From contig OX044357.1 in the NCBI GenBank assembly GCA_943846675.1, positions 1,546,010-1,610,009 on the forward strand: 64,000 nucleotides of DNA. Reading direction: 5' to 3'. The stretch is from an uncultured Bacteroidia bacterium (GTDB taxonomy: Bacteria > Bacteroidota > Bacteroidia > NS11-12g > UBA9320). The stretch's first letter is position 1. Each line of letters starts with the position of its first letter. Positions 1-64,000 of this stretch are shown one piece after another. The notes under the pieces were generated by a model. It was not told the origin of the DNA. It searched no databases and was given only the letters and a program-made list of their open reading frames with translations. A program made the translations under genes and the position numbers.

Positions 1-274
1 GATTAAATGTCCTTTGGTAAAACCCATTCTCACCCCGTCATACATTCGTTTTTGACCCCAAATGACAGAACCTGGCCATAAAAAACAAATGGTTTTGTTT
101 ACGCTATAAAAAGGAACATTGTAAGAGAGTTTTTCTGTGCAATTTGGCACAAGGTCAACAATGAGCTGGCGTAAGTATTCAGTGACTACACGCTCATCAT
201 CAGGCAAGGAGTCAATGCAATGCGCAACATTTCGAAACTTAGGCTTGCTCATGTTTATGAATGACTGACTTTGG

Positions 275-1702
275 TTAGTAGGCGTAAAATGACAGATACT
301 GTTTGCCGCCTTGCGGTGAAATACCTTCAATACGCACTTGACCTTTCATGTTTTCTAGTTTACCGACAAACTCCTGAAGGTCATTTGCCGCAACATTGTT
401 GAATTTTGTAAAAACGAAACCTTCTGGAATGTTCATCTTGAGCAATCGCCCGTTACCAACGGTAGTTACACGAATGCCGGATTCAATGGCATAATGGTCT
501 AGCTCATATTTACTGACTAATTCGAATTCAGCTTTGAGGGTTTCAGAATACAAGGAAACACGTTTTTTAAGTTCGAAGGTGCCATCCATGTTTACCAGCG
601 ATACGTCTGCTTCACGTTCTTGACCTGATCTGATGTACGTATACTTTAGTTTATCTCCAGGCCTGTAATAGGATAAAACTTCGTTGTATGACGCTTTTTG
701 AGAAATCTCTTTCCCGTCTATTTTGGTAATGACATCACCTGGTTCAAAGATCTTACTGGTGTACTTATTTGTTTGGCTAACACGACCCACAAATACCCCA
801 TTTTGAATACCGTTTACCTGATCTAGTATTTCATCATTGATGTCAACAACTTCCAGTCCGTCTAATCCACGTTGGATTTGTCCGAACTCCTTTAAATCTG
901 AAATTATTTTAACAACGATGTTGCTTGGTATGGCAAAACCATACCCTACGTAAGAGCCTGTTTTACTGGCAATGGCCGTATTGATACCAACCAGCTTGCC
1001 AGACAAATTGACCAAGGCGCCTCCACTGTTTCCTGGATTAATGGCAGCATCTGTTTGAATGAAACTCTCTATCGGAAATTGGTTTTGAACGACATTAATA
1101 TTTCTGCCTTTGGCACTCACAATTCCTGCGGTAACGGTGCTGGTAAGATTAAACGGGTTGCCAACGGCCAATACCCATTCCCCAATGTCTAAGGCGTCAC
1201 TATTGGCAATTTCCACAGGATCCAAGTTTTCTGCATCAATTTTCAGCAGGGCCAAATCAGTTGATGGCGCTGTACCAACAACTTCAGCCTTGTAATTCTT
1301 TTTCCCATTGTTTAAAACCACTTCAATGGATTGAGCACCTTTAATAACGTGGTTATTCGTAACGATGTACCCATCTTTTGAAATTATAACGCCTGACCCC
1401 GTACTTGAGACTTTACCGATACTACCAAAAGGGTCGATGTCGAAAAACCAGAACGAATTCCTTCGCACGGCTTCAGCTTCCGTTTTGATAAACACAACAG
1501 AAGGGTTCGCAATTTTTGATGCTTCAACGAAGTTTACCGCTCCTGAAGACGACGCTTGATATTTAATGGGTTGTGCATCGTGGTTGCCAGTTTGCACTTC
1601 AATAATTTGCGTATGCTTAAACTGTTTTGAAAAGATATAGGCTCCAGTTAAGGATGTTAGGACACTAACCAGTATCGCTATTACGAGAATTCTTTTATTC
1701 AT
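275..1702 (-). CDS. htrA: HtrA/DegP/DegQ-family periplasmic serine endoprotease with PDZ domain(s)
   Basis: 475 aa with an N-terminal signal/TM segment and a trypsin-like core (GSGVIISKDGYIVTNNHVI, GNSGGALVN catalytic-Ser motif). C-terminal PDZ-like regions follow, the overall Do/HtrA architecture. Confidence 0.85.
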   Translation of the reverse strand: MNKRILVIAILVSVLTSLTGAYIFSKQFKHTQIIEVQTGNHDAQPIKYQASSSGAVNFVEASKIANPSVVFIKTEAEAVRRNSFWFFDIDPFGSIGKVSSTGSGVIISKDGYIVTNNHVIKGAQSIEVVLNNGKKNYKAEVVGTAPSTDLALLKIDAENLDPVEIANSDALDIGEWVLAVGNPFNLTSTVTAGIVSAKGRNINVVQNQFPIESFIQTDAAINPGNSGGALVNLSGKLVGINTAIASKTGSYVGYGFAIPSNIVVKIISDLKEFGQIQRGLDGLEVVDINDEILDQVNGIQNGVFVGRVSQTNKYTSKIFEPGDVITKIDGKEISQKASYNEVLSYYRPGDKLKYTYIRSGQEREADVSLVNMDGTFELKKRVSLYSETLKAEFELVSKYELDHYAIESGIRVTTVGNGRLLKMNIPEGFVFTKFNNVAANDLQEFVGKLENMKGQVRIEGISPQGGKQYLSFYAY

Positions 1703-1752
1703 AATGCTGAATTATAACGGTAACAATGAAAAACAAAAACAGTACCAATAAT

Positions 1753-2841
1753 CTAATTGGCTAACACTTTGGCACTGACATATAGTTTAACGATATGGTT
1801 GTCCGGATCGTTTGTATAGAGCGTAACTTCTTTTTGCGCTTGACCGGAAACAAACATAGAATCAAATTTAAGTAAGATGGTTTTAGACGCATTCGGTTGT
1901 AGCTCAGATTCAGTCAAATCAATTGTTGTACAACCACAGTGTGTTTCAACTTTTAGAATTTTAAGCACTGATTTTCCTGTATTGGATATGTTTACCTGAC
2001 GGGTAGCTGTGGCTCCTTCTTGCATGGTGCCAAAATCAAATTCCGTCGTAGATATTTTAAGCTTGGGTGCATTTTTTCTTTCCTTTTTGGACAGTTTTGA
2101 AAAGTCACTTTTGATGAAAAATGCCAGCTTTACAGCCTTAAGTGGAAATGACTTGTCATTCGTTTTAAACACAATTTCTGTGTTAACCAGTCCATAGTCT
2201 TTCACTTTTTCTGCGTCTATATGTATTACGACGGCCACGGACTCACCAGGATTAAGGGTTTGTTTGGGCATGTCATAGGTTACATATTCAGGTTTTCTTA
2301 AAACGCCGTTAAACTTTAATGGCAGATTGTACTCGTTTACAAAAAGGACCGTATCCGTGTAGGTGCCTGCGTTAATTATATCTCCTAAGGCAATGGTGTT
2401 TTTAGACTGTCTTATATACCCAAACTGACCTGGGTAAACTTTACTTAAGTCTTGTTCAACAGGTTCTTTAATGATGCCTTTAATGGTAAGTATTTTAGAC
2501 ATGATTACATTGTAATTCGCAAAAATTTCGATTGATTTATCTACTTCACCAGCCAAGTGGGTAGGGTCAAACGTTGCTGTTATGATGCCTTTTTGACCAG
2601 GTTTGATGGGGTGCTCTGGCCATGATGGTACCGTGCAGCCACAGCTTGCTTTGACATCTCGAATTTGAAAGTCGATTGGGCTGTTGTTGGTGAAAATATA
2701 CGTTGCGTTTATTTTTTGATCTCCAAACTTGACTGTTCCGAAGTTGTACTCTTCAGATTCAAATGGTATTTCACTGTCGTCAACTTGCGCAAAAGTGACT
2801 AAAGCAATGGTTGTAAACAAAAAGGTAAAAATGCTTTTCAT
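1753..2841 (-). CDS. secreted DUF1573-repeat protein (two SCGCT-motif Ig-like domains)
   Basis: 362 aa with a signal peptide and two copies of the DUF1573 signature (ASCGCTVPSWP...IKPGQKGIITATFD and ETHCGCTTIDL...NASKTILLKFD). These are typical of Bacteroidota DUF1573 proteins. Confidence 0.7.
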   Translation of the reverse strand: MKSIFTFLFTTIALVTFAQVDDSEIPFESEEYNFGTVKFGDQKINATYIFTNNSPIDFQIRDVKASCGCTVPSWPEHPIKPGQKGIITATFDPTHLAGEVDKSIEIFANYNVIMSKILTIKGIIKEPVEQDLSKVYPGQFGYIRQSKNTIALGDIINAGTYTDTVLFVNEYNLPLKFNGVLRKPEYVTYDMPKQTLNPGESVAVVIHIDAEKVKDYGLVNTEIVFKTNDKSFPLKAVKLAFFIKSDFSKLSKKERKNAPKLKISTTEFDFGTMQEGATATRQVNISNTGKSVLKILKVETHCGCTTIDLTESELQPNASKTILLKFDSMFVSGQAQKEVTLYTNDPDNHIVKLYVSAKVLAN

Positions 2842-2987
2842 ATGGAGAGGTAACGTGTATTAATGCGATTTGGTGTTATGTAATAGACAAATGTATTGTT
2901 AAAATGGTTGTACGAGGAGTATGAAGTATTAAGATGAAGATTTAACCTTGACAGAAATGCATTGCATTACTTACATTATGCGTCATT

Positions 2988-3075
2988 CAGGCAATAGGAA
3001 TTAGCGAATAGCCAATAGCGAATAGCGATTAGGAGTTAGCTGTTAGCTGTTAGCCAAAAAGAACAGAGAGTAAAG
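2988..3075. repeat. low-complexity intergenic repeat tract (AATAGCG / TTAGG / AGAGAATAGA units); related tract at 21090..21230
   Basis: aattagcgaatagccaatagcgaatagcgattaggagttagctgttagctgttagcc...agagaatagac shares 12- to 18-mers (attaggagttag, agccaatagcgattagg, aagagaatagaN) with 21090..21230. Confidence 0.6.
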
Positions 3076-3409
3076 AGAATAGACTTGATTATCCCTAGCA
3101 GGTAGGGGGAATCAGATTGTTATCGAACTTTTAAATCTGAGGTCTACAATCTATTTTGAGCGTTTTAAATAACACAGTAAAGAAATAATATTAAAAGATG
3201 GTAATAGTTATGAGAACATGATTAGTCTAACTACATTCTCACTATATCGGTGGCGCTTGAACATTGAAGTAGTTTCCAAAGACAAATGTAAAGATTTAGT
3301 AACTTGCCATAGTTAATGCAACAGAAGCTGCAACAGAACCAGAGCGGAATTTAGTGTTACTATATCTATTAAAATTTGTTAGTTTGCGTCAATATTAACG
3401 TAAAATCCA

Positions 3410-6394
3410 ATGCAAAAAACGTACTTATTTATTTTACTAGCATCTTTATGCTTTCTTTCCTTTGAAACACAAGCAACCGTAATATTTGTAGACTATAGTT
3501 CTTCGGGTACTAATACTGGTGCATCCTGGACCAATGCTTACACGAGTCTTCAGTCTGCTGTTACTAATGCGGTTAGCGGAGATGAAGTATGGGTAGCCGC
3601 AGGCACATACATTCCATCTGCATATCCAGTAGGGCGAACATCTACAGATATTCGAGAGTATTCTTTTTACCTTGAGTCTGGTGTGGAGTACTACGGAGGA
3701 TTTGCAGGTACAGAAACACTAAGATCTCAACGCGATTATGCGAATAATGCCACCGTTTTGAGTGGAAATATTACAGGTAACAACTGTTACCATGTTTTGG
3801 TATCGGCTAATGAAAGCTCTGTGGTTTTAGACGGTTTTACCGTTACCGCTGGATATGCCAACGGTGGTACAAACGCAACAATAAATGGTCAATCAGGTTT
3901 TTGGACTAATAATGGAGGTGGTGTTTTCACGATTAACACCACGATGACCGTAGAGAATTGTATCATATCCAATAACACAGCTGGTTATGGTGGTGCAATT
4001 CGAGGTGTAGGGGGTACCACAACACTTACAAATTGTACACTTACTGGTAATACTGGGACTGCTCATGCGGGTGCAATAGATATGGTTGGTACTCTAGTTG
4101 TAAGTGGCTGCACATTTACCAGTAACAAGACAGCTACTAGCAGCAACGGAAATGGGGGAGCAATAAAAATTTCTGGGGGTGTTGCTACAATTTCAAATAC
4201 ATCATTTATAAGTAATGTAGGAAGAATCGGTGGTGCCATACATCATTACAGTTCGCAACTAACCATATCAACGTCTACCTTTAGTAATAATTCCGCAACA
4301 AATCATGGTGGAGCTTTATATGCTAGTCATACAGCATTTACTGTAACGAAGTGTGTTTTTGATGGAAATACTGCTACAAACAATGGTGGGGGTATCTCCA
4401 CAGGTTGGGGAGCTACTATGACTCTCAATAACTCTGTATTTAGTGAAAACACCTCTGGGTCAAGTGGAGGAGCTATCTCCAATGATATGATTAATGGTTC
4501 AGCAATCAATTGTACGTTTTATGCGAATACTGCAGCTGTTAGGGGTGGTGCTTATTCTTCAGTTTCAAACAGTATCAATGGCAAGAACTGTGTGTTTTTT
4601 GGAAACAAAAAGGGTACAAGCACGAACGTATCAGGTGCAGATACGTATGGTGGATCATTCACCTATTCTTTAACGCAAAGCAATAGCAACTTCAGCAGTG
4701 GAACAGGTATTGTAAACAATCAAGACCCATTATTCATCAATGCAAGTGACCCAGATGGAGCAGATAATGTATGGATGACGGCAGATGATGGATTAAGTTT
4801 TTTTAGCAATTCTCCTGCTTACGGTGTAGGAACAAGCTCAGGCGCTCCTTCTACCGATATTACGGGTGCTTCACGAGCGTCATCTCCATCTATGGGAGCC
4901 TATGAAGGTTTTTCTTACACGCGGTATTTAGTAGATATTGACGCTACGGGCACCGGTGCAGGTACAAGTTGGACTAATGCCTATACAGGGCTTCAAGACG
5001 CTATAGATGCATCCTCAGTAGGGGATGAAATATGGGTCGCAGAAGGTACATATATACCCAATGTAATTCCTCAATTTCAGGTTACATCTACCGACAATAG
5101 ACATAAAACATTTGCCATAAACAAAAATATAGCAATTTATGGTGGATTTGATGGTACTGAATCCGTCCTATCGCAAAGGGACGCTAAATTAAACATTACT
5201 GTATTAAGCGGAGATCTTGGAACTATTGGTACAGTATCAGATAATTGCTTCCATGTTGTGATGACTGCTAATTTAAATTCAACTGCAATCATCGATGGAT
5301 TTACAATTCAAGATGGTAATGCAAACGGAGGTAACACAACAGATCAGTATGGTGGTAGAAACTTTGCAAGAGAACTAGGAGGGGGAATTGCTAGCAATTT
5401 TTCTTCACCTACTCTTTCCAATCTAATCATCAAAAACAATAGGGCAAAAATTGGAGCAGGTGTCAGTAACAGCGTTTCCAGTTCATATCTTATTAATTTA
5501 ACTTTCGTAGACAATATTGCTAATGAAAAAGGAGGGGGAGTAGCTAATATAACTACTGGATCTCCAAGTATTATTAATTGTGTTTTTAGTGGGAACCTAG
5601 CTGATGATTTTGGTGGTGGTATATACTCTGAAAACTCACCTACAATAACCAATTGCACCTTTTTCAATAACAAAGCAACTACCACTTCACAAGGCGGTGG
5701 TGGTGTATATGCAATAAATGCAGGAACTACTACGGTATCAAATTGTATATTTTTTGGAAATAAAATAGGCTCATCTACGACTAATGTTGGTTCAGATATT
5801 AAAAACGGTACTGGTCATACAACCACTGTAGACTACAGTATGGTACAACTTGCTAGCGGAAGTTATACCTCTGGAAACACCAATGCCCTCACATCTGCAA
5901 CCAGTATGGTCTATAACCAAGACCCATTATTCAGCGGTCATGGTGGTCCAGATGGAGTAGATAATGTATGGATGACTGAGGATGACGGACTCAGATTAAA
6001 TAGTAATAGCCCTGCAGTAGATGCGGGACTTAGTAGTGCCATAAGTGGGTATTCTACAGATATTGTAGGTACTGCTCGTGTGGTGAATACTAACGTAAAT
6101 ATGGGAGCTTATGAGGTTCTTTGTTCTGAAACGACTAAAACAATAACAGCAAATGTATGCGATAGCTACACCTCTCCAAGTGGAAAGACTTGGATAACAA
6201 GCAACACGTATTCAGATACGATAGCAAACACTGCGGGTTGTGATAGTGTTATCACGGTGAACCTTACGGTTCGCGATAAGACGACTGAAACGATAACAGC
6301 AAATGTATGCGATAGCTATACCTCTCCAAGTGGAAAAACTTGGACAACAAGCAACACGTATTCAGATACCATTCCAAACGACTGCGGGTTGTGA
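3410..6394 (+). CDS. N-terminal ORF piece of the frameshifted giant beta-helix protein (signal peptide, two Pmp-like beta-helix blocks, 2-Cys modules)
   Basis: 994-aa ORF. It carries repeated GGAI / CTFTSN / CVFDGN / SVFSEN motifs and two copies of the block-ending motif NQDPLF...DGxDNVWMTxDDGL...MGAYE. It terminates at CGL*, where the paralog reads on as NTAGCDS. Confidence 0.7.
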   Translation: MQKTYLFILLASLCFLSFETQATVIFVDYSSSGTNTGASWTNAYTSLQSAVTNAVSGDEVWVAAGTYIPSAYPVGRTSTDIREYSFYLESGVEYYGGFAGTETLRSQRDYANNATVLSGNITGNNCYHVLVSANESSVVLDGFTVTAGYANGGTNATINGQSGFWTNNGGGVFTINTTMTVENCIISNNTAGYGGAIRGVGGTTTLTNCTLTGNTGTAHAGAIDMVGTLVVSGCTFTSNKTATSSNGNGGAIKISGGVATISNTSFISNVGRIGGAIHHYSSQLTISTSTFSNNSATNHGGALYASHTAFTVTKCVFDGNTATNNGGGISTGWGATMTLNNSVFSENTSGSSGGAISNDMINGSAINCTFYANTAAVRGGAYSSVSNSINGKNCVFFGNKKGTSTNVSGADTYGGSFTYSLTQSNSNFSSGTGIVNNQDPLFINASDPDGADNVWMTADDGLSFFSNSPAYGVGTSSGAPSTDITGASRASSPSMGAYEGFSYTRYLVDIDATGTGAGTSWTNAYTGLQDAIDASSVGDEIWVAEGTYIPNVIPQFQVTSTDNRHKTFAINKNIAIYGGFDGTESVLSQRDAKLNITVLSGDLGTIGTVSDNCFHVVMTANLNSTAIIDGFTIQDGNANGGNTTDQYGGRNFARELGGGIASNFSSPTLSNLIIKNNRAKIGAGVSNSVSSSYLINLTFVDNIANEKGGGVANITTGSPSIINCVFSGNLADDFGGGIYSENSPTITNCTFFNNKATTTSQGGGGVYAINAGTTTVSNCIFFGNKIGSSTTNVGSDIKNGTGHTTTVDYSMVQLASGSYTSGNTNALTSATSMVYNQDPLFSGHGGPDGVDNVWMTEDDGLRLNSNSPAVDAGLSSAISGYSTDIVGTARVVNTNVNMGAYEVLCSETTKTITANVCDSYTSPSGKTWITSNTYSDTIANTAGCDSVITVNLTVRDKTTETITANVCDSYTSPSGKTWTTSNTYSDTIPNDCGL

Positions 6395-6699
6395 TAGTGT
6401 TATCACGGTGAACCTTACGGTGAGATATAAAAGTTCCTTCTCGTTCGCAGAAACGGTATATGAAACCTTTACATCGCCAAGCGGAAAAACATGGACAAAT
6501 TCAGGCACATATTTAGACACAATACCTAATGACGTTAATTGTGACAGCATCATAACGGTCGATTTGACTGTAATCAACAAGTTATTTGTCGATACAGATG
6601 GTTCATCAGGAACAGGAAAATCATGGGGGACTTCAATGAAAACACCTAGATGACGCCATCAAAGTAGCTAATGCAACGGGCAATCATGCTGAAATATGG

Positions 6700-9048
6700 G
6701 TGCGCAAGGGCATGTATTATCCTGGCGGACAATCGAGCAGCAATCGAGATTCAGCGTTCCTAATTACCAATCCAAATGTTGAATTATTAGGAGGTTTTTC
6801 TGGAACAGAAACAGAGCCTGGTCAACGTAATCAAACGGCTAACCCAACCATATTGTGTGGTGATATTGGCAAAGCAAACGATTCCTCGGATAATGCATAT
6901 CACGTATTGATTATTGCACCAAACGGATCAGACATCGGACCTAATTTTAAACTAGATGGGTTAACCTTTAAAAACGGTAACGCTGACGGGAACTCAAAAT
7001 ACACCTACGAAAATAGAGATGTATATCAATCAGAGGGTGGCTCAATAGTTATTCTGGGTAGTGGTAAGTCTGGCCAAGAGATTAGTCCAACGATTACCAA
7101 TTGTCATTTTGAAGGCAACTACGGCGATTATGGCTCGATTTACATACGCGTGCCTAATGGTAAGTCTTTTGCAACCATTAGCCATTGTACGTTTAAAAAC
7201 AACCATTCAATTTATGGCGCTATCTTTAACGATGGTCAAGCAGGTGAAGTATCTCCAAACATTGTAAACTGTGCCTTTGATGGCAACACAAGTGCCACTT
7301 CGGGTGCAGCGATATACAACTATGGTTATGGAGGCAAATGCTCTCCTACAATCACAAGTTGTGTGTTTAACAGCAACAGTGCTAGTTCAATGGGAGGAGC
7401 AATCTATAACACGGGTTATGGTGGAACATCCAATCCAGTGATCACAAACGCTACCTTCCATGCAAACGCAGCTGGTTCTCATGCAGGAGCGATGTATAGC
7501 TTTGGTAACAGCGGAACATGCCAACCTAAGGTGACCAACTCTATCTTTTACAAAAACACAAAAGGTGGAGATGTGGACCATAAGTTTAGTGAGTTCTATA
7601 ACTATGCAGCGTATCCATACATAAAAAATAGTTCGATGCAACGTGCAAGCTCAACATACACAGCAAGCACATTCAACAGCTTAAACAGCGGAACAAACAA
7701 CATCTTCCAGACCAATCCAAACTTTGAGGCGATTGCCGATGGCAATGGTGCGGATGATGTTTGGAGAACAGGAGATGATGGATTGAGATTATCTTCCTCA
7801 AGTACCAACTTGTTAAACGGTGGAACCAATACAGGTGCCCCAACTGCGGATATCTTAGGAAATCAGCGTATGGGAACAACCGACATGGGTGCTTACGAGT
7901 ATGTCAACTGTGGCTTAAATGTTAAACTAGCTACTTCGGTTACCACTCATACAGCAACGCAAAGTGTTGTGGATGGTAATTTTGTATGCTACTGTAACAG
8001 CGACAATGAATTACTCTTGGCTCTTGACACCAATGGAACTGGGGCGGTGATTACACCTAGTCAGGTAAAACTATACATTGGCAATCCATCAACCTTGAGT
8101 TACAACTCTGCTGGCGGTATGATAACCAACACGGCTGGTGGTGTGATACTAGAAAGACGTTGGGATGTGGAACCAACGACTCAACCAACTTCACCAGTAA
8201 CGGTTCGTTACTTCTACACCAACGACAACTACGACGACATTGTAACGGCTATGGCTGGATTAACATCGCCTACAACCATTACTTCGCCAAGTCAACTACA
8301 GTTTTACAAGGTAACAGGCGGCTCATCGGCAACCTTCCCGAACCCACATGATACGGGTGTAACGGGTATTGTACTGACCAACGGAACAACAGCCAGCACA
8401 ACAGTGTGGGTTAATGGAACACATGGTGTACAAGACCATACAGCAGAATACCTAGTAAGCACGTTCTCCGGTGGTGGAGGCGGAGGCGGGGGTGGATCTA
8501 GCCCACTACCAGTGGAACTGATCCAGTTCGAAGCAAGCCCAGCAGCTAGTCATACAGCAGACCTTACATGGAAGACCGCATCAGAGCTAAACAACTCACA
8601 TTTTGTAGTTGAACGTAGCTATGATGGTAGAGACTTCCAGGCAGCAGCAATTGTTCAAGGAAACGGTACCACACAAAACGTGATTACCTACAACCACAAC
8701 GACAATACGATTGATCTAGCACAAAACACTGTGTTCTATCGATTACGTCAGGTGGACTTTGATGGCACCACGGCTTACTCACCAGTAAGACGAGTAGACT
8801 TTGAAGGCAGCATCATACCAAACAGCGTAACGCTTTATCCAAACCCAACAAAAGGAACGGTTACGGTTAGCTTTACAGACGATGAGGCTGAAAGTCATGC
8901 GATTAAAGTAATTGACAACCTCGGAAGAGAGCTGTACAAGCAAACCTTCGACGGACAAGCCATAGAGCTTGATTTGTCGAGCCAAGCAACGGGCATCTAC
9001 TTTATCATTTTAGATTCTGGTGAATCCTTTAAAGTGATTAAACAGTAG
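6700..9048 (+). CDS. C-terminal ORF piece of the same frameshifted gene (beta-helix block, FN3/Ig-like domain, T9SS sorting domain); about 99% identical to 15486..17834
   Basis: 782-aa translation is nearly identical to the last 782 aa of the 2133-aa paralog. It ends in a G9 linker plus LYPNPTKGTVTVSF...IYFIILDSGESFKVIKQ, a T9SS type-A CTD. Confidence 0.7.
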   Translation: MRKGMYYPGGQSSSNRDSAFLITNPNVELLGGFSGTETEPGQRNQTANPTILCGDIGKANDSSDNAYHVLIIAPNGSDIGPNFKLDGLTFKNGNADGNSKYTYENRDVYQSEGGSIVILGSGKSGQEISPTITNCHFEGNYGDYGSIYIRVPNGKSFATISHCTFKNNHSIYGAIFNDGQAGEVSPNIVNCAFDGNTSATSGAAIYNYGYGGKCSPTITSCVFNSNSASSMGGAIYNTGYGGTSNPVITNATFHANAAGSHAGAMYSFGNSGTCQPKVTNSIFYKNTKGGDVDHKFSEFYNYAAYPYIKNSSMQRASSTYTASTFNSLNSGTNNIFQTNPNFEAIADGNGADDVWRTGDDGLRLSSSSTNLLNGGTNTGAPTADILGNQRMGTTDMGAYEYVNCGLNVKLATSVTTHTATQSVVDGNFVCYCNSDNELLLALDTNGTGAVITPSQVKLYIGNPSTLSYNSAGGMITNTAGGVILERRWDVEPTTQPTSPVTVRYFYTNDNYDDIVTAMAGLTSPTTITSPSQLQFYKVTGGSSATFPNPHDTGVTGIVLTNGTTASTTVWVNGTHGVQDHTAEYLVSTFSGGGGGGGGGSSPLPVELIQFEASPAASHTADLTWKTASELNNSHFVVERSYDGRDFQAAAIVQGNGTTQNVITYNHNDNTIDLAQNTVFYRLRQVDFDGTTAYSPVRRVDFEGSIIPNSVTLYPNPTKGTVTVSFTDDEAESHAIKVIDNLGRELYKQTFDGQAIELDLSSQATGIYFIILDSGESFKVIKQ

Positions 9049-9091
9049 TGAGAAAGTATCGTATTACTACACAAATACAATAAGAGAAGGC

Positions 9092-9122
9092 CATTCGTTT
9101 TACGGATGGCTTTTTTGTTGTT
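9092..9122 (+). terminator. rho-independent terminator downstream of giant gene 1 (identical copy at 17878..17908)
   Basis: ggccattcgttttacggatggcc is a stem-loop with one U-G wobble, followed by tttttt, about 45 nt after the stop codon. Confidence 0.6.
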
Positions 9123-9319
9123 CAATTGATTTGAAAATATAAAAAGTGAAGTAAACAAGATATCGGGTTCTGTTGCATTAACTTCCCCTGAATCCAGAAG
9201 TAACCAAATTCGATGTTTATTAAGCTGCTAAAGACTTAAATGTAGCAAACCAGTTTGACTTTGAATCTTTGATTTGGTCCTTTCTGTTGATGCAATCTAA
9301 AGGACAGAACCATAAATAA

Positions 9320-9469
9320 ACTTTTTCGCTTAATGACATAACAGTTGACCATGTGATACCATTGAGTGATATAAGCGACTATGATTTAAAGAAAGGGGCA
9401 CACACATGGGACAACGTTAAAACGTGTTGCATGGGTTGTAATACCCTTAAAGGGACTGACTTTGTATAA
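9320..9469 (+). pseudogene. remnant C-terminal fragment of an HNH endonuclease (no start codon)
   Basis: Translation is TFSLNDITVDHVIPLSDISDYDLKKGAHTWDNVKTCCMGCNTLKGTDFV*. It keeps the HNH signature (DH..P, N, CxxCN..KG) but is only about 49 codons long, with an upstream in-frame stop and no ATG. Confidence 0.5.
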
Positions 9470-9936
9470 ATATACACCCCAGCCCCCATTTCAAACATCC
9501 ATAGACAAGGCATGAGAAACGCAGCAATCTGTTATTTACACACGTGCAAGTTCAAAAAAAAGCCAAGTAGAGAAAGTCCAGTAAAGTAAAGGTCTAAAAG
9601 CGGTTATTGTCGACTATATGTAACCACATTAAAAAACAACTCCTAGATTATTGAAGAATTGCTTTGCAATTTGAGTGGTAACTAACAAAGATAAACTGCC
9701 GCAAATCCCTTGACAGGTAAGGGTTCGTTGAAATTTTAGACACAAAAAACCCCGACTTGGTACAGCCAGGGAATTTCGTTTAGCTCCGAAGAGCTAGTAG
9801 GGGGAATCAGAACGTTATCGAACTTTTTTGACGGTACAAAGGCCCGGCTATAAAATGTTGGGTAACGTTTAGGTTGGTTAGCCATGCATATTAGCCCTGT
9901 AAGGTGCTATGCACTAATTAAATTGTTATTTCAACT

Positions 9937-10272
9937 TTAGTACATTAAATGCTTTTTAGAACTTTCCTTCCACTGTGCTTTGTAGCTTGCATCTACGAAG
10001 AAGATTTTCAAATCTGCTTTATAAGCTGCATCCACGAAATATATTTTCTTTTTTGCCTTGTGAGCTGCATCTGTAAAAAACCATCTACCATTGTTATCTT
10101 CAGCCATATATGCTGCATCAACTTTGTAAACCAAAAGATCAGCTTTATATGCTGCGTCCACAACATAAACTTTAACATCCGCTTTGTAATCAGCATCTAC
10201 AGAATATATTAACTGGGCTTTAACGCTTGCACTAGCAATTAAAAGGGTTGTAATTAGGATTAATTTTTTCAT
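9937..10272 (-). CDS. small secreted protein made of tandem YKAD decapeptide repeats
   Basis: 111 aa. Signal peptide MKKLILITTLLIASASVKAQ, then about 7 repeats of x[VF]Y[VF]VDA[AS]YKAD[VL]K (VDADYKADVKVYVVDAAYKADLLVYKVDAAYMAED...IYFVDAAYKADLKIFFVDASYKAQWK). The conserved 19-bp motif sits 13-31 nt upstream. Confidence 0.55.
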   Translation of the reverse strand: MKKLILITTLLIASASVKAQLIYSVDADYKADVKVYVVDAAYKADLLVYKVDAAYMAEDNNGRWFFTDAAHKAKKKIYFVDAAYKADLKIFFVDASYKAQWKESSKKHLMY

Positions 10273-10805
10273 ATTGTTTCTTTTGGGTTCTGTTGCATTA
10301 ACTAGGGCAATTTACTATATCTTTAGATTTGAAATTAAAAACGACTTTAATGTTCAACCGTCACAGATATCCAAAATCAATAATTCTTCAAGCTGTTTAC
10401 TTTAAACTAAGATTTACAAAACAATATAGTTCAAAGACCGATTCTGTCGGATAATAACTCAAATAACCCACTGGGTTTTTCTACTATTCAAACTCCCATT
10501 GTAGCGGTTCATTAGTTGCATGTGAAATGGTTTCAAGTTTTGGGAAAACATAAGGCATCAGTTTAATCAAAAGCTCTATTCTTTGCTTTGGTTCCAACTC
10601 TTCGAGTCTTTCCTCAATATTCTCCAATTCCTACACATATCCCTCTATATACCAAGCTATCAATATCTTAAGTTGATAGCTGCTAATTTTTAAAACTAAT
10701 AGACTTAATGCCCTTAAGACACTGTCCAATGTTACTCTTTGTTTTTACAATAAATTTCTGCTTTGCAGAGTCCGAGTGAACATTTTATATGGCGTTTCTT
10801 ATACT

Positions 10806-11336
10806 TCAGAAATTTAACTGACTCTCCCAAGGAGGATTGAATTCTTTTACTCTTTTCATAGTACAATTTGGTCCAATCCAAATAACATAAGATAGCCCCG
10901 CTTGTAATTGGTTTCTGGTTCTATTCTGCAAGTAAGAGATATCAAAAATAAAGCGGTCATAACTACCTTTAATCCCAATTTTAGGAAGAATAGTGTAACT
11001 TTTTGTGTTTTCTCGGCTTGTTCGCTCCAATTGAGCTCCTAATACAGGAGTAAAACGATGTGCAACGTAGGCATGGTGCCAAGCTAATACGTTAAACTCT
11101 CCATTTATAAAAAAAGTAGAGAAGTCTTTATCATTCGAAAAAAGCACACCAGTATTTACAGCATACCTTAGATGCGAAAGACTCATTTTTGGGCCTGTTT
11201 GAGAAAAAGTGTTATTACTTAAACCTATTTGGTGTGAAATACCAGCAGATAGCATTTCGGATTTAAGTATCTGAGCTTTCAATTGATTAGCTGATAAAAT
11301 TAAGCACGTTATCAATATTATTTTTCTTGGATTCAT
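10806..11336 (-). CDS. small outer-membrane beta-barrel-like protein (hypothetical)
   Basis: The most probable start is MNPRKIILITCLILSANQLKAQ (signal peptide), 27 nt inside the tracked ORF. The protein has alternating amphipathic segments, aromatic residues, and a C-terminal ...SQLNF ending in Phe, as in OM beta-barrels. Confidence 0.45.
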   Translation of the reverse strand: MNPRKIILITCLILSANQLKAQILKSEMLSAGISHQIGLSNNTFSQTGPKMSLSHLRYAVNTGVLFSNDKDFSTFFINGEFNVLAWHHAYVAHRFTPVLGAQLERTSRENTKSYTILPKIGIKGSYDRFIFDISYLQNRTRNQLQAGLSYVIWIGPNCTMKRVKEFNPPWESQLNF

Positions 11337-11432
11337 CCCTTTGGTAACGTTTAGCAAATACAATTATTGTTTTTTGTAAATTGCTGGTATTAAAAGAATA
11401 GAGTTTTTAATAAACATCAATTTTTTTTACTT

Positions 11433-14400
11433 TTGGATTTGAGATTTCAAAAATTCAAGTCGCAAAATTTAAGTAGTATTATGAAATCATTTTACGTAGC
11501 TCGGCTAACAGCTGTACTTTTTTCCATTATTTGTTTTTCTTTTTCAAACACCGTAGCACAGTCATCAGGTGTGGTCAGCACGCTCGCTGGTAGTGGTGCA
11601 TCTGGCTATACAGATGGTACAGGGACATCGGCTCAGTTTTCCTATCCTATAGGAGTAGCGGTCGATGGCGCTGGAAATGTGTATGTAGCGGATCAGAATA
11701 ACCACCGCATTCGAAAAATAACTACATCAGGTGTGGTCAGCACGCTCGCTGGTAGTGGTACATCTGGCAATGCAGATGGTACAGGGACATCGGCTCAGTT
11801 TAACAATCCTTATGGAGTAGCGGTCGATGGCGCTGGAAATGTGTATGTAGCGGATTACAATAACCACCGCATTCGAAAAATAACTGCATCAGGTGTGGTC
11901 AGCACGCTCGCTGGTAGTACTCAGGGCAATACAGATGGTACAGGGACATCGGCTCAGTTTAACTCTCCTAGAGGAGTAGCGGTCGATGGCGCTGGAAATG
12001 TGTATGTAGCGGATGAGTATAACCACCGCATTCGAAAAATAACTGCATCAGGTGTGGTCGGCACCCTCGCTGGTAGTGCATCTGGCTATACAGATGGTAC
12101 AGGGACATCGGCTAAGTTTAAAAATCCTTATGGAGTAGCGGTCGATGGCGCTGGAAATGTGTATGTAGCGGATAGGTCAAACCACCGCATTCGAAAAATA
12201 ACTACATCAGGTGTGGTCAGCACGCTCGCTGGTAGTTCTCAGGGCTATACAGATGGTACAGGGACATCGGCTCAGTTTTACTATCCTAGCGGAGTAGCGG
12301 TCGATAGCGCTGGAAATGTGTATGTAGCGGATAAGGATAACCACCGCATTCGAAAAATAACTACATCAGGTGTGGTCAGCACGCTCGCTGGTAGTGGTAC
12401 ATCTGGCTATGCAGATGGTACAGGGACATCGGCTAAGTTTAACTATCCTTTCGGAGTAGCGGTCGATGGCGCTGGAAATGTGTATGTAGCGGATTACGTT
12501 AACCACCGCATTCGAAAAATAGGTCAGGCAACTTGCACAACACCCACAACACCATCACTAAGTGCATCACCTGATTCAATATGTAATGGGAATTCCAGTA
12601 CCTTGACCGTATCTGGATCAAAGAATGCTGCTTCAACTTGGAAGGTATATTCAGGTGGATGTGGAACTGGATTAGTTGATTCAATTACTGGAACTGGGAC
12701 TACATTATCCGTGTCACCAACCTCTACAACGAACTATTATGTCAGAGAAGAAGGTTGTGTAACAGCTGGAAGTTGCGGAACGACTGTTGTTACAGTGACA
12801 GCAGCTTCTTATAACACTATTACGGTAACGGTATGCGATACGTACACCTCTCCAAGTGGCAGGCATACCTGGTTTGTAACAGGAATATATAAAGACACGA
12901 TTCCAAACGCAGCAGGTTGCGATAGTATTCTAACAATAAACTTAACGGTAATTGCAACACCAATAGTTACTGTCAGCACGCTCGCTGGTAGTACATATGG
13001 CTATACAGATGGTACAGGGACATCGGCTAAGTTTTACAATCCTACTGGAGTAGCGGTCGATGGCGCTGGAAATGTGTATGTAGCGGATCGGTATAACCAC
13101 CGCATTCGAAAAATAACTACATCAGGTGTGGTCAGCACGCTCGCTGGTAGTGGTACATCTGGCAATGCAGATGGTACAGGGACATCGGCTCAGTTTTCCT
13201 ATCCTAGCGGAGTAGCGGTCGATAGCGCTGGAAATGTGTTTGTAGCGGATCGCAATAACCACCGCATTCGAAAAATAACTGCATCAGGTGTGGTCAGCAC
13301 GCTCGCTGGTAGTACTCAGGGCTATACAGATGGTACAGGGACATCGGCTAAGTTTGACTCACCTACAGGAGTAGCGGTCGATGGCGCTGGAAATGTGTAT
13401 GTAGCGGATCTGTATAACCACCGCATTCGAAAAATAACTGCATCAGGTGTGGTCAGCACCCTCGCTGGTAGTGCATCTGGCTATACAGATGGTACAGGGA
13501 CATCGGCTAAGTTTAAAAATCCTACAGGAGTAGCGGTCGATGGCGCTGGAAATGTGTATGTAGCGGATTACAATAACCACGGCATTCGAAAAATAACTAC
13601 ATCAGGTGTGGTCAGCACGCTCGCTGGTATTGCATATGGCTATACAGATGGTACAGGGACATCGGCTAAGTTTAAAAATCCTTATGGAGTAGCGGTCGAT
13701 GGCGCTGGAAATGTGTATGTAGCGGATCGGGATAACCACCGCATTCGAAAAATAACTACATCAGGTGTGGTCAGCACGCTCGCTGGTAGTTCTCAGGGCT
13801 ATACAGATGGTACAGGGACATCGGCTCAGTTTGCCTATCCTTTCGGAGTAGCGGTCGATGGTACTGGAAATGTGTATGTAGCGGATGAGTCAAACCACCG
13901 CATTCGAAAAATAACGTTAAGTGCTGGTAGTGCTGAAACGACTGAAACGATAACAGCAAATGTATGCGATACGTACACCTCTCCAAGTGGCAGGCATACC
14001 TGGTTTGTAACAGGAATATATAAAGACACGATTCCAAACGCAGCAGGTTGCGATAGTATTCTAACAATAAACTTAACGGTAATTGCAACACCAATAGTTA
14101 CTGTCAGCACGCTCGCTGGTAGTACTCAGGGCAATACAGATGGTACAGGGACATCGGCTCAGTTTTCCTATCCTACAGGAGTAGCGGTCGATGGCGCTGG
14201 AAATGTGTATGTAGCGGATCAGGATAACCACCGCATTCGAAAAATAACTACATCAGGTGTGGTCAGCACGCTCGCTGGTAGTGGTACACCTGGCTATACA
14301 GATGGTACAGGGACATCGGCTAAGTTTTACTTACCTATCGGAATAGCGGTCGATGGCGCTGGAAATGTGTATGTAGCGGATAGGTCAAACCACCGCATTC

Positions 14401-17400
14401 GAAAAATAACTGCATCAGGTGTGGTCAGCACCCTCGCTGGTAGTACTCAGGGCTATGCAGATGGTACAGGGACATCGGCTAAGTTTAACGTTCCTTTCGG
14501 AGTAGCGGTCGATGGCGCTGGAAATGTGTATGTAGCGGATTACAATAACCACCGCATTCGAAAAATAACTACATCAGGTGTGGTCAGCACGCTCGCTGGT
14601 AGTACATATGGCTATACAGATGGTACAGGGACATCGGCTCAGTTTGCCTATCCTTATGGAGTAGCGGTCGATGGCGCTGGAAATGTGTATGTAGCGGATA
14701 GGTCAAACCACCGCATTCGAAAAATAACTGCATCAGGTGTGGTCAGCACGCTCGCTGGTAGTTCTCAGGGCTATACAGATGGTACAGGGACATCGGCTAA
14801 GTTTTACTATCCTAGCGGAGTAGCGGTCGATGGCGCTGGAAATGTGTATGTAGCGGATCGGTCAAACCACCGCATTCGAAAAATAACTGCATCAGGTGTG
14901 GTCAGCACCCTCGCTGGTAGTACATATGGCTATACAGATGGTACAGGGACATCGGCTAAGTTTTACTTACCTACAGGAGTAGCGGTCGATGGCGCTGGAA
15001 ATGTGTATGTAGCGGATTACGTTAACCACCGCATTCGAAAAATAACGTTAAGTGCTGGTAGTGCTGAAACAACAGAAACGATAACAGCAAATGTATGCGA
15101 TAGCTATACCTCTCCAAGTGGAAAAACTTGGACAACAAGCAACACGTATTCAGATACGATTCCAAACACTGCGGGTTGTGATAGTGTTATCACGGTGAAC
15201 CTTACGGTGAGATATAAAAGTTCCTTCTCGTTCGCAGAAACGGTATATGAAACCTTTACATCGCCAAGCGGAAAAACATGGACAAATTCAGGCACATATT
15301 TAGACACAATACCTAATGACGTTAATTGTGACAGCATCATAACGGTCGATTTGACTGTAATCAACAAGTTATTTGTCGATACAGATGGTTCATCAGGAAC
15401 AGGAAAATCATGGGGGACTTCAATGAAAAACCTAGATGACGCCATCAAAGTAGCTAATGCAACGGGCAATCATGCTGAAATATGGGTGCGCAAGGGCATG
15501 TATTATCCTGGCGGACAATCGAGCAGCAATCGAGATTCAGCGTTCCTAATTACCAATCCAAATGTTGAATTATTAGGAGGTTTTTCTGGAACAGAGACAG
15601 AGCCTGGTCAACGAAATCAAACGGCCAATCCAACCATATTGTGTGGAGATATCGGTACAACAAACGATTCCTCTGACAATGTATACCACGTATTGATTAT
15701 TGCACCAAACGGATCAGACATCGGACCTAATTTTAAACTAGATGGGTTAACCTTTAAAAACGGTAACGCTGACGGGAACTCAAAATACACCTACGAAAAT
15801 AGAGATGTATATCAATCAGAGGGTGGCTCAATAGTTATTCTGGGTAGTGGTAAGTCTGGTCAAGAGATTAGTCCAACGATTACCAATTGTCATTTTGAAG
15901 GAAATTATGGCGATTATGGCTCGATTTACATACGCGTGCCTAATGGTAAGTCTTTTGCAACCATTAGCCATTGTACGTTTAAAAACAACCATTCAATTTA
16001 TGGCGCTATCTTTAACGATGGTCAAGCAGGTGAAGTATCTCCAAACATTGTAAACTGTGCCTTTGATGGCAACACAAGTGCCACTTCGGGTGCAGCGATA
16101 TACAACTATGGTTATGGAGGCAAATGCTCTCCTACAATCACAAGTTGTGTGTTTAACAGCAACAGTGCTAGTTCAATGGGAGGAGCAATCTATAACACGG
16201 GTTATGGTGGAACATCCAATCCAGTGATCACAAACGCTACCTTCCATGCAAACGCAGCTGGTTCTCATGCAGGAGCGATGTATAGCTTTGGTAACAGCGG
16301 AACATGCCAACCTAAGGTGACCAACTCTATCTTTTACAAAAACACAAAAGGTGGAGATGATGACCATAAGTTTAGTGAGTTCTATAACTATGCAGCGTAT
16401 CCATACATAAAAAATAGTTCGATGCAACGTGCAAGCTCAACATACACAGCAAGCACATTCAACAGCTTAAATAGTGGAACAAACAACATCTTCCAGACCA
16501 ATCCAAACTTTGAGGCGATTGCCGATGGCAATGGTGCGGATGATGTTTGGAGAACAGGAGATGATGGATTGAGATTATCTTCCTCAAGTACCAACTTGTT
16601 AAACGGTGGAACCAATACAGGTGCCCCAACTGCGGATATCTTAGGAAATCAGCGTATGGGAACAACCGACATGGGTGCTTACGAGTATGTCAACTGTGGC
16701 TTAAATGTTAAACTAGCTACTTCGGTTACCACTCATACAGCAACGCAAAGTGTTGTGGATGGTAATTTTGTATGCTACTGTAACAGCGACAATGAATTAC
16801 TCTTGGCTCTTGACACCAATGGAACTGGGGCGGTGATTACACCTAGTCAGGTAAAACTATACATTGGCAATCCATCAACCTTGAGTTACAACTCTGCTGG
16901 CGGTATGATAACCAACACGGCTGGTGGTGTGATACTAGAAAGACGTTGGGATGTGGAACCAACGACTCAACCAACTTCACCAGTAACGGTTCGTTACTTC
17001 TACACCAACGACAACTACGACGACATTGTAACGGCTATGGCTGGATTAACATCGCCTACAACCATTACTTCGCCAAGTCAACTACAGTTTTACAAGGTAA
17101 CAGGCGGCTCATCGGCAACCTTCCCGAACCCACATGATACGGGTGTAACGGGTATTGTACTGACCAACGGAACAACAGCCAGCACAACAGTGTGGGTTAA
17201 TGGAACACATGGTGTACAAGACCATACAGCAGAATACCTAGTAAGCACGTTCTCCGGTGGTGGAGGCGGAGGCGGGGGTGGATCTAGCCCACTACCAGTG
17301 GAACTGATCCAGTTCGAAGCAAGCCCAGCAGCTAGTCATACAGCAGACCTTACATGGAAGACCGCATCAGAGCTAAACAACTCACATTTTGTAGTTGAAC

Positions 17401-17834
17401 GTAGCTATGATGGTAGAGACTTCCAGGCAGCAGCAATTGTTCAAGGAAACGGTACCACACAAAACGTGATTACCTACAACCACAACGACAATACGATTGA
17501 TCTAGCACAAAACACTGTGTTCTATCGATTACGTCAGGTGGACTTTGATGGCACCACGGCTTACTCACCAGTAAGACGAGTAGACTTTGAAGGCAGCATC
17601 ATACCAAACAGCGTAACGCTTTATCCAAACCCAACAAAAGGAACGGTTACGGTTAGCTTTACAGACGATGAGGCTGAAAGTCATGCGATTAAAGTAATTG
17701 ACAACCTCGGAAGAGAGCTGTACAAGCAAACCTTCGACGGACAAGCCATAGAGCTTGATTTGTCGAGCCAAGCAACGGGTATCTACTTTATCATTTTAGA
17801 TTCTGGTGAATCCTTTAAAGTGATTAAACAGTAG
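11433..17834 (+). CDS. giant T9SS-secreted surface protein: NHL-repeat arrays + 2-Cys modules + Pmp-like beta-helix + FN3/Ig-like + T9SS type-A CTD
   Basis: 2133 aa with a signal peptide. It has about 19 copies of a 47-aa NHL repeat (SGVVSTLAGS..GYTDGTGTSA.F..P.GVAVDGAGNVYVAD..NHRIRKIT) in three blocks separated by a Cys-rich Ig-like segment and 2-Cys TITANVCD[ST]YTSPSG modules. The C-terminal 930 aa match 6125..9048 apart from the two single-base insertions in that copy, and end in LYPNP...IYFIILD...KVIKQ. Confidence 0.85.
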   Translation: MDLRFQKFKSQNLSSIMKSFYVARLTAVLFSIICFSFSNTVAQSSGVVSTLAGSGASGYTDGTGTSAQFSYPIGVAVDGAGNVYVADQNNHRIRKITTSGVVSTLAGSGTSGNADGTGTSAQFNNPYGVAVDGAGNVYVADYNNHRIRKITASGVVSTLAGSTQGNTDGTGTSAQFNSPRGVAVDGAGNVYVADEYNHRIRKITASGVVGTLAGSASGYTDGTGTSAKFKNPYGVAVDGAGNVYVADRSNHRIRKITTSGVVSTLAGSSQGYTDGTGTSAQFYYPSGVAVDSAGNVYVADKDNHRIRKITTSGVVSTLAGSGTSGYADGTGTSAKFNYPFGVAVDGAGNVYVADYVNHRIRKIGQATCTTPTTPSLSASPDSICNGNSSTLTVSGSKNAASTWKVYSGGCGTGLVDSITGTGTTLSVSPTSTTNYYVREEGCVTAGSCGTTVVTVTAASYNTITVTVCDTYTSPSGRHTWFVTGIYKDTIPNAAGCDSILTINLTVIATPIVTVSTLAGSTYGYTDGTGTSAKFYNPTGVAVDGAGNVYVADRYNHRIRKITTSGVVSTLAGSGTSGNADGTGTSAQFSYPSGVAVDSAGNVFVADRNNHRIRKITASGVVSTLAGSTQGYTDGTGTSAKFDSPTGVAVDGAGNVYVADLYNHRIRKITASGVVSTLAGSASGYTDGTGTSAKFKNPTGVAVDGAGNVYVADYNNHGIRKITTSGVVSTLAGIAYGYTDGTGTSAKFKNPYGVAVDGAGNVYVADRDNHRIRKITTSGVVSTLAGSSQGYTDGTGTSAQFAYPFGVAVDGTGNVYVADESNHRIRKITLSAGSAETTETITANVCDTYTSPSGRHTWFVTGIYKDTIPNAAGCDSILTINLTVIATPIVTVSTLAGSTQGNTDGTGTSAQFSYPTGVAVDGAGNVYVADQDNHRIRKITTSGVVSTLAGSGTPGYTDGTGTSAKFYLPIGIAVDGAGNVYVADRSNHRIRKITASGVVSTLAGSTQGYADGTGTSAKFNVPFGVAVDGAGNVYVADYNNHRIRKITTSGVVSTLAGSTYGYTDGTGTSAQFAYPYGVAVDGAGNVYVADRSNHRIRKITASGVVSTLAGSSQGYTDGTGTSAKFYYPSGVAVDGAGNVYVADRSNHRIRKITASGVVSTLAGSTYGYTDGTGTSAKFYLPTGVAVDGAGNVYVADYVNHRIRKITLSAGSAETTETITANVCDSYTSPSGKTWTTSNTYSDTIPNTAGCDSVITVNLTVRYKSSFSFAETVYETFTSPSGKTWTNSGTYLDTIPNDVNCDSIITVDLTVINKLFVDTDGSSGTGKSWGTSMKNLDDAIKVANATGNHAEIWVRKGMYYPGGQSSSNRDSAFLITNPNVELLGGFSGTETEPGQRNQTANPTILCGDIGTTNDSSDNVYHVLIIAPNGSDIGPNFKLDGLTFKNGNADGNSKYTYENRDVYQSEGGSIVILGSGKSGQEISPTITNCHFEGNYGDYGSIYIRVPNGKSFATISHCTFKNNHSIYGAIFNDGQAGEVSPNIVNCAFDGNTSATSGAAIYNYGYGGKCSPTITSCVFNSNSASSMGGAIYNTGYGGTSNPVITNATFHANAAGSHAGAMYSFGNSGTCQPKVTNSIFYKNTKGGDDDHKFSEFYNYAAYPYIKNSSMQRASSTYTASTFNSLNSGTNNIFQTNPNFEAIADGNGADDVWRTGDDGLRLSSSSTNLLNGGTNTGAPTADILGNQRMGTTDMGAYEYVNCGLNVKLATSVTTHTATQSVVDGNFVCYCNSDNELLLALDTNGTGAVITPSQVKLYIGNPSTLSYNSAGGMITNTAGGVILERRWDVEPTTQPTSPVTVRYFYTNDNYDDIVTAMAGLTSPTTITSPSQLQFYKVTGGSSATFPNPHDTGVTGIVLTNGTTASTTVWVNGTHGVQDHTAEYLVSTFSGGGGGGGGGSSPLPVELIQFEASPAASHTADLTWKTASELNNSHFVVERSYDGRDFQAAAIVQGNGTTQNVITYNHNDNTIDLAQNTVFYRLRQVDFDGTTAYSPVRRVDFEGSIIPNSVTLYPNPTKGTVTVSFTDDEAESHAIKVIDNLGRELYKQTFDGQAIELDLSSQATGIYFIILDSGESFKVIKQ

Positions 17835-17877
17835 TGAGAAAGTATCGTATTACTACACAAATACAATAAGAGAAGGC

Positions 17878-17908
17878 CATTCGTTTTACGGATGGCTTTT
17901 TTGTTGTT
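17878..17908 (+). terminator. rho-independent terminator (duplicate of 9092..9122)
   Basis: Identical hairpin plus T-run within the duplicated cassette. Confidence 0.6.
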
Positions 17909-18043
17909 CAATTGATTTGAAAATATAAAAAGTGAAGTAAACAAGATATCGGGTTGGTGAAAGTATTTACGGATATAAGTTGGTTTAAGACCAGTAGCTA
18001 GTTACGAATACTAGTTTTATATATTACTAACGCGTAATATTAT

Positions 18044-19015
18044 TTGTATATTCGCTTTATGGAGTTCAAACCCCTTGAATCATATCTATCTGATCCTAGT
18101 CCTTACACAAGCCGTAGACTCGTGGAACAGTTGGGTGAGGAAAAGTTTACCATTAATGACATAGGCGTTAGTTCACGGGTGTTTACCCATTGGCGATCAA
18201 ATGGGTTAATCCCTTATATGGAGGATGGTTCATGGGTAAAATTGAATGTGTTTCAATTTATCTGGGTACAGATAATTAAAGACTTGCGTGCGTTTAACTT
18301 TTCTTTAAAGCAGATTGTCAAAGTACGCGCTTCGCTATTTGAGTCCTTCGAAGGGTTTGCTACGGCGGATTTGTTTGATAAAAAAGGAAAGATAACCAAG
18401 GTATTGCGAGCACAGCTTAAAAAGATGTTCGACAATCACCAAGAGATAATTGAAGGCTTAGAAAGTAGTTTCGAGTCGGATTCAAATTCAATAAAAGATT
18501 TCCTTGAGGCTTTTCAAATCCCATTGCTCCTATCACTTAGCTTGAACGTATTGTTCCGTGCAATGGATCACACGCTACTGATTAGGCCAGATGGTCGAGT
18601 TGATTATACTTCAGAAACGCAAGACGAGACATTGGTCAATTACTTGTCCGAGCACGATGCGGAGTCCATCTTGGTGCTTCCACTCAAAAAGTACATTCTG
18701 GTGCTGGTATCGACAAAAAAACTAGAAGATAAAGTTGGTAATATGGCCCTGGTTACCCAAGTTGAAATGGAAGTTTTACAAGCCATGCGGCAGGGAACGC
18801 TATCCGAACTTAGAATAATTTTTGACCCCAAAGACCAACACGCAGATTTGGTGTATACCTATAAAGGGGTTGTACCCGAAAATGAAATGAGTAAAGTTTT
18901 AGATCGTTTTCGGCATAAAAAACACGTTCAATTGTCTATGAAAACCAATGACGGTAAAACGGTATCTTTCGAATACCAAGACCGAAAACGGGTCCATAAA
19001 TTAAATGGAAATTAA
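18044..19015 (+). CDS. MerR/excisionase-like winged-HTH protein with a C-terminal domain of unknown function
   Basis: 323 aa. The N-terminus (TINDIGVSSRVFTHWRSNGLIPY...VKLNVFQFIWVQIIKDLRAFNFSLKQI) matches the MerR/Xis HTH_17 pattern. The remaining roughly 230 aa have no recognisable motif. It sits immediately upstream of the iterons and the serine recombinase. Confidence 0.5.
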   Translation: MYIRFMEFKPLESYLSDPSPYTSRRLVEQLGEEKFTINDIGVSSRVFTHWRSNGLIPYMEDGSWVKLNVFQFIWVQIIKDLRAFNFSLKQIVKVRASLFESFEGFATADLFDKKGKITKVLRAQLKKMFDNHQEIIEGLESSFESDSNSIKDFLEAFQIPLLLSLSLNVLFRAMDHTLLIRPDGRVDYTSETQDETLVNYLSEHDAESILVLPLKKYILVLVSTKKLEDKVGNMALVTQVEMEVLQAMRQGTLSELRIIFDPKDQHADLVYTYKGVVPENEMSKVLDRFRHKKHVQLSMKTNDGKTVSFEYQDRKRVHKLNGN

Positions 19016-19100
19016 TTGATAATTAATTCAGATTAATTGATAATAAACTCGGATTAATTGATAATTAATTCAGATTAATTGATAATAAACTCGGATTAAT
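19016..19100. repeat. tandem 41-bp iterons rich in ATTAAT(N5)ATTAAT palindromes
   Basis: ggattaattgataattaattcagattaattgataataaactc is repeated about 2.3 times and contains at least 6 copies of TTAATTGAT. It lies between the MerR-like gene and the recombinase gene. Confidence 0.7.
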
Positions 19101-19235
19101 TGATTTTTAAATGGAAATTAATGGACAAAAAGAGGTGTAGATGCAGTAATGACAAGGCATTGAAGAACTCAAGCCAATTAAATACGGGTTCATTAGAAAC
19201 GGAAACACCGCTAATGGGCATACTCCAATTGAGTT

Positions 19236-19379
19236 ATGTCAGAAAAGTCAAAACAAGGACTTACAATACAAGAATTAAAAACCTATAGCGGATTTGAAAA
19301 ACTAAGTGAGAAGGAATTAGAACAAGCGCTTCGATTTATTGAGTTGATGAGTGAGGTGCTTATTGAAACATTGAAATAA
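19236..19379 (+). CDS. possible small ORF (47 aa, helical) upstream of the recombinase; a speculative RDF/Xis-like candidate
   Basis: MSEKSKQGLTIQELKTYSGFEKLSEKELEQALRFIELMSEVLIETLK* ends 8 nt before the recombinase start. There is no homology evidence, and it overlaps the tracked ORF 19100..19288 in another frame. Confidence 0.25.
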   Translation: MSEKSKQGLTIQELKTYSGFEKLSEKELEQALRFIELMSEVLIETLK

Positions 19380-19386
19380 AAGAATA

Positions 19387-21015
19387 ATGCAGCATGTAGA
19401 TCAACAATTGGCAGTCTTTGCCAAAGGGCAAAAGAACAACAAAGGGAAGGCCATTACAGCGGTCATGTATACCCGTGTATCGACCAAGGAACAGGCCGAT
19501 AACAATCAGAGTCTCTTTACGCAAGCAAAGCACATCAAGCAATTTGCAATGAACAATGATTTGCAGATAATAGGGGAATTTGGTGGGACTTATGAAAGCG
19601 CCAAGAGTGATGAACGGGTTCAGTTCAAACAAATGATTGCCTTTGTCAAAAGACATAAGGTAGATGCCATTGTGGTATACTCGATGGATCGCTTTTCAAG
19701 AAGTGGTCCCAATGCTATTTACATTTCAGAACAACTCAGAAAGATAGGTACTGAGATTATATCTGTAACCCAACCTGTAGACGCCTCTACAGCTGCTGGG
19801 GAATTGCAACAGGGAATTTACTTTATGTTCTCACAATATGAGAATCAGCAAAGGCGCTTAAAGTCCATGGCGGGCACCCGTGAAAAGCTATTACAAGGAC
19901 ATTGGGTTACCAAACCACCCTTAGGGTACAAGAAGATCACAGAAGGTGGACAAAAGAAAATAGTCATCACAAAAGAAGGTAGATTGCTGGCAGCAGCATT
20001 TAGAAGAAAGATTAAGTACAACTACGAATTTACTGAAATTAGTAAGTGGCTGTCAACAAGAGGTCTAAAGGTGAGTCATAAAAGATTATCTGAGTTATGT
20101 AGAAACGTATTTTATTGCGGTTTCATGGCCCATCAGGCATTAAATGGAGAGATTGTAAAGGGCAATCATGAAGGACTCATCACACGTAATGAGTTCTTGA
20201 AGCTGAATGGCATGCTTCAAATCAGACCTGCCAAAAAGCCAAAATCAAAAATGTTGGATCATCTACCCTTAAAGAGGCACATGCATTGCTCAAAGTGCAG
20301 CAAACCAATGACGGGTTACTTTGTGCGACCAAAGAAGTTATATTACTACAAGTGCAATACGAAAGGTTGTAAAGTCAATAGAAGTGCTAAGGTGTTAAAC
20401 CGAAACTGGGAACAGACGCTTTCCAATCTTCAGATAGATGCAAAATACGTTACACCCATCCAAGAACAGCTCAAACGAAAGCTCGAAAGCTTAAAAGAAG
20501 ACTCTGGTGATGGGCTAAAACAGTATCGCAGTAACAAAACAAAGGTTGAGAGGAAGATAGAGATGTTGGAAGAACGATTTGTAATAGGAGAAATTACCAA
20601 AGACTTATTTGATAAGTACGCTGCTAAATATAGAGAAGAATTGGTGGCAATATTAGAAGAAATCGACAAATGTGGAATTTCATTATCGAACCCTGATCAG
20701 GTAATCAAGCAGGCCACTGATTTGATGTCTAAACTTCAGAAAACCTGGCAGTTATCAAAATCAACAGAAAGATCAAAGTTGCTTAAAGCGGTCTACCCAA
20801 GCGGAATTTGGCTTGATCCTGAAAATAACAGTTATCGAACTTTTGGTTTGAACCCAGCGGTGCGCTGTATCCTAGATATAACGGGGAAATCCGTAGAAAA
20901 GGAAAAGCGGAATAGTGAAGATAAACTCACATATTCCGCTTTGGTAGCCCCTAGGGGAATCGAACATAGCTTCGTATCATTCGCTGGAGCTAATATACCT
21001 ATTTTAACATTTTAA
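19387..21015 (+). CDS. large serine recombinase (resolvase catalytic domain + recombinase domain + zinc-ribbon)
   Basis: 542 aa. It carries the catalytic motif VMYTRVSTKEQ...SMDRFSRSG (resolvase/invertase N-terminal domain), a long recombinase domain, a Cys-rich zinc ribbon (CSKCSKPMTGYF...YYYKCNTKGC) and a C-terminal coiled-coil. Confidence 0.85.
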   Translation: MQHVDQQLAVFAKGQKNNKGKAITAVMYTRVSTKEQADNNQSLFTQAKHIKQFAMNNDLQIIGEFGGTYESAKSDERVQFKQMIAFVKRHKVDAIVVYSMDRFSRSGPNAIYISEQLRKIGTEIISVTQPVDASTAAGELQQGIYFMFSQYENQQRRLKSMAGTREKLLQGHWVTKPPLGYKKITEGGQKKIVITKEGRLLAAAFRRKIKYNYEFTEISKWLSTRGLKVSHKRLSELCRNVFYCGFMAHQALNGEIVKGNHEGLITRNEFLKLNGMLQIRPAKKPKSKMLDHLPLKRHMHCSKCSKPMTGYFVRPKKLYYYKCNTKGCKVNRSAKVLNRNWEQTLSNLQIDAKYVTPIQEQLKRKLESLKEDSGDGLKQYRSNKTKVERKIEMLEERFVIGEITKDLFDKYAAKYREELVAILEEIDKCGISLSNPDQVIKQATDLMSKLQKTWQLSKSTERSKLLKAVYPSGIWLDPENNSYRTFGLNPAVRCILDITGKSVEKEKRNSEDKLTYSALVAPRGIEHSFVSFAGANIPILTF

Positions 21016-21089
21016 TTTCCAGCACCTTGGGTCTTACGGCTTTTCCGAGGTTACCCTTCGAAAATTACTGAAGGGTTAAAAAGGGGGAT

Positions 21090-21230
21090 TTAGGATTTAG
21101 GAATTAGGAGTTAGGGGAGGAGAGGAAAGAGAAAAGAGAATAGAGAAAAGACCTTACTAATCTGCCAATAGCTAATAGCCAAAAGCCAATAGCGATTAGG
21201 GATCGCCTAAATGAATAGAGAAAATAGATT
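21090..21230. repeat. low-complexity TTAGG / AGAGAAnAGAG / AATAGC repeat tract related to 2988..3075
   Basis: gggggatttaggatttaggaattaggagttaggggaggagaggaaagagaaaagagaatagagaaaag...gccaatagctaatagccaaaagccaatagcgattaggg. Confidence 0.6.
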
Positions 21231-21342
21231 TAAGAGATTAAGTCTAAAATTTCTCAATACTTTATACTTATATATCCCTTCTCCGTTAATAACTTTTACT
21301 CCAAACAAATTATTAGAACTTTGGGTTTGCTATTTTTGAATT

Positions 21343-22368
21343 GTGCAAAACGAAAATCTTGATCCGTCTTTAGATAACTTGTCAAATTCTGATAGAGACA
21401 TTGAGAAAGTACTCCGCCCTGCCAGTTTTAGTGACTTTAGTGGGCAAGACAAGATTCTGACAAATCTGAAGATTTTTGTTCAAGCCGCCGTTCAGCGGGG
21501 AGAAGCATTAGACCATGTATTGCTTCATGGGCCTCCAGGGTTGGGTAAAACGACTTTAAGTAACATTATCGCTAACGAGATGAATAGCGCGATAAAAGTG
21601 ACAAGTGGTCCTGTCTTAGAGAAACCCGGTGATTTAGCAGGTTTGTTGACGAACTTAGAAGAAGGCGATGTACTTTTTATTGACGAGATACATCGACTGA
21701 GCCCGGTAATAGAAGAGTATTTGTATTCGGCCATGGAGGATTATCGAATCGATATCATGCTCGATACCGGTCCGAACGCCAGAAGTGTGCAGATAACCAT
21801 TAACCCATTCACCCTTGTGGGCGCCACGACACGTTCAGGATTGCTTACGGCGCCTTTACGCGCACGATTTGGTATTACTTGTCGATTAGAATACTACGAT
21901 GCATCCTTGCTCGCTCAAATTCTGAAACGGTCGTCCGATATTTTACATACACAGATTGATGACCAAGCGGCGAATGAAATAGCGCGTAGAAGTAGAGGTA
22001 CACCACGTATAGCGAACGCACTTTTACGTCGGACAAGAGATTTTGCCCAGATTAAGGGTAACGGTCAAGTAGACCTTGAAATAGCTAAATATGCCTTAGA
22101 GGCTTTAAATGTAGATGCTACTGGTCTGGACGAAATGGACAACCGTATTTTGAGTACGATTATTGAAAAGTTTAAAGGAGGCCCAGTCGGTATTAATACC
22201 ATTGCTACAGCGGTCGGAGAGGAAGCCGGCACGATTGAAGAAGTGTACGAACCTTTTTTAATTAAGGAAGGCTATATCCAACGAACAGCCAGAGGTAGAG
22301 AAGCAACGCATTTGGCATACGAACATTTGGGTAAAATCCCTCCGCAAAAAATAAACAGTTTGTTTTGA
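21343..22368 (+). CDS. ruvB: Holliday junction branch-migration helicase RuvB
   Basis: 341 aa with the AAA+ Walker A motif [19 protein letters not shown] and the RuvB C-terminal winged helix. It reads colinearly into the next gene. Confidence 0.9.
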
Positions 22369-23294
22369 GTTCGCTCACGCTTAGACAACGAACGGAATTC
22401 GTAAAAAAAACAGTTAAAGAACACGGATTTCTCAATTGCGGAATCAGCCAAAGTGGATTCCTCGAAGAAGAAGCTCCTCATGTAGAATCATGGCTTTCCA
22501 ATGGCTATCATGGGTCTATGCAATGGATGGAGAATCACTTTGATAAGCGTCTTGATACCTCTAAACTAGTTGAAGGGTCCAAATCCGTCATCACCATGAC
22601 GTTCAATTATTTTCCAGAAGAGTTTCAAAAACCTGGAGCTCCGAAGGTGGCGAAATACGCTTATGGGGAAGATTATCACTTTGTACTCAAAGACAAAATG
22701 CGGTTGGTGCTAGAAAGCCTGCAGAGAGAAATTGGTGCATTCGAATCACGCATATTTGTCGATAGCGCCCCTGTACTTGAACGCGCATGGGCTGCTAAAT
22801 CTGGATTAGGTTGGATTGGCAAACACTCCTTATTGCTGAGTAAAAAACAAGGCTCATTTTTCTTTATTGCTCAAATCATCTGTGATTTAGAGCTTGACTA
22901 CGACGGGCCAACGACAGATCACTGTGGTAGTTGTACGGCCTGCATTGACGCTTGCCCCACAGATGCGATTGTGGCGGATCGGATTGTTGACTCGAACAAA
23001 TGTATTTCATACTTAACCATCGAGTTGAAAGATCAAATATCAAACGACTTTAAAGATCAGATGGAGGATTGGATCTTTGGTTGCGACATCTGCCAAGATG
23101 TGTGCCCTTGGAATAGATTTTCAACGCCAAACCAAGAAGCCAGGTTTAAGCCTCGCGATGCAATACTTCAAAATTCTTTGGAGGATTGGGAAGAAATAAC
23201 GGAAGATGTTTTTAAGGATATATTCAAAAAGTCGGCCGTCAAAAGAACGAAGTTTTCAGGTTTTTTACGGAATTTGCGGTTTGCAAACCAATAA
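22365..23294 (+). CDS. queG: epoxyqueuosine reductase QueG
   Basis: 309 aa with 4Fe-4S ferredoxin motifs ([16 protein letters not shown]; [12 protein letters not shown]), a pattern characteristic of QueG. It overlaps the ruvB stop by 4 nt. Confidence 0.75.
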
Positions 23295-23297
23295 TGA

Positions 23298-24713
23298 ATG
23301 GCAGATCAAGAGGAAGAACCTAAGGAAGAAATAAAATCCAATGCGTCCGGATTGTTTCGAGGTATTCGAAACTTAATTCGTGAGATTTTTAATATCCATG
23401 ACGAGGTTGATCGCGTAGGGACAGCCAAAACAATTCGAAAAGACGTCGTTTTTAAGGGGTTTAATATTTGGATCCTCATACTTTCCATTTTGATATGTAG
23501 CATCGGACTAAACCTAAACTCACCGGCTATAATCATCGGCGCCATGTTGATTAGTCCACTTATGGGGCCAATTACAGGAATTGGTTTTGCTGTTGGTACA
23601 TTCGATCGGGATCTATTGTTTTTGGCCCTGAAGAACTTCTTCATAGCCGTAATCATAAGTGTTTTAGCCTCATTCGTGTTTTTCTATTTTGCTCCGATTG
23701 GTTTTGATCGTTCGGAATTGGAAAGTAGGATTTCTCCAGGTGTCTTGGATCTATTTGTTGCTATTTTTGGCGGGTTTGCCGGGATACTGGCAGGTACGAG
23801 GGGCAGTAAAACGAATGTTATTCCTGGGGTGGCTATTGCCACAGCATTAATGCCGCCATTGTGCACTGCTGGCTATGGCTTGGCTAATGGCGACATGACC
23901 TATTTTTTGGGAGCGTCCTATTTGTTTTTCATTAATTCCGTATTCATAAGCTTGTCTGCGTTTTTAGTAGTGCGTTATTTACGTTTTCCTATTGCCAGCT
24001 ATGTGAATCCAAAAGTTAGGCGAAGAACCAAAACGTTAATTGTTCTTTTTGTGATCATCGTTGCCATACCGAGTGTTATCATTTATAGTAAGGCGTTACG
24101 AGAAACTATATTTAACACCGAAGCAAGAACCTTTATCAATACACATGTAAACGACAGCAAGCACAGCGCGATTAACCCACAGTTAAGTTTTTCAGACACG
24201 TTGAATACCATCAAACTTTTTGTTTATGGAGAAGCGTATTCAGAAGAAGAAAAAGACTCCATTGCCTTATTGATGCAAAACTACAGACTGCAGAATACGC
24301 GTTTGGAAATTCATAACATGGGCACCTTTGACACCTATAAGAGCTTAGCGCAACAAAAGGACGCCATCATTGGGGAAACTCAGCTGTTAAGTAATCAATT
24401 AAGTGTTGAGTTGGTGTCTAAAAATATTGAAAATCAATCGCTCAATACCCGGATAGAAAAAGTAAATCAGTCTTGTGCTGCCTTAAATCAGCTTACAAAA
24501 GAGGCCCAACTCATATTTGAAAGTATTGAGACGTTGGACTATGCAATAAAACCACTTGACGACAGTTTACATAATATGGCGTTGGTAATTTTGGTTGACT
24601 GGGATGTCAAACAGCGGGGTACAAATCATGAAAAGGACAAGCAACGATTGTCGGATTGGATTAACCTAAAGTTTGCCTCAACTGATTCTATTCGCCTTGT
24701 GGATGTGCATTAA
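23298..24713 (+). CDS. polytopic membrane protein (DUF389-like hydrophobic domain) with a C-terminal soluble coiled-coil region
   Basis: 471 aa with about 6 predicted TM helices (ILILSILICSIGLNL, IIIGAMLISPLMGPITGIGFAVG, ...) followed by a roughly 200-aa hydrophilic tail. The family assignment is tentative. Confidence 0.5.
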   Translation: MADQEEEPKEEIKSNASGLFRGIRNLIREIFNIHDEVDRVGTAKTIRKDVVFKGFNIWILILSILICSIGLNLNSPAIIIGAMLISPLMGPITGIGFAVGTFDRDLLFLALKNFFIAVIISVLASFVFFYFAPIGFDRSELESRISPGVLDLFVAIFGGFAGILAGTRGSKTNVIPGVAIATALMPPLCTAGYGLANGDMTYFLGASYLFFINSVFISLSAFLVVRYLRFPIASYVNPKVRRRTKTLIVLFVIIVAIPSVIIYSKALRETIFNTEARTFINTHVNDSKHSAINPQLSFSDTLNTIKLFVYGEAYSEEEKDSIALLMQNYRLQNTRLEIHNMGTFDTYKSLAQQKDAIIGETQLLSNQLSVELVSKNIENQSLNTRIEKVNQSCAALNQLTKEAQLIFESIETLDYAIKPLDDSLHNMALVILVDWDVKQRGTNHEKDKQRLSDWINLKFASTDSIRLVDVH

Positions 24714-24715
24714 CT

Positions 24716-25273
24716 ATGAAAAAACTGTTTGTCTTATGGGCCGTTTGTGTTTGTTTTAGTTTTAAAACAAGCAATGCTGACTTTGAGCAGGACTATGTGG
24801 ACACACAACAAATTGAATCTTTAATTGTCAAGAGGCTCAACGAAATCAGAGCCCAAAAAGAACTTTCTGTTTTAACTGAAAACACAATTCTAAAAAAGGC
24901 AGCTGATGATCAAGCCCGCTACATTTCCAACAAAGGTTCGTTATCACATAGTCAACCTTCTAAGGCTAAGGAAAAAACACGTAACAGGGTGGAGTATTAC
25001 GGAGGCAAAATGCAAGGTATAGGAGAGAATACAGCCTACTTAAAGGTGTTCGGGAGGGCCCTGTTTAAAGGAAAAGAGGGTCAAATAGATACCGTTAATA
25101 TTAACACTGTAGATAGAGCAGTGGATTACTTCGTTTATGCATGGATGAACTCTGTACCGCACAAAACCAACATTCTATACCCCGATTACAGTGAAACGGG
25201 CTTAAAGGTTATTTACAACAAGCAGCGCAAAGCCTTGTATGGTGTTCAAGTATTTGCCTACCCGTATAAATGA
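24716..25273 (+). CDS. secreted CAP/SCP/PR-1-like domain protein
   Basis: 185 aa with a signal peptide. The motifs HSQ...GENTAY...YFVYAWMNSVPHKTNIL are consistent with a CAP domain, but the call is tentative. Confidence 0.45.
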   Translation: MKKLFVLWAVCVCFSFKTSNADFEQDYVDTQQIESLIVKRLNEIRAQKELSVLTENTILKKAADDQARYISNKGSLSHSQPSKAKEKTRNRVEYYGGKMQGIGENTAYLKVFGRALFKGKEGQIDTVNINTVDRAVDYFVYAWMNSVPHKTNILYPDYSETGLKVIYNKQRKALYGVQVFAYPYK

Positions 25274-26085
25274 AAATCTTCGGTCGATGTATTTGGTTTT
25301 TGGTGTTAACCGTTGTAACCCAAGTCGGGGGAATTATCTATCTATTCAATATTGGCATACATAGATATGTTTGGAAACCCAAAAAAAGCAAATGGTTAAA
25401 GCGGCAGTTTAGCTTTATCGTTATGTATGTTTCGATTTGTTTGATGGTTGTACCGCCAGTAGCAAGGTTGAATGACAGACAGCCACTACCATGGTTTAAG
25501 GTAACGACCTTGCAGCCTCAAAACTGGTTTACCATTGTCTGTAATCGACATTATGTGCACACCGCGTTATACCCATTAATCACTCAAGTTGCCGACGATT
25601 TTAATGCGACTTCTGAATACAACGAAGCATCATTGACCATAAACTACCTTGATGCGAACTTTCCATTTATAGATGGATTTCCACTGATTCCACATTTGAG
25701 TCACAACGATGGGAAAAAACTCGATCTCGCTTTTCGATATCAGTCAATAAGTACGCCGTTAGCCGTAAATCAAACTAAGTCTTTGTTGGGTTATGGTGTA
25801 TACGTTGAACCTGCGTCAGGTGAGTTAAATCAAACAACGGCTTGCAAGAAAAACCGCTGGCAATACGATATTACCAAGTATATCGGGTTTCCAATTAACG
25901 ATGGTCTCATCTACGACGAAGACCAGACTAAACGCTTAATGACGCTTTTGGTTGCTGCGAATACGGAGAAAATATTCATCGAACCGCATTTAAAAACACG
26001 GATGGGAATTCAATCAGATAAGGTGAGATTCCATGGTTGCCACGCGGTCAGGCACGACGATCATATACATATTCAAGTACAGTAG
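25270..26085 (+). CDS. LAS-family zinc metallopeptidase-like membrane-anchored protein (MepA-like)
   Basis: 271 aa with N-terminal TM helices. HLSHNDGKKLDLAF (H-x-x-x-D) and a C-terminal HDDHIHIQV (HxH) match the LAS peptidase zinc-ligand pattern. Confidence 0.45.
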   Translation: MKIFGRCIWFLVLTVVTQVGGIIYLFNIGIHRYVWKPKKSKWLKRQFSFIVMYVSICLMVVPPVARLNDRQPLPWFKVTTLQPQNWFTIVCNRHYVHTALYPLITQVADDFNATSEYNEASLTINYLDANFPFIDGFPLIPHLSHNDGKKLDLAFRYQSISTPLAVNQTKSLLGYGVYVEPASGELNQTTACKKNRWQYDITKYIGFPINDGLIYDEDQTKRLMTLLVAANTEKIFIEPHLKTRMGIQSDKVRFHGCHAVRHDDHIHIQVQ

Positions 26086-26128
26086 GTGGGTGGAGGAATA
26101 AAGTAATATTCTTTAACTTCGTTACTCA

Positions 26129-26620
26129 ATGAAAACCTTAACCCTAGTAAGACATGCAAAATCGGACTGGACTTACGATTTACCAGACCATGATCGGCCA
26201 TTGAATAAAAGGGGTAAACACGATTTGCCCATAGTAGCAGACCGTTTAAGTCAATTTGATTGTTCACCAGATGTTTGCTATTTCAGTTCTGCTCGACGAG
26301 CAACTGATACCGCAAATGGCTTACTTGATTATATGAATGTACCGAGCAAACGTGTACAAACTAAGGAACTCTACACATTCGATTCCGGTGAGCTGTTGAA
26401 GTTTATAAAGGGAATTGACAATGACGTTAATCATGCGATGATTGTCTCGCATAATCCGGGATCCACCGATTTAATCAATCAAATAAGTCACATAAACTTG
26501 GATAACCTGCCTACCTGTGGTTACGCACAGTTTACATTTAAGATAACAGCTTGGGCCGAGATTGCAGATGTTAAAGGGGATTTAGACTTGCTGGAGTATC
26601 CTAAGATGATTGGGAGCTAA
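26129..26620 (+). CDS. sixA: SixA-type histidine phosphatase family protein
   Basis: 163 aa with the N-terminal LTLVRHAKSDW (RHG-type motif) and a phosphohistidine phosphatase fold. Confidence 0.7.
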   Translation: MKTLTLVRHAKSDWTYDLPDHDRPLNKRGKHDLPIVADRLSQFDCSPDVCYFSSARRATDTANGLLDYMNVPSKRVQTKELYTFDSGELLKFIKGIDNDVNHAMIVSHNPGSTDLINQISHINLDNLPTCGYAQFTFKITAWAEIADVKGDLDLLEYPKMIGS

Positions 26621-26694
26621 TAGAGAATTGAGAATTAAAAACTGTCCTGGGTCACCAGTCAAGCATCTAAACCAGTCTCACTACTTTATTCTTA

Positions 26695-27573
26695 CTACTT
26701 AACCTTAAAAATAGTTTTTCTGCCGTTTAGATTTGCCTCAGCGTAATGATCGCATGCCCCATTATCGAATGGGTCGTAATTGATAGACACGACTTGTGTC
26801 CCTTCTTTTGCTGCTACGGTGACTACTCCAGAAACAAAAGTTCCGGCGCAACCTTTTTCCATTTGCTTAACCAACGGCTGGTCTATAGAAACATGAAAAG
26901 GATCGCCATCTCTGTTAGTCCCAGAAGCCGAGCCAGTAACGGCGTATACGTCACCCCAAATACCATCTCCATTGTCCTTTGTTTGAACTATAACACGATC
27001 GCTTTGCCATGTAAATGAATTGTCGTCAGAAATAACTTGTGCATCAGTAACACGTACGCGAATTCCGGCCACCCCAGTAAGATTAATCGTTGTTTTACCG
27101 ACAAGTTGAACCATATCAATTCCATTTCCAGAGAAGAACGAATCTTCCTCGGACGTTGTGACAACGGCTCTAAATTCGGCTGATTGAATGGACTGACTTA
27201 CATAAATATGCATTTTACCTGCACGATAACGCCCGTCTTGGCACAGTGTTCCTTTTGGTTCGTCGTTGCCTAATCCGCCAAAGTCAACTAGTACGGAAAC
27301 ACCGTCTCCATCTAAATAAGACGTATCAATAAATTGAATATCCGTAGTACTTGGAATAATGGTGGTTTCAGACTTACGAAACTTTTTATCCGTGGCTATC
27401 ACATCGTATGCCGCATCAAAAATGGCGAAAAAATGGGTTTCCGCCTGACTGTTGTCTTGCGCTGAATTTATATTTTCTTTAACCTCAGGCAATTGTTCTG
27501 TACAATTACTAAGTGAGAGTAGTAGTCCGAGACTTAAAACTAAAAGAAGTTTTTTCATTATGTGCTTACGCAT
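26695..27573 (-). CDS. hypothetical lipoprotein
   Basis: 292 aa with a lipoprotein signal (LLLSLSNC). No recognisable catalytic motif. Confidence 0.55.
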   Translation of the reverse strand: MRKHIMKKLLLVLSLGLLLSLSNCTEQLPEVKENINSAQDNSQAETHFFAIFDAAYDVIATDKKFRKSETTIIPSTTDIQFIDTSYLDGDGVSVLVDFGGLGNDEPKGTLCQDGRYRAGKMHIYVSQSIQSAEFRAVVTTSEEDSFFSGNGIDMVQLVGKTTINLTGVAGIRVRVTDAQVISDDNSFTWQSDRVIVQTKDNGDGIWGDVYAVTGSASGTNRDGDPFHVSIDQPLVKQMEKGCAGTFVSGVVTVAAKEGTQVVSINYDPFDNGACDHYAEANLNGRKTIFKVK

Positions 27574-27652
27574 TCTTTTACGTGTGCAAATATAACGTGC
27601 GGTTTTGTTCTAAATTTTCACAGATTTGTAAATTGCTGATCACTAAATTGTA

Positions 27653-30115
27653 TTGAATCTATTTAACGACTATACCAGCCTGTATGTCAAGGTGTTATTA
27701 CCCTTGTCATTACCTCAAGAATACACGTATCGCATCCCTCAAGAGTTCAATGAGGAGGTTGCTTTGGGTAAACGGGTGATGGTGCAGTTCGGAAAAAAGC
27801 GAATTTATGCTGCCATTGTGGTCGAAATCGACAATAAACCCCCAGAAAAGTATCAAGCCAAATACATTTTAGCCGTATTGGATGACATGCCAATTGTAAC
27901 AGAACAACAGCTCGAATTCTGGGCCTGGATATCGCGTTACTATCTCTGCAATTGGGGCGAAGTGATGCAGGCGGCTTTACCTAATGCGTTAAAACTACAA
28001 AGTGAAACACTTGTTGAGCTCAATCTCGACACAGACTTGTCACATATAGAATTAGATTCTACGGAGTTGCCTATTGTAGAACAGCTTAAAGTTGCCGGTA
28101 GTTTAACACTCGACCAGGTTTCAAGCTTGTTGAAATCAAAATCTAGCTATAAGCAAATACACTCTTTATATGAAAAAGGTGTCATTCATATCAGGGAAGA
28201 TTTACATGAAAGGTACAAACCGAAACTTAAAAGGCACGTTAGGTTCGCTGAAGCGTTTCAGTCAAAATCTGCAATGGCTGAGTTGTTCGACAACCTTGCA
28301 AATAAAGTCCAACAGCTAAACGTCGTGATGCAATTGATGTCTGTTGACCCTTTGTTTGAAGGCGTTGATAAGCTCAATTTTATTTCCGAACACGGCCTCA
28401 GTCCGTCGTCTGTTCGAACATTAACAAAAAATGAAGTCCTTGAGGAATTTCAAGTTGTTGTCGATCGCATCGTGTATGAAGGTGAGGAGGTAACAAAAGA
28501 AAATCAGTTAACCGATGAACAGCTAGACGTCTATAACGCAATAACGACATGGTACAAAGAGAAGGAAGTTGTTTTGTTACACGGAGTAACTTCAAGTGGC
28601 AAAACGCATGTATATATCAAACTCATTGAAGATCACTTGGCCAAAGGCGAGCAGGTGTTGTACTTATTGCCAGAAATATCACTTACCACGCAGCTAATCA
28701 AGCGCATACAAACTTATTTTGGCGACAAGGTTCTTGTGAATCATTCGAAGTTTAACGACAACGAAAGGCTTGAAATCTGGCAAAAAATTAAAGACAATGA
28801 CGCGCAAGTGTTGTTGGCTCCGCGATCTGGCATTTTCATGCCATTCGATAACCTAGGCCTAATTATAGTTGATGAGGAGCACGAGAATACCTACAAACAG
28901 TCAGAACCTTCACCTAGATATCAAGCACGCGACTGTTCTATCGTATTGGGTCAGATTACTGGCGCAAAAGTATTACTAGGAAGTGCAACGCCTTCTGTCG
29001 AAAGCATGCAGAATGCAAAGTCAGGCAAATATGGTTTTGTAGGCTTATCCAACAGGTTCTCTAACGTTACGCCACCACAGTTCGAAGTTGTTGACATGCG
29101 CGACGAAAAGAAGAAAAAGAAAAACAAAGGCATTTTTAGCAGTGTTTTGCTGGATGCCGTGAAACATGCCATTGGTGCTGGTGAGCAAGTGATTTTATTT
29201 CTCAATAGAAAAGGCTACGTCCCAATTACCGAGTGTAACGAATGTTCTTGGTCTCCAAGATGCATTCAATGCGATATCACCTTAACCTATTACAGAAAAG
29301 AGAACCGATTAAGGTGTCATTTTTGTGGGTATAACATTGCACCGATTTCTCAATGTCCGGCGTGTGGAAACACCGCCATGAAGATGCTTGGATATGGGAC
29401 TGAGCGGATTGAATCAGAACTACAACAGTTTATTCCTGACGCCCGTATACAGCGACTAGACTATGAAACTACGCGCACAAAATCCGCATTTGAAAACATC
29501 ATAACTGGTTTCGAAAAGAAAGAAATTGACGTATTGGTAGGTACGCAAATGTTGACCAAAGGTCTGGATTTTGAAGCCCTTTCATTGGTCGGTATTTTGG
29601 ACGCAGATCACGCGTTAAACTTTCCTGACTATCGCGCTTTCGAACGCAGCTTTCAGTTGTTTACGCAAGTAGGAGGTAGGGCAGGTAGACGGAATAAACA
29701 AGGTAAGGTAATCATCCAGGCGAACCAACCAGATCACTTTGTGATTCAACAGGTTGTAGAAGGAAGCTATGACGCCTTCTTCGATAAAGAAGTGACCGAT
29801 AGAGAAAAGTTTAACTACCCGCCGTTTGGGAGGCTGATTAAGATAACGGTGAAACATAAAGACTATTTGGTAACAGAAAAAGCGGGAGATATGCTGGCCT
29901 ATTTATTAAGACCTCAGCTAGGTGCCATGATGCTCGGACCAGAAGAACCGTATGTCACTAAGATTCGGGGTTTGTTTATTCGACAACTCTTGATCAAGGT
30001 GGTGCCACCCATGCCATTGAAGGGCATAAAAAAACACATTCAAGAAAAGGTATTACAATTCAAACAGACCAAAGAGTATCGTCAGGTGCGGGTGATCGTG
30101 GATGTTGATCCGTGA
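27653..30115 (+). CDS. priA: primosomal protein N' (PriA helicase)
   Basis: 820 aa with helicase motifs (GVTSSGKT, DEEHE, GSATPS), a Cys-rich zinc-binding insertion (CNECSWSPRCIQCD...CHFCGY...CPACG) and helicase C-terminal motifs. Confidence 0.9.
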   Translation: MNLFNDYTSLYVKVLLPLSLPQEYTYRIPQEFNEEVALGKRVMVQFGKKRIYAAIVVEIDNKPPEKYQAKYILAVLDDMPIVTEQQLEFWAWISRYYLCNWGEVMQAALPNALKLQSETLVELNLDTDLSHIELDSTELPIVEQLKVAGSLTLDQVSSLLKSKSSYKQIHSLYEKGVIHIREDLHERYKPKLKRHVRFAEAFQSKSAMAELFDNLANKVQQLNVVMQLMSVDPLFEGVDKLNFISEHGLSPSSVRTLTKNEVLEEFQVVVDRIVYEGEEVTKENQLTDEQLDVYNAITTWYKEKEVVLLHGVTSSGKTHVYIKLIEDHLAKGEQVLYLLPEISLTTQLIKRIQTYFGDKVLVNHSKFNDNERLEIWQKIKDNDAQVLLAPRSGIFMPFDNLGLIIVDEEHENTYKQSEPSPRYQARDCSIVLGQITGAKVLLGSATPSVESMQNAKSGKYGFVGLSNRFSNVTPPQFEVVDMRDEKKKKKNKGIFSSVLLDAVKHAIGAGEQVILFLNRKGYVPITECNECSWSPRCIQCDITLTYYRKENRLRCHFCGYNIAPISQCPACGNTAMKMLGYGTERIESELQQFIPDARIQRLDYETTRTKSAFENIITGFEKKEIDVLVGTQMLTKGLDFEALSLVGILDADHALNFPDYRAFERSFQLFTQVGGRAGRRNKQGKVIIQANQPDHFVIQQVVEGSYDAFFDKEVTDREKFNYPPFGRLIKITVKHKDYLVTEKAGDMLAYLLRPQLGAMMLGPEEPYVTKIRGLFIRQLLIKVVPPMPLKGIKKHIQEKVLQFKQTKEYRQVRVIVDVDP

Positions 30116-30119
30116 TTGT

Positions 30120-30160
30120 TGGGCTGAAGGATTGAAGGATTGAAGGATTGAAGGATTGAA
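30120..30160. repeat. (GGATTGAA)n octanucleotide microsatellite, about 4.5 units
   Basis: ggattgaaggattgaaggattgaaggattgaaggatgg lies directly after the priA stop, between convergent genes. Confidence 0.8.
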
Positions 30161-30190
30161 GGATGGAATTGTTCATCCGTGTTCCTTTCT

Positions 30191-33100
30191 TTATTCAATC
30201 AACACAGGAACAGAATACACATCCCCGTCGTGTTTCATAAGCAACATATAGGCTCCAGCAGATGTAACCGAAGCGTTAATCTGTATGCGTCCGTCGCTTT
30301 GTGTTGCCTCTTTAAAAACAACCCGACCATAGATGTCAACTAACTGCATCTCAACACTACCAATTAAATCACTATCGATAACAAACGAACCTGAATTCGG
30401 ATTAGGGTACAGAGTTATGTTCTTTAAATTCAAGTTTGAAACAGAAACATTTGCTCCTTTAATCTTTTTGGTTTGACTGCAAGCGCATCCGGCAGCATTT
30501 GTAACAATAAGTTGCACCTCAAAACTATCTGCAGTGCTAAAATCGTGTGTAGGATTAACTTCAGTAGACGAATCGCCATCACCAAAATACCACTGGTAAC
30601 TTGTGTAGTTAACACTATCTGCATTAAATACGACGTCACGTTTAGGCCAGGTATAATCAACATCGAAACCACAATACGGAAGTTCGTGAATCGTGATGGT
30701 TTTATTCTTTCTATCAACACAACCTTCTGCGTTTTCTAAAATGAGAGAAGTAAAGTACGACGTTGTAACATCAATATCGTAACGGTGTTTAGGGTTTACA
30801 TCGCTCGACGTATCTCCATCGCCGAACAGCCATTTTTGACTAACTTGCTGGGTGCCAATAGTCGAATTATTTTCAAACAACGTTGTATCTCCGATACAAA
30901 CATTACCCACTTCAAAATTTGCTTCAGGTGCAGGTTTTATGGTAATTGATTTTGAAATATAGTTGGTGCATTGAGCACTACTTGCTGTTAATACCACGGT
31001 GTAATCTCCAGGATTTTCATAGGCGGCTAAACCGTTCGTGTCGTTACTGGTTGTGTTATTCCCAAAATCCCAGTGGTACGACACGTCAGCACCTTTAGAC
31101 GTGTTATTAAACGGACTTATGTCGTTTAAACAGAAAGTCGCTAAGTCAAAATCCGCAATGGTTTCTTCAATTTGAATGGTGTCGTGGACTATAACCTTAC
31201 ATCCGTTGTCGTCGCGTACTTCTAATCCGGCAAGCATCGGTTCTGCATTGGTTGCTATATTAAAAGTGGTGTCTTTGTTGTAAGGTCTAAAGAAGCCAAA
31301 ATCCCATTTAATCCAGGTAATTGACGTTGGATGTACAGTCGTATTAATAAACGTTACGGTGTCTTTATAACATGGGTTGGAGTACGTCCAAGTCGGTTTA
31401 GGGTTTTGGTAAATTTCTATCGTATCCATCATCTCAGACTGACATTTTGTGCCCAAATCGGTCGCTGTTAATGTGATGTGCACTTCTTGAACACTGTCTA
31501 AGGTAAAAGTAGGTTCATACCCCGTAAAGGTTAAGTCTTGACTCATTTTATCGCCTGAAATAGTCCAATCGAAGGTTACTGGCCGAGATGTATCAGAACT
31601 GTTTTCAACAATAACTTCTTTACCCTGACATACCGATTTTGCAGTAAACCTTGCTTTTGAAACTTCCACAGGTGATATGTATACTTTTTTCTTTGAAGAA
31701 CAGCCAGTTTTATAATAGGACGTTAATTCAATACTGAAGTAATATTCCAAATCTTTTAGAGGTAGCGCTAAATCGGTGGTGGACTCTTGTATATCATACG
31801 GCTGGATATCCCAGTCATGATAAAGTGTTTGGTTTTTATCGAAGTTTGTCGTCGTGTTTGTAGCGAACAATGTGTCATTAAAACCTTTACAAAACTCTAC
31901 TTGGCTAGGCGTAAAGTTAGCTTCTGGTTGGGCATTTAACCTAAATTCTAAGGTATCAAAAAACGCCTTGTTGCAAACCTCTGTTCTCAATAAGATGTTC
32001 ATGGTGCCATAACTTGAAAATGACTTTTCGAACGACAATTGGCTTGAGGTATCACCTGACGCGCCATACGTCCAAAGTACTTCTCTGCTTGGATCGCCTA
32101 TAGAACTAAACTTTTGTTTGGCTGGAAGAAAAGAGCAACGTAACGTAGGAGCGACAATACCATGGTCTAAATTAGTAAGCTTAACCGTTGTGTCGATTAT
32201 TCCTGCAGCTTCCCAAGCATCCCAAACCATTTGTAACTCTTTCCCGCAAGTCCCGTATAAGTCTTTAGTAGCTTTTAACGTAAAAGTTGCCATGTCTTGA
32301 AACTGCGTATTGGGTGTAACGTAATAAAACATCGCTCTAAAGATGATCTGCGTTGCAGAATCTCTTCCTAAACCAGCTATATCATATTTCACTCCATTAT
32401 CGTTTGTTCCAGTGTCACCCTCAACCATCATATAAAACCAATGGTTTTGAACCTCACCATTGTTATGGCAGCCACCTGCCCAATGTTGGCCTTTGTAGGT
32501 ATCTGGGTGACGTTTGGCTTTTGGGTTTTTCATATTTCTGATGCCACCTCTTGAAGCCCAAACTTCTTCGCCCAATAACCAGTTTGATTTACTCGAGTCT
32601 TCGTAATGTTCTAAAACACTGCCGCTAATGTCTGCAAACGATTCATGTAACATACAAGACTCGCCAGAGTATATCATACCTGCATTTTCGTCGGCTATAC
32701 CATGGCCAAATTCGTGTCCAATAACGTCTATTGAAGCACATGGGTTTACGCTAGTCGTTTTTGCCACAAGGAAGGTCGCAAAATTGCCTGATAAGTTCCA
32801 AAAAGCATTTCCGCTACCACTAAAGTTAAGCACGCTTGAGATGGAATCTCCATTGTTGGCATAACTGTTCCAACCAAAGGTGGTATCCATAAAAGTGTGT
32901 AAAAGATACAAGGCGTAGTGCACGTCGCCAGCTATTTCTTTGCCTGTTGTATTCCAGTTATTGTCGGCGTCTGTCATGTAATCACCCAGTCGAGAGTCGT
33001 ATGTGTTCAGTGGGATTCGGTTTTGTTTCATCCGGAAACTATTCGTCCCTAAGAAATCGGTCGTTACAGGTTTGGTACCCCGGTAATACGTTTTAGCCGT

Positions 33101-33748
33101 TCCAACAGAATCGCTGTGTATGAGCTGAGGTTCAATCCGTGTTAAGTTATTGGCGTTTGGATTAAAAAACACAAAATCATCGCTAGAGGCATCTGGGGCT
33201 TCTAATCTAAAGCGGTAACAAAACTCAAGGTTCTTGTTGTCTGTGGTGGGGCAATATATTCCTGTCGAGTTCTTTTGCTCGTCCAGAACGGTATGACTGG
33301 CATAGTCTGGGTATTGTGCAAAGAATAATTTCTTTACAGCGTTGTAGGTATGCGATGTGTTAACCTGTTGTAGTGGCTTATACACTTCACCATTAAATGA
33401 TTCGACAATATTGTTCTTGATATGTACGTTCAGTACGCCATGATTGACTAAAATCTGATTGATGTATTGCTGATAGCGCACATGTGTAAACCCGTAATCG
33501 TCTTCTGTTCGTTTAATTTCTTTAAACGTTACATCAAGGTCTGATAGATAGATGTCTGAATACACTTGAATAAAGTCAGATTCAGAAAAGGTAGATGTTT
33601 TTTGATCAAGCTCACCATACCACGGGATATCAAACGCGGTATTCATTCTTACTGATGATAAGACAATTTCTTGGTCAACCCCGTAAGAGGTTACAGTAGA
33701 TAGTAGAATAGTAAAAATTAAAGATGAGAAACGGGTAAAGTTCTTCAT
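30191..33748 (-). CDS. T9SS-secreted M4 (thermolysin-like) zinc metalloprotease with FTP/PepSY propeptide, PKD domains and type-A CTD
   Basis: 1185 aa with a signal peptide. The active site VIGHEFGHGIADENAGMIYSGESCMLHESFADISG aligns to thermolysin HELTH...NEAISD. There are several PKD-like repeats (WDFG.N..S...NP.H.Y / YQWYFGDGDSS) and a C-terminal ITLYPNPNSGSFVIDS...YMLLMKHDGDVYSVPVLIE sorting domain. Confidence 0.8.
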   Translation of the reverse strand: MKNFTRFSSLIFTILLSTVTSYGVDQEIVLSSVRMNTAFDIPWYGELDQKTSTFSESDFIQVYSDIYLSDLDVTFKEIKRTEDDYGFTHVRYQQYINQILVNHGVLNVHIKNNIVESFNGEVYKPLQQVNTSHTYNAVKKLFFAQYPDYASHTVLDEQKNSTGIYCPTTDNKNLEFCYRFRLEAPDASSDDFVFFNPNANNLTRIEPQLIHSDSVGTAKTYYRGTKPVTTDFLGTNSFRMKQNRIPLNTYDSRLGDYMTDADNNWNTTGKEIAGDVHYALYLLHTFMDTTFGWNSYANNGDSISSVLNFSGSGNAFWNLSGNFATFLVAKTTSVNPCASIDVIGHEFGHGIADENAGMIYSGESCMLHESFADISGSVLEHYEDSSKSNWLLGEEVWASRGGIRNMKNPKAKRHPDTYKGQHWAGGCHNNGEVQNHWFYMMVEGDTGTNDNGVKYDIAGLGRDSATQIIFRAMFYYVTPNTQFQDMATFTLKATKDLYGTCGKELQMVWDAWEAAGIIDTTVKLTNLDHGIVAPTLRCSFLPAKQKFSSIGDPSREVLWTYGASGDTSSQLSFEKSFSSYGTMNILLRTEVCNKAFFDTLEFRLNAQPEANFTPSQVEFCKGFNDTLFATNTTTNFDKNQTLYHDWDIQPYDIQESTTDLALPLKDLEYYFSIELTSYYKTGCSSKKKVYISPVEVSKARFTAKSVCQGKEVIVENSSDTSRPVTFDWTISGDKMSQDLTFTGYEPTFTLDSVQEVHITLTATDLGTKCQSEMMDTIEIYQNPKPTWTYSNPCYKDTVTFINTTVHPTSITWIKWDFGFFRPYNKDTTFNIATNAEPMLAGLEVRDDNGCKVIVHDTIQIEETIADFDLATFCLNDISPFNNTSKGADVSYHWDFGNNTTSNDTNGLAAYENPGDYTVVLTASSAQCTNYISKSITIKPAPEANFEVGNVCIGDTTLFENNSTIGTQQVSQKWLFGDGDTSSDVNPKHRYDIDVTTSYFTSLILENAEGCVDRKNKTITIHELPYCGFDVDYTWPKRDVVFNADSVNYTSYQWYFGDGDSSTEVNPTHDFSTADSFEVQLIVTNAAGCACSQTKKIKGANVSVSNLNLKNITLYPNPNSGSFVIDSDLIGSVEMQLVDIYGRVVFKEATQSDGRIQINASVTSAGAYMLLMKHDGDVYSVPVLIE

Positions 33749-33834
33749 GATTGAAATCTAACGATTTTGAGCCAGATTTTAGCTATTCTCGGTAGCTCAA
33801 GCCAAAATCATGACATTAAACAGAACCAGAATTT

Positions 33835-35349
33835 CTAACTTTCAATCTCATATGGCGCTACAAGTAGTACTTCTTCGCGGTCGACTCTGACTTGTCCTGG
33901 GAGTGCGCCTTTGAATTTCCGTACGTATTTCGGACTGGTGTAAATTACCGCTGCTAAAGACTCGTGTTGGTTTTTAGAAAAACGTGCAGCTAAACTGGCA
34001 GCATACTCCAAAACATCTGTGGTGACTGATTTCTGCTCAACATTTTTCAATAAAACGTGGGAACCTGCAACACCTCGGGCATGAAACCATAAATCGTTTT
34101 TATGCGCCAATTTTAGTAAGGCATCATTGTGTTTAGCACTTTTGCCGACCCAAATGTCAAATCCTCTATAGGCGTAGCTGCGATACGGAAGTTGATGATT
34201 TGATTTTTTGACCGCCTCTTTTTTTGTTTGATTTTTGTTAAACGATTGGAGCTTGCGAAAATCTTCGGTCAACTCAATGCGCTTCTTTTCAGCGGTTAAT
34301 TCTTCAATTTGATTGCTTACGCCTTCGAGTAATTTGTTATTGTGTTTAATCTCAACATGGACGTTTTTGGATTTTTGGTAATAACGCTCTGCATTTTTTT
34401 GAGCACTTAAATTCTCTTTGAGGACAATGACAACGGTTTTATTTTGATAGAAATCAAACAGTTCTGCCTTTTTGGCCTTTGCCGGAATGTTGTGCAAGTT
34501 GGCCATGATGACATCAGCTTGTTGCCTCAAGGTATCACCGTTTGCCAATTTGCCGACGTGTTTTTCAATCTTTGTTTTTCGCGCGTTTAGTTTCTTAAGT
34601 TCTTTGTTGATCTGGGATATCAGACTGGTTTTTAAAGACGACAGCCTATCTTGGCCCATATACAGTTTGCCAAAGTCATGCATCGCGTCGCCGATGTCGT
34701 CATATTGCACTATGGTGGTTTCAGTTGGATAAAGCGTTAACGTGTACGTATCGTTAATAGACTTAGAAATGATTACAGGTTTTGTGTTTAGATCGGCAAC
34801 GAATGCTTGCCACGCTTTGGGTTGATTGCTGCTTTCAAAAAAAGCAGATTGCTTTAAATCCCTGATCATTTCGGCTGTAACAAATGGGTGCGTTTTCTCA
34901 AATTCCTCTGCATTAGGTGAAAACGAAATGCTTTTATCCGGATTGTTAAAAGTCTCGGGTGGTTGTAATGCCTTAAAATGATCGATTACCGAATCGTTTT
35001 GTACCAAAAGTATTCCGCTTCGCCTTCCAAAACATTGAATATGAAGCGACTGATCTCCAAAACAAAGTTCTATTCCTCTGTCATATGTGTACTCATGGAT
35101 ACCATCAATTGTTTTTCCTACAATGGATTTGAATTGATGAAGCACATTCTTTTTAGGAAAATGAGTGACCTCCGGCAGAATGAAAAAAGTGTGTTGTTTG
35201 TAAAACCGAACTGACAAATAAAAGCCATTCTCAAACCGAAAGTGAACATCAGTAGGTAACGTACTTACACATTCGAGTAACGTATGATTTAAACAGTGCT
35301 TATTGAGGAACTCTGCATACCGCGATAAAACAAAAGCATTGTTGTGCAT
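33835..35349 (-). CDS. NFACT-family protein (FbpA/RqcH-like, DUF814)
   Basis: 504 aa with central coiled-coils and the DUF814/NFACT-R signature DLWFHARGVAGSHVLLK. Confidence 0.65.
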   Translation of the reverse strand: MHNNAFVLSRYAEFLNKHCLNHTLLECVSTLPTDVHFRFENGFYLSVRFYKQHTFFILPEVTHFPKKNVLHQFKSIVGKTIDGIHEYTYDRGIELCFGDQSLHIQCFGRRSGILLVQNDSVIDHFKALQPPETFNNPDKSISFSPNAEEFEKTHPFVTAEMIRDLKQSAFFESSNQPKAWQAFVADLNTKPVIISKSINDTYTLTLYPTETTIVQYDDIGDAMHDFGKLYMGQDRLSSLKTSLISQINKELKKLNARKTKIEKHVGKLANGDTLRQQADVIMANLHNIPAKAKKAELFDFYQNKTVVIVLKENLSAQKNAERYYQKSKNVHVEIKHNNKLLEGVSNQIEELTAEKKRIELTEDFRKLQSFNKNQTKKEAVKKSNHQLPYRSYAYRGFDIWVGKSAKHNDALLKLAHKNDLWFHARGVAGSHVLLKNVEQKSVTTDVLEYAASLAARFSKNQHESLAAVIYTSPKYVRKFKGALPGQVRVDREEVLLVAPYEIES

Positions 35350-35357
35350 GTCACTCC

Positions 35358-36149
35358 TTAATAGTCGCCGTAGACGTCTGTAAGTGCCTCACAGCCATCT
35401 TCCGTAATTAATATGGTATGCTCGTATTGTGCCGATAGTCCGCCGTCAATCGTTCTAGCCGTCCAACCGTCTGATCCGTCAACCTTGCTTCGCGCTTTGC
35501 CTGTATTAATCATCGGTTCAATGGTGAATATCATACCAGGTCGCATACGTTTACCTGTATTTTTATGTGCAATGTGGCTTACTTCCGGATCTTCATGGAA
35601 TTGCAAACCAACACCGTGTCCACAGAATTCATAGACAACGCTATACCCTTGTTTATGTGCAAATTCTGAAATTTCGTAGCCAATATTCCCAAACCTACTT
35701 CCAGGATAGCATTCTTTTAATCCAATTTTCAGACATTCTTTTGTTACATCCATTAGCGCTTGCGCTTCGTCGGTTACTTCACCAACAGCATACATCCTGC
35801 AGGTATCGCCAAAATAACCGTCTAAAATGGTTGTGACATCAATATTAAGGATGTCACCATCCTTTAATGTGTAATCATTTGGCACACCATGACATATAAC
35901 GTCATTAACCGAAGTGCAAATGTGCCCGCTGAAAGGCTGCACGCCATGCCCTTTATAACCAATGGTAGCAGAGGTGGCATTATTTGCTTTCATAAAGTCA
36001 GCAGCAATGGTATCCAACTCTTTGGTTGTAGTGCCAGACTTAACAAATTGCTCTAGGTGTTTAAGACATTGAGCAGCAAGTTGAGCGCTTTTACGTATCC
36101 CTTCAATTTGCTTAGGTGTTTTAATTTTTATTGCCATAATGGGCGGCAA
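35358..36149 (-). CDS. map: type I methionine aminopeptidase
   Basis: 263 aa with metal-ligand motifs (DGDILNIDVT, GHGVGLQFHEDP, FTIEPMI, EHTILIT). Confidence 0.9.
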   Translation of the reverse strand: MPPIMAIKIKTPKQIEGIRKSAQLAAQCLKHLEQFVKSGTTTKELDTIAADFMKANNATSATIGYKGHGVQPFSGHICTSVNDVICHGVPNDYTLKDGDILNIDVTTILDGYFGDTCRMYAVGEVTDEAQALMDVTKECLKIGLKECYPGSRFGNIGYEISEFAHKQGYSVVYEFCGHGVGLQFHEDPEVSHIAHKNTGKRMRPGMIFTIEPMINTGKARSKVDGSDGWTARTIDGGLSAQYEHTILITEDGCEALTDVYGDY

Positions 36150-36656
36150 AGGTATGTTTTATTGTGTTTTTTTATCTCAGTCAAAACTTTTGTCATATGG
36201 TCTACAAATGGGAATATTGTCCACAATTGGGTGGTTGTTGGTGACTTAATTAATCTCATTATTTTATTAATATGTTATTATTCAGTGTCTTATGAATTTT
36301 GGTATAATAATGACTATATAGAAAGTACTACACGCATGTTATGATGACCATTTACTCAAATTCACAAAAGACAGCTATTCAGCAATTTCCTGCTGGATTG
36401 TTTTTTCAGAATCAAGCACAGAATCTAAATACGTTGGTTAAAGTGATAATACCTTTAAGCATTCTCAAACGTATGCGTTCAATTGTAGTTTATAGAACGC
36501 TGCCTGTGCATGCCATCAGTATGCCAATAGTTATCAATGAAGTAATGAAACACCTAATTTAAGACAAAACATAAAAAATTATTTAAGACACTAATTCGCA
36601 TTAGTTATAGATCATGTTGCGTGTGGAGTCGTGAGACTTGCACAGAACAAAGTAGT

Positions 36657-36690
36657 TAGAGCACGACATTGTCGTGCTCTTTTTATATAG
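36657..36690 (+). terminator. rho-independent terminator on + strand inside a 1.1-kb non-coding gap
   Basis: agagcacgacattgtcgtgctct is a perfect 10-11-bp stem followed by ttttatat. No convincing + strand CDS lies upstream, so this may mark a small RNA. Confidence 0.5.
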
Positions 36691-37262
36691 TTTGACGTCA
36701 ATTAGGCTTATCAGCCTATAACCGATTTTCATTTTTTTGAAGCCAAAAAAACGAAACAAAAAAAGCTTTAAAAATAATACGCCCTACGTTTTGGTGCGCT
36801 CTTTCCCTCCTCCTCACCTAGGCCACCAAAACCCACCATCGGACACCGCCGATTATTTTTGGCCACGCTCACTTCGTATTCTCATTGTTTTACCTGACGT
36901 CAATGTGTGCGTGTTGGCCTGACAGGAATGCGAGCCGGCGAAGGGGTGAATGGATGAGGCATTACAAAATCAATAAAAGTGCTTGCATTTGTTCTCCGCA
37001 GGGGAACTTTCTTTTATTAGATTTTGTTTGCCTAACACAGAGTGCGGTGGAAGCATATTTCTGTTAAGCGTTTTTGCCTACTTTTTGAGCCAAAAAAGTT
37101 GGAGCGGGTTATAGGGTTGCTAAACCCTAAGCTTAGACCTTGGTAGGCCCTAAACAATGACTACTTATCACTAGGATTCACCAAAGTAAGAAGAAGCCTA
37201 GTTTGAATCATGTCCCATAACTCACTGAGATAAGACGGATTCACCAGAGAAGAATCTAAAGT

Positions 37263-38912
37263 TTATAACGTCAAACCATGTTCATCACGTGTTTTCAACG
37301 CAATGTCATATCCAGCATCTGCGTGCCGAATCACACCCATTGCCGGATCGTTGTGCAATACACGTCGTAATCGCTCGTGTGCATCGTCAGTACCATCAGC
37401 CACGATAACCATACCGGCATGTAGGCTATAGCCCATGCCAACACCTCCACCATGATGGAAGCTTACCCAGCTTGCACCACCAGCCGTATTAATCAACGCA
37501 TTAAGTATTGGCCAGTCTGCAACGGCATCACTACCATCCTTCATGGCTTCAGTTTCTCTGTTTGGTGAAGCTACTGAGCCTGTATCTAAGTGATCACGGC
37601 CAATGACGATAGGAGCAGAGACTTCGCCGTTTTTAACCATTTCGTTAAATGCCAAAGCAGCTTTTTCGCGCTCACCCATTTTTAACCAACAAATACGCGA
37701 TGGTAATCCTTGAAACGCGATGCGTTCTTTAGCCATGTCGAGCCACCTCAATAAACCAGCGTTTTCTGGAAATAATTCTTTGAGTTTTTCATCGAGCTTA
37801 AAAATGTCGTTTTCATCTCCGCTTAGTGCAACAAATCGGAATGGCCCTGACCCTTCACAAAATAAAGGACGAATATAGGCAGGCACAAAGCCTGGGAAAT
37901 CAAAGGCGTTTTCAACACCATTCGCTAGTGCTTGTCCTCGGATGTTATTTCCGTAATCAAATGTTATAGCGCCTCGTTTTTGCAATTCAATCATAAGCTC
38001 AAGGTGAGTACACATAGACTTTAACGACCTGCGGCAGTATTCGCCAGGGTCACTTTCACGTAGTGTGTTTGCTTCTTCAACGCTAAGTCCTTCGGGGAAA
38101 TAACCAACCAACTCATCGTGGGCAGACGTTTGGTCTGTTAATGTATCTGGCGTGATATTGCGTTCAACCATCCTTTTCAATAAGTCGATGGCATTACAAA
38201 CGACGCCAATAGAGATGGCCTCTCCATTTTTAGCTGCATCAACTGCCCAATCAATTCCTTGGTCAATATCAGACGTCATCTTGTCAAGATATCTAGTGTC
38301 AAGACGTTTCTTTACGCGCCATTCTTCCATTTCCGCGGCTAAAGCAACACCTTCATTCATTGTGATGGCGAGTGGCTGAGCACCACCCATTCCGCCTAAA
38401 CCAGCGGTAACATTCAGTTTGCCTTTAAGAGAACCGTTGTAATGTTTATTGGCAAGTGATAAATATGTTTCATAGGTTCCTTGAACGATGCCTTGAGAAC
38501 CAATGTATATCCAACTTCCAGCCGTCATTTGGCCGTACATCATTAATCCTTTTTTCTCCAACTCGTTGAAGTGGTCCCAATTGGCCCATTTTCCTACGAG
38601 GTTCGAATTTGCAATAATGACACGCGGTGCGTCCTTATGCGAACGCATGACACCCACGGGTTTACCAGATTGAACCAACAAGGTTTCGTTCTCTTCTAAT
38701 GTTTTTAAAGCACTCAAAATGCCCTCTAAACTGTCCCAATCACGTGCTGCCTTTCCTCGACCTCCATATACGATAAGGTCTTCAGGTCGTTCTGCCACTT
38801 CAGGATCTAAGTTGTTTTGCAACATTCTGAATGCTGCTTCTTGAACCCAGCCTTTGGTGTTTAATGTATTTCCTGTAGGTGATTTGATCACTCTGCTTTT
38901 AGATGATGTCAT
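37263..38912 (-). CDS. hutU: urocanate hydratase
   Basis: 549 aa with the HutU signature ([10 protein letters not shown], the NAD-binding region). Length is typical. Confidence 0.9.
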
Positions 38913-39314
38913 ATATACTAATGAACGCCAAAATTACATTGGCGATGAATAATTAACAATTAACAGTTGTCAACGGTTTCTGTTTGCCAAATATCGAAAT
39001 GTTCCAACGCTAATTGTCCATAAGGGCTTACCAGTCCTTTAACCTGGTTTTCTTTTTTTCCTTGATGAAAAAACGAAACAAAAAAATCAAGACTTCTGAA
39101 GTTTTCATCGATCTCTACAAAAGTCTTTTCTTCCCCGCAGCCAGAGCCGCTCCGCTTTCCTGCCTGCTTAGCTCTCGGCCGTCACTCAAAAACCTTTCTT
39201 GATTTCTACTGAACACTTCAAATGTCAATCTTAATCGAGCAATCATCAATTATCTAATCTCAATTCAATTAATCATTAGAAATTAAAAATTAACAATTCA
39301 CAATTCACTTATCT

Positions 39315-40289
39315 TTGTCTATGCCCGTGTCATACGAAACTCCATTAACCAAAATGTTAGGTATTAAATACCCAATCATTCAAGCACCTATGTTTTTGGT
39401 GAGTAATGTGGCGATGGTCAAAGCTGCAATTGATTCTGGCATTACGGGAGCCATTCCAGCATTAAATTACCGTACAATTGAAGAACTCGAGATGGCCATT
39501 CAAAGGCTAAAATCGGAGTGTAACGGGCCTTTTGGTATCAACCTCATTGTTAACAAATCCAACTTTAAATATCGTGAGCAGCTGGAAGTGTGCTGTCGTT
39601 TAAAGGTTGATTTTCTCATTACGAGTTTAGGTAGTCCGGAAGAAACTATACGCCAAGCACATAAGGCAGGCGTAAAAGTATTTTGTGATGTGACGACGGT
39701 AGAATATGCAAAAAAAGTGGAAGCCTTGGGCTGTGATGCCATTATTGCTGTAAACAAAGAAGCAGGTGGACATGCTGGTAATATTTCAAGTAAAGACTTT
39801 ATCCCACAATTAAAAGCCGCTTGTAACATTCCAATAATATCAGCTGGTGGAGTTGGTGATTACGACAGCCTGCAACAAGTTTTGGATACTGGCGCAGATG
39901 GTGTTTCGGTAGGTAGTATTTTTATCGCTACCGACGAAGCGCCTGTCAATATCGAATACAAACAAGCCATTGTTGATTATAAAGCAAGCGACATCGTAAT
40001 GACAACAAAGCTTTCTGGTAGCCCTTGTACAGTAATAAACACGCCATACGTTAAAGAAATAGGTACGCAGCAAAACAGTCTTGAGCGATTTCTAAATAAG
40101 AACAAACGTTTTAAGAAATGGATGAAGGCATTCACCTTTATTAAGGGCATGAAGAACTTGCAGAAAGCTGCTTTTAGCGCTACGTATAAGACGCTTTGGT
40201 GTGCCGGTCCAACTATAGAATATGTTGATAAAATTAAGCCTGTTAGAGAAGTCGTACAACAACTGATAACCCGCAATGGCAGCAAATAA
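39315..40289 (+). CDS. nitronate monooxygenase / FabK-like FMN-dependent oxidoreductase (NMO family)
   Basis: 324 aa with a TIM-barrel NMO pattern (IIQAPMFLVSN, GITGAIPA, SAGGVGDYDS...GADGVSVGSIF). Confidence 0.7.
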   Translation: MSMPVSYETPLTKMLGIKYPIIQAPMFLVSNVAMVKAAIDSGITGAIPALNYRTIEELEMAIQRLKSECNGPFGINLIVNKSNFKYREQLEVCCRLKVDFLITSLGSPEETIRQAHKAGVKVFCDVTTVEYAKKVEALGCDAIIAVNKEAGGHAGNISSKDFIPQLKAACNIPIISAGGVGDYDSLQQVLDTGADGVSVGSIFIATDEAPVNIEYKQAIVDYKASDIVMTTKLSGSPCTVINTPYVKEIGTQQNSLERFLNKNKRFKKWMKAFTFIKGMKNLQKAAFSATYKTLWCAGPTIEYVDKIKPVREVVQQLITRNGSK

Positions 40290-40746
40290 CGTTAGTAGTT
40301 TACAGTGGAAGTTGTTCTTGTTTGGCATTGTCAAAATTCCATTGATTGGGTTTTGCCGACCACGTGTACACGACGTTTCTGATACACATATATCGATCAA
40401 AATACCTTTAAAACGGCGCACGCGAAATCATGTTAAAAGCATGTATTTGGGCGTGATGAGTATCGGCGCAGATTTAGCCTCTGGTTTTCTTGCTTACCAT
40501 CTGCTACTAAATAGAAACTTGAATGCAGCACCTGTATTTAAAACCATGAAGGTTGAATACCTGAAAAGAGCCGAGTCTGATGTTTACTTCAATTGCAATG
40601 AAGGTGTAGCCATATCTGAAATGATAGACGAAATGGAACGTACTGGTGAACGTGTAAATAAGGTAGTTACCATCAACGCAATGTGTAACGACGAATGTGT
40701 GGCCATTTTTGAGATGGAACTCTCGATGAAGCTGAAACAGCCCTAG
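40276..40746 (+). CDS. hotdog-fold thioesterase-like protein (DUF4442-like)
   Basis: 156 aa. MYLGVMSIGADLASG resembles the PaaI/hotdog substrate-binding helix. It overlaps the previous gene by 14 nt. Confidence 0.4.
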   Translation: MAANNVSSLQWKLFLFGIVKIPLIGFCRPRVHDVSDTHISIKIPLKRRTRNHVKSMYLGVMSIGADLASGFLAYHLLLNRNLNAAPVFKTMKVEYLKRAESDVYFNCNEGVAISEMIDEMERTGERVNKVVTINAMCNDECVAIFEMELSMKLKQP

Positions 40747-41720
40747 TGGCTGCTATAGTCGATAATTACATTTCCAATTTTTTGACCTGATTCTACATAG
40801 GTATACGCGTCTTGAATGGACGTCATGGGATAAACGGTATCAATTAGTGGTTTAAATACACCTTTGCTCAGTAGGTCTATCATAATCTGAACGCTGCGTT
40901 TACAGTTGCTAGGAATTGGAAAAATAACGCGCTTTCCGCCCTTTAACTTAGTAATCACTGGCAAATAGAAGTTCTCTGCGCCTGGTCCTAATTCGCTTGA
41001 TATGTAGACACCAGTTGGTTTAAGCAATTTTTTGCATGGGTCAAATGAAGACTTTCCAACCGCATCAAAAACGAAATCATACTCAATCTCATCTACTGTA
41101 AAGTCTGTTTTTGTGTAGTCAATAGTTTTATCTGGGCCCAATGCCTCCAATGCAGTGACGTGGTTTGTGTCGGTTACAGCTGTTACTTGGGCACCCATGT
41201 TTTTTAGAAGTTGAATAGCGGCAGATCCTATTGCCCCAGTCCCTCCATTTACCAATACTTTCGACCCTTGATCAATCTTAACCTTGTTGATAAAGTTATA
41301 AGCATAATGAGCACCTTCTAAAGATGCTACGGCATCATTGAAACTTACATCTTCAGGAATTTGTTCAATAGCATCAGAGGCTTTAAACGTCATATATTCT
41401 CTTTGAGATGCGAGGCCAGCGTCTCGTAATCCAAAAACACGATCACCTACATTAAAACGGTCAACCATATTGCCAACTTGTTCGACAACGCCGGCAAAAT
41501 CAGTTCCCGGGGAGGAAGTAGAGGGTTTAAACAATCCTGAAAAAAAACGTATTAAAAAAGGTCGTCCTCGAAGGATGCCACAGTCTGTTCTGTTTACAGT
41601 TGTTCTTTGAACACGTATTAATACTTCATCTTTGTTTGGGAGTGGAGTGGTCTGTTCTTTTACAGATAAAACCTCCGGGCCACCATATTGGCTTCTAATT
41701 ACTGCGCGCATGTTGCGCAA
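40743..41720 (-). CDS. NADPH:quinone oxidoreductase / zinc-type alcohol dehydrogenase family (MDR superfamily)
   Basis: 325 aa with a Rossmann motif VLVNGGTGAIGSAAIQL and a GroES-like N-terminal domain. Confidence 0.75.
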   Translation of the reverse strand: MRNMRAVIRSQYGGPEVLSVKEQTTPLPNKDEVLIRVQRTTVNRTDCGILRGRPFLIRFFSGLFKPSTSSPGTDFAGVVEQVGNMVDRFNVGDRVFGLRDAGLASQREYMTFKASDAIEQIPEDVSFNDAVASLEGAHYAYNFINKVKIDQGSKVLVNGGTGAIGSAAIQLLKNMGAQVTAVTDTNHVTALEALGPDKTIDYTKTDFTVDEIEYDFVFDAVGKSSFDPCKKLLKPTGVYISSELGPGAENFYLPVITKLKGGKRVIFPIPSNCKRSVQIMIDLLSKGVFKPLIDTVYPMTSIQDAYTYVESGQKIGNVIIDYSSH

Positions 41721-41842
41721 TTTAACAAAGCAAAGGTTGTTAAGGCTCTAAATATCCTTAAATGACAAAATGTTTATACAAATGTTGGGTTTTAAAGTTA
41801 GCGCACGTGTACCGTAATGAAATTGAAGAGTAACTTTGACCA

Positions 41843-43726
41843 GTGAATTACGTTTCGGTAGAAAATCTAGAAAAAAACCTTGGTGAACGCATTCTCTTTT
41901 CTGACTTAAACTTTGGTTTGAGTAAAGGAGATAAGATGGCTTTAGTGGCCAATAATGGCACAGGTAAATCAAGTCTGTTGAAGATTATGACTGGGAAAGA
42001 TCAACCCAGCGCAGGCAAGGTGGTGTTCCGCAATGGTATTCGATTTGGTTTTCTAGAACAAGAGCCAGATTTTAATGAGTCAGTGACCATTTCTGAACTC
42101 ATACGCACGGCCAATTCTGAGATGTTGGAGATAATTTCCAGTTACCATAACGTGTTAGAGAACCAAGCGGAAAACTATTCTAGTCAAGACCAAAAAGCAT
42201 TAGACGATGCTATGGCAAAGATGGATGAATTTGGCGCTTGGGATTATGAAAGACGATTAAACGAAATACTCACCAAGTTTGAAATTGAAGACCAAACACA
42301 ACAGGTAGCTACACTTTCTGGCGGCCAAAAAAAGCGATTGGCGCTTGCACTTGCCTTACTAGACGAGCCAGACGTGCTCATTTTAGATGAGCCAACCAAC
42401 CATTTGGATGTGGCCATGATTGAATGGTTGGAGCAATACCTCAGTAGATCGGGGTTAACACTATTTATGGTTACGCACGATCGGTATTTCTTAGAAAATG
42501 TATGCAATGTTATTCTAGAGTTACATCACGGCAAGCTGTATACCCATCACGGCAATTATTCATTTTTCCTACAGAAAAGAGCAGAGCGAGAAGAGGTAAA
42601 CCGTATAGAAATTGAAAAAGCAGGTAAAAAGGTTAAGACCGAAATTGATTGGATAAGACGGATGCCGAAGGCACGTGGGACCAAATCAAAGGCAAGGATT
42701 CAGAAGTTTCACGAAACCGAGGCGATCTCGAGAAGTGGGCATAAAGACCAGGAGCTCAAACTCCAAGTGAAGATGAGTCGGGTTGGCGGCAAAATATTGG
42801 AATTGAAAAAAGTGTACAAGTCTTACGATGCTTTGAAAATTGTTCAAGGCTTTGATTATACCTTTAAAAATAGCGAACGCATCGGTATTGTTGGGCCAAA
42901 CGGAGTGGGGAAGTCCACATTCTTGAACATGCTATGTGGTATAGAAGAACCTGACTCCGGAAAAATAAACACAGGTGATACGGTTGTTTTTGGATACTAC
43001 AATCAGCAAGGACTGGCGTTTGAGCCAGAAATGAAAGTCATCGATGTACTGCGTGAATATGCTGAAGTGATTGAGTTGGGTGATGGTTCGAAACTAACGG
43101 CTTCACAGTTTCTAAATCACTTTATGTTTCCGCCCAAGATGCAACACAATCCGGTTAGCAAATTAAGTGGGGGAGAGAAGCGCCGGTTGCATTTGATGAC
43201 GGTGCTTATAAAGAATCCTAATTTTCTAATTTTAGATGAGCCTACCAACGATTTAGATTTGTTAACACTAAACAAACTAGAAGACTTCCTTTTGCAGTTT
43301 GGCGGGTGTTTGATTATTGTTTCTCATGATAGATACTTCATGGACACGCTGGTAGATCATTTATTCATTTTTAAGGGAAAGGGAGAGATTAAAGATTTTA
43401 ACGGTTCGTATCAAGACTATCAAGCATACATTCAGGCTGAGCAAGAAGAAGCAAAGGTCGACGTAGAAGAAAAAACGGATTGGAAGAAAGATCAAAAAAA
43501 GGAAGAGGTTAAGACCAAATTAACGTTTAAAGAGCGTTTCGAATTTGAAGCCTTAGGTAAGGAGGTTGAAAGTTTGGAAGTTGAGAAAAAAGAATTGGAG
43601 GCCTTTATGATCAGCGGAGAAACGGATTATAATCTCTTGCAGGACAAAGCGCAACGTTTGGAATCAGTCATTCAAGAATTGGATGAAAAAGGCATGCGGT
43701 GGTTGGAACTGTCTGAGTTTGATTGA
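41843..43726 (+). CDS. ABC-F family ATPase (tandem ABC domains, no TMD; EttA/Uup-like)
   Basis: 627 aa with two Walker A motifs (NNGTGKSS, GPNGVGKST), two signature motifs (LSGGQKKRLALA, LSGGEKRRLHLM) and a charged C-terminal coiled-coil. It probably starts at GTG. Confidence 0.9.
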   Translation: MNYVSVENLEKNLGERILFSDLNFGLSKGDKMALVANNGTGKSSLLKIMTGKDQPSAGKVVFRNGIRFGFLEQEPDFNESVTISELIRTANSEMLEIISSYHNVLENQAENYSSQDQKALDDAMAKMDEFGAWDYERRLNEILTKFEIEDQTQQVATLSGGQKKRLALALALLDEPDVLILDEPTNHLDVAMIEWLEQYLSRSGLTLFMVTHDRYFLENVCNVILELHHGKLYTHHGNYSFFLQKRAEREEVNRIEIEKAGKKVKTEIDWIRRMPKARGTKSKARIQKFHETEAISRSGHKDQELKLQVKMSRVGGKILELKKVYKSYDALKIVQGFDYTFKNSERIGIVGPNGVGKSTFLNMLCGIEEPDSGKINTGDTVVFGYYNQQGLAFEPEMKVIDVLREYAEVIELGDGSKLTASQFLNHFMFPPKMQHNPVSKLSGGEKRRLHLMTVLIKNPNFLILDEPTNDLDLLTLNKLEDFLLQFGGCLIIVSHDRYFMDTLVDHLFIFKGKGEIKDFNGSYQDYQAYIQAEQEEAKVDVEEKTDWKKDQKKEEVKTKLTFKERFEFEALGKEVESLEVEKKELEAFMISGETDYNLLQDKAQRLESVIQELDEKGMRWLELSEFD

Positions 43727-43815
43727 TTAGTCTATGGATTAAACTAGTCCGATTGTCTATAACAATCCGCTAATCTTTTATTAAATATTAGGTTTAAATC
43801 TTTAATGAACGCAAC

Positions 43816-44340
43816 ATGAAAAGATTTGCAAACACACTAGTTATTGTTCTTTTAGGACTTTCGTCAATGTCTCAAGGTGTTAATGTACACAATCAGGTTT
43901 AAAATTCATCTCCGATTGGCGACTTCCATTTTTGGATTGGTCAATGGAAAACAGAAGCAAGTGTTCCACCAACTTGGGATATTAAATTAGGCGTAGACAG
44001 CGTCAGGTACTTGCTTAACGGAACGTTAATTGAAGAAGTTTTTACAAAAGATTCTGGTGTAAATTTTCAACGGGGGTATTTGTTTTATTTAAAAAGAGAG
44101 GGGCGACGGAGACATACGGTTTACGATGTTAAATGGGGAGAATACTCTTTTTAACGTAACAAAGAAGGAGACGACTTGGTGCTCCATTCTGACCGGAAGA
44201 GTTCGCGGCTTGGTTAGCGTAAGGAAACATTCTACAATATCACGGACAAAACTTTTGATTATAAATGGGAAACTTCGAATGATGGTGGTGAATCTTGGAC
44301 AGCTATGTGGAAGGTTCACTATACAAGGAAGGTCGATTCT
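43816..44340 (+). pseudogene. decayed gene for a small secreted protein, with an in-frame stop plus two frame changes
   Basis: A signal peptide MKRFANTLVIVLLGLSSMSQG is followed by TAA at 43899. The frame then continues in-frame as FHFWIGQWKTEASVPPTWDIKLGVDSVRYLLNGTLIEEVFTKDSG... Another frame reads FYNITDKTFDYKWETSNDGGESWTAMWKVHYTRKVDS*. These are protein-like segments in three frames. Confidence 0.45.
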
Positions 44341-44456
44341 TAAAACAAAGGAGGTGAAGATGCCGAACACAAAAGAAATTGGCCTAAACTAAATCTGTCG
44401 GATAAAAAGTTATAATATGCGGCAATCTTAATTCAACAAAAAGTCAAAAATCTCAT

Positions 44457-46004
44457 ATGACAAAAAGCCCCAAAACATTTTTGAGTTATACTGCCGTACT
44501 TACTTTTTTTGTATTGGTTTGTGCCTCTTGCAACTCCAAAAAGCCTGAAACTGCTGCAACTGATTTCTGCGATAGTATTCATCGGAATGATTCAATAAGT
44601 TTAACCAGTGAACTTGAAGGCATTTCTAACAAAATGGACTCATTAACAGGTGTTTATGTGCTTGAAGATGGCAGTGGTTCCATGGTAGCACGCGCATGGC
44701 TAAGTGAATATGCTGAAAAGACTATCGACATTCAATACTTTATTTTTTCAATGGACAATGTTGGACTCATTGCTTGTGATTACTTAATTCGGGCCGCTGA
44801 TCGCGGAGTGAAAGTAAGAATTATTGTAGATGACATAATGGTTGGTGCCGACATACAAGATATACTTTCTTTTAATTCTCATGAAAACATATCGGTAAAG
44901 ATTTACAACCCTGGTGTTAATCTTGGTAAGAACTTGTTTCAGAAGATTAAAACGTTCACAACAGATTTTAAATCTGCCAATCAAAGAATGCACAATAAAG
45001 CGTTTGTAGTGGATGGTAAACTTGTGATAACAGGTGGCCGAAATATTGCTGATGAATATTTTGATTATGACCATGAATATAATTTTAGAGATAGAGACAT
45101 TCTTTTAATGGGGGAAGCTTCAAACCAAGTGAATCTTTCCTTTGAGGAATTCTGGGACAGTGATTTGAGTCAAAACGTAACGGATGTTATCGAAGAAGAT
45201 AAAGAAACTACCTACCCTGAAAATAGATTTGATGCACTCCACGAATATGCCTGCAATCCAGATAATTTTTGGCCACAAGTGAGAGAAAGAATTGCAAAAT
45301 TACCAACGACATTTAAGTCAATCTTAAACTCTGGAGATCTTGTTTGGTTAGACAGTATTGAATATATATCAGACGTTCCTGGTAAGAATGATAGTACCGG
45401 TTTAAACGGGGGAGGTGTGACAACTTCGGCCCTCATTGAGCTGGTTAAAAAGGCCAAATACTCCATTGAGATTCAAACACCATACTTGATTACTTCCGAA
45501 CTCAGTCGAAATCTATTCAAAGAAGCAGTTGAACGTGGTGTTAAAATCAGGATACTCACCAACAGCCTTGCATCAACGGACAATGTCGAAGCATTTAGCA
45601 GCTATCAATCTAGTCGAGAAGAATTACTAGAAACAGGTGTGCGCATATTTGAGTTTCGTCCTGATGCGGCAGAGCGAACTAAAATAATGACTGGCGAGCT
45701 GCAGGAATCATTGGAACATAAACCCGTTTTTGGGCTTCATGCAAAATCGATGGTTATTGACAATGAGATTACCGTAATTGGGACATTCAACCTTGATCCA
45801 AGAAGTGCAAACCTGAATACAGAATGTATAGTGGTTGTTCGATCTGACAAGGTTTCTGAGGGTGTCTTGGCAGGGATGGAAACGGAGTTTAGCGAAGGAA
45901 ATTCTTGGGAAACCACCATGGAGTACAATCCAGATTCGGAAGTTAGTAGAGGCAAGCGTGTAAAAACATGGACACGAAAAATTATTCCACAAGAGATTTT
46001 GTAA
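44457..46004 (+). CDS. phospholipase D / cardiolipin-synthase-like protein with two HKD motifs (lipoprotein)
   Basis: 515 aa with a lipobox (VCASC) and two HKD motifs (HNKAFVVDGKLVITGGRNIADEY and HAKSMVIDNEITVIGTFNLDPRS). Confidence 0.8.
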   Translation: MTKSPKTFLSYTAVLTFFVLVCASCNSKKPETAATDFCDSIHRNDSISLTSELEGISNKMDSLTGVYVLEDGSGSMVARAWLSEYAEKTIDIQYFIFSMDNVGLIACDYLIRAADRGVKVRIIVDDIMVGADIQDILSFNSHENISVKIYNPGVNLGKNLFQKIKTFTTDFKSANQRMHNKAFVVDGKLVITGGRNIADEYFDYDHEYNFRDRDILLMGEASNQVNLSFEEFWDSDLSQNVTDVIEEDKETTYPENRFDALHEYACNPDNFWPQVRERIAKLPTTFKSILNSGDLVWLDSIEYISDVPGKNDSTGLNGGGVTTSALIELVKKAKYSIEIQTPYLITSELSRNLFKEAVERGVKIRILTNSLASTDNVEAFSSYQSSREELLETGVRIFEFRPDAAERTKIMTGELQESLEHKPVFGLHAKSMVIDNEITVIGTFNLDPRSANLNTECIVVVRSDKVSEGVLAGMETEFSEGNSWETTMEYNPDSEVSRGKRVKTWTRKIIPQEIL

Positions 46005-46047
46005 CTTAGCTTCCGAGCACAATTCAACGGATTAATCTGAACTTAAA

Positions 46048-46728
46048 ATGAAAGAACCTCTTGTCCTTTTACATGGCGCATTAGGATGTAAAGACCAACT
46101 GGTCGACTTGGAATCTCGTCTCGAGTCTGTGTTTGAAGTCCATGCAATCAACTTTGAAGGCCATGGAGGAGTAGTGTCAAACAAAACATTGTCTATTGAC
46201 TTATTTACGGGCAATGTCTTAGACTATTGTGCTGCGAAAGGGCTTGAATCCATTGCCATATTTGGCTACAGTATGGGTGGATACGTAGCACTAAATCTAG
46301 CAGTAAGAAGACCAAACCTTGTAAACAAGATTTACACGTTGGGAACAAAATTTGATTGGAGCATGGAGTCCGCTCAAAAGGAAGTGAAGATGCTTAACCC
46401 AGAAAAAATTGAAGAAAAGGTGTCGCACTTTGCTAATCATTTAAAGCAACTTCACCATCCTCAAGATTGGCGGGCGATAATGACTAAAACCGCGGAAATG
46501 ATGCTCAGTATGGCCAAAGGAGCGAAGTTGTTTGAACGTGATTTTAAACGAATAGAACAGCAAGTAGTAATAGGGATTGGTAGTCAAGATTATATGGTTA
46601 CGTATGAGGAATCAGAACAGGTCGCAGCGATGCTGGTAAATGCCAAACTTGTGAGATTAGACGGTGTTCCACATCCGATTGAAAAAGTTGATGTAAGTGT
46701 TTTGGTGGATTATGTTTTACAGAACTAG
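46048..46728 (+). CDS. alpha/beta-hydrolase fold protein
   Basis: 226 aa with a nucleophile elbow GYSMGG and an HGALG N-terminus. Confidence 0.7.
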   Translation: MKEPLVLLHGALGCKDQLVDLESRLESVFEVHAINFEGHGGVVSNKTLSIDLFTGNVLDYCAAKGLESIAIFGYSMGGYVALNLAVRRPNLVNKIYTLGTKFDWSMESAQKEVKMLNPEKIEEKVSHFANHLKQLHHPQDWRAIMTKTAEMMLSMAKGAKLFERDFKRIEQQVVIGIGSQDYMVTYEESEQVAAMLVNAKLVRLDGVPHPIEKVDVSVLVDYVLQN

Positions 46729-46736
46729 CCAGAACA

Positions 46737-47246
46737 GTGTGTGATATGCAAATACGATTCAAACAAATAGTTGTTGACGATAAAGCAGCCGTTCTTGCAT
46801 TATTCAAAAGATCTGCTGAGAAAATTAAGCGAATGCAGGTTAATCACTGGCAATATTGGAATAATCCACCTGCAGATAAGATCAAATGGGTCGAAGAAGG
46901 CATCCATAACAGCGAGTTCTTCTATATATTCGTTGAAGGTGTCAATGTCGGTATGGTTCGAATTCTTGACGAGGATTTACCCTATTGGGGCAGGCAAGAT
47001 GAGAAAGCAAAGTATATTCACTCGTTAGTCGTTAGAGAACAATTTAACGGCAAAGGCATTGGTAACGCAGCGATAAAGGCTGTTGGGGCTATGGCACAAG
47101 AGAATAACTGCAAGTATATTCGGTTAGATGCCGATTCCGAAAATCCAAAACTCTGTGAATACTATGAAAATCAAGGATTCAAGAAGGTTGGGACAAAAAC
47201 ATTGACATTGTCTACCTATATTCTGTATCAGAAGGAACTGACCTGA
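46737..47246 (+). CDS. GNAT family N-acetyltransferase
   Basis: 169 aa with the acetyl-CoA binding motif VREQFNGKGIGNAAIKAV. Confidence 0.7.
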   Translation: MCDMQIRFKQIVVDDKAAVLALFKRSAEKIKRMQVNHWQYWNNPPADKIKWVEEGIHNSEFFYIFVEGVNVGMVRILDEDLPYWGRQDEKAKYIHSLVVREQFNGKGIGNAAIKAVGAMAQENNCKYIRLDADSENPKLCEYYENQGFKKVGTKTLTLSTYILYQKELT

Positions 47247-47373
47247 AATGAGTGAGGTGTTTAGGCGTTCAATTGAGCCTTGCCGTACAAATCACTTTAT
47301 TGTATTTTACCGTCGAACATAAACGCTCATTCTATATACACGAAACGAGGAGGGCCAGTGTAGTTTATCAAAA

Positions 47374-47593
47374 ATGACAGATGCAAGGAAAATTCACAGG
47401 TCTCTGGCTATTAAACCGTTAGTCGACTACTTCAATGGTATTATGCCGTTACAAGCTCCAAAGGAACGGTTAAAATTCTTGCCAATGGAATGGAAGCACC
47501 CGAAGCAAATAGAGAGTTATTTGTATTAGAAAAAATAAAGGGTAGCTGGAAAATTGCACGATACATGTTTAATAAGACAGAACCCAAAGGATA
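47374..47593 (+). pseudogene. frameshifted remnant of an NTF2-like (SnoaL/DUF4440-like) protein
   Basis: Frame A reads MTDARKIHRSLAIKPLVDYFNGIMPLQAPKERLKF... Frame B reads ...VKILANGMEAPEANRELFVLEKIKGSWKIARYMFNKTEPKG*. The tail is typical of NTF2-like proteins, and the frames switch near 47470. Confidence 0.35.
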
Positions 47594-47751
47594 GTGCTAT
47601 CACCCTTACAAGTGATATGTATGATTGTTTGTTGACCTCGTATGGCTATGTTGTAAACGACTGGAGAGCCAAATAAGTAGGATAGAGAGTATTGGTAAAA
47701 TTGGTAACAACGAATTATAGCTTGCACGTATTACTTATTTGATTTGTTCGA

Positions 47752-47833
47752 AGGCATGCACCATGGCAAAAGAACCAAACGACCATTGCCTAAACTAAAA
47801 TTGATACTACTTCATACGTGCATGCCTTTTTTA
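47752..47833 (+). promoter_or_regulatory. long-range hairpin + T6 (terminator or attenuator-like element) 37 nt upstream of the class D beta-lactamase gene
   Basis: aggcatgcac (47752..47761) pairs perfectly with gtgcatgcct (47818..47827) across a 56-nt loop and is followed by tttttt. Confidence 0.45.
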
Positions 47834-47869
47834 GGAAACTTGGTTAAATTGTAGCCACATACAGCACAT

Positions 47870-48781
47870 ATGAATCCAACTTCTTTTTTGACTTTCGCTA
47901 TTGTCTTATTTACAACAGTTACGGCTTGCAATTTTAAAAGCAGAGAAGAACGCAAGAGTGCCCAAATGGAAGAACTGTCCGTCCTTGAGAATAAAATAGA
48001 AGAACTGGAGGATAGAATAGGGAATAAGACAACAAAACGAATCGATGTCAAAGGGTTTGGCGATATTATCGACAGCAACGACCTGAGCGGGTCAATCGTT
48101 TTTTTTGAAGAAAGTACGAATACCTGGTTTAGTAACGATTTTGATTGGGCAGACAAGAGGAGACTACCTGCTTCCACGTTTAAAATTGTTAATTCTATTA
48201 TTGGACTGGAAACCAACGTAGTCTCCGACACCGGCATACAGTTTAAATGGGATAGCAGTCAAGATCGACGAAAAATGTGGCGTAAAGACTTTGACTTACA
48301 TGGGGCCTTTCATGCGTCTTGTTTACCTTGTTATCAAGAGCTGGCAACAAACGTTGGTTTGGAAACTATGCAGCAATATGTGGATCGACTATCCTATGGC
48401 GATATGATTGTGGATTCCAGTTCATTGGATAATTTCTGGATAAAGGGTGAATCAGGTGTTAGTCAGGTCGAACAAATCGACTTCTTGCAGCGGTTATATA
48501 ATCACCAACTACCGGTCAGTGTTTCTACAATAGATAAAATGAAAAAGCTAATGGTTATTGATTCCAATGCCAACTACAAATTAAGTGGCAAAACGGGTTG
48601 GGGTTTTCACAATGACCAAGATAATGGCTGGTTTGTGGGGTACATAGAAAAGGACGACAATACGTATTTCTTTGCCACAAATGTGACGCCAAAAGAAACG
48701 TTTAATATGTCTCTGTTTGCCAAGATGCGCAGCCTTGTGACCATGCAGGCATTTGAACTTTTAGGCACATTGCCTGACTAA
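47870..48781 (+). CDS. class D (OXA-type) beta-lactamase, lipoprotein-like N-terminus
   Basis: 303 aa with the class D motifs PASTFKI (S-x-x-K), YGD (YGN equivalent), SGKTGWG (KTG) and FWIKG (W-x-x-G). It aligns in order to OXA-10-like enzymes (WD..KR...W..D.......A..YQ.LA...GLE.M...V.R..YG...). Confidence 0.8.
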   Translation: MNPTSFLTFAIVLFTTVTACNFKSREERKSAQMEELSVLENKIEELEDRIGNKTTKRIDVKGFGDIIDSNDLSGSIVFFEESTNTWFSNDFDWADKRRLPASTFKIVNSIIGLETNVVSDTGIQFKWDSSQDRRKMWRKDFDLHGAFHASCLPCYQELATNVGLETMQQYVDRLSYGDMIVDSSSLDNFWIKGESGVSQVEQIDFLQRLYNHQLPVSVSTIDKMKKLMVIDSNANYKLSGKTGWGFHNDQDNGWFVGYIEKDDNTYFFATNVTPKETFNMSLFAKMRSLVTMQAFELLGTLPD

Positions 48782-48958
48782 TTTCAGGATCTTATGGTTA
48801 TTCTGGCTAGGTCCAACTTTATTCAAGTAATAGAATGCTCGGATGATGCTCACTTTAGCTCTATCCAGTCTATTTTCTATACTCTATGTTCTTTTTTCTG
48901 TTGTACGGAGCAGAATAGCTGCCTACAATTTCCATTGGCTAGTAGCAAATTCTTATAT

Positions 48959-49888
48959 CTACCTTGCCGCCCGTGTCATTCGGTCATTTATAGCCTTCCC
49001 AATACCGACATCTGGTGCTTTACAAATGGCAATTTCATTGCGTTCCGAATCATCTGCTTGACGTAATGCCGTAAATAATTGTTGAGCCATTTCGTCCAAG
49101 ATGCTGGTGGGTGAGAGATTGAAGTCAAACAGGCCTTCACCATAACCTATCGTAAAAACGTTGTCTTGATTGAACTGCAATAATTCATAGGGTTGACCTA
49201 CTAAATGAGTGGGTTTGCCTGTTGCATAATGCTTGTCGAGCTGACCGGGTGCAGAAGGGTTTGAGTTGTTTGAAATACTCACTTCTACAGATCCTACAAC
49301 TTTTTCTATGGCTTCTTGATCAATTCCGCCAAATCGTAAAATTTTAGGTACGTCCGTCTCAAACGAAACGATGGTTGATTCCAATCCTACGATGCATGGG
49401 CCACCATCAAGAATGTATTCAATCTTGTTACCTAGTTGATCTTCTACATGCTGAGCCGTAGTTGGACTTACATAACTAAACGGGTTCGCACTTGGAGCAG
49501 CAAGAGGGAAGTCCAATGTGCTTAATAGGGCTTTGGTCATTTGGTGGCGTGGCATTCGCACACCAACGTACCGCAAACCGGAGGTAACAATATCGGGAAC
49601 CAATCCTGACTTTGGGAGTATTAAAGTGAGAGGTCCTGGCCAGAAGGCGTCCATCAGTTCCAGTGCTTTTTTAGGAACATCAACGGTTAACTTATTAACC
49701 CAATCAACAGAGCTCACATGAACTATTAACGGGTCGAAACTCGGACGATTCTTTGCCTTGTAAATAGTCAATACCGCATTTGTATGCAGCGCATTCGCTG
49801 CCAATCCATAAACCGTTTCTGTTGGTATAGCAACCAACTTGTCGGCCTCAAGCAGCTGTTTGGCAACCGATAGGTCGGTACCAATCAT
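48959..49888 (-). CDS. tsaC: L-threonylcarbamoyladenylate synthase (Sua5/YrdC type)
   Basis: 309 aa with the YrdC signature (VAIPTETVYGLAANAL) plus a Sua5 C-terminal domain. Confidence 0.85.
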   Translation of the reverse strand: MIGTDLSVAKQLLEADKLVAIPTETVYGLAANALHTNAVLTIYKAKNRPSFDPLIVHVSSVDWVNKLTVDVPKKALELMDAFWPGPLTLILPKSGLVPDIVTSGLRYVGVRMPRHQMTKALLSTLDFPLAAPSANPFSYVSPTTAQHVEDQLGNKIEYILDGGPCIVGLESTIVSFETDVPKILRFGGIDQEAIEKVVGSVEVSISNNSNPSAPGQLDKHYATGKPTHLVGQPYELLQFNQDNVFTIGYGEGLFDFNLSPTSILDEMAQQLFTALRQADDSERNEIAICKAPDVGIGKAINDRMTRAAR

Positions 49889-49891
49889 AGG

Positions 49892-51253
49892 TTACTTTTT
49901 AGTACGTTTGAGTCCGTATTTGTCAATCTTGTTGTACAAGTGACTTCGTTGAATGTCAATCTCTGCAGCTGTTTTGGCCACATTCCATTTGTTCTTCTTC
50001 AACTTGGCATCAATAAACACTTTCTCTGCGTAGTCTTTGAAATCTTGGAATTTGTCAAACTGCTCAACGACATCTAAACTACTTGTTCGTCGACTTGCCG
50101 CGTTAGAGAAGTTCAAGACGTCTTCGCCTGTGATTTTATCGTCGCACAAAATGGTTAAACGCTCAATAACGTTACGCAGTTCACGAATGTTACCAGACCA
50201 ACTGATCTTTTTTAGTTCTTGCATAGCACTGGCGGCTAAAACCTTACGTGGCATGCCATTGTCTTCGCAAGTTTCATTGATAAACTTCTCAGCCAACAAT
50301 GGGATATCGTCTGTACGCTCGTTTAAAGACGGTACATGGATAAGAATAACGCTGATTCGGTGGTATAAATCTTCTCGGAAGTTTCCTTCATCTATCTCTT
50401 TTCGCAGGTCTTTGTTTGTTGCGGCCACAATCCGAACGTCAACGTCCAAGTCTTTGTCGCCACCCACACGAGTAATTTTGTTTTCTTGTAAAGCACGTAA
50501 TACTTTGGCTTGAGCCGATAAGCTCATGTCGCCAATTTCATCTAAGAATAAAGTGCCCTTATGTGCTTTTTCAAACTTACCACTACGCTGTTTGTGGGCA
50601 GAAGTAAACGATCCTTTCTCGTGACCAAATAACTCACTTTCAATTAGTTCCGACGGTATTGCGGCACAGTTTACTTCAACAAAGGCCTCTGAATGACGGT
50701 TTCCTTTTTCGTGAATCCATCTGGCAACCAGTTCCTTTCCTGTACCATTCTGACCCGTGATTAAAACCCTTGCATCTGTTGGAGCAACCTTTTCAATGGT
50801 ATCCTTAATTTTTTTGATGGATGGGCTTTCGCCAACCATTTCACGCGTTTTGGTGATTTTACGCTTGAGTACTTTAGTCTCAATGACCAAACTATTCTTC
50901 TCTGTTGCGTTACGAACAGTGATCAGTAGCTTGTTTAAATCTGGTGGTTTAGAAATGAAATCGAAGGCACCTTTTTTGGTTGCTTCGAGCGCTGTTTCTA
51001 TAGTGCCATGACCGGAAATCATGATGAAGGGAAGTTCTGGAACCAATTCAGAAACCTTATCTAGTAGTTCGATGCCATCCATTCCTGGCATCTTGATATC
51101 ACATAAGACAGCGTCGTAGTTAAACTTCTTGATTAAGTCAAACGCTTTTTTACCGTCTTCGGCTTCTTCTACTTCGTAGCTTTCGTATAAAAGAATCTCC
51201 TTAAGGGTTTCCCTGATACTCTTCTCATCGTCTACAATTAATACTCGTGGCAT
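49892..51253 (-). CDS. sigma-54-dependent response regulator (NtrC family)
   Basis: 453 aa with a REC domain (VLIVDDE...D), an AAA+ sigma-54 interaction domain (ITGQNGTGKE, GAFDFISKP-type ESELFGHEKGSFT) and a C-terminal Fis-type HTH. Confidence 0.9.
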   Translation of the reverse strand: MPRVLIVDDEKSIRETLKEILLYESYEVEEAEDGKKAFDLIKKFNYDAVLCDIKMPGMDGIELLDKVSELVPELPFIMISGHGTIETALEATKKGAFDFISKPPDLNKLLITVRNATEKNSLVIETKVLKRKITKTREMVGESPSIKKIKDTIEKVAPTDARVLITGQNGTGKELVARWIHEKGNRHSEAFVEVNCAAIPSELIESELFGHEKGSFTSAHKQRSGKFEKAHKGTLFLDEIGDMSLSAQAKVLRALQENKITRVGGDKDLDVDVRIVAATNKDLRKEIDEGNFREDLYHRISVILIHVPSLNERTDDIPLLAEKFINETCEDNGMPRKVLAASAMQELKKISWSGNIRELRNVIERLTILCDDKITGEDVLNFSNAASRRTSSLDVVEQFDKFQDFKDYAEKVFIDAKLKKNKWNVAKTAAEIDIQRSHLYNKIDKYGLKRTKK

Positions 51254-51271
51254 ATTTTCTATTTTAAAAAA

Positions 51272-51655
51272 AGGACAAACTTGTAAGCCGGGTTCTGTAC
51301 CATGACCAAGGTCACGATGCCTATCATTTATCTAGTCCTAATGTTGCCATCAGGATCAATCAACCTACCCTCCTTAGTTGCCGAAGCATTGAGCGGGCAG
51401 CTCTTATAACTAAGGTTTACTTGGTTTTTCAACATGCAAGGTTTGTACCGTTTCGATGTTGCCACCGAAAAGCGTGGTCTCTTACACCACGTTTTCACCA
51501 TTCCCTGTCCTAAAACAGGATGTTATTTTCTGCTACACTCGCTGTCTTGCAGCCTTTCAACTGCAATCCCCCGAAGTTATCGGGGTGCATTGCCCTGCGT
51601 TGCCCGGACTTTCCTCGTAATCACAAAAGTGAGCACGCGATAGACCCGTTTGTCC
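51272..51655 (-). ncRNA. rnpB: RNase P RNA (bacterial type A)
   Basis: The minus strand reads ...GAGGAAAGTCCGGGCAACGCAGGGCAATGCACCCCGATAAC... (P4 5' strand) and ...ACAGAACCCGGCTTACAAG (P4 3' strand). A P1 helix pairs GGACAAAC at 51655 with GTTTGTCC at 51272, and a T-run follows the 3' end. The tracked ORF 51434..51643 lies inside it. Confidence 0.8.
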
Positions 51656-51695
51656 AAGACAAAAGTAAATAAAATATGTACAAAATAATTGACGG

Positions 51696-52739
51696 TTAGT
51701 CGCCGCTATGCTTCAGTATGGCGTAAACCGGAAGGTGGTCACTATATCCGGCTAGATAGTTTTTGCCACCAAATGTTCGTAAAGGGAAGTTTTTATATTT
51801 TCCAGATGCTTGCTTTAGCCACTTTTCGTCACGAATTTTAGCTGACTTTCCTACGTACTCCCATGATTTGCCGTCTAACAGGTTATCGTTCACCATTATT
51901 TGATCTAACATGTTCCAAGTACCTCTAAAGCAATAACTACCTTTTTTCTTGTCATTAAGTCGACTCATAACGTTGAAAAGTTGTTCATTACTAATTGTTT
52001 TGTAATCGCCAGAAGTATTCAATTCGGTCAAAACACTCTTGTTATCTGGTTCATCATTAAAATCCCCAACCACAACTACGTTGGCATTCGGTGTAAGTTT
52101 AACCAAACTATCTTTCAGGCGTTTTAGCGTTTTTGCCGCTTGTATACGCTTTGGTTCACTCTCTGCAAGACCTCCGCGTCGACTTGGCCAGTGATTCACA
52201 AAAAATAGAAAATCTTCGTCTCCCACAACACTTTTCATTTTGACCCACAAAATGTCTCTCGTTATTTGCTCAAATTCAGAAAGGTCTACCCATTGAACTC
52301 CGCTCTCTACAAGGGTCAATTTTTTAGGGTTATACATGGCCGCAACGTCAATACCTCTTGCGTCGCTACTTTCATAGTGGACGAGCTCGAATTTTAGTTT
52401 ATTTAGTGGGTTTGTCGCTAATAGATCTTCTACCACTGTTTTGTTTTCGACTTCACATAAGCCTAGAAAATCTGGAGCGTACTGACCATCAAAAGTGGTA
52501 ATTACTTTGGCCAAGTTGTGTAATTTAGTTTTATACTTTTCTGTATTCCATTGTCGGAATGAATCCGGTAAATATTCTCCATCATAGGTTTCAGGATCGT
52601 CTATCGTGTCGAATAGGTTTTCGACATTGTAGAATGCGACTCCCATATAATGTGGCTCTTTGCAAGACGAGTAAATCATTGCAACAACGAAACAAATGCC
52701 AAGTAAAAGTACTGTTTTGCGCATTGTCCAAAAGTACAA
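51696..52739 (-). CDS. secreted endonuclease/exonuclease/phosphatase (EEP) family protein
   Basis: 347 aa with a signal peptide. EEP motifs include LGLCEVEN and SDHLPVYAIL at the C-terminus. Confidence 0.75.
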   Translation of the reverse strand: MYFWTMRKTVLLLGICFVVAMIYSSCKEPHYMGVAFYNVENLFDTIDDPETYDGEYLPDSFRQWNTEKYKTKLHNLAKVITTFDGQYAPDFLGLCEVENKTVVEDLLATNPLNKLKFELVHYESSDARGIDVAAMYNPKKLTLVESGVQWVDLSEFEQITRDILWVKMKSVVGDEDFLFFVNHWPSRRGGLAESEPKRIQAAKTLKRLKDSLVKLTPNANVVVVGDFNDEPDNKSVLTELNTSGDYKTISNEQLFNVMSRLNDKKKGSYCFRGTWNMLDQIMVNDNLLDGKSWEYVGKSAKIRDEKWLKQASGKYKNFPLRTFGGKNYLAGYSDHLPVYAILKHSGD

Positions 52740-52831
52740 TTGTCAATCAAAATAGGCGATAAATGTTTCGTGTTTATGAATTAATAAATAACACATGGTA
52801 TCGACTCACATTCAACCTGTAGTTTTGCGTT

Positions 52832-54208
52832 ATGACGTTGATAAAATCGATATCCGGATTTAGAGGAACTATAGGGGGAAAAGTAGGAGAAAACCTGACA
52901 CCTATTGATACCGTAAAGTTTGCTGCAGCTTTTGCGACTTGGTTAAAAGACCAAGACAAAGGCAACACTATTGTTATTGGTAGGGATGCCAGAATTAGTG
53001 GTTCTATGATTTCGAGTTTGGTAACCAACACCTTAATTGGTATGGGGATGAATGTGATTGACTTAGGGTTAAGCACAACACCTACGGTGGAAATGGCAGT
53101 GCCTAGTTTAAAGGCAGCCGCAGGCATAATACTTACAGCAAGTCATAATCCGGCACAATGGAACGCCTTAAAATTGCTGAATAGTAAAGGGGAATTTATT
53201 AGCGCGGAAGATGGAAAAGAGTTGCTTCAAATTGCTGAAGGGGATGACATGACTTTTGCTGGTGTCAATGAGCTAGGCACTGTCATAGAAGACACTACAT
53301 GGATTGAAAAACATATTGACGCTATTCTTGAATGCAGCGAGGTGGATCAGGATGCGATTGCAGCAGCAAATTTCAGCGTGGTTGTAGACGGTGTAAACAG
53401 TACCGGTGGCATCGCGATTCCAGCGGTTCTTAAACGTTTAGGCGTAACCGAAATTACAGAACTGTATTGTGATCCAACGGGCGATTTCCCGCACAACCCT
53501 GAACCACTAGCCGAAAATTTAACGAAAATATCGGAAGTGGTAAAGTCGAAGAAGGCTGACCTAGGCATCGTTGTAGATCCAGATGTAGATAGGTTGTGTT
53601 TTGTTATGGAAAATGGAGACTTGTTTGGAGAGGAGTATACCTTGGTTGCAGTCTCTGATTATTTGTTGGGTATTCAACCAGGCAACACGGTTTCCAATTT
53701 GTCGAGTACCAGAGCACTGCGAGATGTCACTGAAAAACATGGAGGCAAATACACAGCCAGTGCTGTGGGCGAGGTGAATGTGGTTGATAAAATGAAAGAA
53801 ACACAAGCTGTGATTGGTGGAGAAGGAAACGGCGGCGTGATTTGGCCAAAGCTTCATTACGGTAGAGATGCCCTTGCTGGTGTCGCTTTGTTTTTAAGTC
53901 ACCTTGCTCAGAAAAAGTGTTCCATGACCGAATTGAAAGCTTCCTATCCTTTATATGAAATGTCAAAGAACAAAATAGAACTTACTCCTGACATGAATAT
54001 TCCTGATATATTGAAACAAATGGGGGAGAAGTATGCCCACGAAGACACCAACACCGTAGACGGATTGAAGATAGAGTTTGCTGAAGAGTGGGTGCATCTT
54101 AGGGGCTCAAACACAGAGCCAATTATTCGTATTTATGCAGAAAGCAAATCTGCTCAGAAAGCCCACGAATTGACCGAAAGGATAAAAGCGGAAGTATTAG
54201 CACCGTAG
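52832..54208 (+). CDS. glmM: phosphoglucosamine mutase (alpha-D-phosphohexomutase family)
   Basis: 458 aa with the active-site loop TASHNP, metal-binding DPDVDR and the Bacteroidota GlmM-like N-terminus MTLIKSISGFRGTIGG. Confidence 0.8.
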   Translation: MTLIKSISGFRGTIGGKVGENLTPIDTVKFAAAFATWLKDQDKGNTIVIGRDARISGSMISSLVTNTLIGMGMNVIDLGLSTTPTVEMAVPSLKAAAGIILTASHNPAQWNALKLLNSKGEFISAEDGKELLQIAEGDDMTFAGVNELGTVIEDTTWIEKHIDAILECSEVDQDAIAAANFSVVVDGVNSTGGIAIPAVLKRLGVTEITELYCDPTGDFPHNPEPLAENLTKISEVVKSKKADLGIVVDPDVDRLCFVMENGDLFGEEYTLVAVSDYLLGIQPGNTVSNLSSTRALRDVTEKHGGKYTASAVGEVNVVDKMKETQAVIGGEGNGGVIWPKLHYGRDALAGVALFLSHLAQKKCSMTELKASYPLYEMSKNKIELTPDMNIPDILKQMGEKYAHEDTNTVDGLKIEFAEEWVHLRGSNTEPIIRIYAESKSAQKAHELTERIKAEVLAP

Positions 54209-54209
54209 G

Positions 54210-55649
54210 CTAGTCTTTGTCTTTCTTTTTCTTGTCTTTCTTTTTTAGTTTCTTCTCGCCGCGACCGATGGTCACATTGATGCCAGTCCTCATGTTGATG
54301 GTATTCGCTTGTTTATGCGCAAATAGGCCAATCAGGTTGTCGCTAACAAAATAGGTTTGAATTGGTCCAGCATTGAGGCTAAACCCTAATCCTGCGTTAA
54401 CGATTGAATTGTTTGCCACTGAATACGACAGCGATACACCCAACACCCTGGTTAATTTAGAGTTCCAACTTAACGTAATAGCTGGATCAAGGGTTTTCTT
54501 ATAGACACTGCCATGCAAAAGAACGCCAGCATTGTGATTCTTTGTGAAATTTAGATTTCCACCTACGTAAAACTGTGCAAATAAACCAGTTGTAAAAGAC
54601 TCTGTGTTGTTGTTTAGTCTAAAGGTTGATTGTAATGTGTCACTCAATTTATTAAATGCGGTCTCTACGTCATCGCCGTCAAAATCAAGCGCGTTTTCAA
54701 TGTTAAGACCCGTAAATTGATACGTAGCACTAGGGTTTTCCGATTTCCAATTGTACGTGTTGGTATTCCATGTAATGCGGCCAAGGTTGGTAATACTTGC
54801 GCTCAATGTAAGGTTATTGTTGAGTTTGTATGTAGCTCCTAGATCTAACGCAACACCGTGATTACCACCTTTTAAAATAGAATTAACGGCATCTTGAAAG
54901 GTTAATGAATCAGAAAACTCAAAAGTCGAATCAAAAGGTGATATAGAAGGAATACCGCTAAAAGAGTTTGCTGTATTAATTTGAATATCTGATTGCAAGT
55001 AGTAATCAAAGGTATTTGGGTCAGTCGTAAAGTTAAACGAACTCTCTTCAGTAGATACCGTAGCAATCCCTTTTATGAAATGGACCCGTCCACCTACGGT
55101 TAACTTGTCATTCATTAGCTTGCGGCTATATCCAATGCCTACTTCTGCGTAAGACATCATATCTAAACCGAAACCAAAGTCGAACTCTCGATTAAGGTTT
55201 GCACCACCGTTTCCTTGGGCAACAAATTGGAAGAAATCGCCAGGAGCTGTAAATCTTACGTTATTAACCAGTGATGTGTTGAAGAAGAAATAGTTCTTTT
55301 TTACCTTAAAGCCGAATGAAAACAGATCAACGGAATTCGAAATAGATATGAAATTCTTTTTCTTAAATCCGTCTGTAAACTCTCCTAACATAAACGTCGT
55401 GTCTCCATTTTCATCTGGTCGGATAGCGTCAACCACGTCTCCAAGTTTGAAAGCTGAGAGCCCAAAATCAAAGTAGTTCGAAGAGATGCCTGGTAATCCT
55501 ATAAAGACCTTTGCGTCGGATTGATTTGCAGGATTGACATAAAACTTTTGTGGAATTGGCTTCATGTTGTACAAGGTTAAATTGTTTTGTCCTTGCACTT
55601 GTATTAAACCTATCAGAGCGACAACCGAAGTAATAATTAATCTTTTCAT
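54210..55649 (-). CDS. outer-membrane beta-barrel protein with PorP/SprF-like N-terminal motif and a Lys/Asp-rich C-terminal tail
   Basis: 479 aa with a signal peptide. The N-terminal LYNMKPIPQKFYVNPANQS resembles the PorP/SprF Y-M-x..NPA motif. The body has many alternating beta-strand-like segments. The tail is GEKKLKKKDKKKKDKD. Confidence 0.45.
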   Translation of the reverse strand: MKRLIITSVVALIGLIQVQGQNNLTLYNMKPIPQKFYVNPANQSDAKVFIGLPGISSNYFDFGLSAFKLGDVVDAIRPDENGDTTFMLGEFTDGFKKKNFISISNSVDLFSFGFKVKKNYFFFNTSLVNNVRFTAPGDFFQFVAQGNGGANLNREFDFGFGLDMMSYAEVGIGYSRKLMNDKLTVGGRVHFIKGIATVSTEESSFNFTTDPNTFDYYLQSDIQINTANSFSGIPSISPFDSTFEFSDSLTFQDAVNSILKGGNHGVALDLGATYKLNNNLTLSASITNLGRITWNTNTYNWKSENPSATYQFTGLNIENALDFDGDDVETAFNKLSDTLQSTFRLNNNTESFTTGLFAQFYVGGNLNFTKNHNAGVLLHGSVYKKTLDPAITLSWNSKLTRVLGVSLSYSVANNSIVNAGLGFSLNAGPIQTYFVSDNLIGLFAHKQANTINMRTGINVTIGRGEKKLKKKDKKKKDKD

Positions 55650-55652
55650 GGC

Positions 55653-57305
55653 TTACTTCGTTTCAAGATTAAATACCCCTTTGGCTTGTATACCTAATTT
55701 TACACTGATTCCATAGTCATTGAAAAACTTGACTTCAGGTTGCGGTGTGACACCCTTATAGGTGTTCAGGTTGGCTTTAATTAAGCCGAGTTTTGATTCC
55801 CTTATTTTGTCAAACCTTTCTTTGTTTAATGTGATGTCTAACGTGTAGATGGTTGGACCAGTAATTTTACCAGTACCATCAACTGCAGCGCTCCTTAATA
55901 AGAATGTATCATCTTTAAAAAGAGAATCAATCGTTACATTATTTTCGTCTTGGAAATACAATTGAATGTCTACATCAAGTGGGAAGTCGTTTTCTAAAAA
56001 GAGTCGCAGCGTGACCTCATCCAGCTCTTCGACGTCGTCCAAATCAGTATAGGTGCTGTCTAATGATACTTCTCGACTTAAGGTAATGCCATCTGCGGAT
56101 CCATGCAGCGGAATATCAATATCTACGCCAACTACAAGCTCGCTGTTATAGGTGATAAAATTACGATCAGTGGTTCCTGGTGGGTTTATCTGAGCACCGT
56201 ATCCGTATAGCAAATACTCTGGCACATTACTTACGACATCGGCGATGTTACTGTTGTCTTTATTGAGTTCAAACGAATCCACCAAGGTTTCCCCTATTTG
56301 TTGTTTGTTTGGCGTTGGTATAACCAATGGGTCAGGGTAACCAGTAAGCGTAATCTTTCCTTTGGACTTAGAGAAACTAGAGAATTCACTAATTGTTGAA
56401 TGTATTGGAAGTCCGTAAGAGTTTGATAATATTATCTTGATTCTCGGGTCGCCAATTCTGAACTCAATGTCTTGTAGTGAGGAATCTACACCTTTAAAAA
56501 GGTCCAGACGTAACGTGTCGGCTGCTTCAGGTGCGATGTCAGAAGGTTTCACCAAACCATATAAGACGTCATATTCGTTGTAAATGAAATCTGTTACAAA
56601 GCTTAGCTTGTCATCTGTGCTTATAGGGTTGTTGCCCACTTTAGTTACAGAGATTTTAAACTGTGCTAAAACTTGGTCAAAATCTTTGTCGCCACTTTTA
56701 GTCAGATCGAAAAACGAATTATTAAGATCCTTGTTTTGCTTGGAAACCACCGTCCCAGTTCCATCATAAGCCAAATCAAATGCATACTTCAACGGTAGGC
56801 CATTTTTTACAATCTCAGGGATTGTGATGTCTACTTGAACATCATGTTGGATGTCTGACGTTAATTGCGTCATAACACCACAGGCACCCATGACAATACT
56901 GTCTATTTCGGCATTGTCAACACCAAAATTAAAGAGCGTAGTGAAGCTAACTTCCGTACTACTTGTGTTGTTTAGTTCGTTGATATGGAATTGTAATAAT
57001 CCAAAAGAACCGTCAAAGTGCTGCAACGGTATGCGCACAATTTCGTTGGCTTTTAAACTGGCTAATTCGTCGCGATAAACAACATGAAACAGGTTGTCAT
57101 GATCTACCTCTACAAAAGCGGTTGAGCTTTCGTTAAAGAAATCACTTATGGTAACACGCGTATTAACCAGAGGCACTGCAATCGTAGGGTCCCACTGAAC
57201 TTGCTCTACACTGTCAATGGTTTTAAACGTTTCCTTAATGTCTTTAATGCAACCGGAAAAAACACCAGTAAATACAATTAAAATAAGTATTCTTGAAAGC
57301 CTCAT
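55653..57305 (-). CDS. hypothetical lipoprotein, co-transcribed with the downstream OM protein
   Basis: 550 aa with a lipobox (VFSGC). It lies 3 nt upstream of 54210..55649 on the same strand. Confidence 0.5.
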   Translation of the reverse strand: MRLSRILILIVFTGVFSGCIKDIKETFKTIDSVEQVQWDPTIAVPLVNTRVTISDFFNESSTAFVEVDHDNLFHVVYRDELASLKANEIVRIPLQHFDGSFGLLQFHINELNNTSSTEVSFTTLFNFGVDNAEIDSIVMGACGVMTQLTSDIQHDVQVDITIPEIVKNGLPLKYAFDLAYDGTGTVVSKQNKDLNNSFFDLTKSGDKDFDQVLAQFKISVTKVGNNPISTDDKLSFVTDFIYNEYDVLYGLVKPSDIAPEAADTLRLDLFKGVDSSLQDIEFRIGDPRIKIILSNSYGLPIHSTISEFSSFSKSKGKITLTGYPDPLVIPTPNKQQIGETLVDSFELNKDNSNIADVVSNVPEYLLYGYGAQINPPGTTDRNFITYNSELVVGVDIDIPLHGSADGITLSREVSLDSTYTDLDDVEELDEVTLRLFLENDFPLDVDIQLYFQDENNVTIDSLFKDDTFLLRSAAVDGTGKITGPTIYTLDITLNKERFDKIRESKLGLIKANLNTYKGVTPQPEVKFFNDYGISVKLGIQAKGVFNLETK

Positions 57306-57426
57306 GTCAACTAGATTTGAAGACGCAAGTTACAGAATAGTCACTTTGTCCAAAAGGGTTGTTTACTATTTGTGGCAATCAAAAGACAAATAAATTTGAC
57401 TGCCGGATATTCAACATTACTAAGGT

Positions 57427-58395
57427 TTACATCACATGACCTTTCGCGCTTAAGTAGCGCTCAGCGTCCAAAGCTGCCATACAACCTGTACCTGCCGCTG
57501 TTACGGCTTGTCTGTAAATCTTGTCTTGCGCATCACCACAAGCAAAAACACCCTCTACATTTGTTTTGGCAGTACCTGGTTTGGCAATGATGTATCCTTG
57601 ATCATCCATGTCTACAAAGTCTTTAAAAATCGCGGTGTTTGGTGTATGTCCAATCGCGACAAAGAAACCTTTCACTGGAATTTCTTTCTTTTCGTTGGTG
57701 ATGTTATTGTGCACACGAACACCTTCTACCTCCATATCGCCCAAAATCTCGTCTGTTTCCGTGTTGAATAATACTTCAATATTCTCTGTGTTTTCAACCC
57801 GATGCTGCATCGCTTTTGAGGCACGCATTTCATCACGACGAACCAACATGTATACTTTGTTGCAAATTTTTGATAGGTATGTAGCTTCTTCTGCTGCAGT
57901 ATCTCCTGCGCCTACTATGGCTACATCCAAACCTCGGTAAAAGAAACCGTCACATACAGCACAAGCAGAAACTCCACTACCGTTTAAGCGTGTTTCACTT
58001 TCTATACCCAACCACTTAGCTGAAGCACCTGTTGAAATAATAACAGATTCAGCTTCTATTTCGTGTTTGTCGTCGACCCACACTTTATGTGGTGCACCGT
58101 TTGAAAAATCTACCTTGGTAATCATTCCAAAACGGACATCGGTACCCAGTCGCACTGCTTGCTTTTTGAAATTGTCCATCATTTCAGGACCCATTATCCC
58201 ATCTGGATATCCAGGATAGTTTTCTACGTCTGTCGTTATGGTTAATTGTCCACCTGGCTGCATACCTTCATACAAAACAGGCTTCATATCTGCACGTGCT
58301 GCATATATGGCTGCCGTATATCCTGCAGGGCCACTTCCAATGATTAAACATTCTACTTTTTCGACGTTTTCTGACATTTCTAAAATTTTATGCAA
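57427..58395 (-). CDS. trxB: thioredoxin-disulfide reductase
   Basis: 322 aa with an FAD motif (IIGSGPAGYTAAIYAAR), the redox-active CAVCDG and an NADPH motif (VAIVGAGDTAAEEA). Confidence 0.9.
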   Translation of the reverse strand: MHKILEMSENVEKVECLIIGSGPAGYTAAIYAARADMKPVLYEGMQPGGQLTITTDVENYPGYPDGIMGPEMMDNFKKQAVRLGTDVRFGMITKVDFSNGAPHKVWVDDKHEIEAESVIISTGASAKWLGIESETRLNGSGVSACAVCDGFFYRGLDVAIVGAGDTAAEEATYLSKICNKVYMLVRRDEMRASKAMQHRVENTENIEVLFNTETDEILGDMEVEGVRVHNNITNEKKEIPVKGFFVAIGHTPNTAIFKDFVDMDDQGYIIAKPGTAKTNVEGVFACGDAQDKIYRQAVTAAGTGCMAALDAERYLSAKGHVM

Positions 58396-58523
58396 TTATA
58401 CAATCAGGAGTCGCAAAAGTTGAAAGAAGTGGACAAACTGTCGATGATAAAAATCAATACATAAATAATTATTTTCGATAGTGACTTCAAACAACAATTC
58501 TTTTAATTTGGCACAACCATTAA

Positions 58524-58970
58524 TTGTTTATGACTAACACTAACCTTAATCACTTCGTTGTCATCCTGTTAACAGGATCATTTCTATTATTTGGTTGTAG
58601 CCAAGAGTACACTTCCGCTAGCCTTAATGGCAAGTGGCAGGTGACCAAAATGGTAGCAGATATGCCTGAATTAAAAGATTTGTCTCCTGCCATTATAAAA
58701 GCAGGAGAGGAGCTTGCACTATCGACGACGTATGAATTTAACGCAGATGGTTCAAGCATCGAGACATCAAATTATTATCCGGAAGGTATTCCTGGCAAAT
58801 GGACATACAACTCCGATAGCATGACGCTTAACCTTATCAGCACGGATGAAGCCATACCAAGTGAATCGTATTATACGGTGGCGTTTCACAGTAAACGCAA
58901 AATGACGTTACTCCAGAATTATCAGGAAATGGGTAGTTTGAAAATGGAATTGGTAAGATTGAAGAAGTAA
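58524..58970 (+). CDS. small lipoprotein (lipocalin-like?), hypothetical
   Basis: 148 aa with a lipobox (LLFGCS). Confidence 0.45.
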   Translation: MFMTNTNLNHFVVILLTGSFLLFGCSQEYTSASLNGKWQVTKMVADMPELKDLSPAIIKAGEELALSTTYEFNADGSSIETSNYYPEGIPGKWTYNSDSMTLNLISTDEAIPSESYYTVAFHSKRKMTLLQNYQEMGSLKMELVRLKK

Positions 58971-58972
58971 CA

Positions 58973-59650
58973 ATGAGTAATGTTGCCTATTTTATTGAGA
59001 AGTTCAAGACTAAAAGTAAAGAAGAATTACAACAAATTGTCGAGCAACCTGCGCATTATCAAAATGATGCATTAATAGCTGCCAAACAGCTACTTGCAGA
59101 TCTTGGTGCCTACGTAAACATGGAGCCTGAGACAATTATTGAAGAGGAAACTCCAAAACATGCCGCATCAGTAGACAATTTAATTGTATCGCGCCAAATG
59201 AGATTAATTCATTACGTGATAGATTATGTAGTGTTGCAGGTGCTAACCGTAGCTTCAATGGCATTGATCAATCTGTCTTACGAGCTCACTGGAATTTATT
59301 ATCAAACGACGCTTTTTGCCCCACTAGACATTGCCAACTATTTTGTACTATTCTTCTTGTATTACCTGTTGTTAGAGCATTACGGTCAGATTACCATTGG
59401 GAAACTGATTACGAAAACCATGGTGGTAGACGAGATGGGCTATGAACCTAGTTTTTCAGAATCATTGTACCGTACCTTATCTCGTTTTATACCATTTGAA
59501 GCTTTTAGTTGTCTAAGAAAACCAAGTAGAGGGTGGCACGATACGTTGTCAGGCACGTACGTAATTGAAAGGAGAAATCTTGATCGGTTTAGAAAAAGAT
59601 TGGGAGGCGTGAGCGCAGAAGACCACTTGGTCGATAGTGGATCTGAATAA
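58973..59650 (+). CDS. RDD-family membrane protein with N-terminal DUF2007-like domain
   Basis: 225 aa. The RDD landmarks are R..IDYVV, conserved D residues and a terminal GWHDTLSGTYVIER. There are two or three TM helices. Confidence 0.55.
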   Translation: MSNVAYFIEKFKTKSKEELQQIVEQPAHYQNDALIAAKQLLADLGAYVNMEPETIIEEETPKHAASVDNLIVSRQMRLIHYVIDYVVLQVLTVASMALINLSYELTGIYYQTTLFAPLDIANYFVLFFLYYLLLEHYGQITIGKLITKTMVVDEMGYEPSFSESLYRTLSRFIPFEAFSCLRKPSRGWHDTLSGTYVIERRNLDRFRKRLGGVSAEDHLVDSGSE

Positions 59651-59748
59651 GGTGAAAAATTGCGCAAATGGCGTTCAGAAGTTCTCATGACATTTCATTC
59701 AATCTTAAAGACGATATTTGCTCGATTTTGTAGTATAATAAGTCACGT

Positions 59749-62700
59749 ATGTATAAAAAGATTTACCTATTAGCAGTCATCACTCTGCTTGCCAACACAG
59801 TATTTGCTCAGTTCATCGATAGTAAAACAGAGGTTGTGAAGCAAGCATTCATCACCACATACAACTTTGAGTCATCAGACTTAGTCAATGTCGAAACGAC
59901 GGATGATTACATAGATAAAAAAACAGGATTCAACCACATTTACTTACGTCAGCAGTTTGATAAAAAGCCAATTTTTAACGCTGTTGCTAATGCCGTTATA
60001 CATAAAGGTGTTGTAAGTCATGTATCTAAAGGATTTCAGACAGACTTAAACAGTATGCCAGTTGACCGGGATTTTACTGTTAATGCAAATCAGGCATTTA
60101 CGTCATTTTTGAAGTCAGAAAACTTGCTAGATAATGAGGCATATGCATTTGATTTAAACCAAGTAGGTTCATCGTTGGTTTGGATTGATTCTACTGCCGA
60201 TGAGGTGCCAACTAAAGTTGAGCAAGGATTCTATTTAGATAACAATGTAATAAAATCATGTTATTTCATTCAATACTACAGTCCAGAACCCGAACACATG
60301 TGGAATGCTTTTGTTAGCGCTTCTTCTGGACAAGTAATCATGAAGTCCGATTTAATTGTAAGGTGCAGCTTTGATTCTCATCAAAATTGTACACATGGCG
60401 TTACGCTTGGCGGACCACTTCCAAACATATCTCAAGTAAATAAAGTAGAACGTATACAAGCCGATGCCAGTTATCAAGTGTTTGACTTTCCTCTTGAAAG
60501 TCCTAATCACGGGAATAGAACGGTAGTTGAAGATCCTGCTGATTCGGAGTCTTCACCTTTTGGGTGGCACGACGATAACGGAGTTGCAGGAGCTGAATAT
60601 ACCATTACTAGAGGAAACAATGTTTGGGCACAAGATGATTTAAATGGTAACAACGGTACGGGTTATAGCCCAGAGGGTGGATCGGGCCTAACCTTTGCTG
60701 CAGACTTTGATGTCAACCAATCAGCGACAAAATATATCGATGCGTCTATTATAAACCTGTTCTACTGGAATAATTTAATGCATGATGTTTTTTACATGTA
60801 TGGATTTGACGAGGAATCTGGAAACTTTCAAGAGAACAACTACGGAAACGGTGGTCAAGGAAGTGATTACGTATTTGCCGATGCACAAGATGGTACAGGA
60901 ACTAACAACGCCAACTTTAATGCCATGGTTGATGGTCAAAACCCAAGAATGCAAATGTATTTGTGGGGAAATGGAAGTACCATAGAAGATTACTTTCAAA
61001 TAGACGAACCGGCTTCTATCGCTCGAAAATATGGATCTGCACCAGCGTCAATTGGAGGTAACTTAACCAAAACTCCAGTTAAAGGTGAGTTGGTACTTGT
61101 CGATGATGGTACCGCCAATGGTTCAGAAGGGTGTAACGCACTGACCAATAATACTTCTTTGAATGGTAATATTGCCGTGTTTGATCGTGGTAATTGCTCA
61201 TTTGTGTCTAAGATTACAAAAGCACAGAATGCCGGTGCTATAGGTGTTATTGTGATTAACAACGTAGGTACTGCACCAATTGCGATGAGAGGCAACGGTG
61301 CTGGCGCTCTCACCATTCCTGCGATTATGATATCACAAGCCAATGGCAACACGATTAAAGCAAGAATGGCTCTAGAATCGGTAGAAGGATCGATGTATGA
61401 TTCGTCTCGCATTGAAGGTAATTTTAGAGATAGTGATTTTGATAACGGTGTAATTGTTCACGAATACACACACGGAATTAGCGTCCGGTTGACAGGTGGG
61501 CCTAGTAATAGTGCTTGTCTTCAGTCAAATAGATACCAAGAGCAAATGGGCGAAGGGTGGAGTGACTTTTTGGGACTGATTATGACCCAACAAAAAGATG
61601 ATTTACCAGAAAAGCGAAGAGGCATTGGAACGTATTCTAGTGGTCAACCAACAAATGGAAGAGGAATTCGTGTTTATCCATATTCAACAAGCTTTGCTGT
61701 TAATCCTGTTACTTACGACGATATTAAAAGTGCTCAATTCACTGTACCACACGGTGTTGGAAGTGTTTGGTGTTCTATGTTATGGGACCTACACTGGGCA
61801 CTTATTCTTGAATATGGATACGATGAAGATATTTATCGTGGAACTGGTGGAAACAACCTCTCCATGCGCTTGGTTTTGGAAGCAATGAAACTTCAACCTT
61901 GTGGGCCAGGTTTTGTCGATGGACGGGATGCCATTCTAAAAGCGGATGAATTGCTGAATGGCGGCAAAAACAAGAAACTCATATGGACCACTTTTGCAAA
62001 GCGCGGATTAGGCTATAGTGCAGATCAAGGTGCATCTAGCAGTCGAGCTGATGGATCAGAAGCATTTGATCTTCCTCCATTTCTTGATAATTATAGTATT
62101 CACAAAACGGCAGTAAAGAGCGCTCTTTCTAACGAAACCATTGACTATACCATAAAAGTTGTTAATCGTGGTGGAGAGAATCTTCCAGAAATTGAAGTAT
62201 TTGATAGCCTAGGACAAGAAGCTGAGTTTGTTACTTCTGATGGTAGATGTGATATCAATTTCAATGAAGCCAATAACACGTTTACCTTAACAATAAATGA
62301 CCTAAACGCTGGTGACAGCGTAGAATGTGGCTATTCGGTTAAGGTGAACAAAGATGCTGGAGGGAAGTTGGTGTGGCTTGATAATGTAGAGCAAGACACG
62401 GCAAATTGGACACCAACAGTAGATGAAGGTTCTATTCGTTGGTTAAGAACCCAGTCCGAGTCAAACAGTGGCTTTTTTAGTTGGTTCATCCAAAACATTG
62501 GAATTAGTTCAGATGGTTGGTTGGAAAACACGTTTGACCTGACAGAAATGGCAAATCCTAACCTAATCTTTTCGCATTATTACAATACAGAAGGCGCTAA
62601 TGATGGTGCTGTTGTTGAGATATTGGTCAATGGTGACTGGGTTGATTTAGGGGATAAAATGATTTTAAATGGTTACAACTCAACGATAGACCCAAATAAT

Positions 62701-63243
62701 ACGAGTCGTATCGCTGGAAGACAAGCTTTCTCTGGTAACTCTAATGGGTTTATCCAAACCAATATTGATTTGAGTTTTTATCAAGGAAATGTTGTCAATA
62801 TCCGTTTCCGAATGGTGTCTGATCCTGCTGTAGGTGCGAGGGGATGGTACATCGATGATGTGGCCTTGTGGAATAGGTTTACATTATTGTCAAACGTTGC
62901 TTCGGCCAGCGTTGATGGTGATGCGGTGTTCGATTTAACGCAAACCGAAATTATCAAGTCAGATCTGCTAGACACGATTGTTGTTCCGATCATTGATGTA
63001 AATGAATTGATTCAAGTATTCCCGAACCCTATTGTTACCGACTTCACTCTAAAATTTGAGTCTAAAATTGATCGATCAATAGACCTTAATATTTTTAACG
63101 CAACAGGTCAAGATATTTGGTCTGGTACCATTAAGTCCAATAATGACTTGATAATACCTGCCAATCATTTAGCCGCTGGAGCTTATTATTTAGAGGTGTC
63201 TGATGCAGATAAAGTCCGCATTTTCAAGTTGTTAAAGCAATAA
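59749..63243 (+). CDS. T9SS-secreted M36 (fungalysin-like) metalloprotease with PA domain and type-A CTD
   Basis: 1164 aa with a signal peptide. The active site is VIVHEYTHGISVRLTGG ... GEGWSDF (M36). The PA domain reads GNIAVFDRGNCSFVSKITKAQNAGAIGVIVINN. The C-terminus is VFPNPIVTDFTLKF...YYLEVSDADKVRIFKLLKQ. Confidence 0.8.
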   Translation: MYKKIYLLAVITLLANTVFAQFIDSKTEVVKQAFITTYNFESSDLVNVETTDDYIDKKTGFNHIYLRQQFDKKPIFNAVANAVIHKGVVSHVSKGFQTDLNSMPVDRDFTVNANQAFTSFLKSENLLDNEAYAFDLNQVGSSLVWIDSTADEVPTKVEQGFYLDNNVIKSCYFIQYYSPEPEHMWNAFVSASSGQVIMKSDLIVRCSFDSHQNCTHGVTLGGPLPNISQVNKVERIQADASYQVFDFPLESPNHGNRTVVEDPADSESSPFGWHDDNGVAGAEYTITRGNNVWAQDDLNGNNGTGYSPEGGSGLTFAADFDVNQSATKYIDASIINLFYWNNLMHDVFYMYGFDEESGNFQENNYGNGGQGSDYVFADAQDGTGTNNANFNAMVDGQNPRMQMYLWGNGSTIEDYFQIDEPASIARKYGSAPASIGGNLTKTPVKGELVLVDDGTANGSEGCNALTNNTSLNGNIAVFDRGNCSFVSKITKAQNAGAIGVIVINNVGTAPIAMRGNGAGALTIPAIMISQANGNTIKARMALESVEGSMYDSSRIEGNFRDSDFDNGVIVHEYTHGISVRLTGGPSNSACLQSNRYQEQMGEGWSDFLGLIMTQQKDDLPEKRRGIGTYSSGQPTNGRGIRVYPYSTSFAVNPVTYDDIKSAQFTVPHGVGSVWCSMLWDLHWALILEYGYDEDIYRGTGGNNLSMRLVLEAMKLQPCGPGFVDGRDAILKADELLNGGKNKKLIWTTFAKRGLGYSADQGASSSRADGSEAFDLPPFLDNYSIHKTAVKSALSNETIDYTIKVVNRGGENLPEIEVFDSLGQEAEFVTSDGRCDINFNEANNTFTLTINDLNAGDSVECGYSVKVNKDAGGKLVWLDNVEQDTANWTPTVDEGSIRWLRTQSESNSGFFSWFIQNIGISSDGWLENTFDLTEMANPNLIFSHYYNTEGANDGAVVEILVNGDWVDLGDKMILNGYNSTIDPNNTSRIAGRQAFSGNSNGFIQTNIDLSFYQGNVVNIRFRMVSDPAVGARGWYIDDVALWNRFTLLSNVASASVDGDAVFDLTQTEIIKSDLLDTIVVPIIDVNELIQVFPNPIVTDFTLKFESKIDRSIDLNIFNATGQDIWSGTIKSNNDLIIPANHLAAGAYYLEVSDADKVRIFKLLKQ

Positions 63244-63423
63244 GAAAGCGCTACTGAAGTTAATTACTACCTGCATACATTGATACAGTCGGGTAGCACA
63301 TGCTATAGATTGCGAGATCTTGCATCGGAGTTATTGGCTTACGTTCTGCAAAAATGCTCTCCCCTGAAGTTCGTAGGACTGTTTGATGTAACCTATTTAT
63401 TATCACATTTTTAGTAAATTCGT

Positions 63424-64000
63424 ATGTTGATCAAAAGTATGTCGAGTAAATCCATCAAATACATGTTGATGAAATTAATAGTTGTATTAATTTCTGTACT
63501 GTGTTCTACAGTATCGGGTTTCGGGCAATCAAAAGTTAATATAACCTCCAAAATTCCCAGCGCTATTGGGATTTGTGGTGCTTCACAGAAGGTCGAGATT
63601 GATGTAAGAAACATTACAACAGGCAGTGTTTCAGCCATATCTGTTACGCTCACATTACCCACAGGTATGCATTACGAAAAAGGTTCTGTTTCCGGAACTG
63701 GTGTATCGGAAAAGTCGACTACAAATCTTCAAAAACCAGAATTCAATTTACCGAACCTAGCCATAACTGGCAATTCTACGTTTGCCGTAGAAATTATCGC
63801 AGATTGTGACCTTACCGGTTTTTTAACCAGCGGTGGGATTCCGACGATAACCGCAGTTTGTTACTATTCTGGTGGTTCAGTAACACACAAATCACTTCCG
63901 TTGTCGGTCAATCAACCTTCAATCAACGTGAGTAGTATTTCTAATCAATATATATCTGCTTCGCTTGGAGAATTGTTTATACGCAAATTGACAATCACCA
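63424..64000 (+). CDS. 5' part of a secreted repeat-domain protein (continues beyond the window end)
   Basis: An open frame of at least 192 codons with no stop. The signal-like N-terminus is MLMKLIVVLISVLCSTVSGFGQ, followed by Ig-like and conserved-repeat-like segments (NITTGSVSAISVTLTLPTGMHYEKGSVSG). It is absent from the ORF track because it is unterminated. Confidence 0.5.
   Translation, partial: MLIKSMSSKSIKYMLMKLIVVLISVLCSTVSGFGQSKVNITSKIPSAIGICGASQKVEIDVRNITTGSVSAISVTLTLPTGMHYEKGSVSGTGVSEKSTTNLQKPEFNLPNLAITGNSTFAVEIIADCDLTGFLTSGGIPTITAVCYYSGGSVTHKSLPLSVNQPSINVSSISNQYISASLGELFIRKLTIT

What the first reader, a model, noticed from the sequence alone, without database searches (positions are those of the whole stretch)
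6130..6600. Recurrent ~50-aa two-cysteine module (TITANVCD[ST]YTSPSG..W......Y.DTIPN..GCDS[IV][IL]T[IV][ND]LTV) used as an interdomain joint
The module occurs three times in tandem in gene 1 (6133..6590; the frameshifts are in and after the second copy). It occurs twice identically in gene 2 between the NHL blocks (12826..12978 and 13943..14095), and twice more before the beta-helix (15068..15370). Each copy has exactly two conserved Cys residues about 32 residues apart, and a conserved SPSG..W motif. It looks like a small disulfide-stapled beta-sandwich or linker domain that I cannot assign to a named family. It appears to be the junction at which different N-terminal arrays are spliced onto the constant region. 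Gene 1 has one extra copy exactly at the boundary of the shared cassette.
Basis: seen in the sequence. Interest (0 to 1): 0.6.

Follow-up and report, generated by a model that had tools for sequence, protein, structure and literature searches.

The report
Disulfide-chained stalk repeat of Bacteroidota surface proteins
The ~50-residue module is real and is one unit of a very common but unnamed tandem repeat of secreted Bacteroidota surface proteins. Its two cysteines most likely bond to the neighbouring units rather than to each other, and in this gene family it forms a variable-length stalk where different heads are joined to a common anchor.

Summary
The window holds exactly seven module copies, three in gene 1 and four in gene 2, and none elsewhere.

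Two of the seven, the copy next to the beta-helix in each gene, have only one Cys (first Cys replaced by Tyr). The Cys spacing is 27-28 residues, not about 32.

It belongs to a very large family. A profile search found 30,160 clusters at 50% identity, with proteins carrying up to 88 tandem copies at a 49-53 aa period. Members carry T9SS C-terminal sorting domains and come almost entirely from Bacteroidota.

Covariation contradicts an intramodule disulfide. Across 3,769 adjacent pairs, Cys1 of unit n and Cys2 of unit n+1 are lost together 25 times and singly 5 times (p = 8e-59). The two Cys of one unit are never lost together. This explains the conserved one-Cys cap.

Every close homolog of the constant region that reaches its N-terminal boundary has 1-4 modules just upstream, under different N-terminal domains. 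Paralogs in a sister genome carry up to 12-13 tandem copies at an exact 150-nt period. The "junction" reading is therefore supported. The best description is a Periscope-like, disulfide-chained stalk.

The parts
3410..9048 (+). Gene 1. It encodes a T9SS cargo protein read in three frames (3410-6394, 6303-6653, 6700-9048). Its layout is signal peptide, two PMP/choice-of-anchor-Q beta-helix regions, three modules, then the constant region.
   Evidence: ORF list, translations, Pfam and NCBIfam, frameshifts.
6122..6124 (+). Codon of an 'N-cap' Cys ('EVLCSETTK'), 12 residues before Cys1 of the first module of gene 1. It is inferred to partner Cys2 of that first module.
   Evidence: Sequence. Cys at -12 occurs in 14% of array-first modules and 0.1% of internal modules.
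6140..6274 (+). Module copy 1 of gene 1 (two Cys). This is the extra copy just upstream of the shared cassette.
   Evidence: HMM 67.8 bits. 90% nt identity to copy 2 over the 150-nt unit and 93-94% in blastn local alignments.
6290..6428 (+). Module copy 2 of gene 1 (two Cys), split by a +1 insertion (G) at 6380. Restored, it is 99% identical in DNA to gene 2 copy C.
6447..6581 (+). Module copy 3 of gene 1. It is the one-Cys capping copy (Cys1 replaced by Tyr) and is 100% identical in DNA to gene 2 copy D.
   Evidence: The cap is conserved in homologs.
6643..6643 (+). Second +1 insertion (C) of gene 1 relative to gene 2, at the start of the constant region.
6281..9169 (+). Shared 2.9-kb cassette in gene 1: two modules, beta-helix, unassigned domain, Gly9 linker, T9SS CTD and 120 nt of 3' flank. 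It is 99.07% identical to 15069-17955, with clustered mismatches.
11433..17834 (+). Gene 2, an intact 2133-aa T9SS cargo protein. Its layout is three six-blade NHL blocks (11563-12521, 12972-13915, 14103-15046), modules A-D, then the constant region.
12816..12956 (+). Module A (two Cys), standing alone between NHL block 1 plus a Cys-rich segment and NHL block 2.
   Evidence: HMM 65.9 bits.
13947..14087 (+). Module B (two Cys), standing alone between NHL blocks 2 and 3.
   Evidence: HMM 63.9 bits. 93% nt identity to module A.
15078..15215 (+). Module C (two Cys), the first unit of the stalk before the constant region.
   Evidence: HMM 72.4 bits.
15234..15368 (+). Module D, the one-Cys capping copy directly before the beta-helix.
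   Evidence: HMM 65.4 bits. Cap conserved in homologs.
15381..17834 (+). Constant region of gene 2: PMP/choice-of-anchor-Q beta-helix, unassigned domain, Gly9 linker, and T9SS type A C-terminal sorting domain (aa 2063-2133, about 17619-17831).
   Evidence: Pfam PF18962 E = 1e-11 and TIGR04183. Homologs.

Best explanation
The module is one unit of a phylum-wide, so far unnamed tandem repeat of about 50 residues found in Bacteroidota T9SS-secreted surface proteins.

Predicted unit structure. Each unit folds as three long beta-strands. Strand b1 ends at Cys1. A mini-hairpin and strand b2 follow. Strand b3 starts right after Gly-Cys2-Asp-Ser.

Inferred assembly. Units stack head to tail into a rod. 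Only three residues connect b3 of one unit to b1 of the next. Each junction is clamped by a disulfide between Cys1 of unit n and Cys2 of unit n+1. An array is therefore a chain of interlocking covalent links. The last unit needs no Cys1; this is the Tyr-substituted 'cap' seen in both genes here. The first unit can use an extra Cys 12 residues upstream, which gene 1 has.

Role in this gene family. The rod is a variable-length stalk between interchangeable distal N-terminal heads and a conserved C-terminal region. The heads include NHL propellers, PMP beta-helices and others. The conserved region is a beta-helix plus a T9SS sorting domain, and is presumably proximal to the cell.

DNA level. The near-identical 150-nt units serve as homologous-recombination substrates. 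They change copy number and splice different heads onto the constant cassette.

What is shown and what is inferred:
- Shown: family membership, abundance, period, covariation of the Cys pair, architecture in homologs, and copy-number variation.
- Inferred: that the covarying Cys form a disulfide, the rod geometry, the projection function, and recombination as the mechanism.
For: Family:
- A profile of 27 instances hits 30,160 representatives of 50%-identity clusters at E<=1e-3, and 9,005 at E<=1e-30. Proteins carry up to 88 copies.
- Among 5,358 instances, 92% of successive copies are spaced 40-60 aa apart, mostly 49-53. Cys2 is present in 95%, Asp in 90% and Ser in 94%.
- The only genuine Pfam or NCBIfam hit on module-rich proteins is the T9SS sorting domain.
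- Taxa are almost all Bacteroidota.

Structure:
- The AlphaFold2 single unit has pLDDT 90, and the tandem pair 92.6 with a confident 3-residue linker.
- DCA recovers the b2-b3 hairpin and b1-b3 contacts.

Cys connectivity:
- In DCA on 3,390 adjacent pairs, Cys1(n)-Cys2(n+1) is the top coupling of 3,570. The intramodule pair ranks 49-88.
- In 3,769 adjacent pairs, that pair is kept together 3,739 times, lost together 25 times and lost singly 5 times (Fisher p = 7.6e-59). The two Cys of one unit are never lost together (0 double losses against 144 single).
- The 25 double losses form 17 sequence clusters in 16 proteins.
- In an independent set of 70 loci, 9 of 9 units lacking Cys2 are array-first and the single unit lacking Cys1 is array-last.
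- An N-cap Cys sits at -12 in 14% of first units and 0.1% of internal units.
- The one-Cys cap is conserved next to the constant region in homologs down to 56% identity.

Junction and stalk:
- All close constant-region homologs that reach the boundary have 1-4 modules there, under different heads.
- A sister MAG has at least 7 paralogous loci. Arrays before the constant region have 2 (three loci), 10, 12 and 12 units, all ending in the one-Cys cap, at an exact 150-nt period.
- Mosaic genes and clustered mismatches indicate patchy recombination.
Against: - Model coordinates are not returned by the tool, so Cys-Cys distances could not be measured. The disulfide rests on covariation, secondary structure and topology reasoning.
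- Most array-terminal units still keep both Cys (94-96%). Unpaired or differently paired Cys must therefore exist.
- Modules A and B of gene 2 stand alone yet keep both Cys. Module C has no upstream partner for its Cys2.
- The covariation set is drawn from the 150 top-scoring, very repeat-rich proteins.
- The tandem model has pTM of only 0.62.
- No expression, localisation or length-variation data exist for one orthologous locus across strains. The copy-number evidence comes mostly from paralogs in metagenome-assembled genomes, where repeat arrays can be misassembled.
- Cell-proximal placement of the constant region assumes C-terminal anchoring after CTD cleavage, as in Porphyromonas. Many T9SS cargoes are released instead.
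Confidence: 0.7

Rival explanations
1. One reading: each module is an autonomous small beta-sandwich or linker domain stapled by its own internal Cys1-Cys2 disulfide.
For: - Five of the seven window copies have two Cys, and 94.8% of family instances have both.
- Modules A and B in gene 2 stand alone and keep both Cys.
- A single unit is predicted confidently on its own.
- DCA on single instances gives a modest Cys1-Cys2 coupling, about 17th among the listed pairs.
Against: - The two Cys of one unit are never lost together (0 of 3,769 pairs). Cys1(n) and Cys2(n+1) are lost together 25 times against 5 single losses.
- In pair DCA the intramodule coupling ranks 49-88 against rank 1 for the inter-unit pair.
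- Cys1 lies at the end of b1 and Cys2 at the start of b3. The b1-b3 contacts (1-39, 4-42, 3-43) and the N-cap Cys at the start of b1 imply these strands run in parallel, which puts the two Cys at opposite ends of the unit.
- The one-Cys cap is conserved.
Confidence: 0.12
2. The arrays are themselves the functional adhesive or lectin-like surface (for example glycan or particle binding) rather than a passive spacer. Copy number then tunes avidity instead of reach.
For: - Some proteins are up to 92% module with only a sorting domain besides.
- Exposed positions are rich in Thr, Ser, Asn and conserved aromatics (Y, W).
- The Periscope literature notes that stalk domains can also bind ligands (PMC8201768).
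Against: - No similarity to any known carbohydrate-binding or adhesive family.
- DCA places the conserved aromatics (W11, Y16) in contact with L38, i.e. in the core.
- In the window family the modules sit between recognisable heads and an anchor, which is a stalk position.
Confidence: 0.2
3. The module is a divergent member of an already described Ig-like stalk family (Rib, PKD, Big or SprB repeat) that profile searches miss.
For: - One of 27 instances gives PKD at E = 0.04.
Against: - No Pfam or NCBIfam hit reaches threshold for any of 27 instances or 6 module-rich proteins.
- The unit has about half the strands of an Ig fold.
- Its defining G-C-D-S motif and inter-unit Cys pairing are not features of those families (stated from knowledge of those families, not tested here).
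Confidence: 0.08
4. The sharing between gene 1 and gene 2, and the copy-number differences, are assembly artefacts of a repeat-rich metagenome-assembled genome rather than biology.
For: - Indels and in-frame stops are seen in gene 1, L001 and L004.
- L006 shows an odd NHL-to-mid-helix join.
Against: - The same architecture recurs in independent assemblies and in distant homologs at 56-63% identity.
- The arrays have exact 150-nt periods with diverged units (86% matches, 0% indels), not collapsed identical copies.
- The module family itself is found in over 30,000 clusters.
Confidence: 0.05

Closest known systems
Periscope Proteins (SasG, Rib, Sgo_0707 SHIRT, CdrA; Whelan et al. 2021, PMC8201768)
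   Same: - Surface proteins with tandem arrays of highly similar small folded domains encoded by near-identical DNA repeats.
- The domain N and C termini lie at opposite ends, giving a rod.
- Repeat number varies, here from 2 to 12-13 among paralogs.
- A functional domain sits N-terminal to the stalk and the anchor is C-terminal.
- Intragenic recombination is the proposed driver.
   Different: - The hosts are Bacteroidota using a T9SS sorting domain instead of LPXTG or type I/V secretion. That paper does not mention Bacteroidetes (0 occurrences).
- The unit is smaller (about 50 aa) and has no match to known stalk folds.
- Junctions are inferred to be covalently clamped by inter-unit disulfides.
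- Variation is so far documented among paralogs and mosaic genes rather than at one orthologous locus.
- The repeats also act as splice points for different heads.
Rib domain (PF08428; PDB 6s5y, 8yke)
   Same: - It is a tandem stalk unit of surface proteins with variable number.
   Different: - Rib is about 79 aa, is an atrophied Ig fold and occurs in Gram-positive LPXTG proteins.
- The module has a conserved G-C-D-S motif and a Cys pair.
Fibrillar adhesin stalk domains (Monzon et al., PMC8286594, PMC9210967)
   Same: The architecture is head - repetitive stalk - anchor. The stalk is compositionally biased (Thr, Ser, Asn) and beta-rich.
   Different: The module is not among the known stalk-domain HMMs (no Pfam hit). 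The 2022 survey text has no mention of Bacteroidetes, T9SS or disulfides.
Calcium-rigidified Ig-like repeats of RTX adhesins (for example MpAFP RII, PMC7493085)
   Same: Tandem beta repeats whose inter-repeat junctions are specifically stiffened to extend the protein from the surface.
   Different: There the stiffening is by Ca2+ ions in the linkers of ~100-aa Ig-like domains. Here it is inferred to be a covalent disulfide across each junction of ~50-aa units.

Membership tests
Unnamed ~50-aa 'C...GCDS...LTV' tandem repeat of Bacteroidota (defined here by profile A3) | Match to the profile, with Cys1, Gly-Cys2-Asp-Ser and the L-T-[VI] strand. | tested here: met
   All seven window copies score 64-72 bits when intact.
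Unnamed ~50-aa 'C...GCDS...LTV' tandem repeat of Bacteroidota (defined here by profile A3) | Tandem period of 49-53 residues. | tested here: met
   Window tandem copies are 150 nt (50 aa) apart. The family modal period is 51 aa.
Unnamed ~50-aa 'C...GCDS...LTV' tandem repeat of Bacteroidota (defined here by profile A3) | Cys1(n)-Cys2(n+1) pairing, with terminal units free to drop the outward-facing Cys. | tested here: met
   Family covariation. Both window arrays end in a unit lacking Cys1, and gene 1 has the -12 N-cap Cys. The chemical bond itself was not observed.
T9SS type A cargo (host proteins) | C-terminal sorting domain (PF18962 / TIGR04183) and an N-terminal signal peptide. | tested here: met
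   PF18962 E = 1e-11 to 4e-12 and TIGR04183 above cutoff for gene 2 and the gene 1 C-terminal ORF. Hydrophobic N-termini are visible. The signal peptide was not formally predicted.
Periscope Proteins (PMC8201768) | Tandem array of highly similar folded domains encoded by highly identical DNA repeats. | tested here: met
   90-99% nt identity between window two-Cys copies. In L009, 10.7 copies at period 150 with 86% matches. Folded unit with pLDDT 90-93.
Periscope Proteins (PMC8201768) | Repeat-number variation of the same gene between strains. | tested here: inconclusive
   Arrays of 2-13 units among paralogs of a sister MAG, and 4 against 2 in L001 versus window gene 2. These loci are mosaic or non-syntenic, so orthology is not established.
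Periscope Proteins (PMC8201768) | Elongated rod that projects an N-terminal functional domain from the cell surface. | not testable with these tools
   Supported only by predicted secondary structure, the 3-residue linkers and the domain order.
Rib domain (PF08428) | Match to the Pfam model and an Ig-derived fold of about 79 aa. | tested here: not met
   [not shown]
SprB repeat (PF13573), PKD (PF00801/PF18911) and other Ig-like stalk families | Match to the family HMM at or above the gathering threshold. | tested here: not met
   0 of 27 instances reach threshold. The best is PKD_4 at E = 0.04 in a single instance. SprB is never listed. Module-rich proteins give only the sorting domain.

The most novel reading that the evidence does not exclude
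An undescribed, phylum-wide domain family builds surface-protein stalks in which every repeat is covalently latched to the next by an interlocking disulfide (Cys1 of unit n to Cys2 of unit n+1), giving a mechanically reinforced rod. Dedicated N-cap (Cys at -12) and C-cap (Cys1 to Tyr) variants terminate the chain. The same 150-nt units serve as recombination joints that let a Bacteroidia genome shuffle heads and stalk lengths across a multigene family of T9SS cargo.
Probability: 0.5. Interest if true: 0.7.

Novelty: new variant of a known kind. Interest (0 to 1): 0.58.

Why it matters
- Giant repeat proteins are among the largest and least annotated genes of environmental Bacteroidota. This repeat occurs in more than 30,000 protein clusters yet has no Pfam or NCBIfam model, no solved structure and no literature hit in the library searched. 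A family model would annotate a large amount of sequence with no current assignment.
- The covariation result gives a specific, cheaply testable structural prediction: inter-repeat disulfide chaining with defined caps. That would be an unusual way to rigidify a bacterial stalk.
- The gene family shows how near-identical repeats can act as both a length regulator and a splice site for domain shuffling. This extends the Periscope Protein concept to T9SS cargo of Bacteroidota.

Tried and rejected
- Pfam-A and NCBIfam scans were run on the window proteins, single and double modules, 27 diverse instances and six module-rich proteins. There were no real hits except NHL, PMP/choice-of-anchor Q and the T9SS sorting domain. 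Many spurious summed hits had 0 significant stretches.
- A PDB sequence search found only chance hits (E about 1) to ribosomal uS5.
- The word-indexed homolog search with the 51-aa profile returned only fragments under 100 aa. It was useful for building the profile but not for architecture.
The narrower A2 worked.
- Literature searches for the motif strings and for T9SS repeat or cysteine descriptions found nothing relevant.
- The position-in-array Cys statistics on the top-150 set were only weakly informative, because many HMM-defined array ends are not true ends. The cleaner test was co-loss in adjacent pairs, plus the independent locus set.
- Association of the N-cap Cys with retention of Cys2 was not significant (p = 0.12).
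- I considered that modules A and B of gene 2 might still stack and pair across the looped-out NHL propellers, whose termini are adjacent. The data cannot test this: there is no co-loss signal for modules separated by more than 46 aa.
- Cys-Cys distances could not be measured because model coordinates are not exposed.
Full report
**Observation**

Gene 1 (3410-9048, +) is read in three frames, and gene 2 (11433-17834, +) is an intact 2133-aa ORF.

A profile HMM of the module, scanned over all six frames of the 64-kb window, finds exactly seven copies and none outside these two genes:

| Copy | Coordinates | Note |
|---|---|---|
| Gene 1, copy 1 | 6140-6274 | two Cys |
| Gene 1, copy 2 | 6290-6388 + 6375-6428 | split by a frameshift |
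| Gene 1, copy 3 | 6447-6581 | one Cys |
| Gene 2, A | 12816-12956 | two Cys |
| Gene 2, B | 13947-14087 | two Cys |
| Gene 2, C | 15078-15215 | two Cys |
| Gene 2, D | 15234-15368 | one Cys |

Intact copies score 64-72 bits.

The two genes share a 2,889-nt block, 6281-9169 = 15069-17955, at 99.07% identity. It begins exactly at the start of gene 1's second copy. Gene 1's first copy is a 90-93% identical extra unit immediately upstream.

Relative to gene 2, gene 1 has two single-base insertions: G at 6380 inside copy 2, and C at 6643.

Four details of the finding need correction:
- The copy adjacent to the beta-helix in each gene (6447-6581 and 15234-15368) has only one Cys. The first Cys is Tyr.
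- The Cys are 27-28 residues apart, not about 32.
- The second frameshift lies after the third copy.
- The two inter-NHL copies are 93% identical in DNA and identical in protein only from the first Cys onward.

In gene 2 the module is also part of a 1131-nt super-repeat of six NHL blades plus one module.

**Host proteins**

Both proteins end in a T9SS type A sorting domain (PF18962 and TIGR04183). Both carry PMP/choice-of-anchor-Q beta-helix repeats. Gene 2 has 18 NHL repeats.

**Is the module a known family?**

- Pfam-A (models up to 2025) and NCBIfam 20.0 give nothing for single or double modules, for 27 diverse instances scanned at E<=10, or for six module-rich proteins. In those six only the sorting domain is a real hit.
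- PDB sequences give only chance matches.
- Full-text searches, including literal motif strings, found no description.
- Source annotations name such proteins only by their other domains, or as hypothetical.

**How common is it?**

The exhaustive profile search of 1.84 billion cluster representatives gave these counts:

| E-value cutoff | Proteins |
|---|---|
| 1e-3 | 30,160 |
| 1e-10 | 20,115 |
| 1e-30 | 9,005 |

Proteins reach 7,061 aa and 88 copies.

In the 152 retrieved sequences there are 5,358 instances. Of successive copies, 92% are 40-60 aa apart, mostly 49-53 with a mode of 51. The consensus is C-D-S-Y-T-W-N-G-x-T-Y-T-x-S-G-T-Y-x-D-T-L-x-N-A-x-G-C-D-S-V-V-T-L-N-L-T-V.

The window's S-P-S-G variant is a minority subtype (46 of 5,358).

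A scan of species-representative genomes returned 224 confirmed stretches. The 80 kept are almost all from Bacteroidota: Flavobacteriales, Crocinitomicaceae, Saprospiraceae, Chitinophagaceae, Bacteroidales and the isolate Salibacter halophilus. A few bins carry labels outside the phylum and are probably mis-binned.

**Cysteine connectivity**

Model coordinates are not exposed, so I tested connectivity by covariation.

*Contacts within one unit.* Mean-field DCA on 4,145 non-redundant instances recovers an antiparallel b2-b3 hairpin and b1-b3 contacts.

*Couplings between neighbours.* DCA on 3,390 adjacent unit pairs separates intra-unit from inter-unit couplings:
- The strongest of all 3,570 couplings is Cys1 of unit n with Cys2 of unit n+1 (score 5.84).
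- The intramodule Cys pair ranks 49th-88th.
- Cys2(n)-Cys1(n+1) ranks 68th.

*Direct counts.* Among 3,769 unique adjacent pairs:

| Cys1(n) and Cys2(n+1) | Pairs |
|---|---|
| Both present | 3,739 |
| Both absent | 25 |
| Only one absent | 5 |

The Fisher p-value is 7.6e-59. The two Cys of the same unit are never absent together (0 double losses against 144 single losses). The 25 double losses fall into 17 sequence clusters in 16 proteins, so they represent repeated independent events.

*Array ends.* The outward-facing Cys is lost in 4-13% of cases at array ends, against about 0.1% internally.

*Independent replication.* In 70 loci from other genomes, all 401 adjacent pairs keep the Cys1(n)/Cys2(n+1) pair. 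All nine units without a Cys in the Cys2 column are the first of an array; in three of these the Cys is merely shifted by one or two positions. The one unit without Cys1 is the last of an array.

*N-cap.* Array-first units carry an extra Cys exactly 12 residues before Cys1 in 14% of cases. Internal units do so in 0.1%.

*Geometry.* These results fit the predicted secondary structure. Strand b1 ends at Cys1. Strand b3 begins just after Cys2. Only three residues join b3(n) to b1(n+1). The b1-b3 couplings (1-39, 4-42, 3-43) and the inter-unit coupling 43(n)-30(n+1) place the end of b1(n) next to the b2-b3 loop of unit n+1.

*Inference.* Units stack head to tail, and each junction is clamped by a Cys1(n)-Cys2(n+1) disulfide.

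*Fit to the window.* This accounts for what is seen in the two genes:
- Both arrays end in a unit that has Tyr in place of Cys1.
- Gene 1 has the -12 N-cap Cys (codon 6122-6124, 'EVLCSETTK'). Every Cys of its three-unit array is therefore accounted for.

*What remains unexplained.* Cys2 of module C, and both Cys of the stand-alone modules A and B in gene 2, have no obvious partner. They may be free. They may instead pair across the looped-out propellers, whose termini are adjacent. I could not test this.

**The junction hypothesis**

I searched with the 817-aa constant region (15381-17831) and located modules in the hits.

All eleven close homologs (56-100% identity) that reach the N-terminal boundary have 1-4 modules ending within about 20 residues of the start of the constant region. 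The last module is always the cap variant lacking Cys1, usually with Tyr there. The N-terminal parts differ:

| N-terminal part | Homologs |
|---|---|
| NHL | P0195, P0196, P0285 |
| Glycine-rich PF12810 | P0197, P0206 |
| Lamin-tail PF00932 | P0199, P0202 |
| Region with a PF19081 Ig_7 annotation | P0200 |
| Unassigned region | P0198 |
| PMP/choice-of-anchor Q | P0212, window gene 1 |

Nearly all distant beta-helix homologs (below 40% identity) lack modules, and none has one at this boundary.

The nearest genome is the MAG 'uncultured Bacteroidia bacterium AE_MB266', at 97-98% DNA identity to the cassette. It has at least seven paralogous loci. In six of them (L002, L003, L004, L005, L007, L009) the array before the constant region has 2, 2, 2, 10, 12 and 12 units, at an exact 150-nt period and always ending in the same cap. 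The seventh, L006, joins an NHL block directly to the middle of the beta-helix. TRF reports L009 as 10.7 copies with 86% matches and 0% indels.

Genes there, and in a second assembly (L001), are mosaics of gene 1-like and gene 2-like parts.

The 25 mismatches between the two window cassettes are clustered. Thirteen lie in 6810-6900 and none in 7690-8993, as expected for patchy conversion.

The architecture 'variable head - variable number of modules - cap - constant region' is therefore established. Recombination within the near-identical units, as the mechanism producing it, is a well-supported inference.

**Comparison with known systems**

Functionally the closest concept is the Periscope Protein class. 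Those proteins have variable-length rods of near-identical tandem domains that project an N-terminal functional domain, with repeat DNA identity enabling recombination (PMC8201768).

That paper does not mention Bacteroidetes. The fibrillar-adhesin survey text I checked mentions neither Bacteroidetes, T9SS nor disulfides.

The differences here are the T9SS context, the small unassigned fold, the inferred covalent inter-unit latch with dedicated caps, and the use of the repeats as head-swapping joints in a multigene family.

Membership in the Rib, PKD, SprB or other Ig-like families was tested by HMM and fold search and is not met.

**Caveats**

- The disulfide is inferred, not observed.
- The covariation set is dominated by very repeat-rich proteins.
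- Most terminal units keep both Cys.
- Copy-number evidence comes from metagenome assemblies, where indels and occasional misjoins are visible. For the same reason, gene 1's frameshifts may be sequencing errors rather than pseudogenisation.
- The cell-proximal position of the constant region assumes C-terminal anchoring after sorting-domain cleavage.

**Verdict**

- The feature is real and is much more than chance.
- The 'two-Cys, internally stapled sandwich' idea does not hold.
- The module is one unit of a very abundant, unnamed Bacteroidota stalk repeat whose units are most likely chained by inter-unit disulfides.
- I rate it a new variant of a known kind (tandem stalk of variable-length surface proteins), with moderate to good interest.

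Noticed in passing
window 19387-21015 (and 15077-20947): A large serine recombinase (Resolvase + Recombinase domains) lies 1.5 kb downstream of gene 2. The segment 15077-20947 (cassette, a 323-aa ORF and the recombinase) is 99.1-99.9% identical to L001, but the flanks on both sides are not syntenic. The unit may move or rearrange as a block.
   Followed up: partly
window 6380 and 6643; L001 10001-10041; L004 about 1939: Single-base indels and in-frame stops interrupt these repeat genes in the window and in two related assemblies. Long-read or MAG consensus errors are a live alternative to true pseudogenisation of gene 1.
   Followed up: partly
window 12522-12815: A Cys-rich segment with 5 Cys lies between NHL block 1 and module A ('ATCTTPTTPSLSASPDSIC...EEGCVTAGSC'). 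It has no Pfam hit. Together with Cys2 of module A the Cys count becomes even, so it may supply the partner for that Cys.
   Followed up: no
L006 about 3316-4030: In one paralog of the sister MAG an NHL block joins directly to the middle of the beta-helix (window position 15951). The modules and the first ~190 residues of the constant region are skipped. This is either a deletion or a misassembly.
   Followed up: no
window 17000-17100 (gene 2) and 8210-8300 (gene 1): A run of nine glycines separates the unassigned domain after the beta-helix from a ~100-aa domain that precedes the sorting domain.
   Followed up: no
window 30191-33748 (-), 1753-2841 (-), 275-1702 (-): Other envelope or secreted proteins lie nearby. 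They are an M4 thermolysin-like protease with PKD domains and a T9SS sorting domain, a DUF1573/HYDIN-like Ig protein, and an HtrA-type trypsin-PDZ protease.
   Followed up: partly
L018, L023, L029, L073: A few module-bearing contigs belong to MAGs labelled Henriciella, Saccharospirillaceae, Synechococcus and Parcubacteria. This is probably binning contamination by Bacteroidota contigs, but it was not checked.
   Followed up: no
P0198 residues 28-130: In one homolog, two modules follow the signal peptide directly, with a Cys at -12 ('AQGCSNTLSTINPDVC'). A third, cap-type module sits 270 residues later, before the constant region. Modules can therefore flank a head domain on both sides.
   Followed up: no

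Follow-up and report, generated by a model that had tools for sequence, protein, structure and literature searches.

Near-constant scaffold and hypervariable loop codons in a triple NHL beta-propeller gene on a putative bacterial integrative element

One gene of the window (the whole 64-kb stretch of DNA analysed here, from an uncultured Bacteroidia bacterium) carries 18 NHL units predicted to form three closed six-bladed beta-propellers, and nearly all variation among these units falls within ~11 codons per blade, while ~32 scaffold codons have the same nucleotides in nearly all 18. Judging from sequence comparisons between blades, loci and strains, we consider it probable that the scaffold is kept homogeneous by gene conversion acting across blades and paralogues, with diversifying selection on a ligand-binding face.

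Each unit is 159 or 162 bp long (53 or 54 codons), and the units are arranged 6+6+6 (Table 1). The first-pass annotation of this DNA had located three blocks of tandem NHL units essentially where we found them, and the repeat strings quoted in it are genuine scaffold segments (a 42-nt string occurs 18 times at ≤ 2 mismatches vs. 0 expected by chance), but its 141-bp unit and its 6–7 copies per block give way to the lengths above and to exactly six copies in each block. The repeat type that it named was confirmed by a profile search, in which Pfam NHL (PF01436) matched 18 stretches (E 1.4e-156, 501.8 bits vs. a cut-off of 20). Pairwise identity between units averages 89.7% for nucleotides (range 82–96%) and 83.4% for protein (range 75.5–92.5), and the super-repeats are 91–94% identical; the earlier description of the units as near-verbatim copies is too strong, ~10% of positions being hypervariable. 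Similarly, a period of about 1131 bp applies to the second and third blocks, whereas the first and second are offset by 1395 bp. A 153-bp module thought to recur identically (12826..12978 and 13943..14095) had been compared out of register (39 of 153 positions match), the true duplicate being 164 bp long. The Cys-rich segment of linker 1 had no Pfam match and is 100% identical across the window copy (W) and two of the comparison loci (labelled L001–L012), namely L001 and L008.

Table 1. Features of the NHL gene, its paralogue and the surrounding element (positions refer to the window)
Feature	Position	Strand	Content or basis
Upstream paralogue A	3410..9169	+	Chlam_PMP/POMP-repeat N-terminus and T9SS sorting domain
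Putative integrative element, ~11.15 kb, carrying the NHL gene	9797..20948	.	Shared edges across contexts
DUF6150 protein gene	9937..10272	-	Element left end
185-aa protein gene, signal-peptide-like start	10806..11363	-	Element left end
NHL gene, 2117-aa predicted T9SS cargo protein	11481..17834	+	ORF; Pfam NHL x18 and Por_Secre_tail; NCBIfam TIGR04183
Propeller 1, 6 NHL units	11568..12530	+	Unit starts 11568, 11730, 11892, 12051, 12210, 12369
Linker 1	12531..12965	+	Cys-rich Ig-like-looking segment 12531..12830, then one ~49-aa two-Cys module (from translation)
Exact 164-bp duplicate, copy 1	12831..12994	+	Two-Cys linker module and start of propeller 2
Propeller 2, 6 NHL units	12966..13922	+	Unit starts 12966, 13125, 13287, 13446, 13605, 13764
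Exact 164-bp duplicate, copy 2	13962..14125	+	Offset 1131 from copy 1; linker 2 (13923..14096) and first bases of propeller 3
Propeller 3, 6 NHL units	14097..15053	+	Unit starts 14097, 14256, 14418, 14577, 14736, 14895
NHL gene 3' half and 120 bp downstream	15069..17955	+	Two two-Cys modules, PMP-like beta-helix, T9SS sorting domain ~17619..17819
Conserved 318/323-aa element protein	18044..19015	+	Recombinase partner
47-aa ORF	19236..19379		Between 318/323-aa gene and recombinase gene
Large serine recombinase, 542 aa	19387..21015	+	Pfam Resolvase and Recombinase; PHROG integrase
18-nt remnant	20948..20965	-	Equals 3' part of the tRNA-Glu flanking the element in L003

Structure modelling covered propeller 1 (11553..12548; 27-sequence alignment), for which AlphaFold2 returned six four-stranded blades with a pLDDT of 95.9 and a pTM of 0.93, the last blade being completed by the N-terminal strand. 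The top Foldseek matches were NHL propellers, i.e., the bacterial teneurin-like protein 9ifo (E 1.6e-26), the designed symmetric Pizza6 and TRIM71, with TM values to NHL propellers of 0.83–0.87. According to this model, the array consists of three closed six-bladed propellers and is not the extensible beta-propeller stalk that had been suggested. As six blades close a propeller, free change of the unit number would break the fold. The length heterogeneity expected at this locus was not seen either: three assemblies of the locus or its closest relative (W, L001, and L008 from a MAG) all have 6+6+6 units, with spacers identical at 600 and 335 bp.

The hypervariable codon columns of a blade are 11, 12, 14, 15, 23, 25, 26, 28, 43, 44, and 53. 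Within the 18 units, columns 12, 25, 26, 28, 43, and 44 hold 4–6 amino acids each and the other variable columns 2–3, and the scaffold is nearly free of synonymous differences. When 82 unique units from 11 loci were pooled, 20 of the 32 scaffold codons were invariant and two more had nonsynonymous differences only, while columns 25, 26, 43, and 44 reached 10 amino acids each (pN 0.39–0.65). The pS of the scaffold relative to the consensus was 0.003–0.016 per locus (0.02 for L005, with two units), that of the NHL gene 3' half was 0.05–0.15 between distinct loci (0.007–0.017 for L001 and L006), and that of the element backbone was 0.003–0.024 (0 for the 318-aa gene in L001). Following the DSSP string of the AlphaFold2 model, 10 of the 11 variable columns are found in the D-to-A and B-to-C loops, and strand topology alone places the variable loop residues on one face of the modelled propeller. 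The face bearing these loops is the usual ligand-binding face of propellers.

The gene forms an unbroken ORF across 6.4 kb. Its start was listed at a TTG codon (11433), but the ATG at 11481 is the likely one (MKSFYVARLTAVLFSIICFSFSNTVAQ, signal-peptide-like), and in the translation the N-terminus can be seen by eye to be hydrophobic and to end in AQ. The three propellers and their linker domains are followed by a PMP-like beta-helix region and a C-terminal sorting domain, which matched Por_Secre_tail (PF18962, E 9.8e-12 at aa 2063–2129) and TIGR04183 (NCBIfam, 37.6 bits vs. a cut-off of 23). The product is therefore a predicted cargo of the type IX secretion system (T9SS) with a type A sorting domain, and further T9SS cargo genes are present within the window. 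It is likely a surface or secreted binding protein, in which 18 distinct patches on three propeller faces would contact ligands. In the upstream paralogue A, two 1-bp insertions relative to the NHL gene (6380, 6643) split the reading frame into ORFs 3410..6394 and 6700..9048.

The NHL gene lies within a putative integrative element. Three contexts (W, L003, and L008) share an identical left edge and four (W, L002/L005, L003, and L010) an identical right edge, while the flanks differ. The right edge completes a tRNA-Met or tRNA-Glu, abutting tRNA 3' ends at other loci; no intact tRNA was found in the window, where the element copy keeps only the 18-nt tRNA remnant, and neither an empty site nor a circular junction was recovered. 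These edges suggest an element that inserts at tRNA 3' ends and has the NHL gene as cargo; it is present in multiple copies in one genome. Its large serine recombinase contains the domains PF00239 (E 8.7e-26) and PF07508 (E 4.5e-6) and matched the PHROG 95 integrase (E 5.4e-70), a XisF/Ccr-like match falling below the cut-off. The last ~22 codons of the recombinase are encoded in flanking DNA past the element end, and its C-terminal lengths vary between loci. The 318/323-aa protein had no family match. A recombinase homologue with 54% identity is accompanied by the same 318-aa protein partner, but there the cargo is copper resistance and no NHL gene is present. The DUF6150 and 185-aa genes are both kept in L001 and L003.

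The comparison loci, all from metagenome assemblies, carry the marks of exchange. The scaffold is common to 78 distinct blades (W and related loci), and the variable patches (23 variants of patch A, 62 of B, and 32 of C in the 78 units) are statistically unlinked, their mutual information being equal to the permutation null. A double substitution (GGT-ACT) occurs in the non-orthologous units W:12, L008:12, and L002:2 and 3, and the scaffold variant R47S in 13 units of six loci, including a run in L002 units 1–5. In comparison with the 99.78%-identical strain L001, 51 of 54 differences (alignment columns) are located inside repeated DNA, where some strain differences could be polishing errors, as several of the loci are long-read assemblies with many frameshifts. 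The differences in the repeats are multi-base clusters replacing whole patches, and those outside comprise an intergenic A/T-run indel (one substitution column) and two recombinase substitutions. For one replaced patch, exact donors are units 7 and 16 of the NHL gene; for the replaced patch of L001 unit 18, there was no exact donor among the collected loci. One MAG contains at least five loci with 49 exact scaffold copies. In addition, the 3' 2.9 kb of paralogue A (6281..9169) duplicates the NHL gene 3' half at 99.07% identity within the genome vs. 95–98% between genomes, which supports homogenisation of the two within the genome. Paralogues have 6, 8, 6+6+5 or 6+6+6 units, the odd counts stemming from error-prone assemblies, as well as differing numbers of linker modules, and variation among them concerns mostly whole propellers and linker modules.

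We infer that homologous exchange, either as short-tract gene conversion or unequal recombination, would be frequent at three levels (between blades, between the three propellers, and between paralogous genes in other parts of the genome), homogenising the scaffold and reshuffling the variable patches, while diversifying selection would hold the loop residues different. The first-pass annotation had pointed in this direction: its view of the array as a recombination substrate is supported, and concerted evolution, one of the two histories that it offered, is the best explanation for the rare scaffold variants common to non-orthologous units, the clustered patch replacements, and the homogenised paralogue.

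The other history, in which one blade was amplified very recently and propellers and the element were then duplicated, without ongoing homogenisation and with fast loop divergence under positive selection, appears to us unlikely, although it has points in its favour. New propellers arise continuously from single blades (PMC9218822), and same-position blades of different propellers are slightly closer to each other (91.2% vs. 89.5%, permutation p 0.003), in keeping with a duplication of propellers. Moreover, the pS of the scaffold resembles that of the element backbone, which could mean that the family as a whole is young; since conservation between loci is no higher for the scaffold than for the backbone (pS about 0.01–0.02), a very recent family expansion could account for its identity. 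However, such a history fits poorly with the linkage equilibrium of the patches (78 units contain 62 distinct B patches), with rare scaffold variants (one of them a two-substitution haplotype) in non-orthologous blades of different loci, or with a 99.8%-identical strain that differs by clustered multi-base patch swaps and no single-mutation pattern. Under pure point mutation, loop codons near saturation beside almost untouched scaffold synonymous sites would imply an at least 30-fold difference in rate.

Variability restricted to fixed codons, several of which have an unchanging third base (NNC or NNT) like the targets of diversity-generating retroelements (DGRs), together with a residue spectrum (Y, S, N, T, D, R) that recalls binder libraries, would also be compatible with a DGR or some unknown analogue directing hypermutation to the loop codons, but this is very improbable. 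A DGR was rejected within the window, as none of the 38 ORFs ≥ 150 aa of the 64 kb has a reverse-transcriptase domain and the variation is not adenine-specific: many scaffold adenines (AAT, AAA ATA ACT, AAC CAC) stay constant across 82 units, and substitutions in the variable codons affect bases other than adenine and all three codon positions. To our knowledge, 18 target sites in one gene, repeated over several genes, are unlike any described DGR.

Near-identical repeats are a recognised assembly hazard (PMC9218822; 10.1101/2025.01.13.632504), related long-read loci have many frameshifts, and short-read contigs stop inside the array (L004, L005, L011, L012), so that the number and order of units could be the product of collapsed, expanded or chimerised repeats. 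We give this little credence: the ORF of the window is intact over its length, two other assemblies agree on units and spacers (see above), and every unit is told apart by its own variable patches, which offer unique anchors to assemblers. A programmed site-specific system of the shufflon or invertible kind, in which the neighbouring large serine recombinase, whose gene is linked to the NHL gene in every locus, would reorder blades or propellers, is very unlikely, given that no inverted repeats ≥ 200 bp were reported in 1..26000, the blades are all direct repeats, the recombinase behaves like an integrase at a discrete element end beside tRNA genes, and its homologue with the 318-aa partner accompanies a copper-resistance cargo and no NHL gene.

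Multi-propeller NHL proteins are known from Bacteroidota, Acidobacteriota, and Verrucomicrobiota, annotated as 'sugar lactone lactonase YvrE', 'streptogramin lyase' or 'teneurin NHL domain-containing', and more than 7400 homologues were found. Such proteins have several propellers, the same 53/54-residue motif (GVVTTLAGSG..G..DGTGT.A.F..P.GVAVD..GNVYVAD..N.RIRKIT), and the same variable positions, but their median blade-to-blade identity is typically ~0.48, while that of the lineage studied here (0.81–0.87) is at the extreme of the distribution. The six-fold symmetric NHL-like Pizza6 (PDB 3ww9 and derivatives; Foldseek E ~1e-21, 35–36% identity) is man-made from identical 42-residue blades and has no variable loop patches, in contrast to the natural propellers with their longer, variable D-to-A loops. 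TAL effector repeats also combine near-identical 102-bp units, two hypervariable residues and a constant nucleotide scaffold with recombination-driven reshuffling, but their solenoid is open and reads DNA by a one-repeat, one-base code, whereas closed propellers present a face. Highly repetitive beta-propellers that were recently amplified from single blades occur mostly in bacteria, including Bacteroidetes (Pereira and Lupas 2022, PMC9218822), and share with our array blades near-identical at the nucleotide level, independent amplifications in close homologues, and a warning about assembly. That survey, in whose text NHL does not occur by name (0 occurrences), stresses amplification followed by divergence, unlike the hypervariable sites in a homogenised scaffold seen here.

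A close parallel is provided by the repeats with high internal conservation (HIC) of fungal NOD-like receptors, i.e., the WD40 of the HET-E, HET-D, HNWD family as well as ANK and TPR repeats, in which propeller repeats are near-identical through concerted evolution within and between paralogues, the few hypervariable codons per repeat map to the interaction face, repeats are exchanged between family members, and assembly is difficult (10.1101/2025.01.13.632504; PMC4986451). Restriction of the variability to a small set of codons on one face, as placed by strand topology, and exchange within and between paralogues are features present here too. HIC repeats are defined by ≥ 85% identity over ≥ 100 aa (PMC4986451); our blades lie just below this value in their mean protein identity, and their scaffold codons are ~100% identical. 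Further differences are the fold (NHL vs. WD40), the organism (bacterium vs. fungus), the number of variable codons per repeat (~11 vs. 4), the predicted location (secreted or surface-bound T9SS protein vs. intracellular STAND/NLR sensor), the closure into three six-bladed propellers, the carriage on a multi-copy integrative element, and a repeat number in which no polymorphism was seen at the NHL locus (W, L001, L008). With these differences, the NHL array would be a counterpart, in a bacterium, of the fungal immune-receptor repeats that combine a conserved scaffold with variable sites.

The repeat region of the NHL gene is spanned by a single long reading frame, for which the ATG at 11481, where a signal-peptide-like sequence begins, is the likely start. 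Tandem Repeats Finder returned a period of 159 bp, and anchoring on the TLAG motif resolved 18 units of 53 or 54 codons each, arranged in three blocks of exactly six (see the table), instead of the 6–7 copies of a 141-bp unit per block described in the first-pass annotation; a 42-nt scaffold string is found 18 times at ≤ 2 mismatches vs. 0 expected by chance. Profile searches bore out the proposed repeat type, as Pfam recognized 18 NHL repeats (E = 1.4e−156) followed by a C-terminal type IX secretion system (T9SS) sorting domain, and NCBIfam concurred. The suggested period of 1131 bp applies to blocks 2 and 3, while blocks 1 and 2 are offset by 1395 bp. The 153-bp module said to recur identically matches at 39 of 153 bases where it had been placed (implied offset 1117), the real identical linker module being an exact duplicate of 164 bp. 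Unit pairs have a mean identity of 89.7% at the nucleotide (82–96%) and 83.4% at the protein level, and the super-repeats of 91–94%, i.e., short of the near-perfect identity previously claimed, with a slight excess between same-position blades of different propellers (91.2% vs. 89.5% for other pairs, permutation p = 0.003). The repeats are thus real, yet their unit length, copy number, linker coordinates, and degree of identity had been wrongly described. Among the > 7400 multi-NHL proteins with the same blade motif, the median blade-to-blade identity is ~ 0.48, and this lineage (0.81–0.87) is extreme.

Coordinates of features in the window (W) and in related loci fetched as DNA (L002–L013, each in its own numbering)
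Sequence	Feature	Coordinates	Strand	Remarks
W	Paralogue A ORFs	3410..6394, 6700..9048		PMP-repeat N-terminus
W	Second large direct repeat	6281..9169 vs. 15069..17955		2889 bp
W	Putative integrative element	9797..20948		~ 11.15 kb; identical ends in several genomic contexts; right end ...CCGCTTTGGTAG; left end GTAGGGGGAATCAGAAC...
W	DUF6150 protein	9937..10272	-	111 aa; left end of element
W	NHL gene ORF	11433..17834	+
W	Block 1	11568..12530	+	6 NHL units
W	Ig-like Cys-rich linker	12535..12830		Between propellers 1 and 2
W	Two-Cys modules	12831..12965, 13962..14096, 15054..15330
W	Exact duplicate	12831..12994 = 13962..14125		164 bp
W	Block 2	12966..13922	+	6 NHL units
W	Block 3	14097..15053	+	6 NHL units
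W	Non-repeat 3′ half of NHL gene	15222..17831
W	tRNA-Glu-like remnant	20948..20965		18 nt
W	M4 and M36 peptidase genes	30191..33748 and 59749..63243	- and +	T9SS cargo
L002	tRNA-Met	8193..8269		Completed by right edge of element
L003	tRNA-Glu	18106..18180		Completed by right edge of element
L006	NHL units	4726..6000	-	8, contiguous, no linker
L007	Tandem two-Cys modules	about 6900..8000		≥ 7 copies
L009	NHL units	2399..5760		6+6+5, then deletion into 3′ half
L013	Recombinase homologue and preceding 318-aa protein	8779..11590		Recombinase 54% identical

The fold of block 1 was modeled with AlphaFold2, which reached a pLDDT of 39.5 from the single sequence and of 95.9 (pTM 0.93) once 27 homologous propeller sequences were supplied as an alignment. 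Each of the six blades in the model is four-stranded, the last one being closed by the N-terminal strand, and the top Foldseek matches are NHL propellers, i.e., a bacterial teneurin-like protein (9ifo, E = 1.6e−26, TM 0.87), the SOQ1 lumenal domain, the designed symmetric Pizza6, Thin, NHLRC2, TRIM71/Lin41, and teneurins. Model and matches therefore indicate three closed propellers parted by linker domains, and not the extensible stalk that had been envisaged. A joint between propellers is formed by a module of ~ 49 aa with two Cys (consensus ...CDSYTSPSGKTWTTSNTYSDTIPNTAGCDSVITVNLTV...), for which no Pfam match was obtained, and which also occurs in tandem, with at least seven copies in locus L007 and five in P0003. 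The Ig-like linker is 100% identical in the window, in the same locus of a strain with 99.78% identity (L001), and in L008, which overall is only ~ 98% identical; scanning the JGI metagenomes with a 32-mer of this linker gave no hits. Two further T9SS cargo proteins are encoded in the window, an M36 fungalysin-like peptidase and an M4 thermolysin-like one that carries PKD domains, and the host hence probably exports several large proteins via this system.

Arrays of 6+6+6 units with identical spacers are present in the window, L001, and L008, while L003 has the same number of units with longer linkers, L002 at least 6+6, and L007 and L010 six. The unit counts of L006 and L009 do not fit closed six-bladed propellers; both loci, whose assemblies contain numerous frameshifts, may be decaying or may have been misassembled. 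The gene type of L002 and L003 is the same as in the window, in other contexts, and in L007 and L010 a single propeller is joined to a PMP-type beta-helix N-terminus, so that propellers and 49-aa two-Cys linker modules behave as shuffled cassettes. The one-propeller L007 was considered as a silent donor cassette and rejected, since the gene is full-length and has a signal peptide of its own. When the 42-nt scaffold was searched for in one genome per species, the Bacteroidia MAG AE_MB266 was found to hold at least five loci with 49 exact copies, and a second MAG was recovered whose contigs terminate inside the array; in metagenomes, only two short contigs matched the 42-mer.

In the codon alignment of the 18 units, ~ 40 of the 54 codons are constant or altered in just 1–2 units and synonymous differences are almost absent. 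Most of the variation falls in columns 11, 12, 14, 15, 23, 25, 26, 28, 43, 44, and 53, where the majority of changes are nonsynonymous and span several nucleotides. Units were then pooled from the window and ten related loci (124 in total, 101 in frame, 82 unique). Twenty of the 32 scaffold codons are invariant in this pool and two more vary by nonsynonymous substitutions alone, whereas nonsynonymous diversity reaches 0.39–0.65 at the variable columns, with 10 amino acids at each of columns 25, 26, 43, and 44 (82 unique units). The DSSP string of the model assigns strand A to columns 27–32, B to 38–42, C to 47–51, and D to 2–7 of the next unit, which places columns 11–28 in the D-to-A loop or its end and columns 43–44 in the B-to-C loop. 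Judging from strand topology, these two loops of the four-stranded meander are predicted to lie on one face, and column 53 (T or A in most units), which belongs to the C-to-D loop, on the opposite one. We infer a binding function for the propeller face.

Several observations argue for exchange between blades. The mutual information among the three main hypervariable patches, which have 23, 62, and 32 variants in 78 unique units, equals the permutation null, and rare scaffold variants reappear in non-orthologous blades: the double substitution GGC GCT -> GGT ACT is found in unit 12 of the window and of L008 and in units 2 and 3 of L002, and R47S in 13 units from six loci, among them consecutive units 1–5 of L002. 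The window and L001 differ at 54 alignment columns in 24.5 kb, 51 of them within repeated DNA (paralogue A, the upstream T9SS gene, at 6370–6765, the NHL array at 11812–14934, and the duplicated 3′ half); of the remaining three, two are substitutions in the recombinase and one belongs to an indel in an intergenic A/T run. Whole patches are replaced in the array clusters 14281–14290 and 14909–14934, one of them matched exactly by units 7 and 16 of this gene as donors, the other by no donor among the loci compared. The interpretation in the first-pass annotation is thus partly supported: concerted evolution is upheld by unlinked patches, shared rare scaffold variants, and patch swaps between strains, the stalk and the near-perfect identity are not. 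The 2.9-kb 3′ half of paralogue A is 99.07% identical to that of the NHL gene within the window genome vs. 95–98% for the same region between genomes. Paralogue A shares this entire half and is split by two 1-bp insertions relative to the NHL gene (6380, 6643), so that it is a pseudogene unless these insertions are sequencing errors.

A young family alone could account for the identity of the scaffold, whose pS against the pooled consensus (0.003–0.016 per locus; 0.02 for L005, with two units) is similar to that of the element backbone, i.e., the recombinase and a 318-aa gene (0.003–0.024; 0 for the latter in L001), and which is thus conserved to the same degree. However, youth leaves unexplained the unlinked patches, the recurring rare scaffold variants, the strain patch swaps, and the within-genome similarity of the 3′ halves, as well as loop codons that came near saturation over the same time span. 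The 3′ half of the NHL gene has a pS of 0.05–0.15 between distinct loci (0.007–0.017 for L001 and L006); its non-repeat part is far more diverged between loci (L002, L003, L009, L010) than the adjoining recombinase and 318-aa gene, which suggests a possible mosaic ancestry. An assembly artefact was rejected, as three assemblies concur on the number and spacing of units, and so was a diversity-generating retroelement, with no reverse transcriptase among the window ORFs ≥ 150 aa and scaffold adenines that never vary. A shufflon role of the recombinase is countered by its position at a discrete element end, by inverted repeats of ≥ 200 bp not being found in 1..26000, and by a 54%-identical homologue that, with a 318-aa partner, carries copper-resistance cargo. 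A phage origin found no support, the scaffold having no match in viral contigs.

The NHL gene is carried by the putative integrative element, whose left edge is identical in the window, L003, and L008, and its right edge in the window, L002/L005, L003, and L010, with different flanks in each. The right edge supplies the last ~ 6 nt of a tRNA gene in L002 and L003, and only a remnant is left at the window copy. By eye, the left flanks show a hairpin and T-run on the minus strand, consistent with a putative insertion between a tRNA and its terminator. A large serine recombinase lies at the right end, its last codons extending into the flank; tRNA 3′ ends are classic targets of tyrosine rather than serine integrases. 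No NCBIfam or PHROGs family was found for the 318-aa and 185-aa element proteins. In L013, the recombinase homologue is again preceded by a 318-aa protein without family, the cargo consisting of a P-type ATPase and a copper oxidase that carries a T9SS tail, which suggests that recombinase and 318-aa gene form a conserved two-gene core with exchangeable cargo. The DUF6150 protein has a signal-peptide-like start followed by about six short V/FVDAAYKADLK-like repeats. The remaining window is ordinary chromosome (RuvB, QueG, PriA, and urocanase, among others).

The closest described phenomenon are the high internal conservation (HIC) repeats of fungal NOD-like receptors, propeller repeats that concerted evolution homogenizes, that retain a few hypervariable codons on the face in contact with the ligand, and that are exchanged among paralogues (10.1101/2025.01.13.632504, PMC4986451). 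Highly repetitive bacterial propellers have been catalogued without mention of NHL (PMC9218822), and no paper on NHL repeats in combination with type IX secretion turned up in the literature library searched. Novelty therefore lies in the repeat family, in the extracellular setting, and in the association with a mobile element, the evolutionary mode being known already. It is conceivable, though we consider it rather unlikely, that these arrays are a bacterial system of recombination-based surface-receptor diversification, in which identical segments of 21–42 nt would be kept as recombination substrates and element-borne paralogues would serve as donor pool. If true, it would be a functional analogue of fungal HIC receptors or lamprey variable lymphocyte receptors, but, unlike these, based on a secreted T9SS protein and spread by a tRNA-targeting serine-integrase element, and each cell lineage could quickly make new combinations of binding patches. 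The family, which is beyond the resolution of short-read assemblies, is also a natural library in which at least 78 distinct blades share one scaffold, a resource that could inform the engineering of propeller binders, following the precedent of the Pizza designs. Its association with a multi-copy integrative element suggests a route to spread variable binding proteins and to supply donors for exchange, and, if this reading holds, the mode of conserved scaffold, hypervariable contacts, and concerted evolution, best documented in intracellular fungal immune receptors, would extend to NHL propellers, to bacteria, and to extracellular T9SS cargo.

What the first reader, a model, noticed from the sequence alone, without database searches (positions are those of the whole stretch)
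18044..21015. MerR/Xis-like HTH protein, 41-bp ATTAAT iterons and a large serine recombinase: a compact candidate recombination module
A winged-HTH (excisionase/MerR-like) protein with a novel ~230-aa C-terminal domain is followed by ~2.3 tandem copies of a 41-bp unit full of ATTAAT-N5-ATTAAT palindromes (19016..19100). Next comes a possible 47-aa helical ORF (19236..19379), then a 542-aa large serine recombinase. Large serine recombinases need a recombination directionality factor, and RDFs are very diverse. An HTH protein and a small ORF immediately upstream are plausible RDF or regulator candidates. The palindromic iterons are plausible binding sites or part of an att site.
Basis: partly seen in the sequence, partly recalled or inferred. 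Interest (0 to 1): 0.65.

Follow-up and report, generated by a model that had tools for sequence, protein, structure and literature searches.

The report
Serine-integrase element targeting tRNA gene ends
The three genes are the conserved recombination module of a multi-copy mobile element of marine Bacteroidia. Its large serine recombinase inserts the element exactly at the 3' end of several different tRNA genes, a target class little documented for this enzyme family, but the flagged "iterons" are only a variable, lineage-specific repeat.

Summary
The described features are real. There is a 318-aa MerR-type protein (true start 18059), a 21-bp AT-rich repeat (19011..19104), a conserved 47-aa ORF and a large serine recombinase (LSR).

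This trio recurs in every lineage found. One MAG holds at least 6 copies. LSRs identical over 519 aa lie next to tRNA-Met and tRNA-Leu, and one differing by a single residue lies next to tRNA-Glu. More distant relatives lie next to tRNA-Arg and tmRNA.

Every complete copy ends ...TATTCCGCTTTG|GTAG at the last nucleotides of the tRNA. Left ends start GTAG-GGGGAATC... In the window the element spans about 9797..20947 (11 kb) and carries a giant NHL/T9SS surface-protein gene as cargo. Related lineages have a 3.3-kb cargo-free form.

The iterons are not att sites. They exist only in the closest clade, with 2-5 copies.

Three features are conserved everywhere:
- a two-hairpin RNA-like motif (19156..19219), with no Rfam match and strong covariation
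- a terminal terminator hairpin
- T-loop-like TTATCGAAC motifs at fixed offsets from both ends

The roles of the MerR-like protein (regulator or directionality factor) and of the 47-aa protein are inferred, not shown.

Verdict: a new variant of a known kind, and moderately to highly interesting.

The parts
9797..9830 (+). Left end (attL) of the element that holds the finding: core GTAG followed by the element arm GGGGAATCAGAACGTTATCGAACTTTT.
   Evidence: The same motif follows unrelated flanks in L013, L014, L015, L017, L020, L021 and at window 3102. The window matches L015 continuously at 98.3% from 9796 to 20948.
10806..11363 (-). 185-aa ORF of unknown function inside the element.
   Evidence: ORF list. 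No Pfam hit.
11433..17834 (+). Cargo: a 2133-aa secreted surface protein with 18 NHL repeats and a T9SS C-terminal sorting domain.
   Evidence: Pfam NHL 1.4e-156 and Por_Secre_tail 9.8e-12. It lies between the element ends in all copies of the window lineage.
18021..18040 (.). Palindrome ATATTAC-N6-GTAATAT immediately 5' of the MerR-like gene. Candidate operator (inferred).
   Evidence: the repeat finder pair I4, 100% complementary. By eye, similar TAC..GTA palindromes sit upstream of the gene in L007 and in the L024 lineage (A7).
18059..19015 (+). 318-aa MerR-type DNA-binding protein: winged HTH plus coiled-coil helix at about residues 30-125, then an uncharacterised C-terminal region of about 190 aa.
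19011..19104 (.). It is specific to this lineage and varies in copy number.
   Evidence: TRF. Copy number is 5, 4, 3 or 2 among near-identical copies. Absent from most lineages.
19156..19219 (+). Conserved two-hairpin RNA-like motif in the leader of the small-ORF/LSR genes. HP1 is 19156-19175 (3 bp, bulged A, 4 bp, 5-nt loop). HP2 is 19188-19219.
   Evidence: Present at the same place in every lineage. 17 of 19 pairs carry compensatory changes, 89% of cells are paired, and 0 of 500 shuffles reach the observed values. G-U pairs occur on the + strand. The covariance model hits once per element and on the + strand only, including distant L067, L070 and L071. No Rfam family matches.
19236..19379 (+). 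47-aa helical protein, conserved partner of the LSR. Candidate directionality factor or cofactor (inferred).
   Evidence: Conserved in all lineages, with the motif G(L/I)T..EL...GF.....ELE.AL.FI..M.E. Analogous 45-65-aa ORFs occur in distant members. Its stop codon overlaps the LSR start (TAATG) in L009. No family hit.
19387..21015 (+). Large serine recombinase. The conserved protein ends near 20943. The last 23 codons read through the junction core, a tRNA fragment and flanking DNA.
   Evidence: Pfam, PHROG and NCBIfam hits. Catalytic-domain matches to 3guv and TP901-1 integrase. The motifs YTRVSTKEQ and DRFSR can be read in the sequence.
20683..20691 (+). T-loop-like motif TTATCGAAC, 260 nt before the right junction, inside the LSR gene.
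   Evidence: The same offset (-257 to -260) is found in all lineages tested with a mapped junction: window, L015, L026, L027, L049, L040, L009. The same spacing to the tRNA-like copy holds in L022 and L023. It is embedded as Leu-Ser-Asn (TTA TCG AAC) in the window and L026.
20832..20840 (+). Second TTATCGAAC motif, 111 nt before the right junction.
   Evidence: The same offset (-108 to -111) is found in the window, L015, L026, L027, L049, L040, L009 and L070 (-109), with the same spacing in L022 and L023. Here it is read in another frame, as Tyr-Arg-Thr (TAT CGA ACx). All 4 occurrences of TATCGAAC in the 64-kb window lie at element ends.
20907..20939 (.). Terminal hairpin GCGGAATAGTGA...TCACATATTCCGC. 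On the minus strand it is followed by a T run, so it acts as a replacement terminator for the tRNA. It probably also forms the element-side arm of the att site.
   Evidence: The sequence is conserved in all lineages directly before the tRNA 3' end, even where the LSR is only about 45% identical.
20942..20965 (-). Right junction (attR). The first three bases, TGG, are element DNA that gives the tRNA a CCA end. Then come the core GTAG (20944-20947) and only the last ~21 nt of tRNA-Glu, after which the sequence is unrelated.
   Evidence: Identical to the 3' end of the intact tRNA-Glu in L001 and L021. No tRNA gene is found in the window. The rest of tRNA-Glu is absent from the window.
3102..9796 (+). 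Upstream sister element without a recombination module. It has the same left end (GTAG GGGGAATCAGATTGTTATCGAAC), two surface-protein genes and a degenerate right end with a tRNA-like fragment at 9757-9778. Together with the main element it forms a tandem array.
   Evidence: The 3' 2.8 kb of its cargo and the 121 nt after it repeat at 15153-17955.

Best explanation
Window 18059..20947 is the integration/excision module of a site-specific integrative element. In this genome the element runs from about 9797 to 20947 and carries a giant NHL/T9SS surface-protein gene as cargo.

Shown:
- The large serine recombinase lies at the right edge of the element.
- The element is joined to the chromosome at a 4-nt core, GTAG, which overlaps the last nucleotides of a tRNA or tmRNA gene on the opposite strand.
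- The tRNA stays intact. The element supplies a CCA sequence and a new terminator hairpin.
- Recombinases identical over 519 aa sit at tRNA-Met and tRNA-Leu, and one differing by a single residue sits at tRNA-Glu.

Inferred mechanism:
- The recombinase joins an element site (ATTCC-N12-GGAAT, centred on TTTG|GTAG) to the tRNA end.
- It reads the acceptor/T-arm DNA, whose GAATCGAAC (T-loop) sequence nearly all tRNAs share. That would explain the use of several tRNAs.
- After insertion the right junction still looks like a target (hairpin, GTAG, tRNA), so new copies insert there and build tandem arrays such as 3102-9796 plus 9797-20947.
- Extra TTATCGAAC copies at fixed distances from both ends are probably accessory binding sites.
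- The MerR-type protein is most likely the element's dimeric transcriptional regulator. It would act on its own promoter palindrome and control expression of the downstream genes. A role as a DNA-binding directionality factor is the alternative.
- The structured leader between it and the 47-aa gene probably gates translation or stability of the 47-aa/recombinase message.
- The 47-aa protein is probably made together with the recombinase, and it is the best candidate for a directionality factor or cofactor.
- The 21-bp AT-rich repeats are a lineage-specific spacer expansion with no general role.
For: Module conservation:
- MerR-like gene, small ORF and LSR occur in this order in every lineage with enough sequence downstream to judge, apart from decayed copies (L013, L014, L028).
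- The same holds for relatives sharing only about 20% identity.

Mobility:
- At least 6 copies occur in MAG AE_MB266, at different loci.
- The LSRs at tRNA-Met, tRNA-Leu, a tandem junction and the window show 0 differences in 519 aa. The tRNA-Glu copy shows 1 difference.

Targets:
- tRNA-Glu, Met, Leu and Arg, and tmRNA, always on the opposite strand with the 3' end abutting the element.
- The junction sequence ...TATTCCGCT(T/C)|TGGTAG is conserved.

Left ends and element size:
- Left ends carry the GTAG core after unrelated flanks that look like tRNA terminators.
- Joining the L026 flanks reproduces the uninterrupted tRNA-Glu plus trailer of L028.
- Homology between copies of the L024 lineage spans only 3.3 kb.
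- Tandem or attP-like junctions occur in L017 and in 8 loci of the L024 lineage.

Components:
- TTATCGAAC motifs sit at fixed offsets and in two different reading frames.
- RNA motif covariation.
- No relative was found in viral contigs.
Against: - No excised circle and no strictly isogenic empty site was observed. Mobility is inferred from comparative structure.
- The window copy itself does not sit next to an intact tRNA. It is followed by only about 21 nt of tRNA-Glu and then unrelated DNA, which simple attP x attB recombination does not explain.
- Copies in the window lineage always include the paralogous giant gene, so homologous recombination could have contributed to their spread.
- The crossover dinucleotide within GTAG is not determined.
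- Which protein binds TTATCGAAC is unknown.
- The roles of the MerR-like protein, the 47-aa protein and the RNA motif rest on position and conservation only.
- The RNA motif could act as DNA.
Confidence: 0.8

Rival explanations
1. The MerR-like protein, not the 47-aa protein, is the recombination directionality factor. In this reading it is a DNA-binding, Xis-like architectural protein that binds near the att sites, for example at the TTATCGAAC motifs, and switches the LSR to excision.
For: - It is strictly linked to this LSR family in all lineages examined.
- It has a winged-HTH fold of the MerR/excisionase kind.
- It diverges faster than the LSR (33-43% against 45-69% identity), as RDFs often do.
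- Repeated motifs flank both element ends.
Against: - At about 310 aa, with a MerR-type coiled-coil dimerisation helix, it resembles regulators (CvkR, NmlR, BmrR) rather than 60-100-aa Xis proteins.
- TTATCGAAC is not a palindrome of the kind MerR dimers bind.
- A palindrome sits at its own promoter.
- There is no direct evidence for either role.
Confidence: 0.3
2. The 21-bp ATTAATTGAT repeats are functional iterons, that is, binding sites for the MerR-like protein or the LSR that regulate the downstream operon in this clade. This is what the first reader proposed.
For: - The units are spaced 21 bp apart, about two helical turns.
- They lie directly between the regulator gene and the regulated genes.
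- The core occurs nowhere else in the window.
- L009 has a different short repeat at the same place.
Against: - They are absent from most lineages that keep all other parts.
- Copy number drifts (5, 4, 3, 2) among 96-99% identical copies, even within one genome.
- The palindromic version of the unit is lost in L001.
- AT-rich minisatellites arise readily by slippage.
Confidence: 0.2
3. The copies spread by segmental duplication and homologous recombination among the paralogous giant surface-protein genes. In this reading the LSR is a passenger, or a domesticated recombinase such as an invertase for surface-protein variation.
For: - Every copy of the window lineage includes about 2.8 kb of near-identical giant-gene 3' end.
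- L007 shows a recombinant breakpoint inside the MerR-like gene.
- Some copies are truncated (L013, L014).
Against: - Copies share precise ends at GTAG next to different tRNAs.
- A 3.3-kb form without any surface-protein gene has the same ends.
- The empty-site reconstruction works.
- No inverted copies of the ends flank the cargo.
- Distant members carry unrelated cargo, for example a type I restriction-modification system plus GmrSD, or an ISL3 transposase.
Confidence: 0.07
4. The conserved two-hairpin block acts as DNA rather than RNA. It could be, for example, an origin of transfer or single-strand initiation site for mobilisation, or an operator.
For: - The 3.3-kb elements have no transfer genes and must be mobilised in trans.
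- Hairpins with conserved loops are typical of oriT and ssi sites.
- Covariation alone cannot separate RNA from single-stranded DNA.
Against: - G-T (G-U) pairs occur only in the + strand sense.
- A conserved bulged A makes a double-stranded palindrome unlikely.
- The block always lies directly 5' of the small ORF start codon, on the coding strand.
Confidence: 0.15

Closest known systems
Large serine recombinase integrative elements (phiC31, Bxb1, A118, TP901-1 integrases; SCCmec Ccr; Tn4451 TnpX / Tn5397 TndX)
   Same: - Same enzyme architecture: Resolvase, Recombinase and zinc-ribbon domains followed by a coiled-coil region.
- The integrase gene sits at the edge of the element.
- The att core is short.
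- The element site shows imperfect inverted symmetry.
- Some of these systems use a small adjacent protein as directionality factor (TP901-1 Orf7; from my own knowledge).
   Different: - The target is the 3' terminus of tRNA/tmRNA genes, and one recombinase uses several tRNA species.
- The enzyme always comes with a dedicated ~310-aa MerR-type protein, a ~47-aa protein and a structured leader.
- Motifs resembling the target are repeated at fixed offsets up to ~260-310 bp from the core, whereas LSR att sites are normally ~40-50 bp with no accessory sites (from my own knowledge).
- Mageeney et al. 2020 (PMC7192596) state that use of a t(m)RNA gene by an S-Int had not been reported, and found it in only 14 of 297 cases.
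Tycheposons of Prochlorococcus (Hackl et al., bioRxiv 10.1101/2020.12.28.424599)
   Same: - Marine cargo-carrying elements that integrate at tRNA genes.
- They leave partial tRNAs and degenerate remnants, form tandem junctions and build islands.
- A minority (27 of 937) carry a large serine recombinase.
   Different: - Tycheposons mostly use tyrosine recombinases, each specific for one tRNA, and many carry replication genes.
- Here the host is Bacteroidia and the enzyme is always an LSR.
- One enzyme serves several tRNAs.
- No replication genes are present.
- The accessory genes are different.
Multi-targeting LSRs (Durrant et al. 2022, PMC10083194) and the IS607 family of serine transposases
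   Same: Serine recombinases that occur in several copies per genome at more than one target.
   Different: - The multi-targeting LSRs described there recognise short degenerate motifs (this recollection is my own; the paper's text was not read here).
- IS607 enzymes are small serine recombinases with an N-terminal HTH.
- Here the targets are a defined class (tRNA/tmRNA 3' ends) and the insertion point is precise.
- The NCBIfam IS607 model scores 45 bits against a cut-off of 110.
CvkR, the MerR-type repressor of type V-K CRISPR-associated transposons (PDB 7xn2)
   Same: - It is also a MerR-type protein encoded in a mobile element next to the genes it controls (its function is from my own knowledge).
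   Different: - Sequence identity is only 13%.
- CvkR has 148 residues and lacks the ~190-aa C-terminal region.
- It controls a Cas12k/Tn7-like transposon, not a serine recombinase.

Membership tests
Large serine recombinase (serine integrase) | N-terminal resolvase catalytic domain with the catalytic serine motif | tested here: met
   Pfam Resolvase 8.7e-26 over profile positions 1-144 of 145. YTRVSTKEQ and DRFSR are present in the translation. The domain matches 3guv and the TP901-1 integrase catalytic domain.
Large serine recombinase (serine integrase) | C-terminal Recombinase domain plus zinc-ribbon domain | tested here: met
   Pfam Recombinase 4.5e-6 (27.3 bits against a cut-off of 21.1). 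Zn_ribbon_recom scores only 15.2 bits against a cut-off of 25.3, but the four cysteines CSKC...C....C are present. PHROG 95 integrase 5.4e-70 over residues 12-468.
Large serine recombinase (serine integrase) | Catalyses attP x attB integration with a 2-nt crossover | not testable with these tools
   Only junction comparison is available. There is a common GTAG core at both ends and one empty-site reconstruction.
XisF / CcrA / CcrB / CcrC / IS607 equivalogs (NCBIfam) | Score above the curated equivalog cut-off | tested here: not met
   XisF 98 bits against 375, CcrB 71 against 900, CcrA 61 against 700, CcrC 44 against 900, IS607 45 against 110. The protein belongs to none of these named subfamilies.
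MerR family transcriptional regulators | N-terminal winged HTH (MerR_1) followed by a long dimerisation helix | tested here: met
   - The window protein alone is below threshold.
- The family profile that includes it hits HiNmlR at E 1.2e-6 and BmrR at 0.01, over positions 34-122.
- Homologues pass the MerR_1 cut-off.
MerR family transcriptional regulators | Binds a palindromic operator in a promoter and regulates transcription, usually in response to an effector bound by the C-terminal domain | not testable with these tools
   [not shown]
Excisionase / Xis-type RDF (HTH_17) | Small (about 60-100 aa) winged-helix protein matching HTH_17 or Xis models | tested here: not met
   No HTH_17 or excisionase hit for the 318-aa or the 47-aa protein in Pfam, NCBIfam or PHROGs. 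This leaves open a role that works like an RDF.
Iterons / att-site repeats | Repeats conserved beside homologous recombinases, or present at the element junctions | tested here: not met
   The repeats occur only in the closest clade, with variable copy number, and are absent elsewhere. The junctions lie 1.8 kb and 9 kb away.
Known RNA families (Rfam 15) | Covariance-model match | tested here: not met
   No match at E up to 10 in 17800-21400, apart from a chance narK hit inside the LSR gene.
Tycheposons | tRNA-targeting cargo element with an integrase plus replication genes, one tRNA per integrase clade | tested here: not met
   No replication genes are present in the 3.3-kb or 11-kb forms. One LSR sequence serves three tRNAs. 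The concept is similar, but this element is not a member.

The most novel reading that the evidence does not exclude
This would be a large, undescribed family of Bacteroidota serine-integrase elements. About 1,300 clusters at 50% identity of the partner protein were found. The recombinase would recognise the universally conserved T-arm DNA of tRNA and tmRNA genes, and so could insert at the 3' end of many different tRNAs. It would use an unusually complex site, with target-like TTATCGAAC accessory motifs up to ~260-310 bp from the core. Activity would be controlled by a dedicated three-part circuit: a MerR-type protein with a new C-terminal domain, a 47-aa partner protein and a new structured RNA leader.
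Probability: 0.35. Interest if true: 0.8.

Novelty: new variant of a known kind. Interest (0 to 1): 0.62.

Why it matters
**Target class.** Serine integrases are valued genome-engineering tools, and their natural targets are almost always protein-coding or intergenic sites. tRNA genes have been regarded as the domain of tyrosine integrases. Mageeney et al. 2020 called t(m)RNA use by serine integrases unreported and in need of proof.

**What this family offers.** A whole family that inserts cleanly at the 3' end of several tRNAs without damaging them would give:
- a natural multi-site but predictable landing system
- a test case for how a serine integrase reads a conserved structural-RNA gene
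- two new obligate partner proteins and an RNA leader whose roles in directionality or regulation can be tested directly

**Ecology.** In these uncultured marine Bacteroidia, the family shows how giant surface-adhesin genes and defence systems are multiplied and moved, and how tandem islands grow next to tRNA genes.

Tried and rejected
- **Direct family searches.** Pfam, NCBIfam and PHROG searches with the 323-aa and 47-aa proteins gave nothing. The MerR assignment needed distant homologues, a family profile and a second structure model.
- **First structure model.** It was built from 6 sequences and had pLDDT 62. It gave only weak Foldseek hits.
- **hhalign.** I do not rely on it.
- **Second module copy.** The 324-aa and 549-aa ORFs at 37-40 kb looked like a possible second copy. 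blastn and tblastn found none.
- **tRNA in the window.** None was found. The remainder of tRNA-Glu was also not found.
- **Left-end motif in distant lineages.** The window-lineage motif was not found there. Those ends were found instead by comparing copies.
- **Viral contigs.** No relatives were found, so a prophage origin was rejected. A scan with the 70-sequence alignment failed because no stretch was conserved enough.
- **Riemerella 10K island (PMC6764341).** Checked as a possible precedent. It uses a tyrosine integrase.
- **Iterons as an att site or conserved operator.** Rejected.
- **L028 as a clean empty site.** Only partly usable. It holds a decayed element remnant (the MerR-like gene cut after hairpin 1) 1.3 kb from an uninterrupted tRNA-Glu.

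Full report
**1. Observation**

- ORF 18044..19015 is open. Alignment with homologues shows the real start is ATG 18059, giving 318 aa.
- The repeat spans 19011..19104. Its basic unit is 21 bp (ATTAATTGATAAT plus 8 variable bases). There are 4 full units and a 10-nt part of a fifth. This equals a 42-bp unit x 2.2 copies at 100% identity. The core ATTAATTGAT occurs five times in the 64-kb window, all of them in this array.
- ORF 19236..19379 (47 aa) is conserved at the protein level across lineages.
- ORF 19387..21015 is a large serine recombinase (LSR): Resolvase 8.7e-26, Recombinase 4.5e-6, PHROG 95 integrase 5e-70. It reaches none of the NCBIfam cut-offs for XisF, CcrA, CcrB, CcrC or IS607.

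**2. The trio is a conserved, mobile module**

A word-based search found only five homologues of the first protein. All are followed by a 46-52-aa ORF and an LSR, in different genomic contexts.

A scan of species-representative genomes found 17 loci. At least six copies sharing 98-99% identity lie in one MAG (uncultured Bacteroidia AE_MB266). A metagenome scan added 36 more loci.

The trio is present wherever enough sequence is available. The exceptions are decayed copies (L013, L014, L028).

A full HMMER scan of 1.84 billion representative proteins shows the first protein belongs to a large family. There are 1,317 clusters at E <= 1e-3, mostly about 310 aa long.

Members sharing only about 20% identity were looked up in seven places. 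Six hold DNA (five distinct loci), and there the protein again precedes an LSR of 515-531 aa. In four of the five loci a small ORF of 45-65 aa was called or can be read between the two genes. The seventh place came without DNA and has a 139-aa gene downstream. No relative occurs in IMG/VR viral contigs.

**3. Where the element ends**

*Right end.* All copies share ...GCGGAATAGTGA-N9-TCAnnTATTCCGCT(T/C)|TGGTAG. They then diverge into the 3' end of a tRNA gene on the opposite strand:

| Target | Loci |
|---|---|
| tRNA-Met | L015, L016, L018, L009, L040, L044, L056 |
| tRNA-Leu-GAG | L020 |
| tRNA-Glu | L001, L021, L025-L027, L032, L043, L050 |
| tRNA-Arg-CCT | L038, L049, L053, L054 |
| tmRNA (distant relatives) | L067, L070 |

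The first 519 residues of the LSR are identical in four copies: the tRNA-Met copy, the tRNA-Leu copy, a tandem-junction copy and the window copy. The tRNA-Glu copy differs at one residue. So one enzyme serves several tRNAs.

*Left end.* In the window lineage the left end is GTAG-GGGGAATCAGA(AC/TT)GTTATCGAACTTTT, preceded by unrelated DNA that looks like the terminator of a minus-strand tRNA. It occurs at window 9797 and 3102 and in L014, L015, L017 and L020. L013 and L021 carry the arm without an intact core.

*Extent in the window.* The window matches L015 continuously from 9796 to 20948. The element holding the finding is therefore about 11.15 kb. Its cargo is the 2133-aa protein with NHL repeats and a T9SS sorting domain.

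*The cargo-free form.* In the L024 lineage, homology between copies at different loci runs only from about -450 to +2830 relative to the MerR-like start. That is a 3.3-kb element with no cargo. Its left end is GTAGCA(C/A)GAATC...TTTATCGAAC.

*Empty-site check.* Joining the left and right flanks of L026 reproduces the uninterrupted tRNA-Glu plus native trailer hairpin seen in L028. A further 848 bp of the right flank is 88% identical.

*The insertion point.* The core GTAG overlaps the last nucleotides of the tRNA. The tRNA stays whole. The element supplies CCA (TGG on the + strand) and, on the tRNA strand, a hairpin followed by a T run that serves as a replacement terminator.

*Symmetry.* The element-to-element junction in L017 reads ATATTCCGCTTTG|GTAG|AGGGAATC. 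It has the imperfect inverted symmetry ATTCC-N12-GGAAT expected of a serine-integrase site.

**4. Tandem arrays**

The right junction after insertion still has the form hairpin, GTAG, tRNA, so it resembles a target.

Consistent with this, L017 has a second element joined directly to the first. Eight loci of the L024 lineage carry a solo right-end fragment of 60-110 bp immediately before the left end.

In the window, 3102..9796 is a sister element that has lost its recombination module. It carries two surface-protein genes, and its degenerate right end holds a tRNA-like fragment at 9757-9778.

**5. Target-like motifs**

TTATCGAAC resembles the T-loop DNA GAATCGAAC. It lies at -257/-260 and -108/-111 from the right junction in all seven lineages with a mapped junction. 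The same spacing holds in L022, L023 and L070.

Both copies are inside the LSR gene but in two different reading frames: TTA TCG AAC (Leu-Ser-Asn) and TAT CGA ACx (Tyr-Arg-Thr). This points to selection on the DNA itself.

On the left side the motif lies at +20 in the window lineage and at +27 in L026. In L026 it occurs again at +193 and, inverted, at +314 within the 420-bp non-coding leader; the other L024-lineage copies carry the same three sites at similar offsets.

All four TATCGAAC occurrences in the 64-kb window are at element ends, against 1.57 expected anywhere.

GAATC starts at +7 from the core in the element arm and at +13 in tRNA-Glu. I infer that these motifs are recognition or accessory sites. 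Which protein binds them is unknown.

**6. The first protein**

The window protein has no direct Pfam hit. Three other lines of evidence place it in the MerR family:

- Relatives pass the MerR_1 cut-off at residues ~34-92.
- A 70-sequence family profile that includes the window protein hits MerR structures: HiNmlR at E 1.2e-6 and BmrR at 0.01, over positions 34-122.

**7. The repeats**

The 21-bp units number 5, 4, 3 or 2 among copies that are 96-99% identical, including within one MAG. L009 has a different short repeat at the same place. All other lineages have none; there the stop codon of the MerR-like gene is followed within 10-25 nt by the conserved block described next.

The repeats are therefore a lineage-specific, unstable spacer expansion. 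They are neither an att site nor a conserved operator.

**8. A conserved structured leader**

A ~65-nt block directly 5' of the small ORF (window 19156..19219) is present in every lineage. It folds into two hairpins.

- Across 14 lineages, 89% of cells are paired and 17 of 19 pairs show compensatory changes. No shuffle out of 500 reaches the observed values on any measure, and the slid controls are far lower. This alignment was fitted to the model. An independent MAFFT alignment of 15 sequences gives 88% paired, 9 pairs with compensatory changes and 0 of 500 shuffles on four of the five measures. RNAalifold predicts the same helices.
- Hairpin 1 keeps a bulged A and a 5-nt loop while its upper stem changes completely: UUGA/UCAA, CUGA/UCAG, CCCA/UGGG, CCGG/CCGG.
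- G-U pairs occur on the + strand.
- The covariance model hits once per element and on the + strand only.
- Rfam has no match.

I infer a cis-acting RNA that gates expression of the 47-aa/LSR genes. A function as single-stranded DNA cannot be excluded.

**9. The 47-aa protein**

It has no family hit, but its motif is conserved in all lineages: G(L/I)T..EL...GF.....ELE.AL.FI..M.E. Analogous small ORFs exist in distant members. In L009 its stop codon overlaps the LSR start (TAATG). It is the best candidate for a directionality factor or cofactor, by inference only.

**10. Comparison with what is known**

The enzyme is an ordinary LSR by domain content. The lifestyle resembles tycheposons (bioRxiv 10.1101/2020.12.28.424599): cargo elements at tRNA genes, partial tRNAs and tandem junctions. 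Tycheposons, however, mostly use tyrosine recombinases specific for one tRNA each, and they carry replication genes.

Mageeney et al. 2020 (PMC7192596) found t(m)RNA use in only 14 of 297 serine-integrase elements. They called it previously unreported and in need of proof.

No paper found here describes this LSR family, its MerR-type and 47-aa partners or the leader motif.

**11. Unexplained**

- The window copy is followed by only about 21 nt of tRNA-Glu and then unrelated DNA leading to ruvB. Similar truncated tRNA fragments, each followed by an AGCT-type hairpin, occur at 9757-9797 and in L008.
- L007 is 99.97% identical to the window from 18761 onward. Upstream of that point it has a different lineage's N-terminal 240 codons of the MerR-like gene. 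An independent contig confirms the left part but stops 18 nt before the junction. This could be a real recombinant or an assembly artefact through a repeat.

**12. Verdict**

It is the recombination module of a tRNA-end-targeting serine-integrase element family. The iteron interpretation is wrong. I rate it a new variant of a known kind, with interest about 0.6.

Noticed in passing
window 19156-19219 (+), and the same position in L008-L010, L022-L029, L038-L056, L067, L070 and L071: A conserved two-hairpin RNA-like motif with no Rfam family lies between the MerR-like gene and the small ORF. Hairpin 1 keeps a bulged A and a 5-nt loop while its stem covaries completely.
   Followed up: yes
window 3120-3128, 9815-9823, 20683-20691, 20832-20840; fixed offsets in L009, L015, L022, L023, L026, L027, L040, L049 and L070: The T-loop-like motif TTATCGAAC recurs at conserved distances from both element ends. 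Inside the LSR gene it is embedded in two different reading frames. It is a possible accessory or recognition site.
   Followed up: partly
window 21086-21193 and 2990-3054: Back-to-back arrays of different heptamers lie in the intergenic DNA outside the two outer ends of the element array: GGATTTA x4, AGAGAAA x4 and GCCAATA x4 on one side, AATAGCG x6 and GTTAGCT x3 on the other. The two regions share about 32 nt at 90% identity. Their origin and function are unknown.
   Followed up: no
window 20944-20995 and 9757-9797; L008 3095-3125: Three junctions carry only the last ~16-21 nt of a tRNA, ending right after the T-loop-like ATCG(AAC). In the window two of these fragments are followed by an AGCT...AGCT hairpin. 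Simple attP x attB recombination does not explain them.
   Followed up: partly
L007 1-1540 against window 18761: A contig from the same strain (99.97% identity over 10 kb, including ruvB-priA) switches lineage inside the MerR-like gene. The N-terminal 240 codons and the upstream DNA differ. An independent contig, L057, stops 18 nt before the switch. This is either a recombinant element or an assembly join through a repeat.
   Followed up: partly
window 3410-9169 and 11433-17955: The giant surface-protein genes are paralogous mosaics. The last 2.8 kb plus 121 nt of trailer are duplicated (6365-9169 matches 15153-17955). The 2133-aa protein holds 159-nt NHL units organised in 477-nt super-repeats, with 18 NHL repeats in all.
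   Followed up: partly
window 9373-9470: The spacer between the two tandem elements contains what reads, by eye, like the C-terminal fragment of an HNH-type nuclease ORF (...DYDLKKGAHTWDNVKTCCMGCNTLKGTDFV*). It is probably a decayed gene. No search was run on it.
   Followed up: no
L066 1-5000; L070 1187-2407; L067 3119-6830: Distant members of the same module carry other cargo or neighbours: a type I restriction-modification system with GmrSD (L066), an ISL3 transposase (L070), and a sigma-70 factor with a PKD/T9SS protein beyond the tmRNA (L067).
   Followed up: no
window 18021-18040: A perfect palindrome, ATATTAC-N6-GTAATAT, lies directly upstream of the MerR-like start codon. By eye, analogous TAC..GTA palindromes precede the gene in L007 and in the L024 lineage. 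It is a candidate autoregulatory operator.
   Followed up: partly
L028 9600-11045: A decayed copy. The MerR-like gene is intact, but the leader is cut right after hairpin 1 and replaced by unrelated genes. The neighbouring tRNA-Glu has its native trailer and no encoded CCA, so it served as an approximate empty site.
   Followed up: yes
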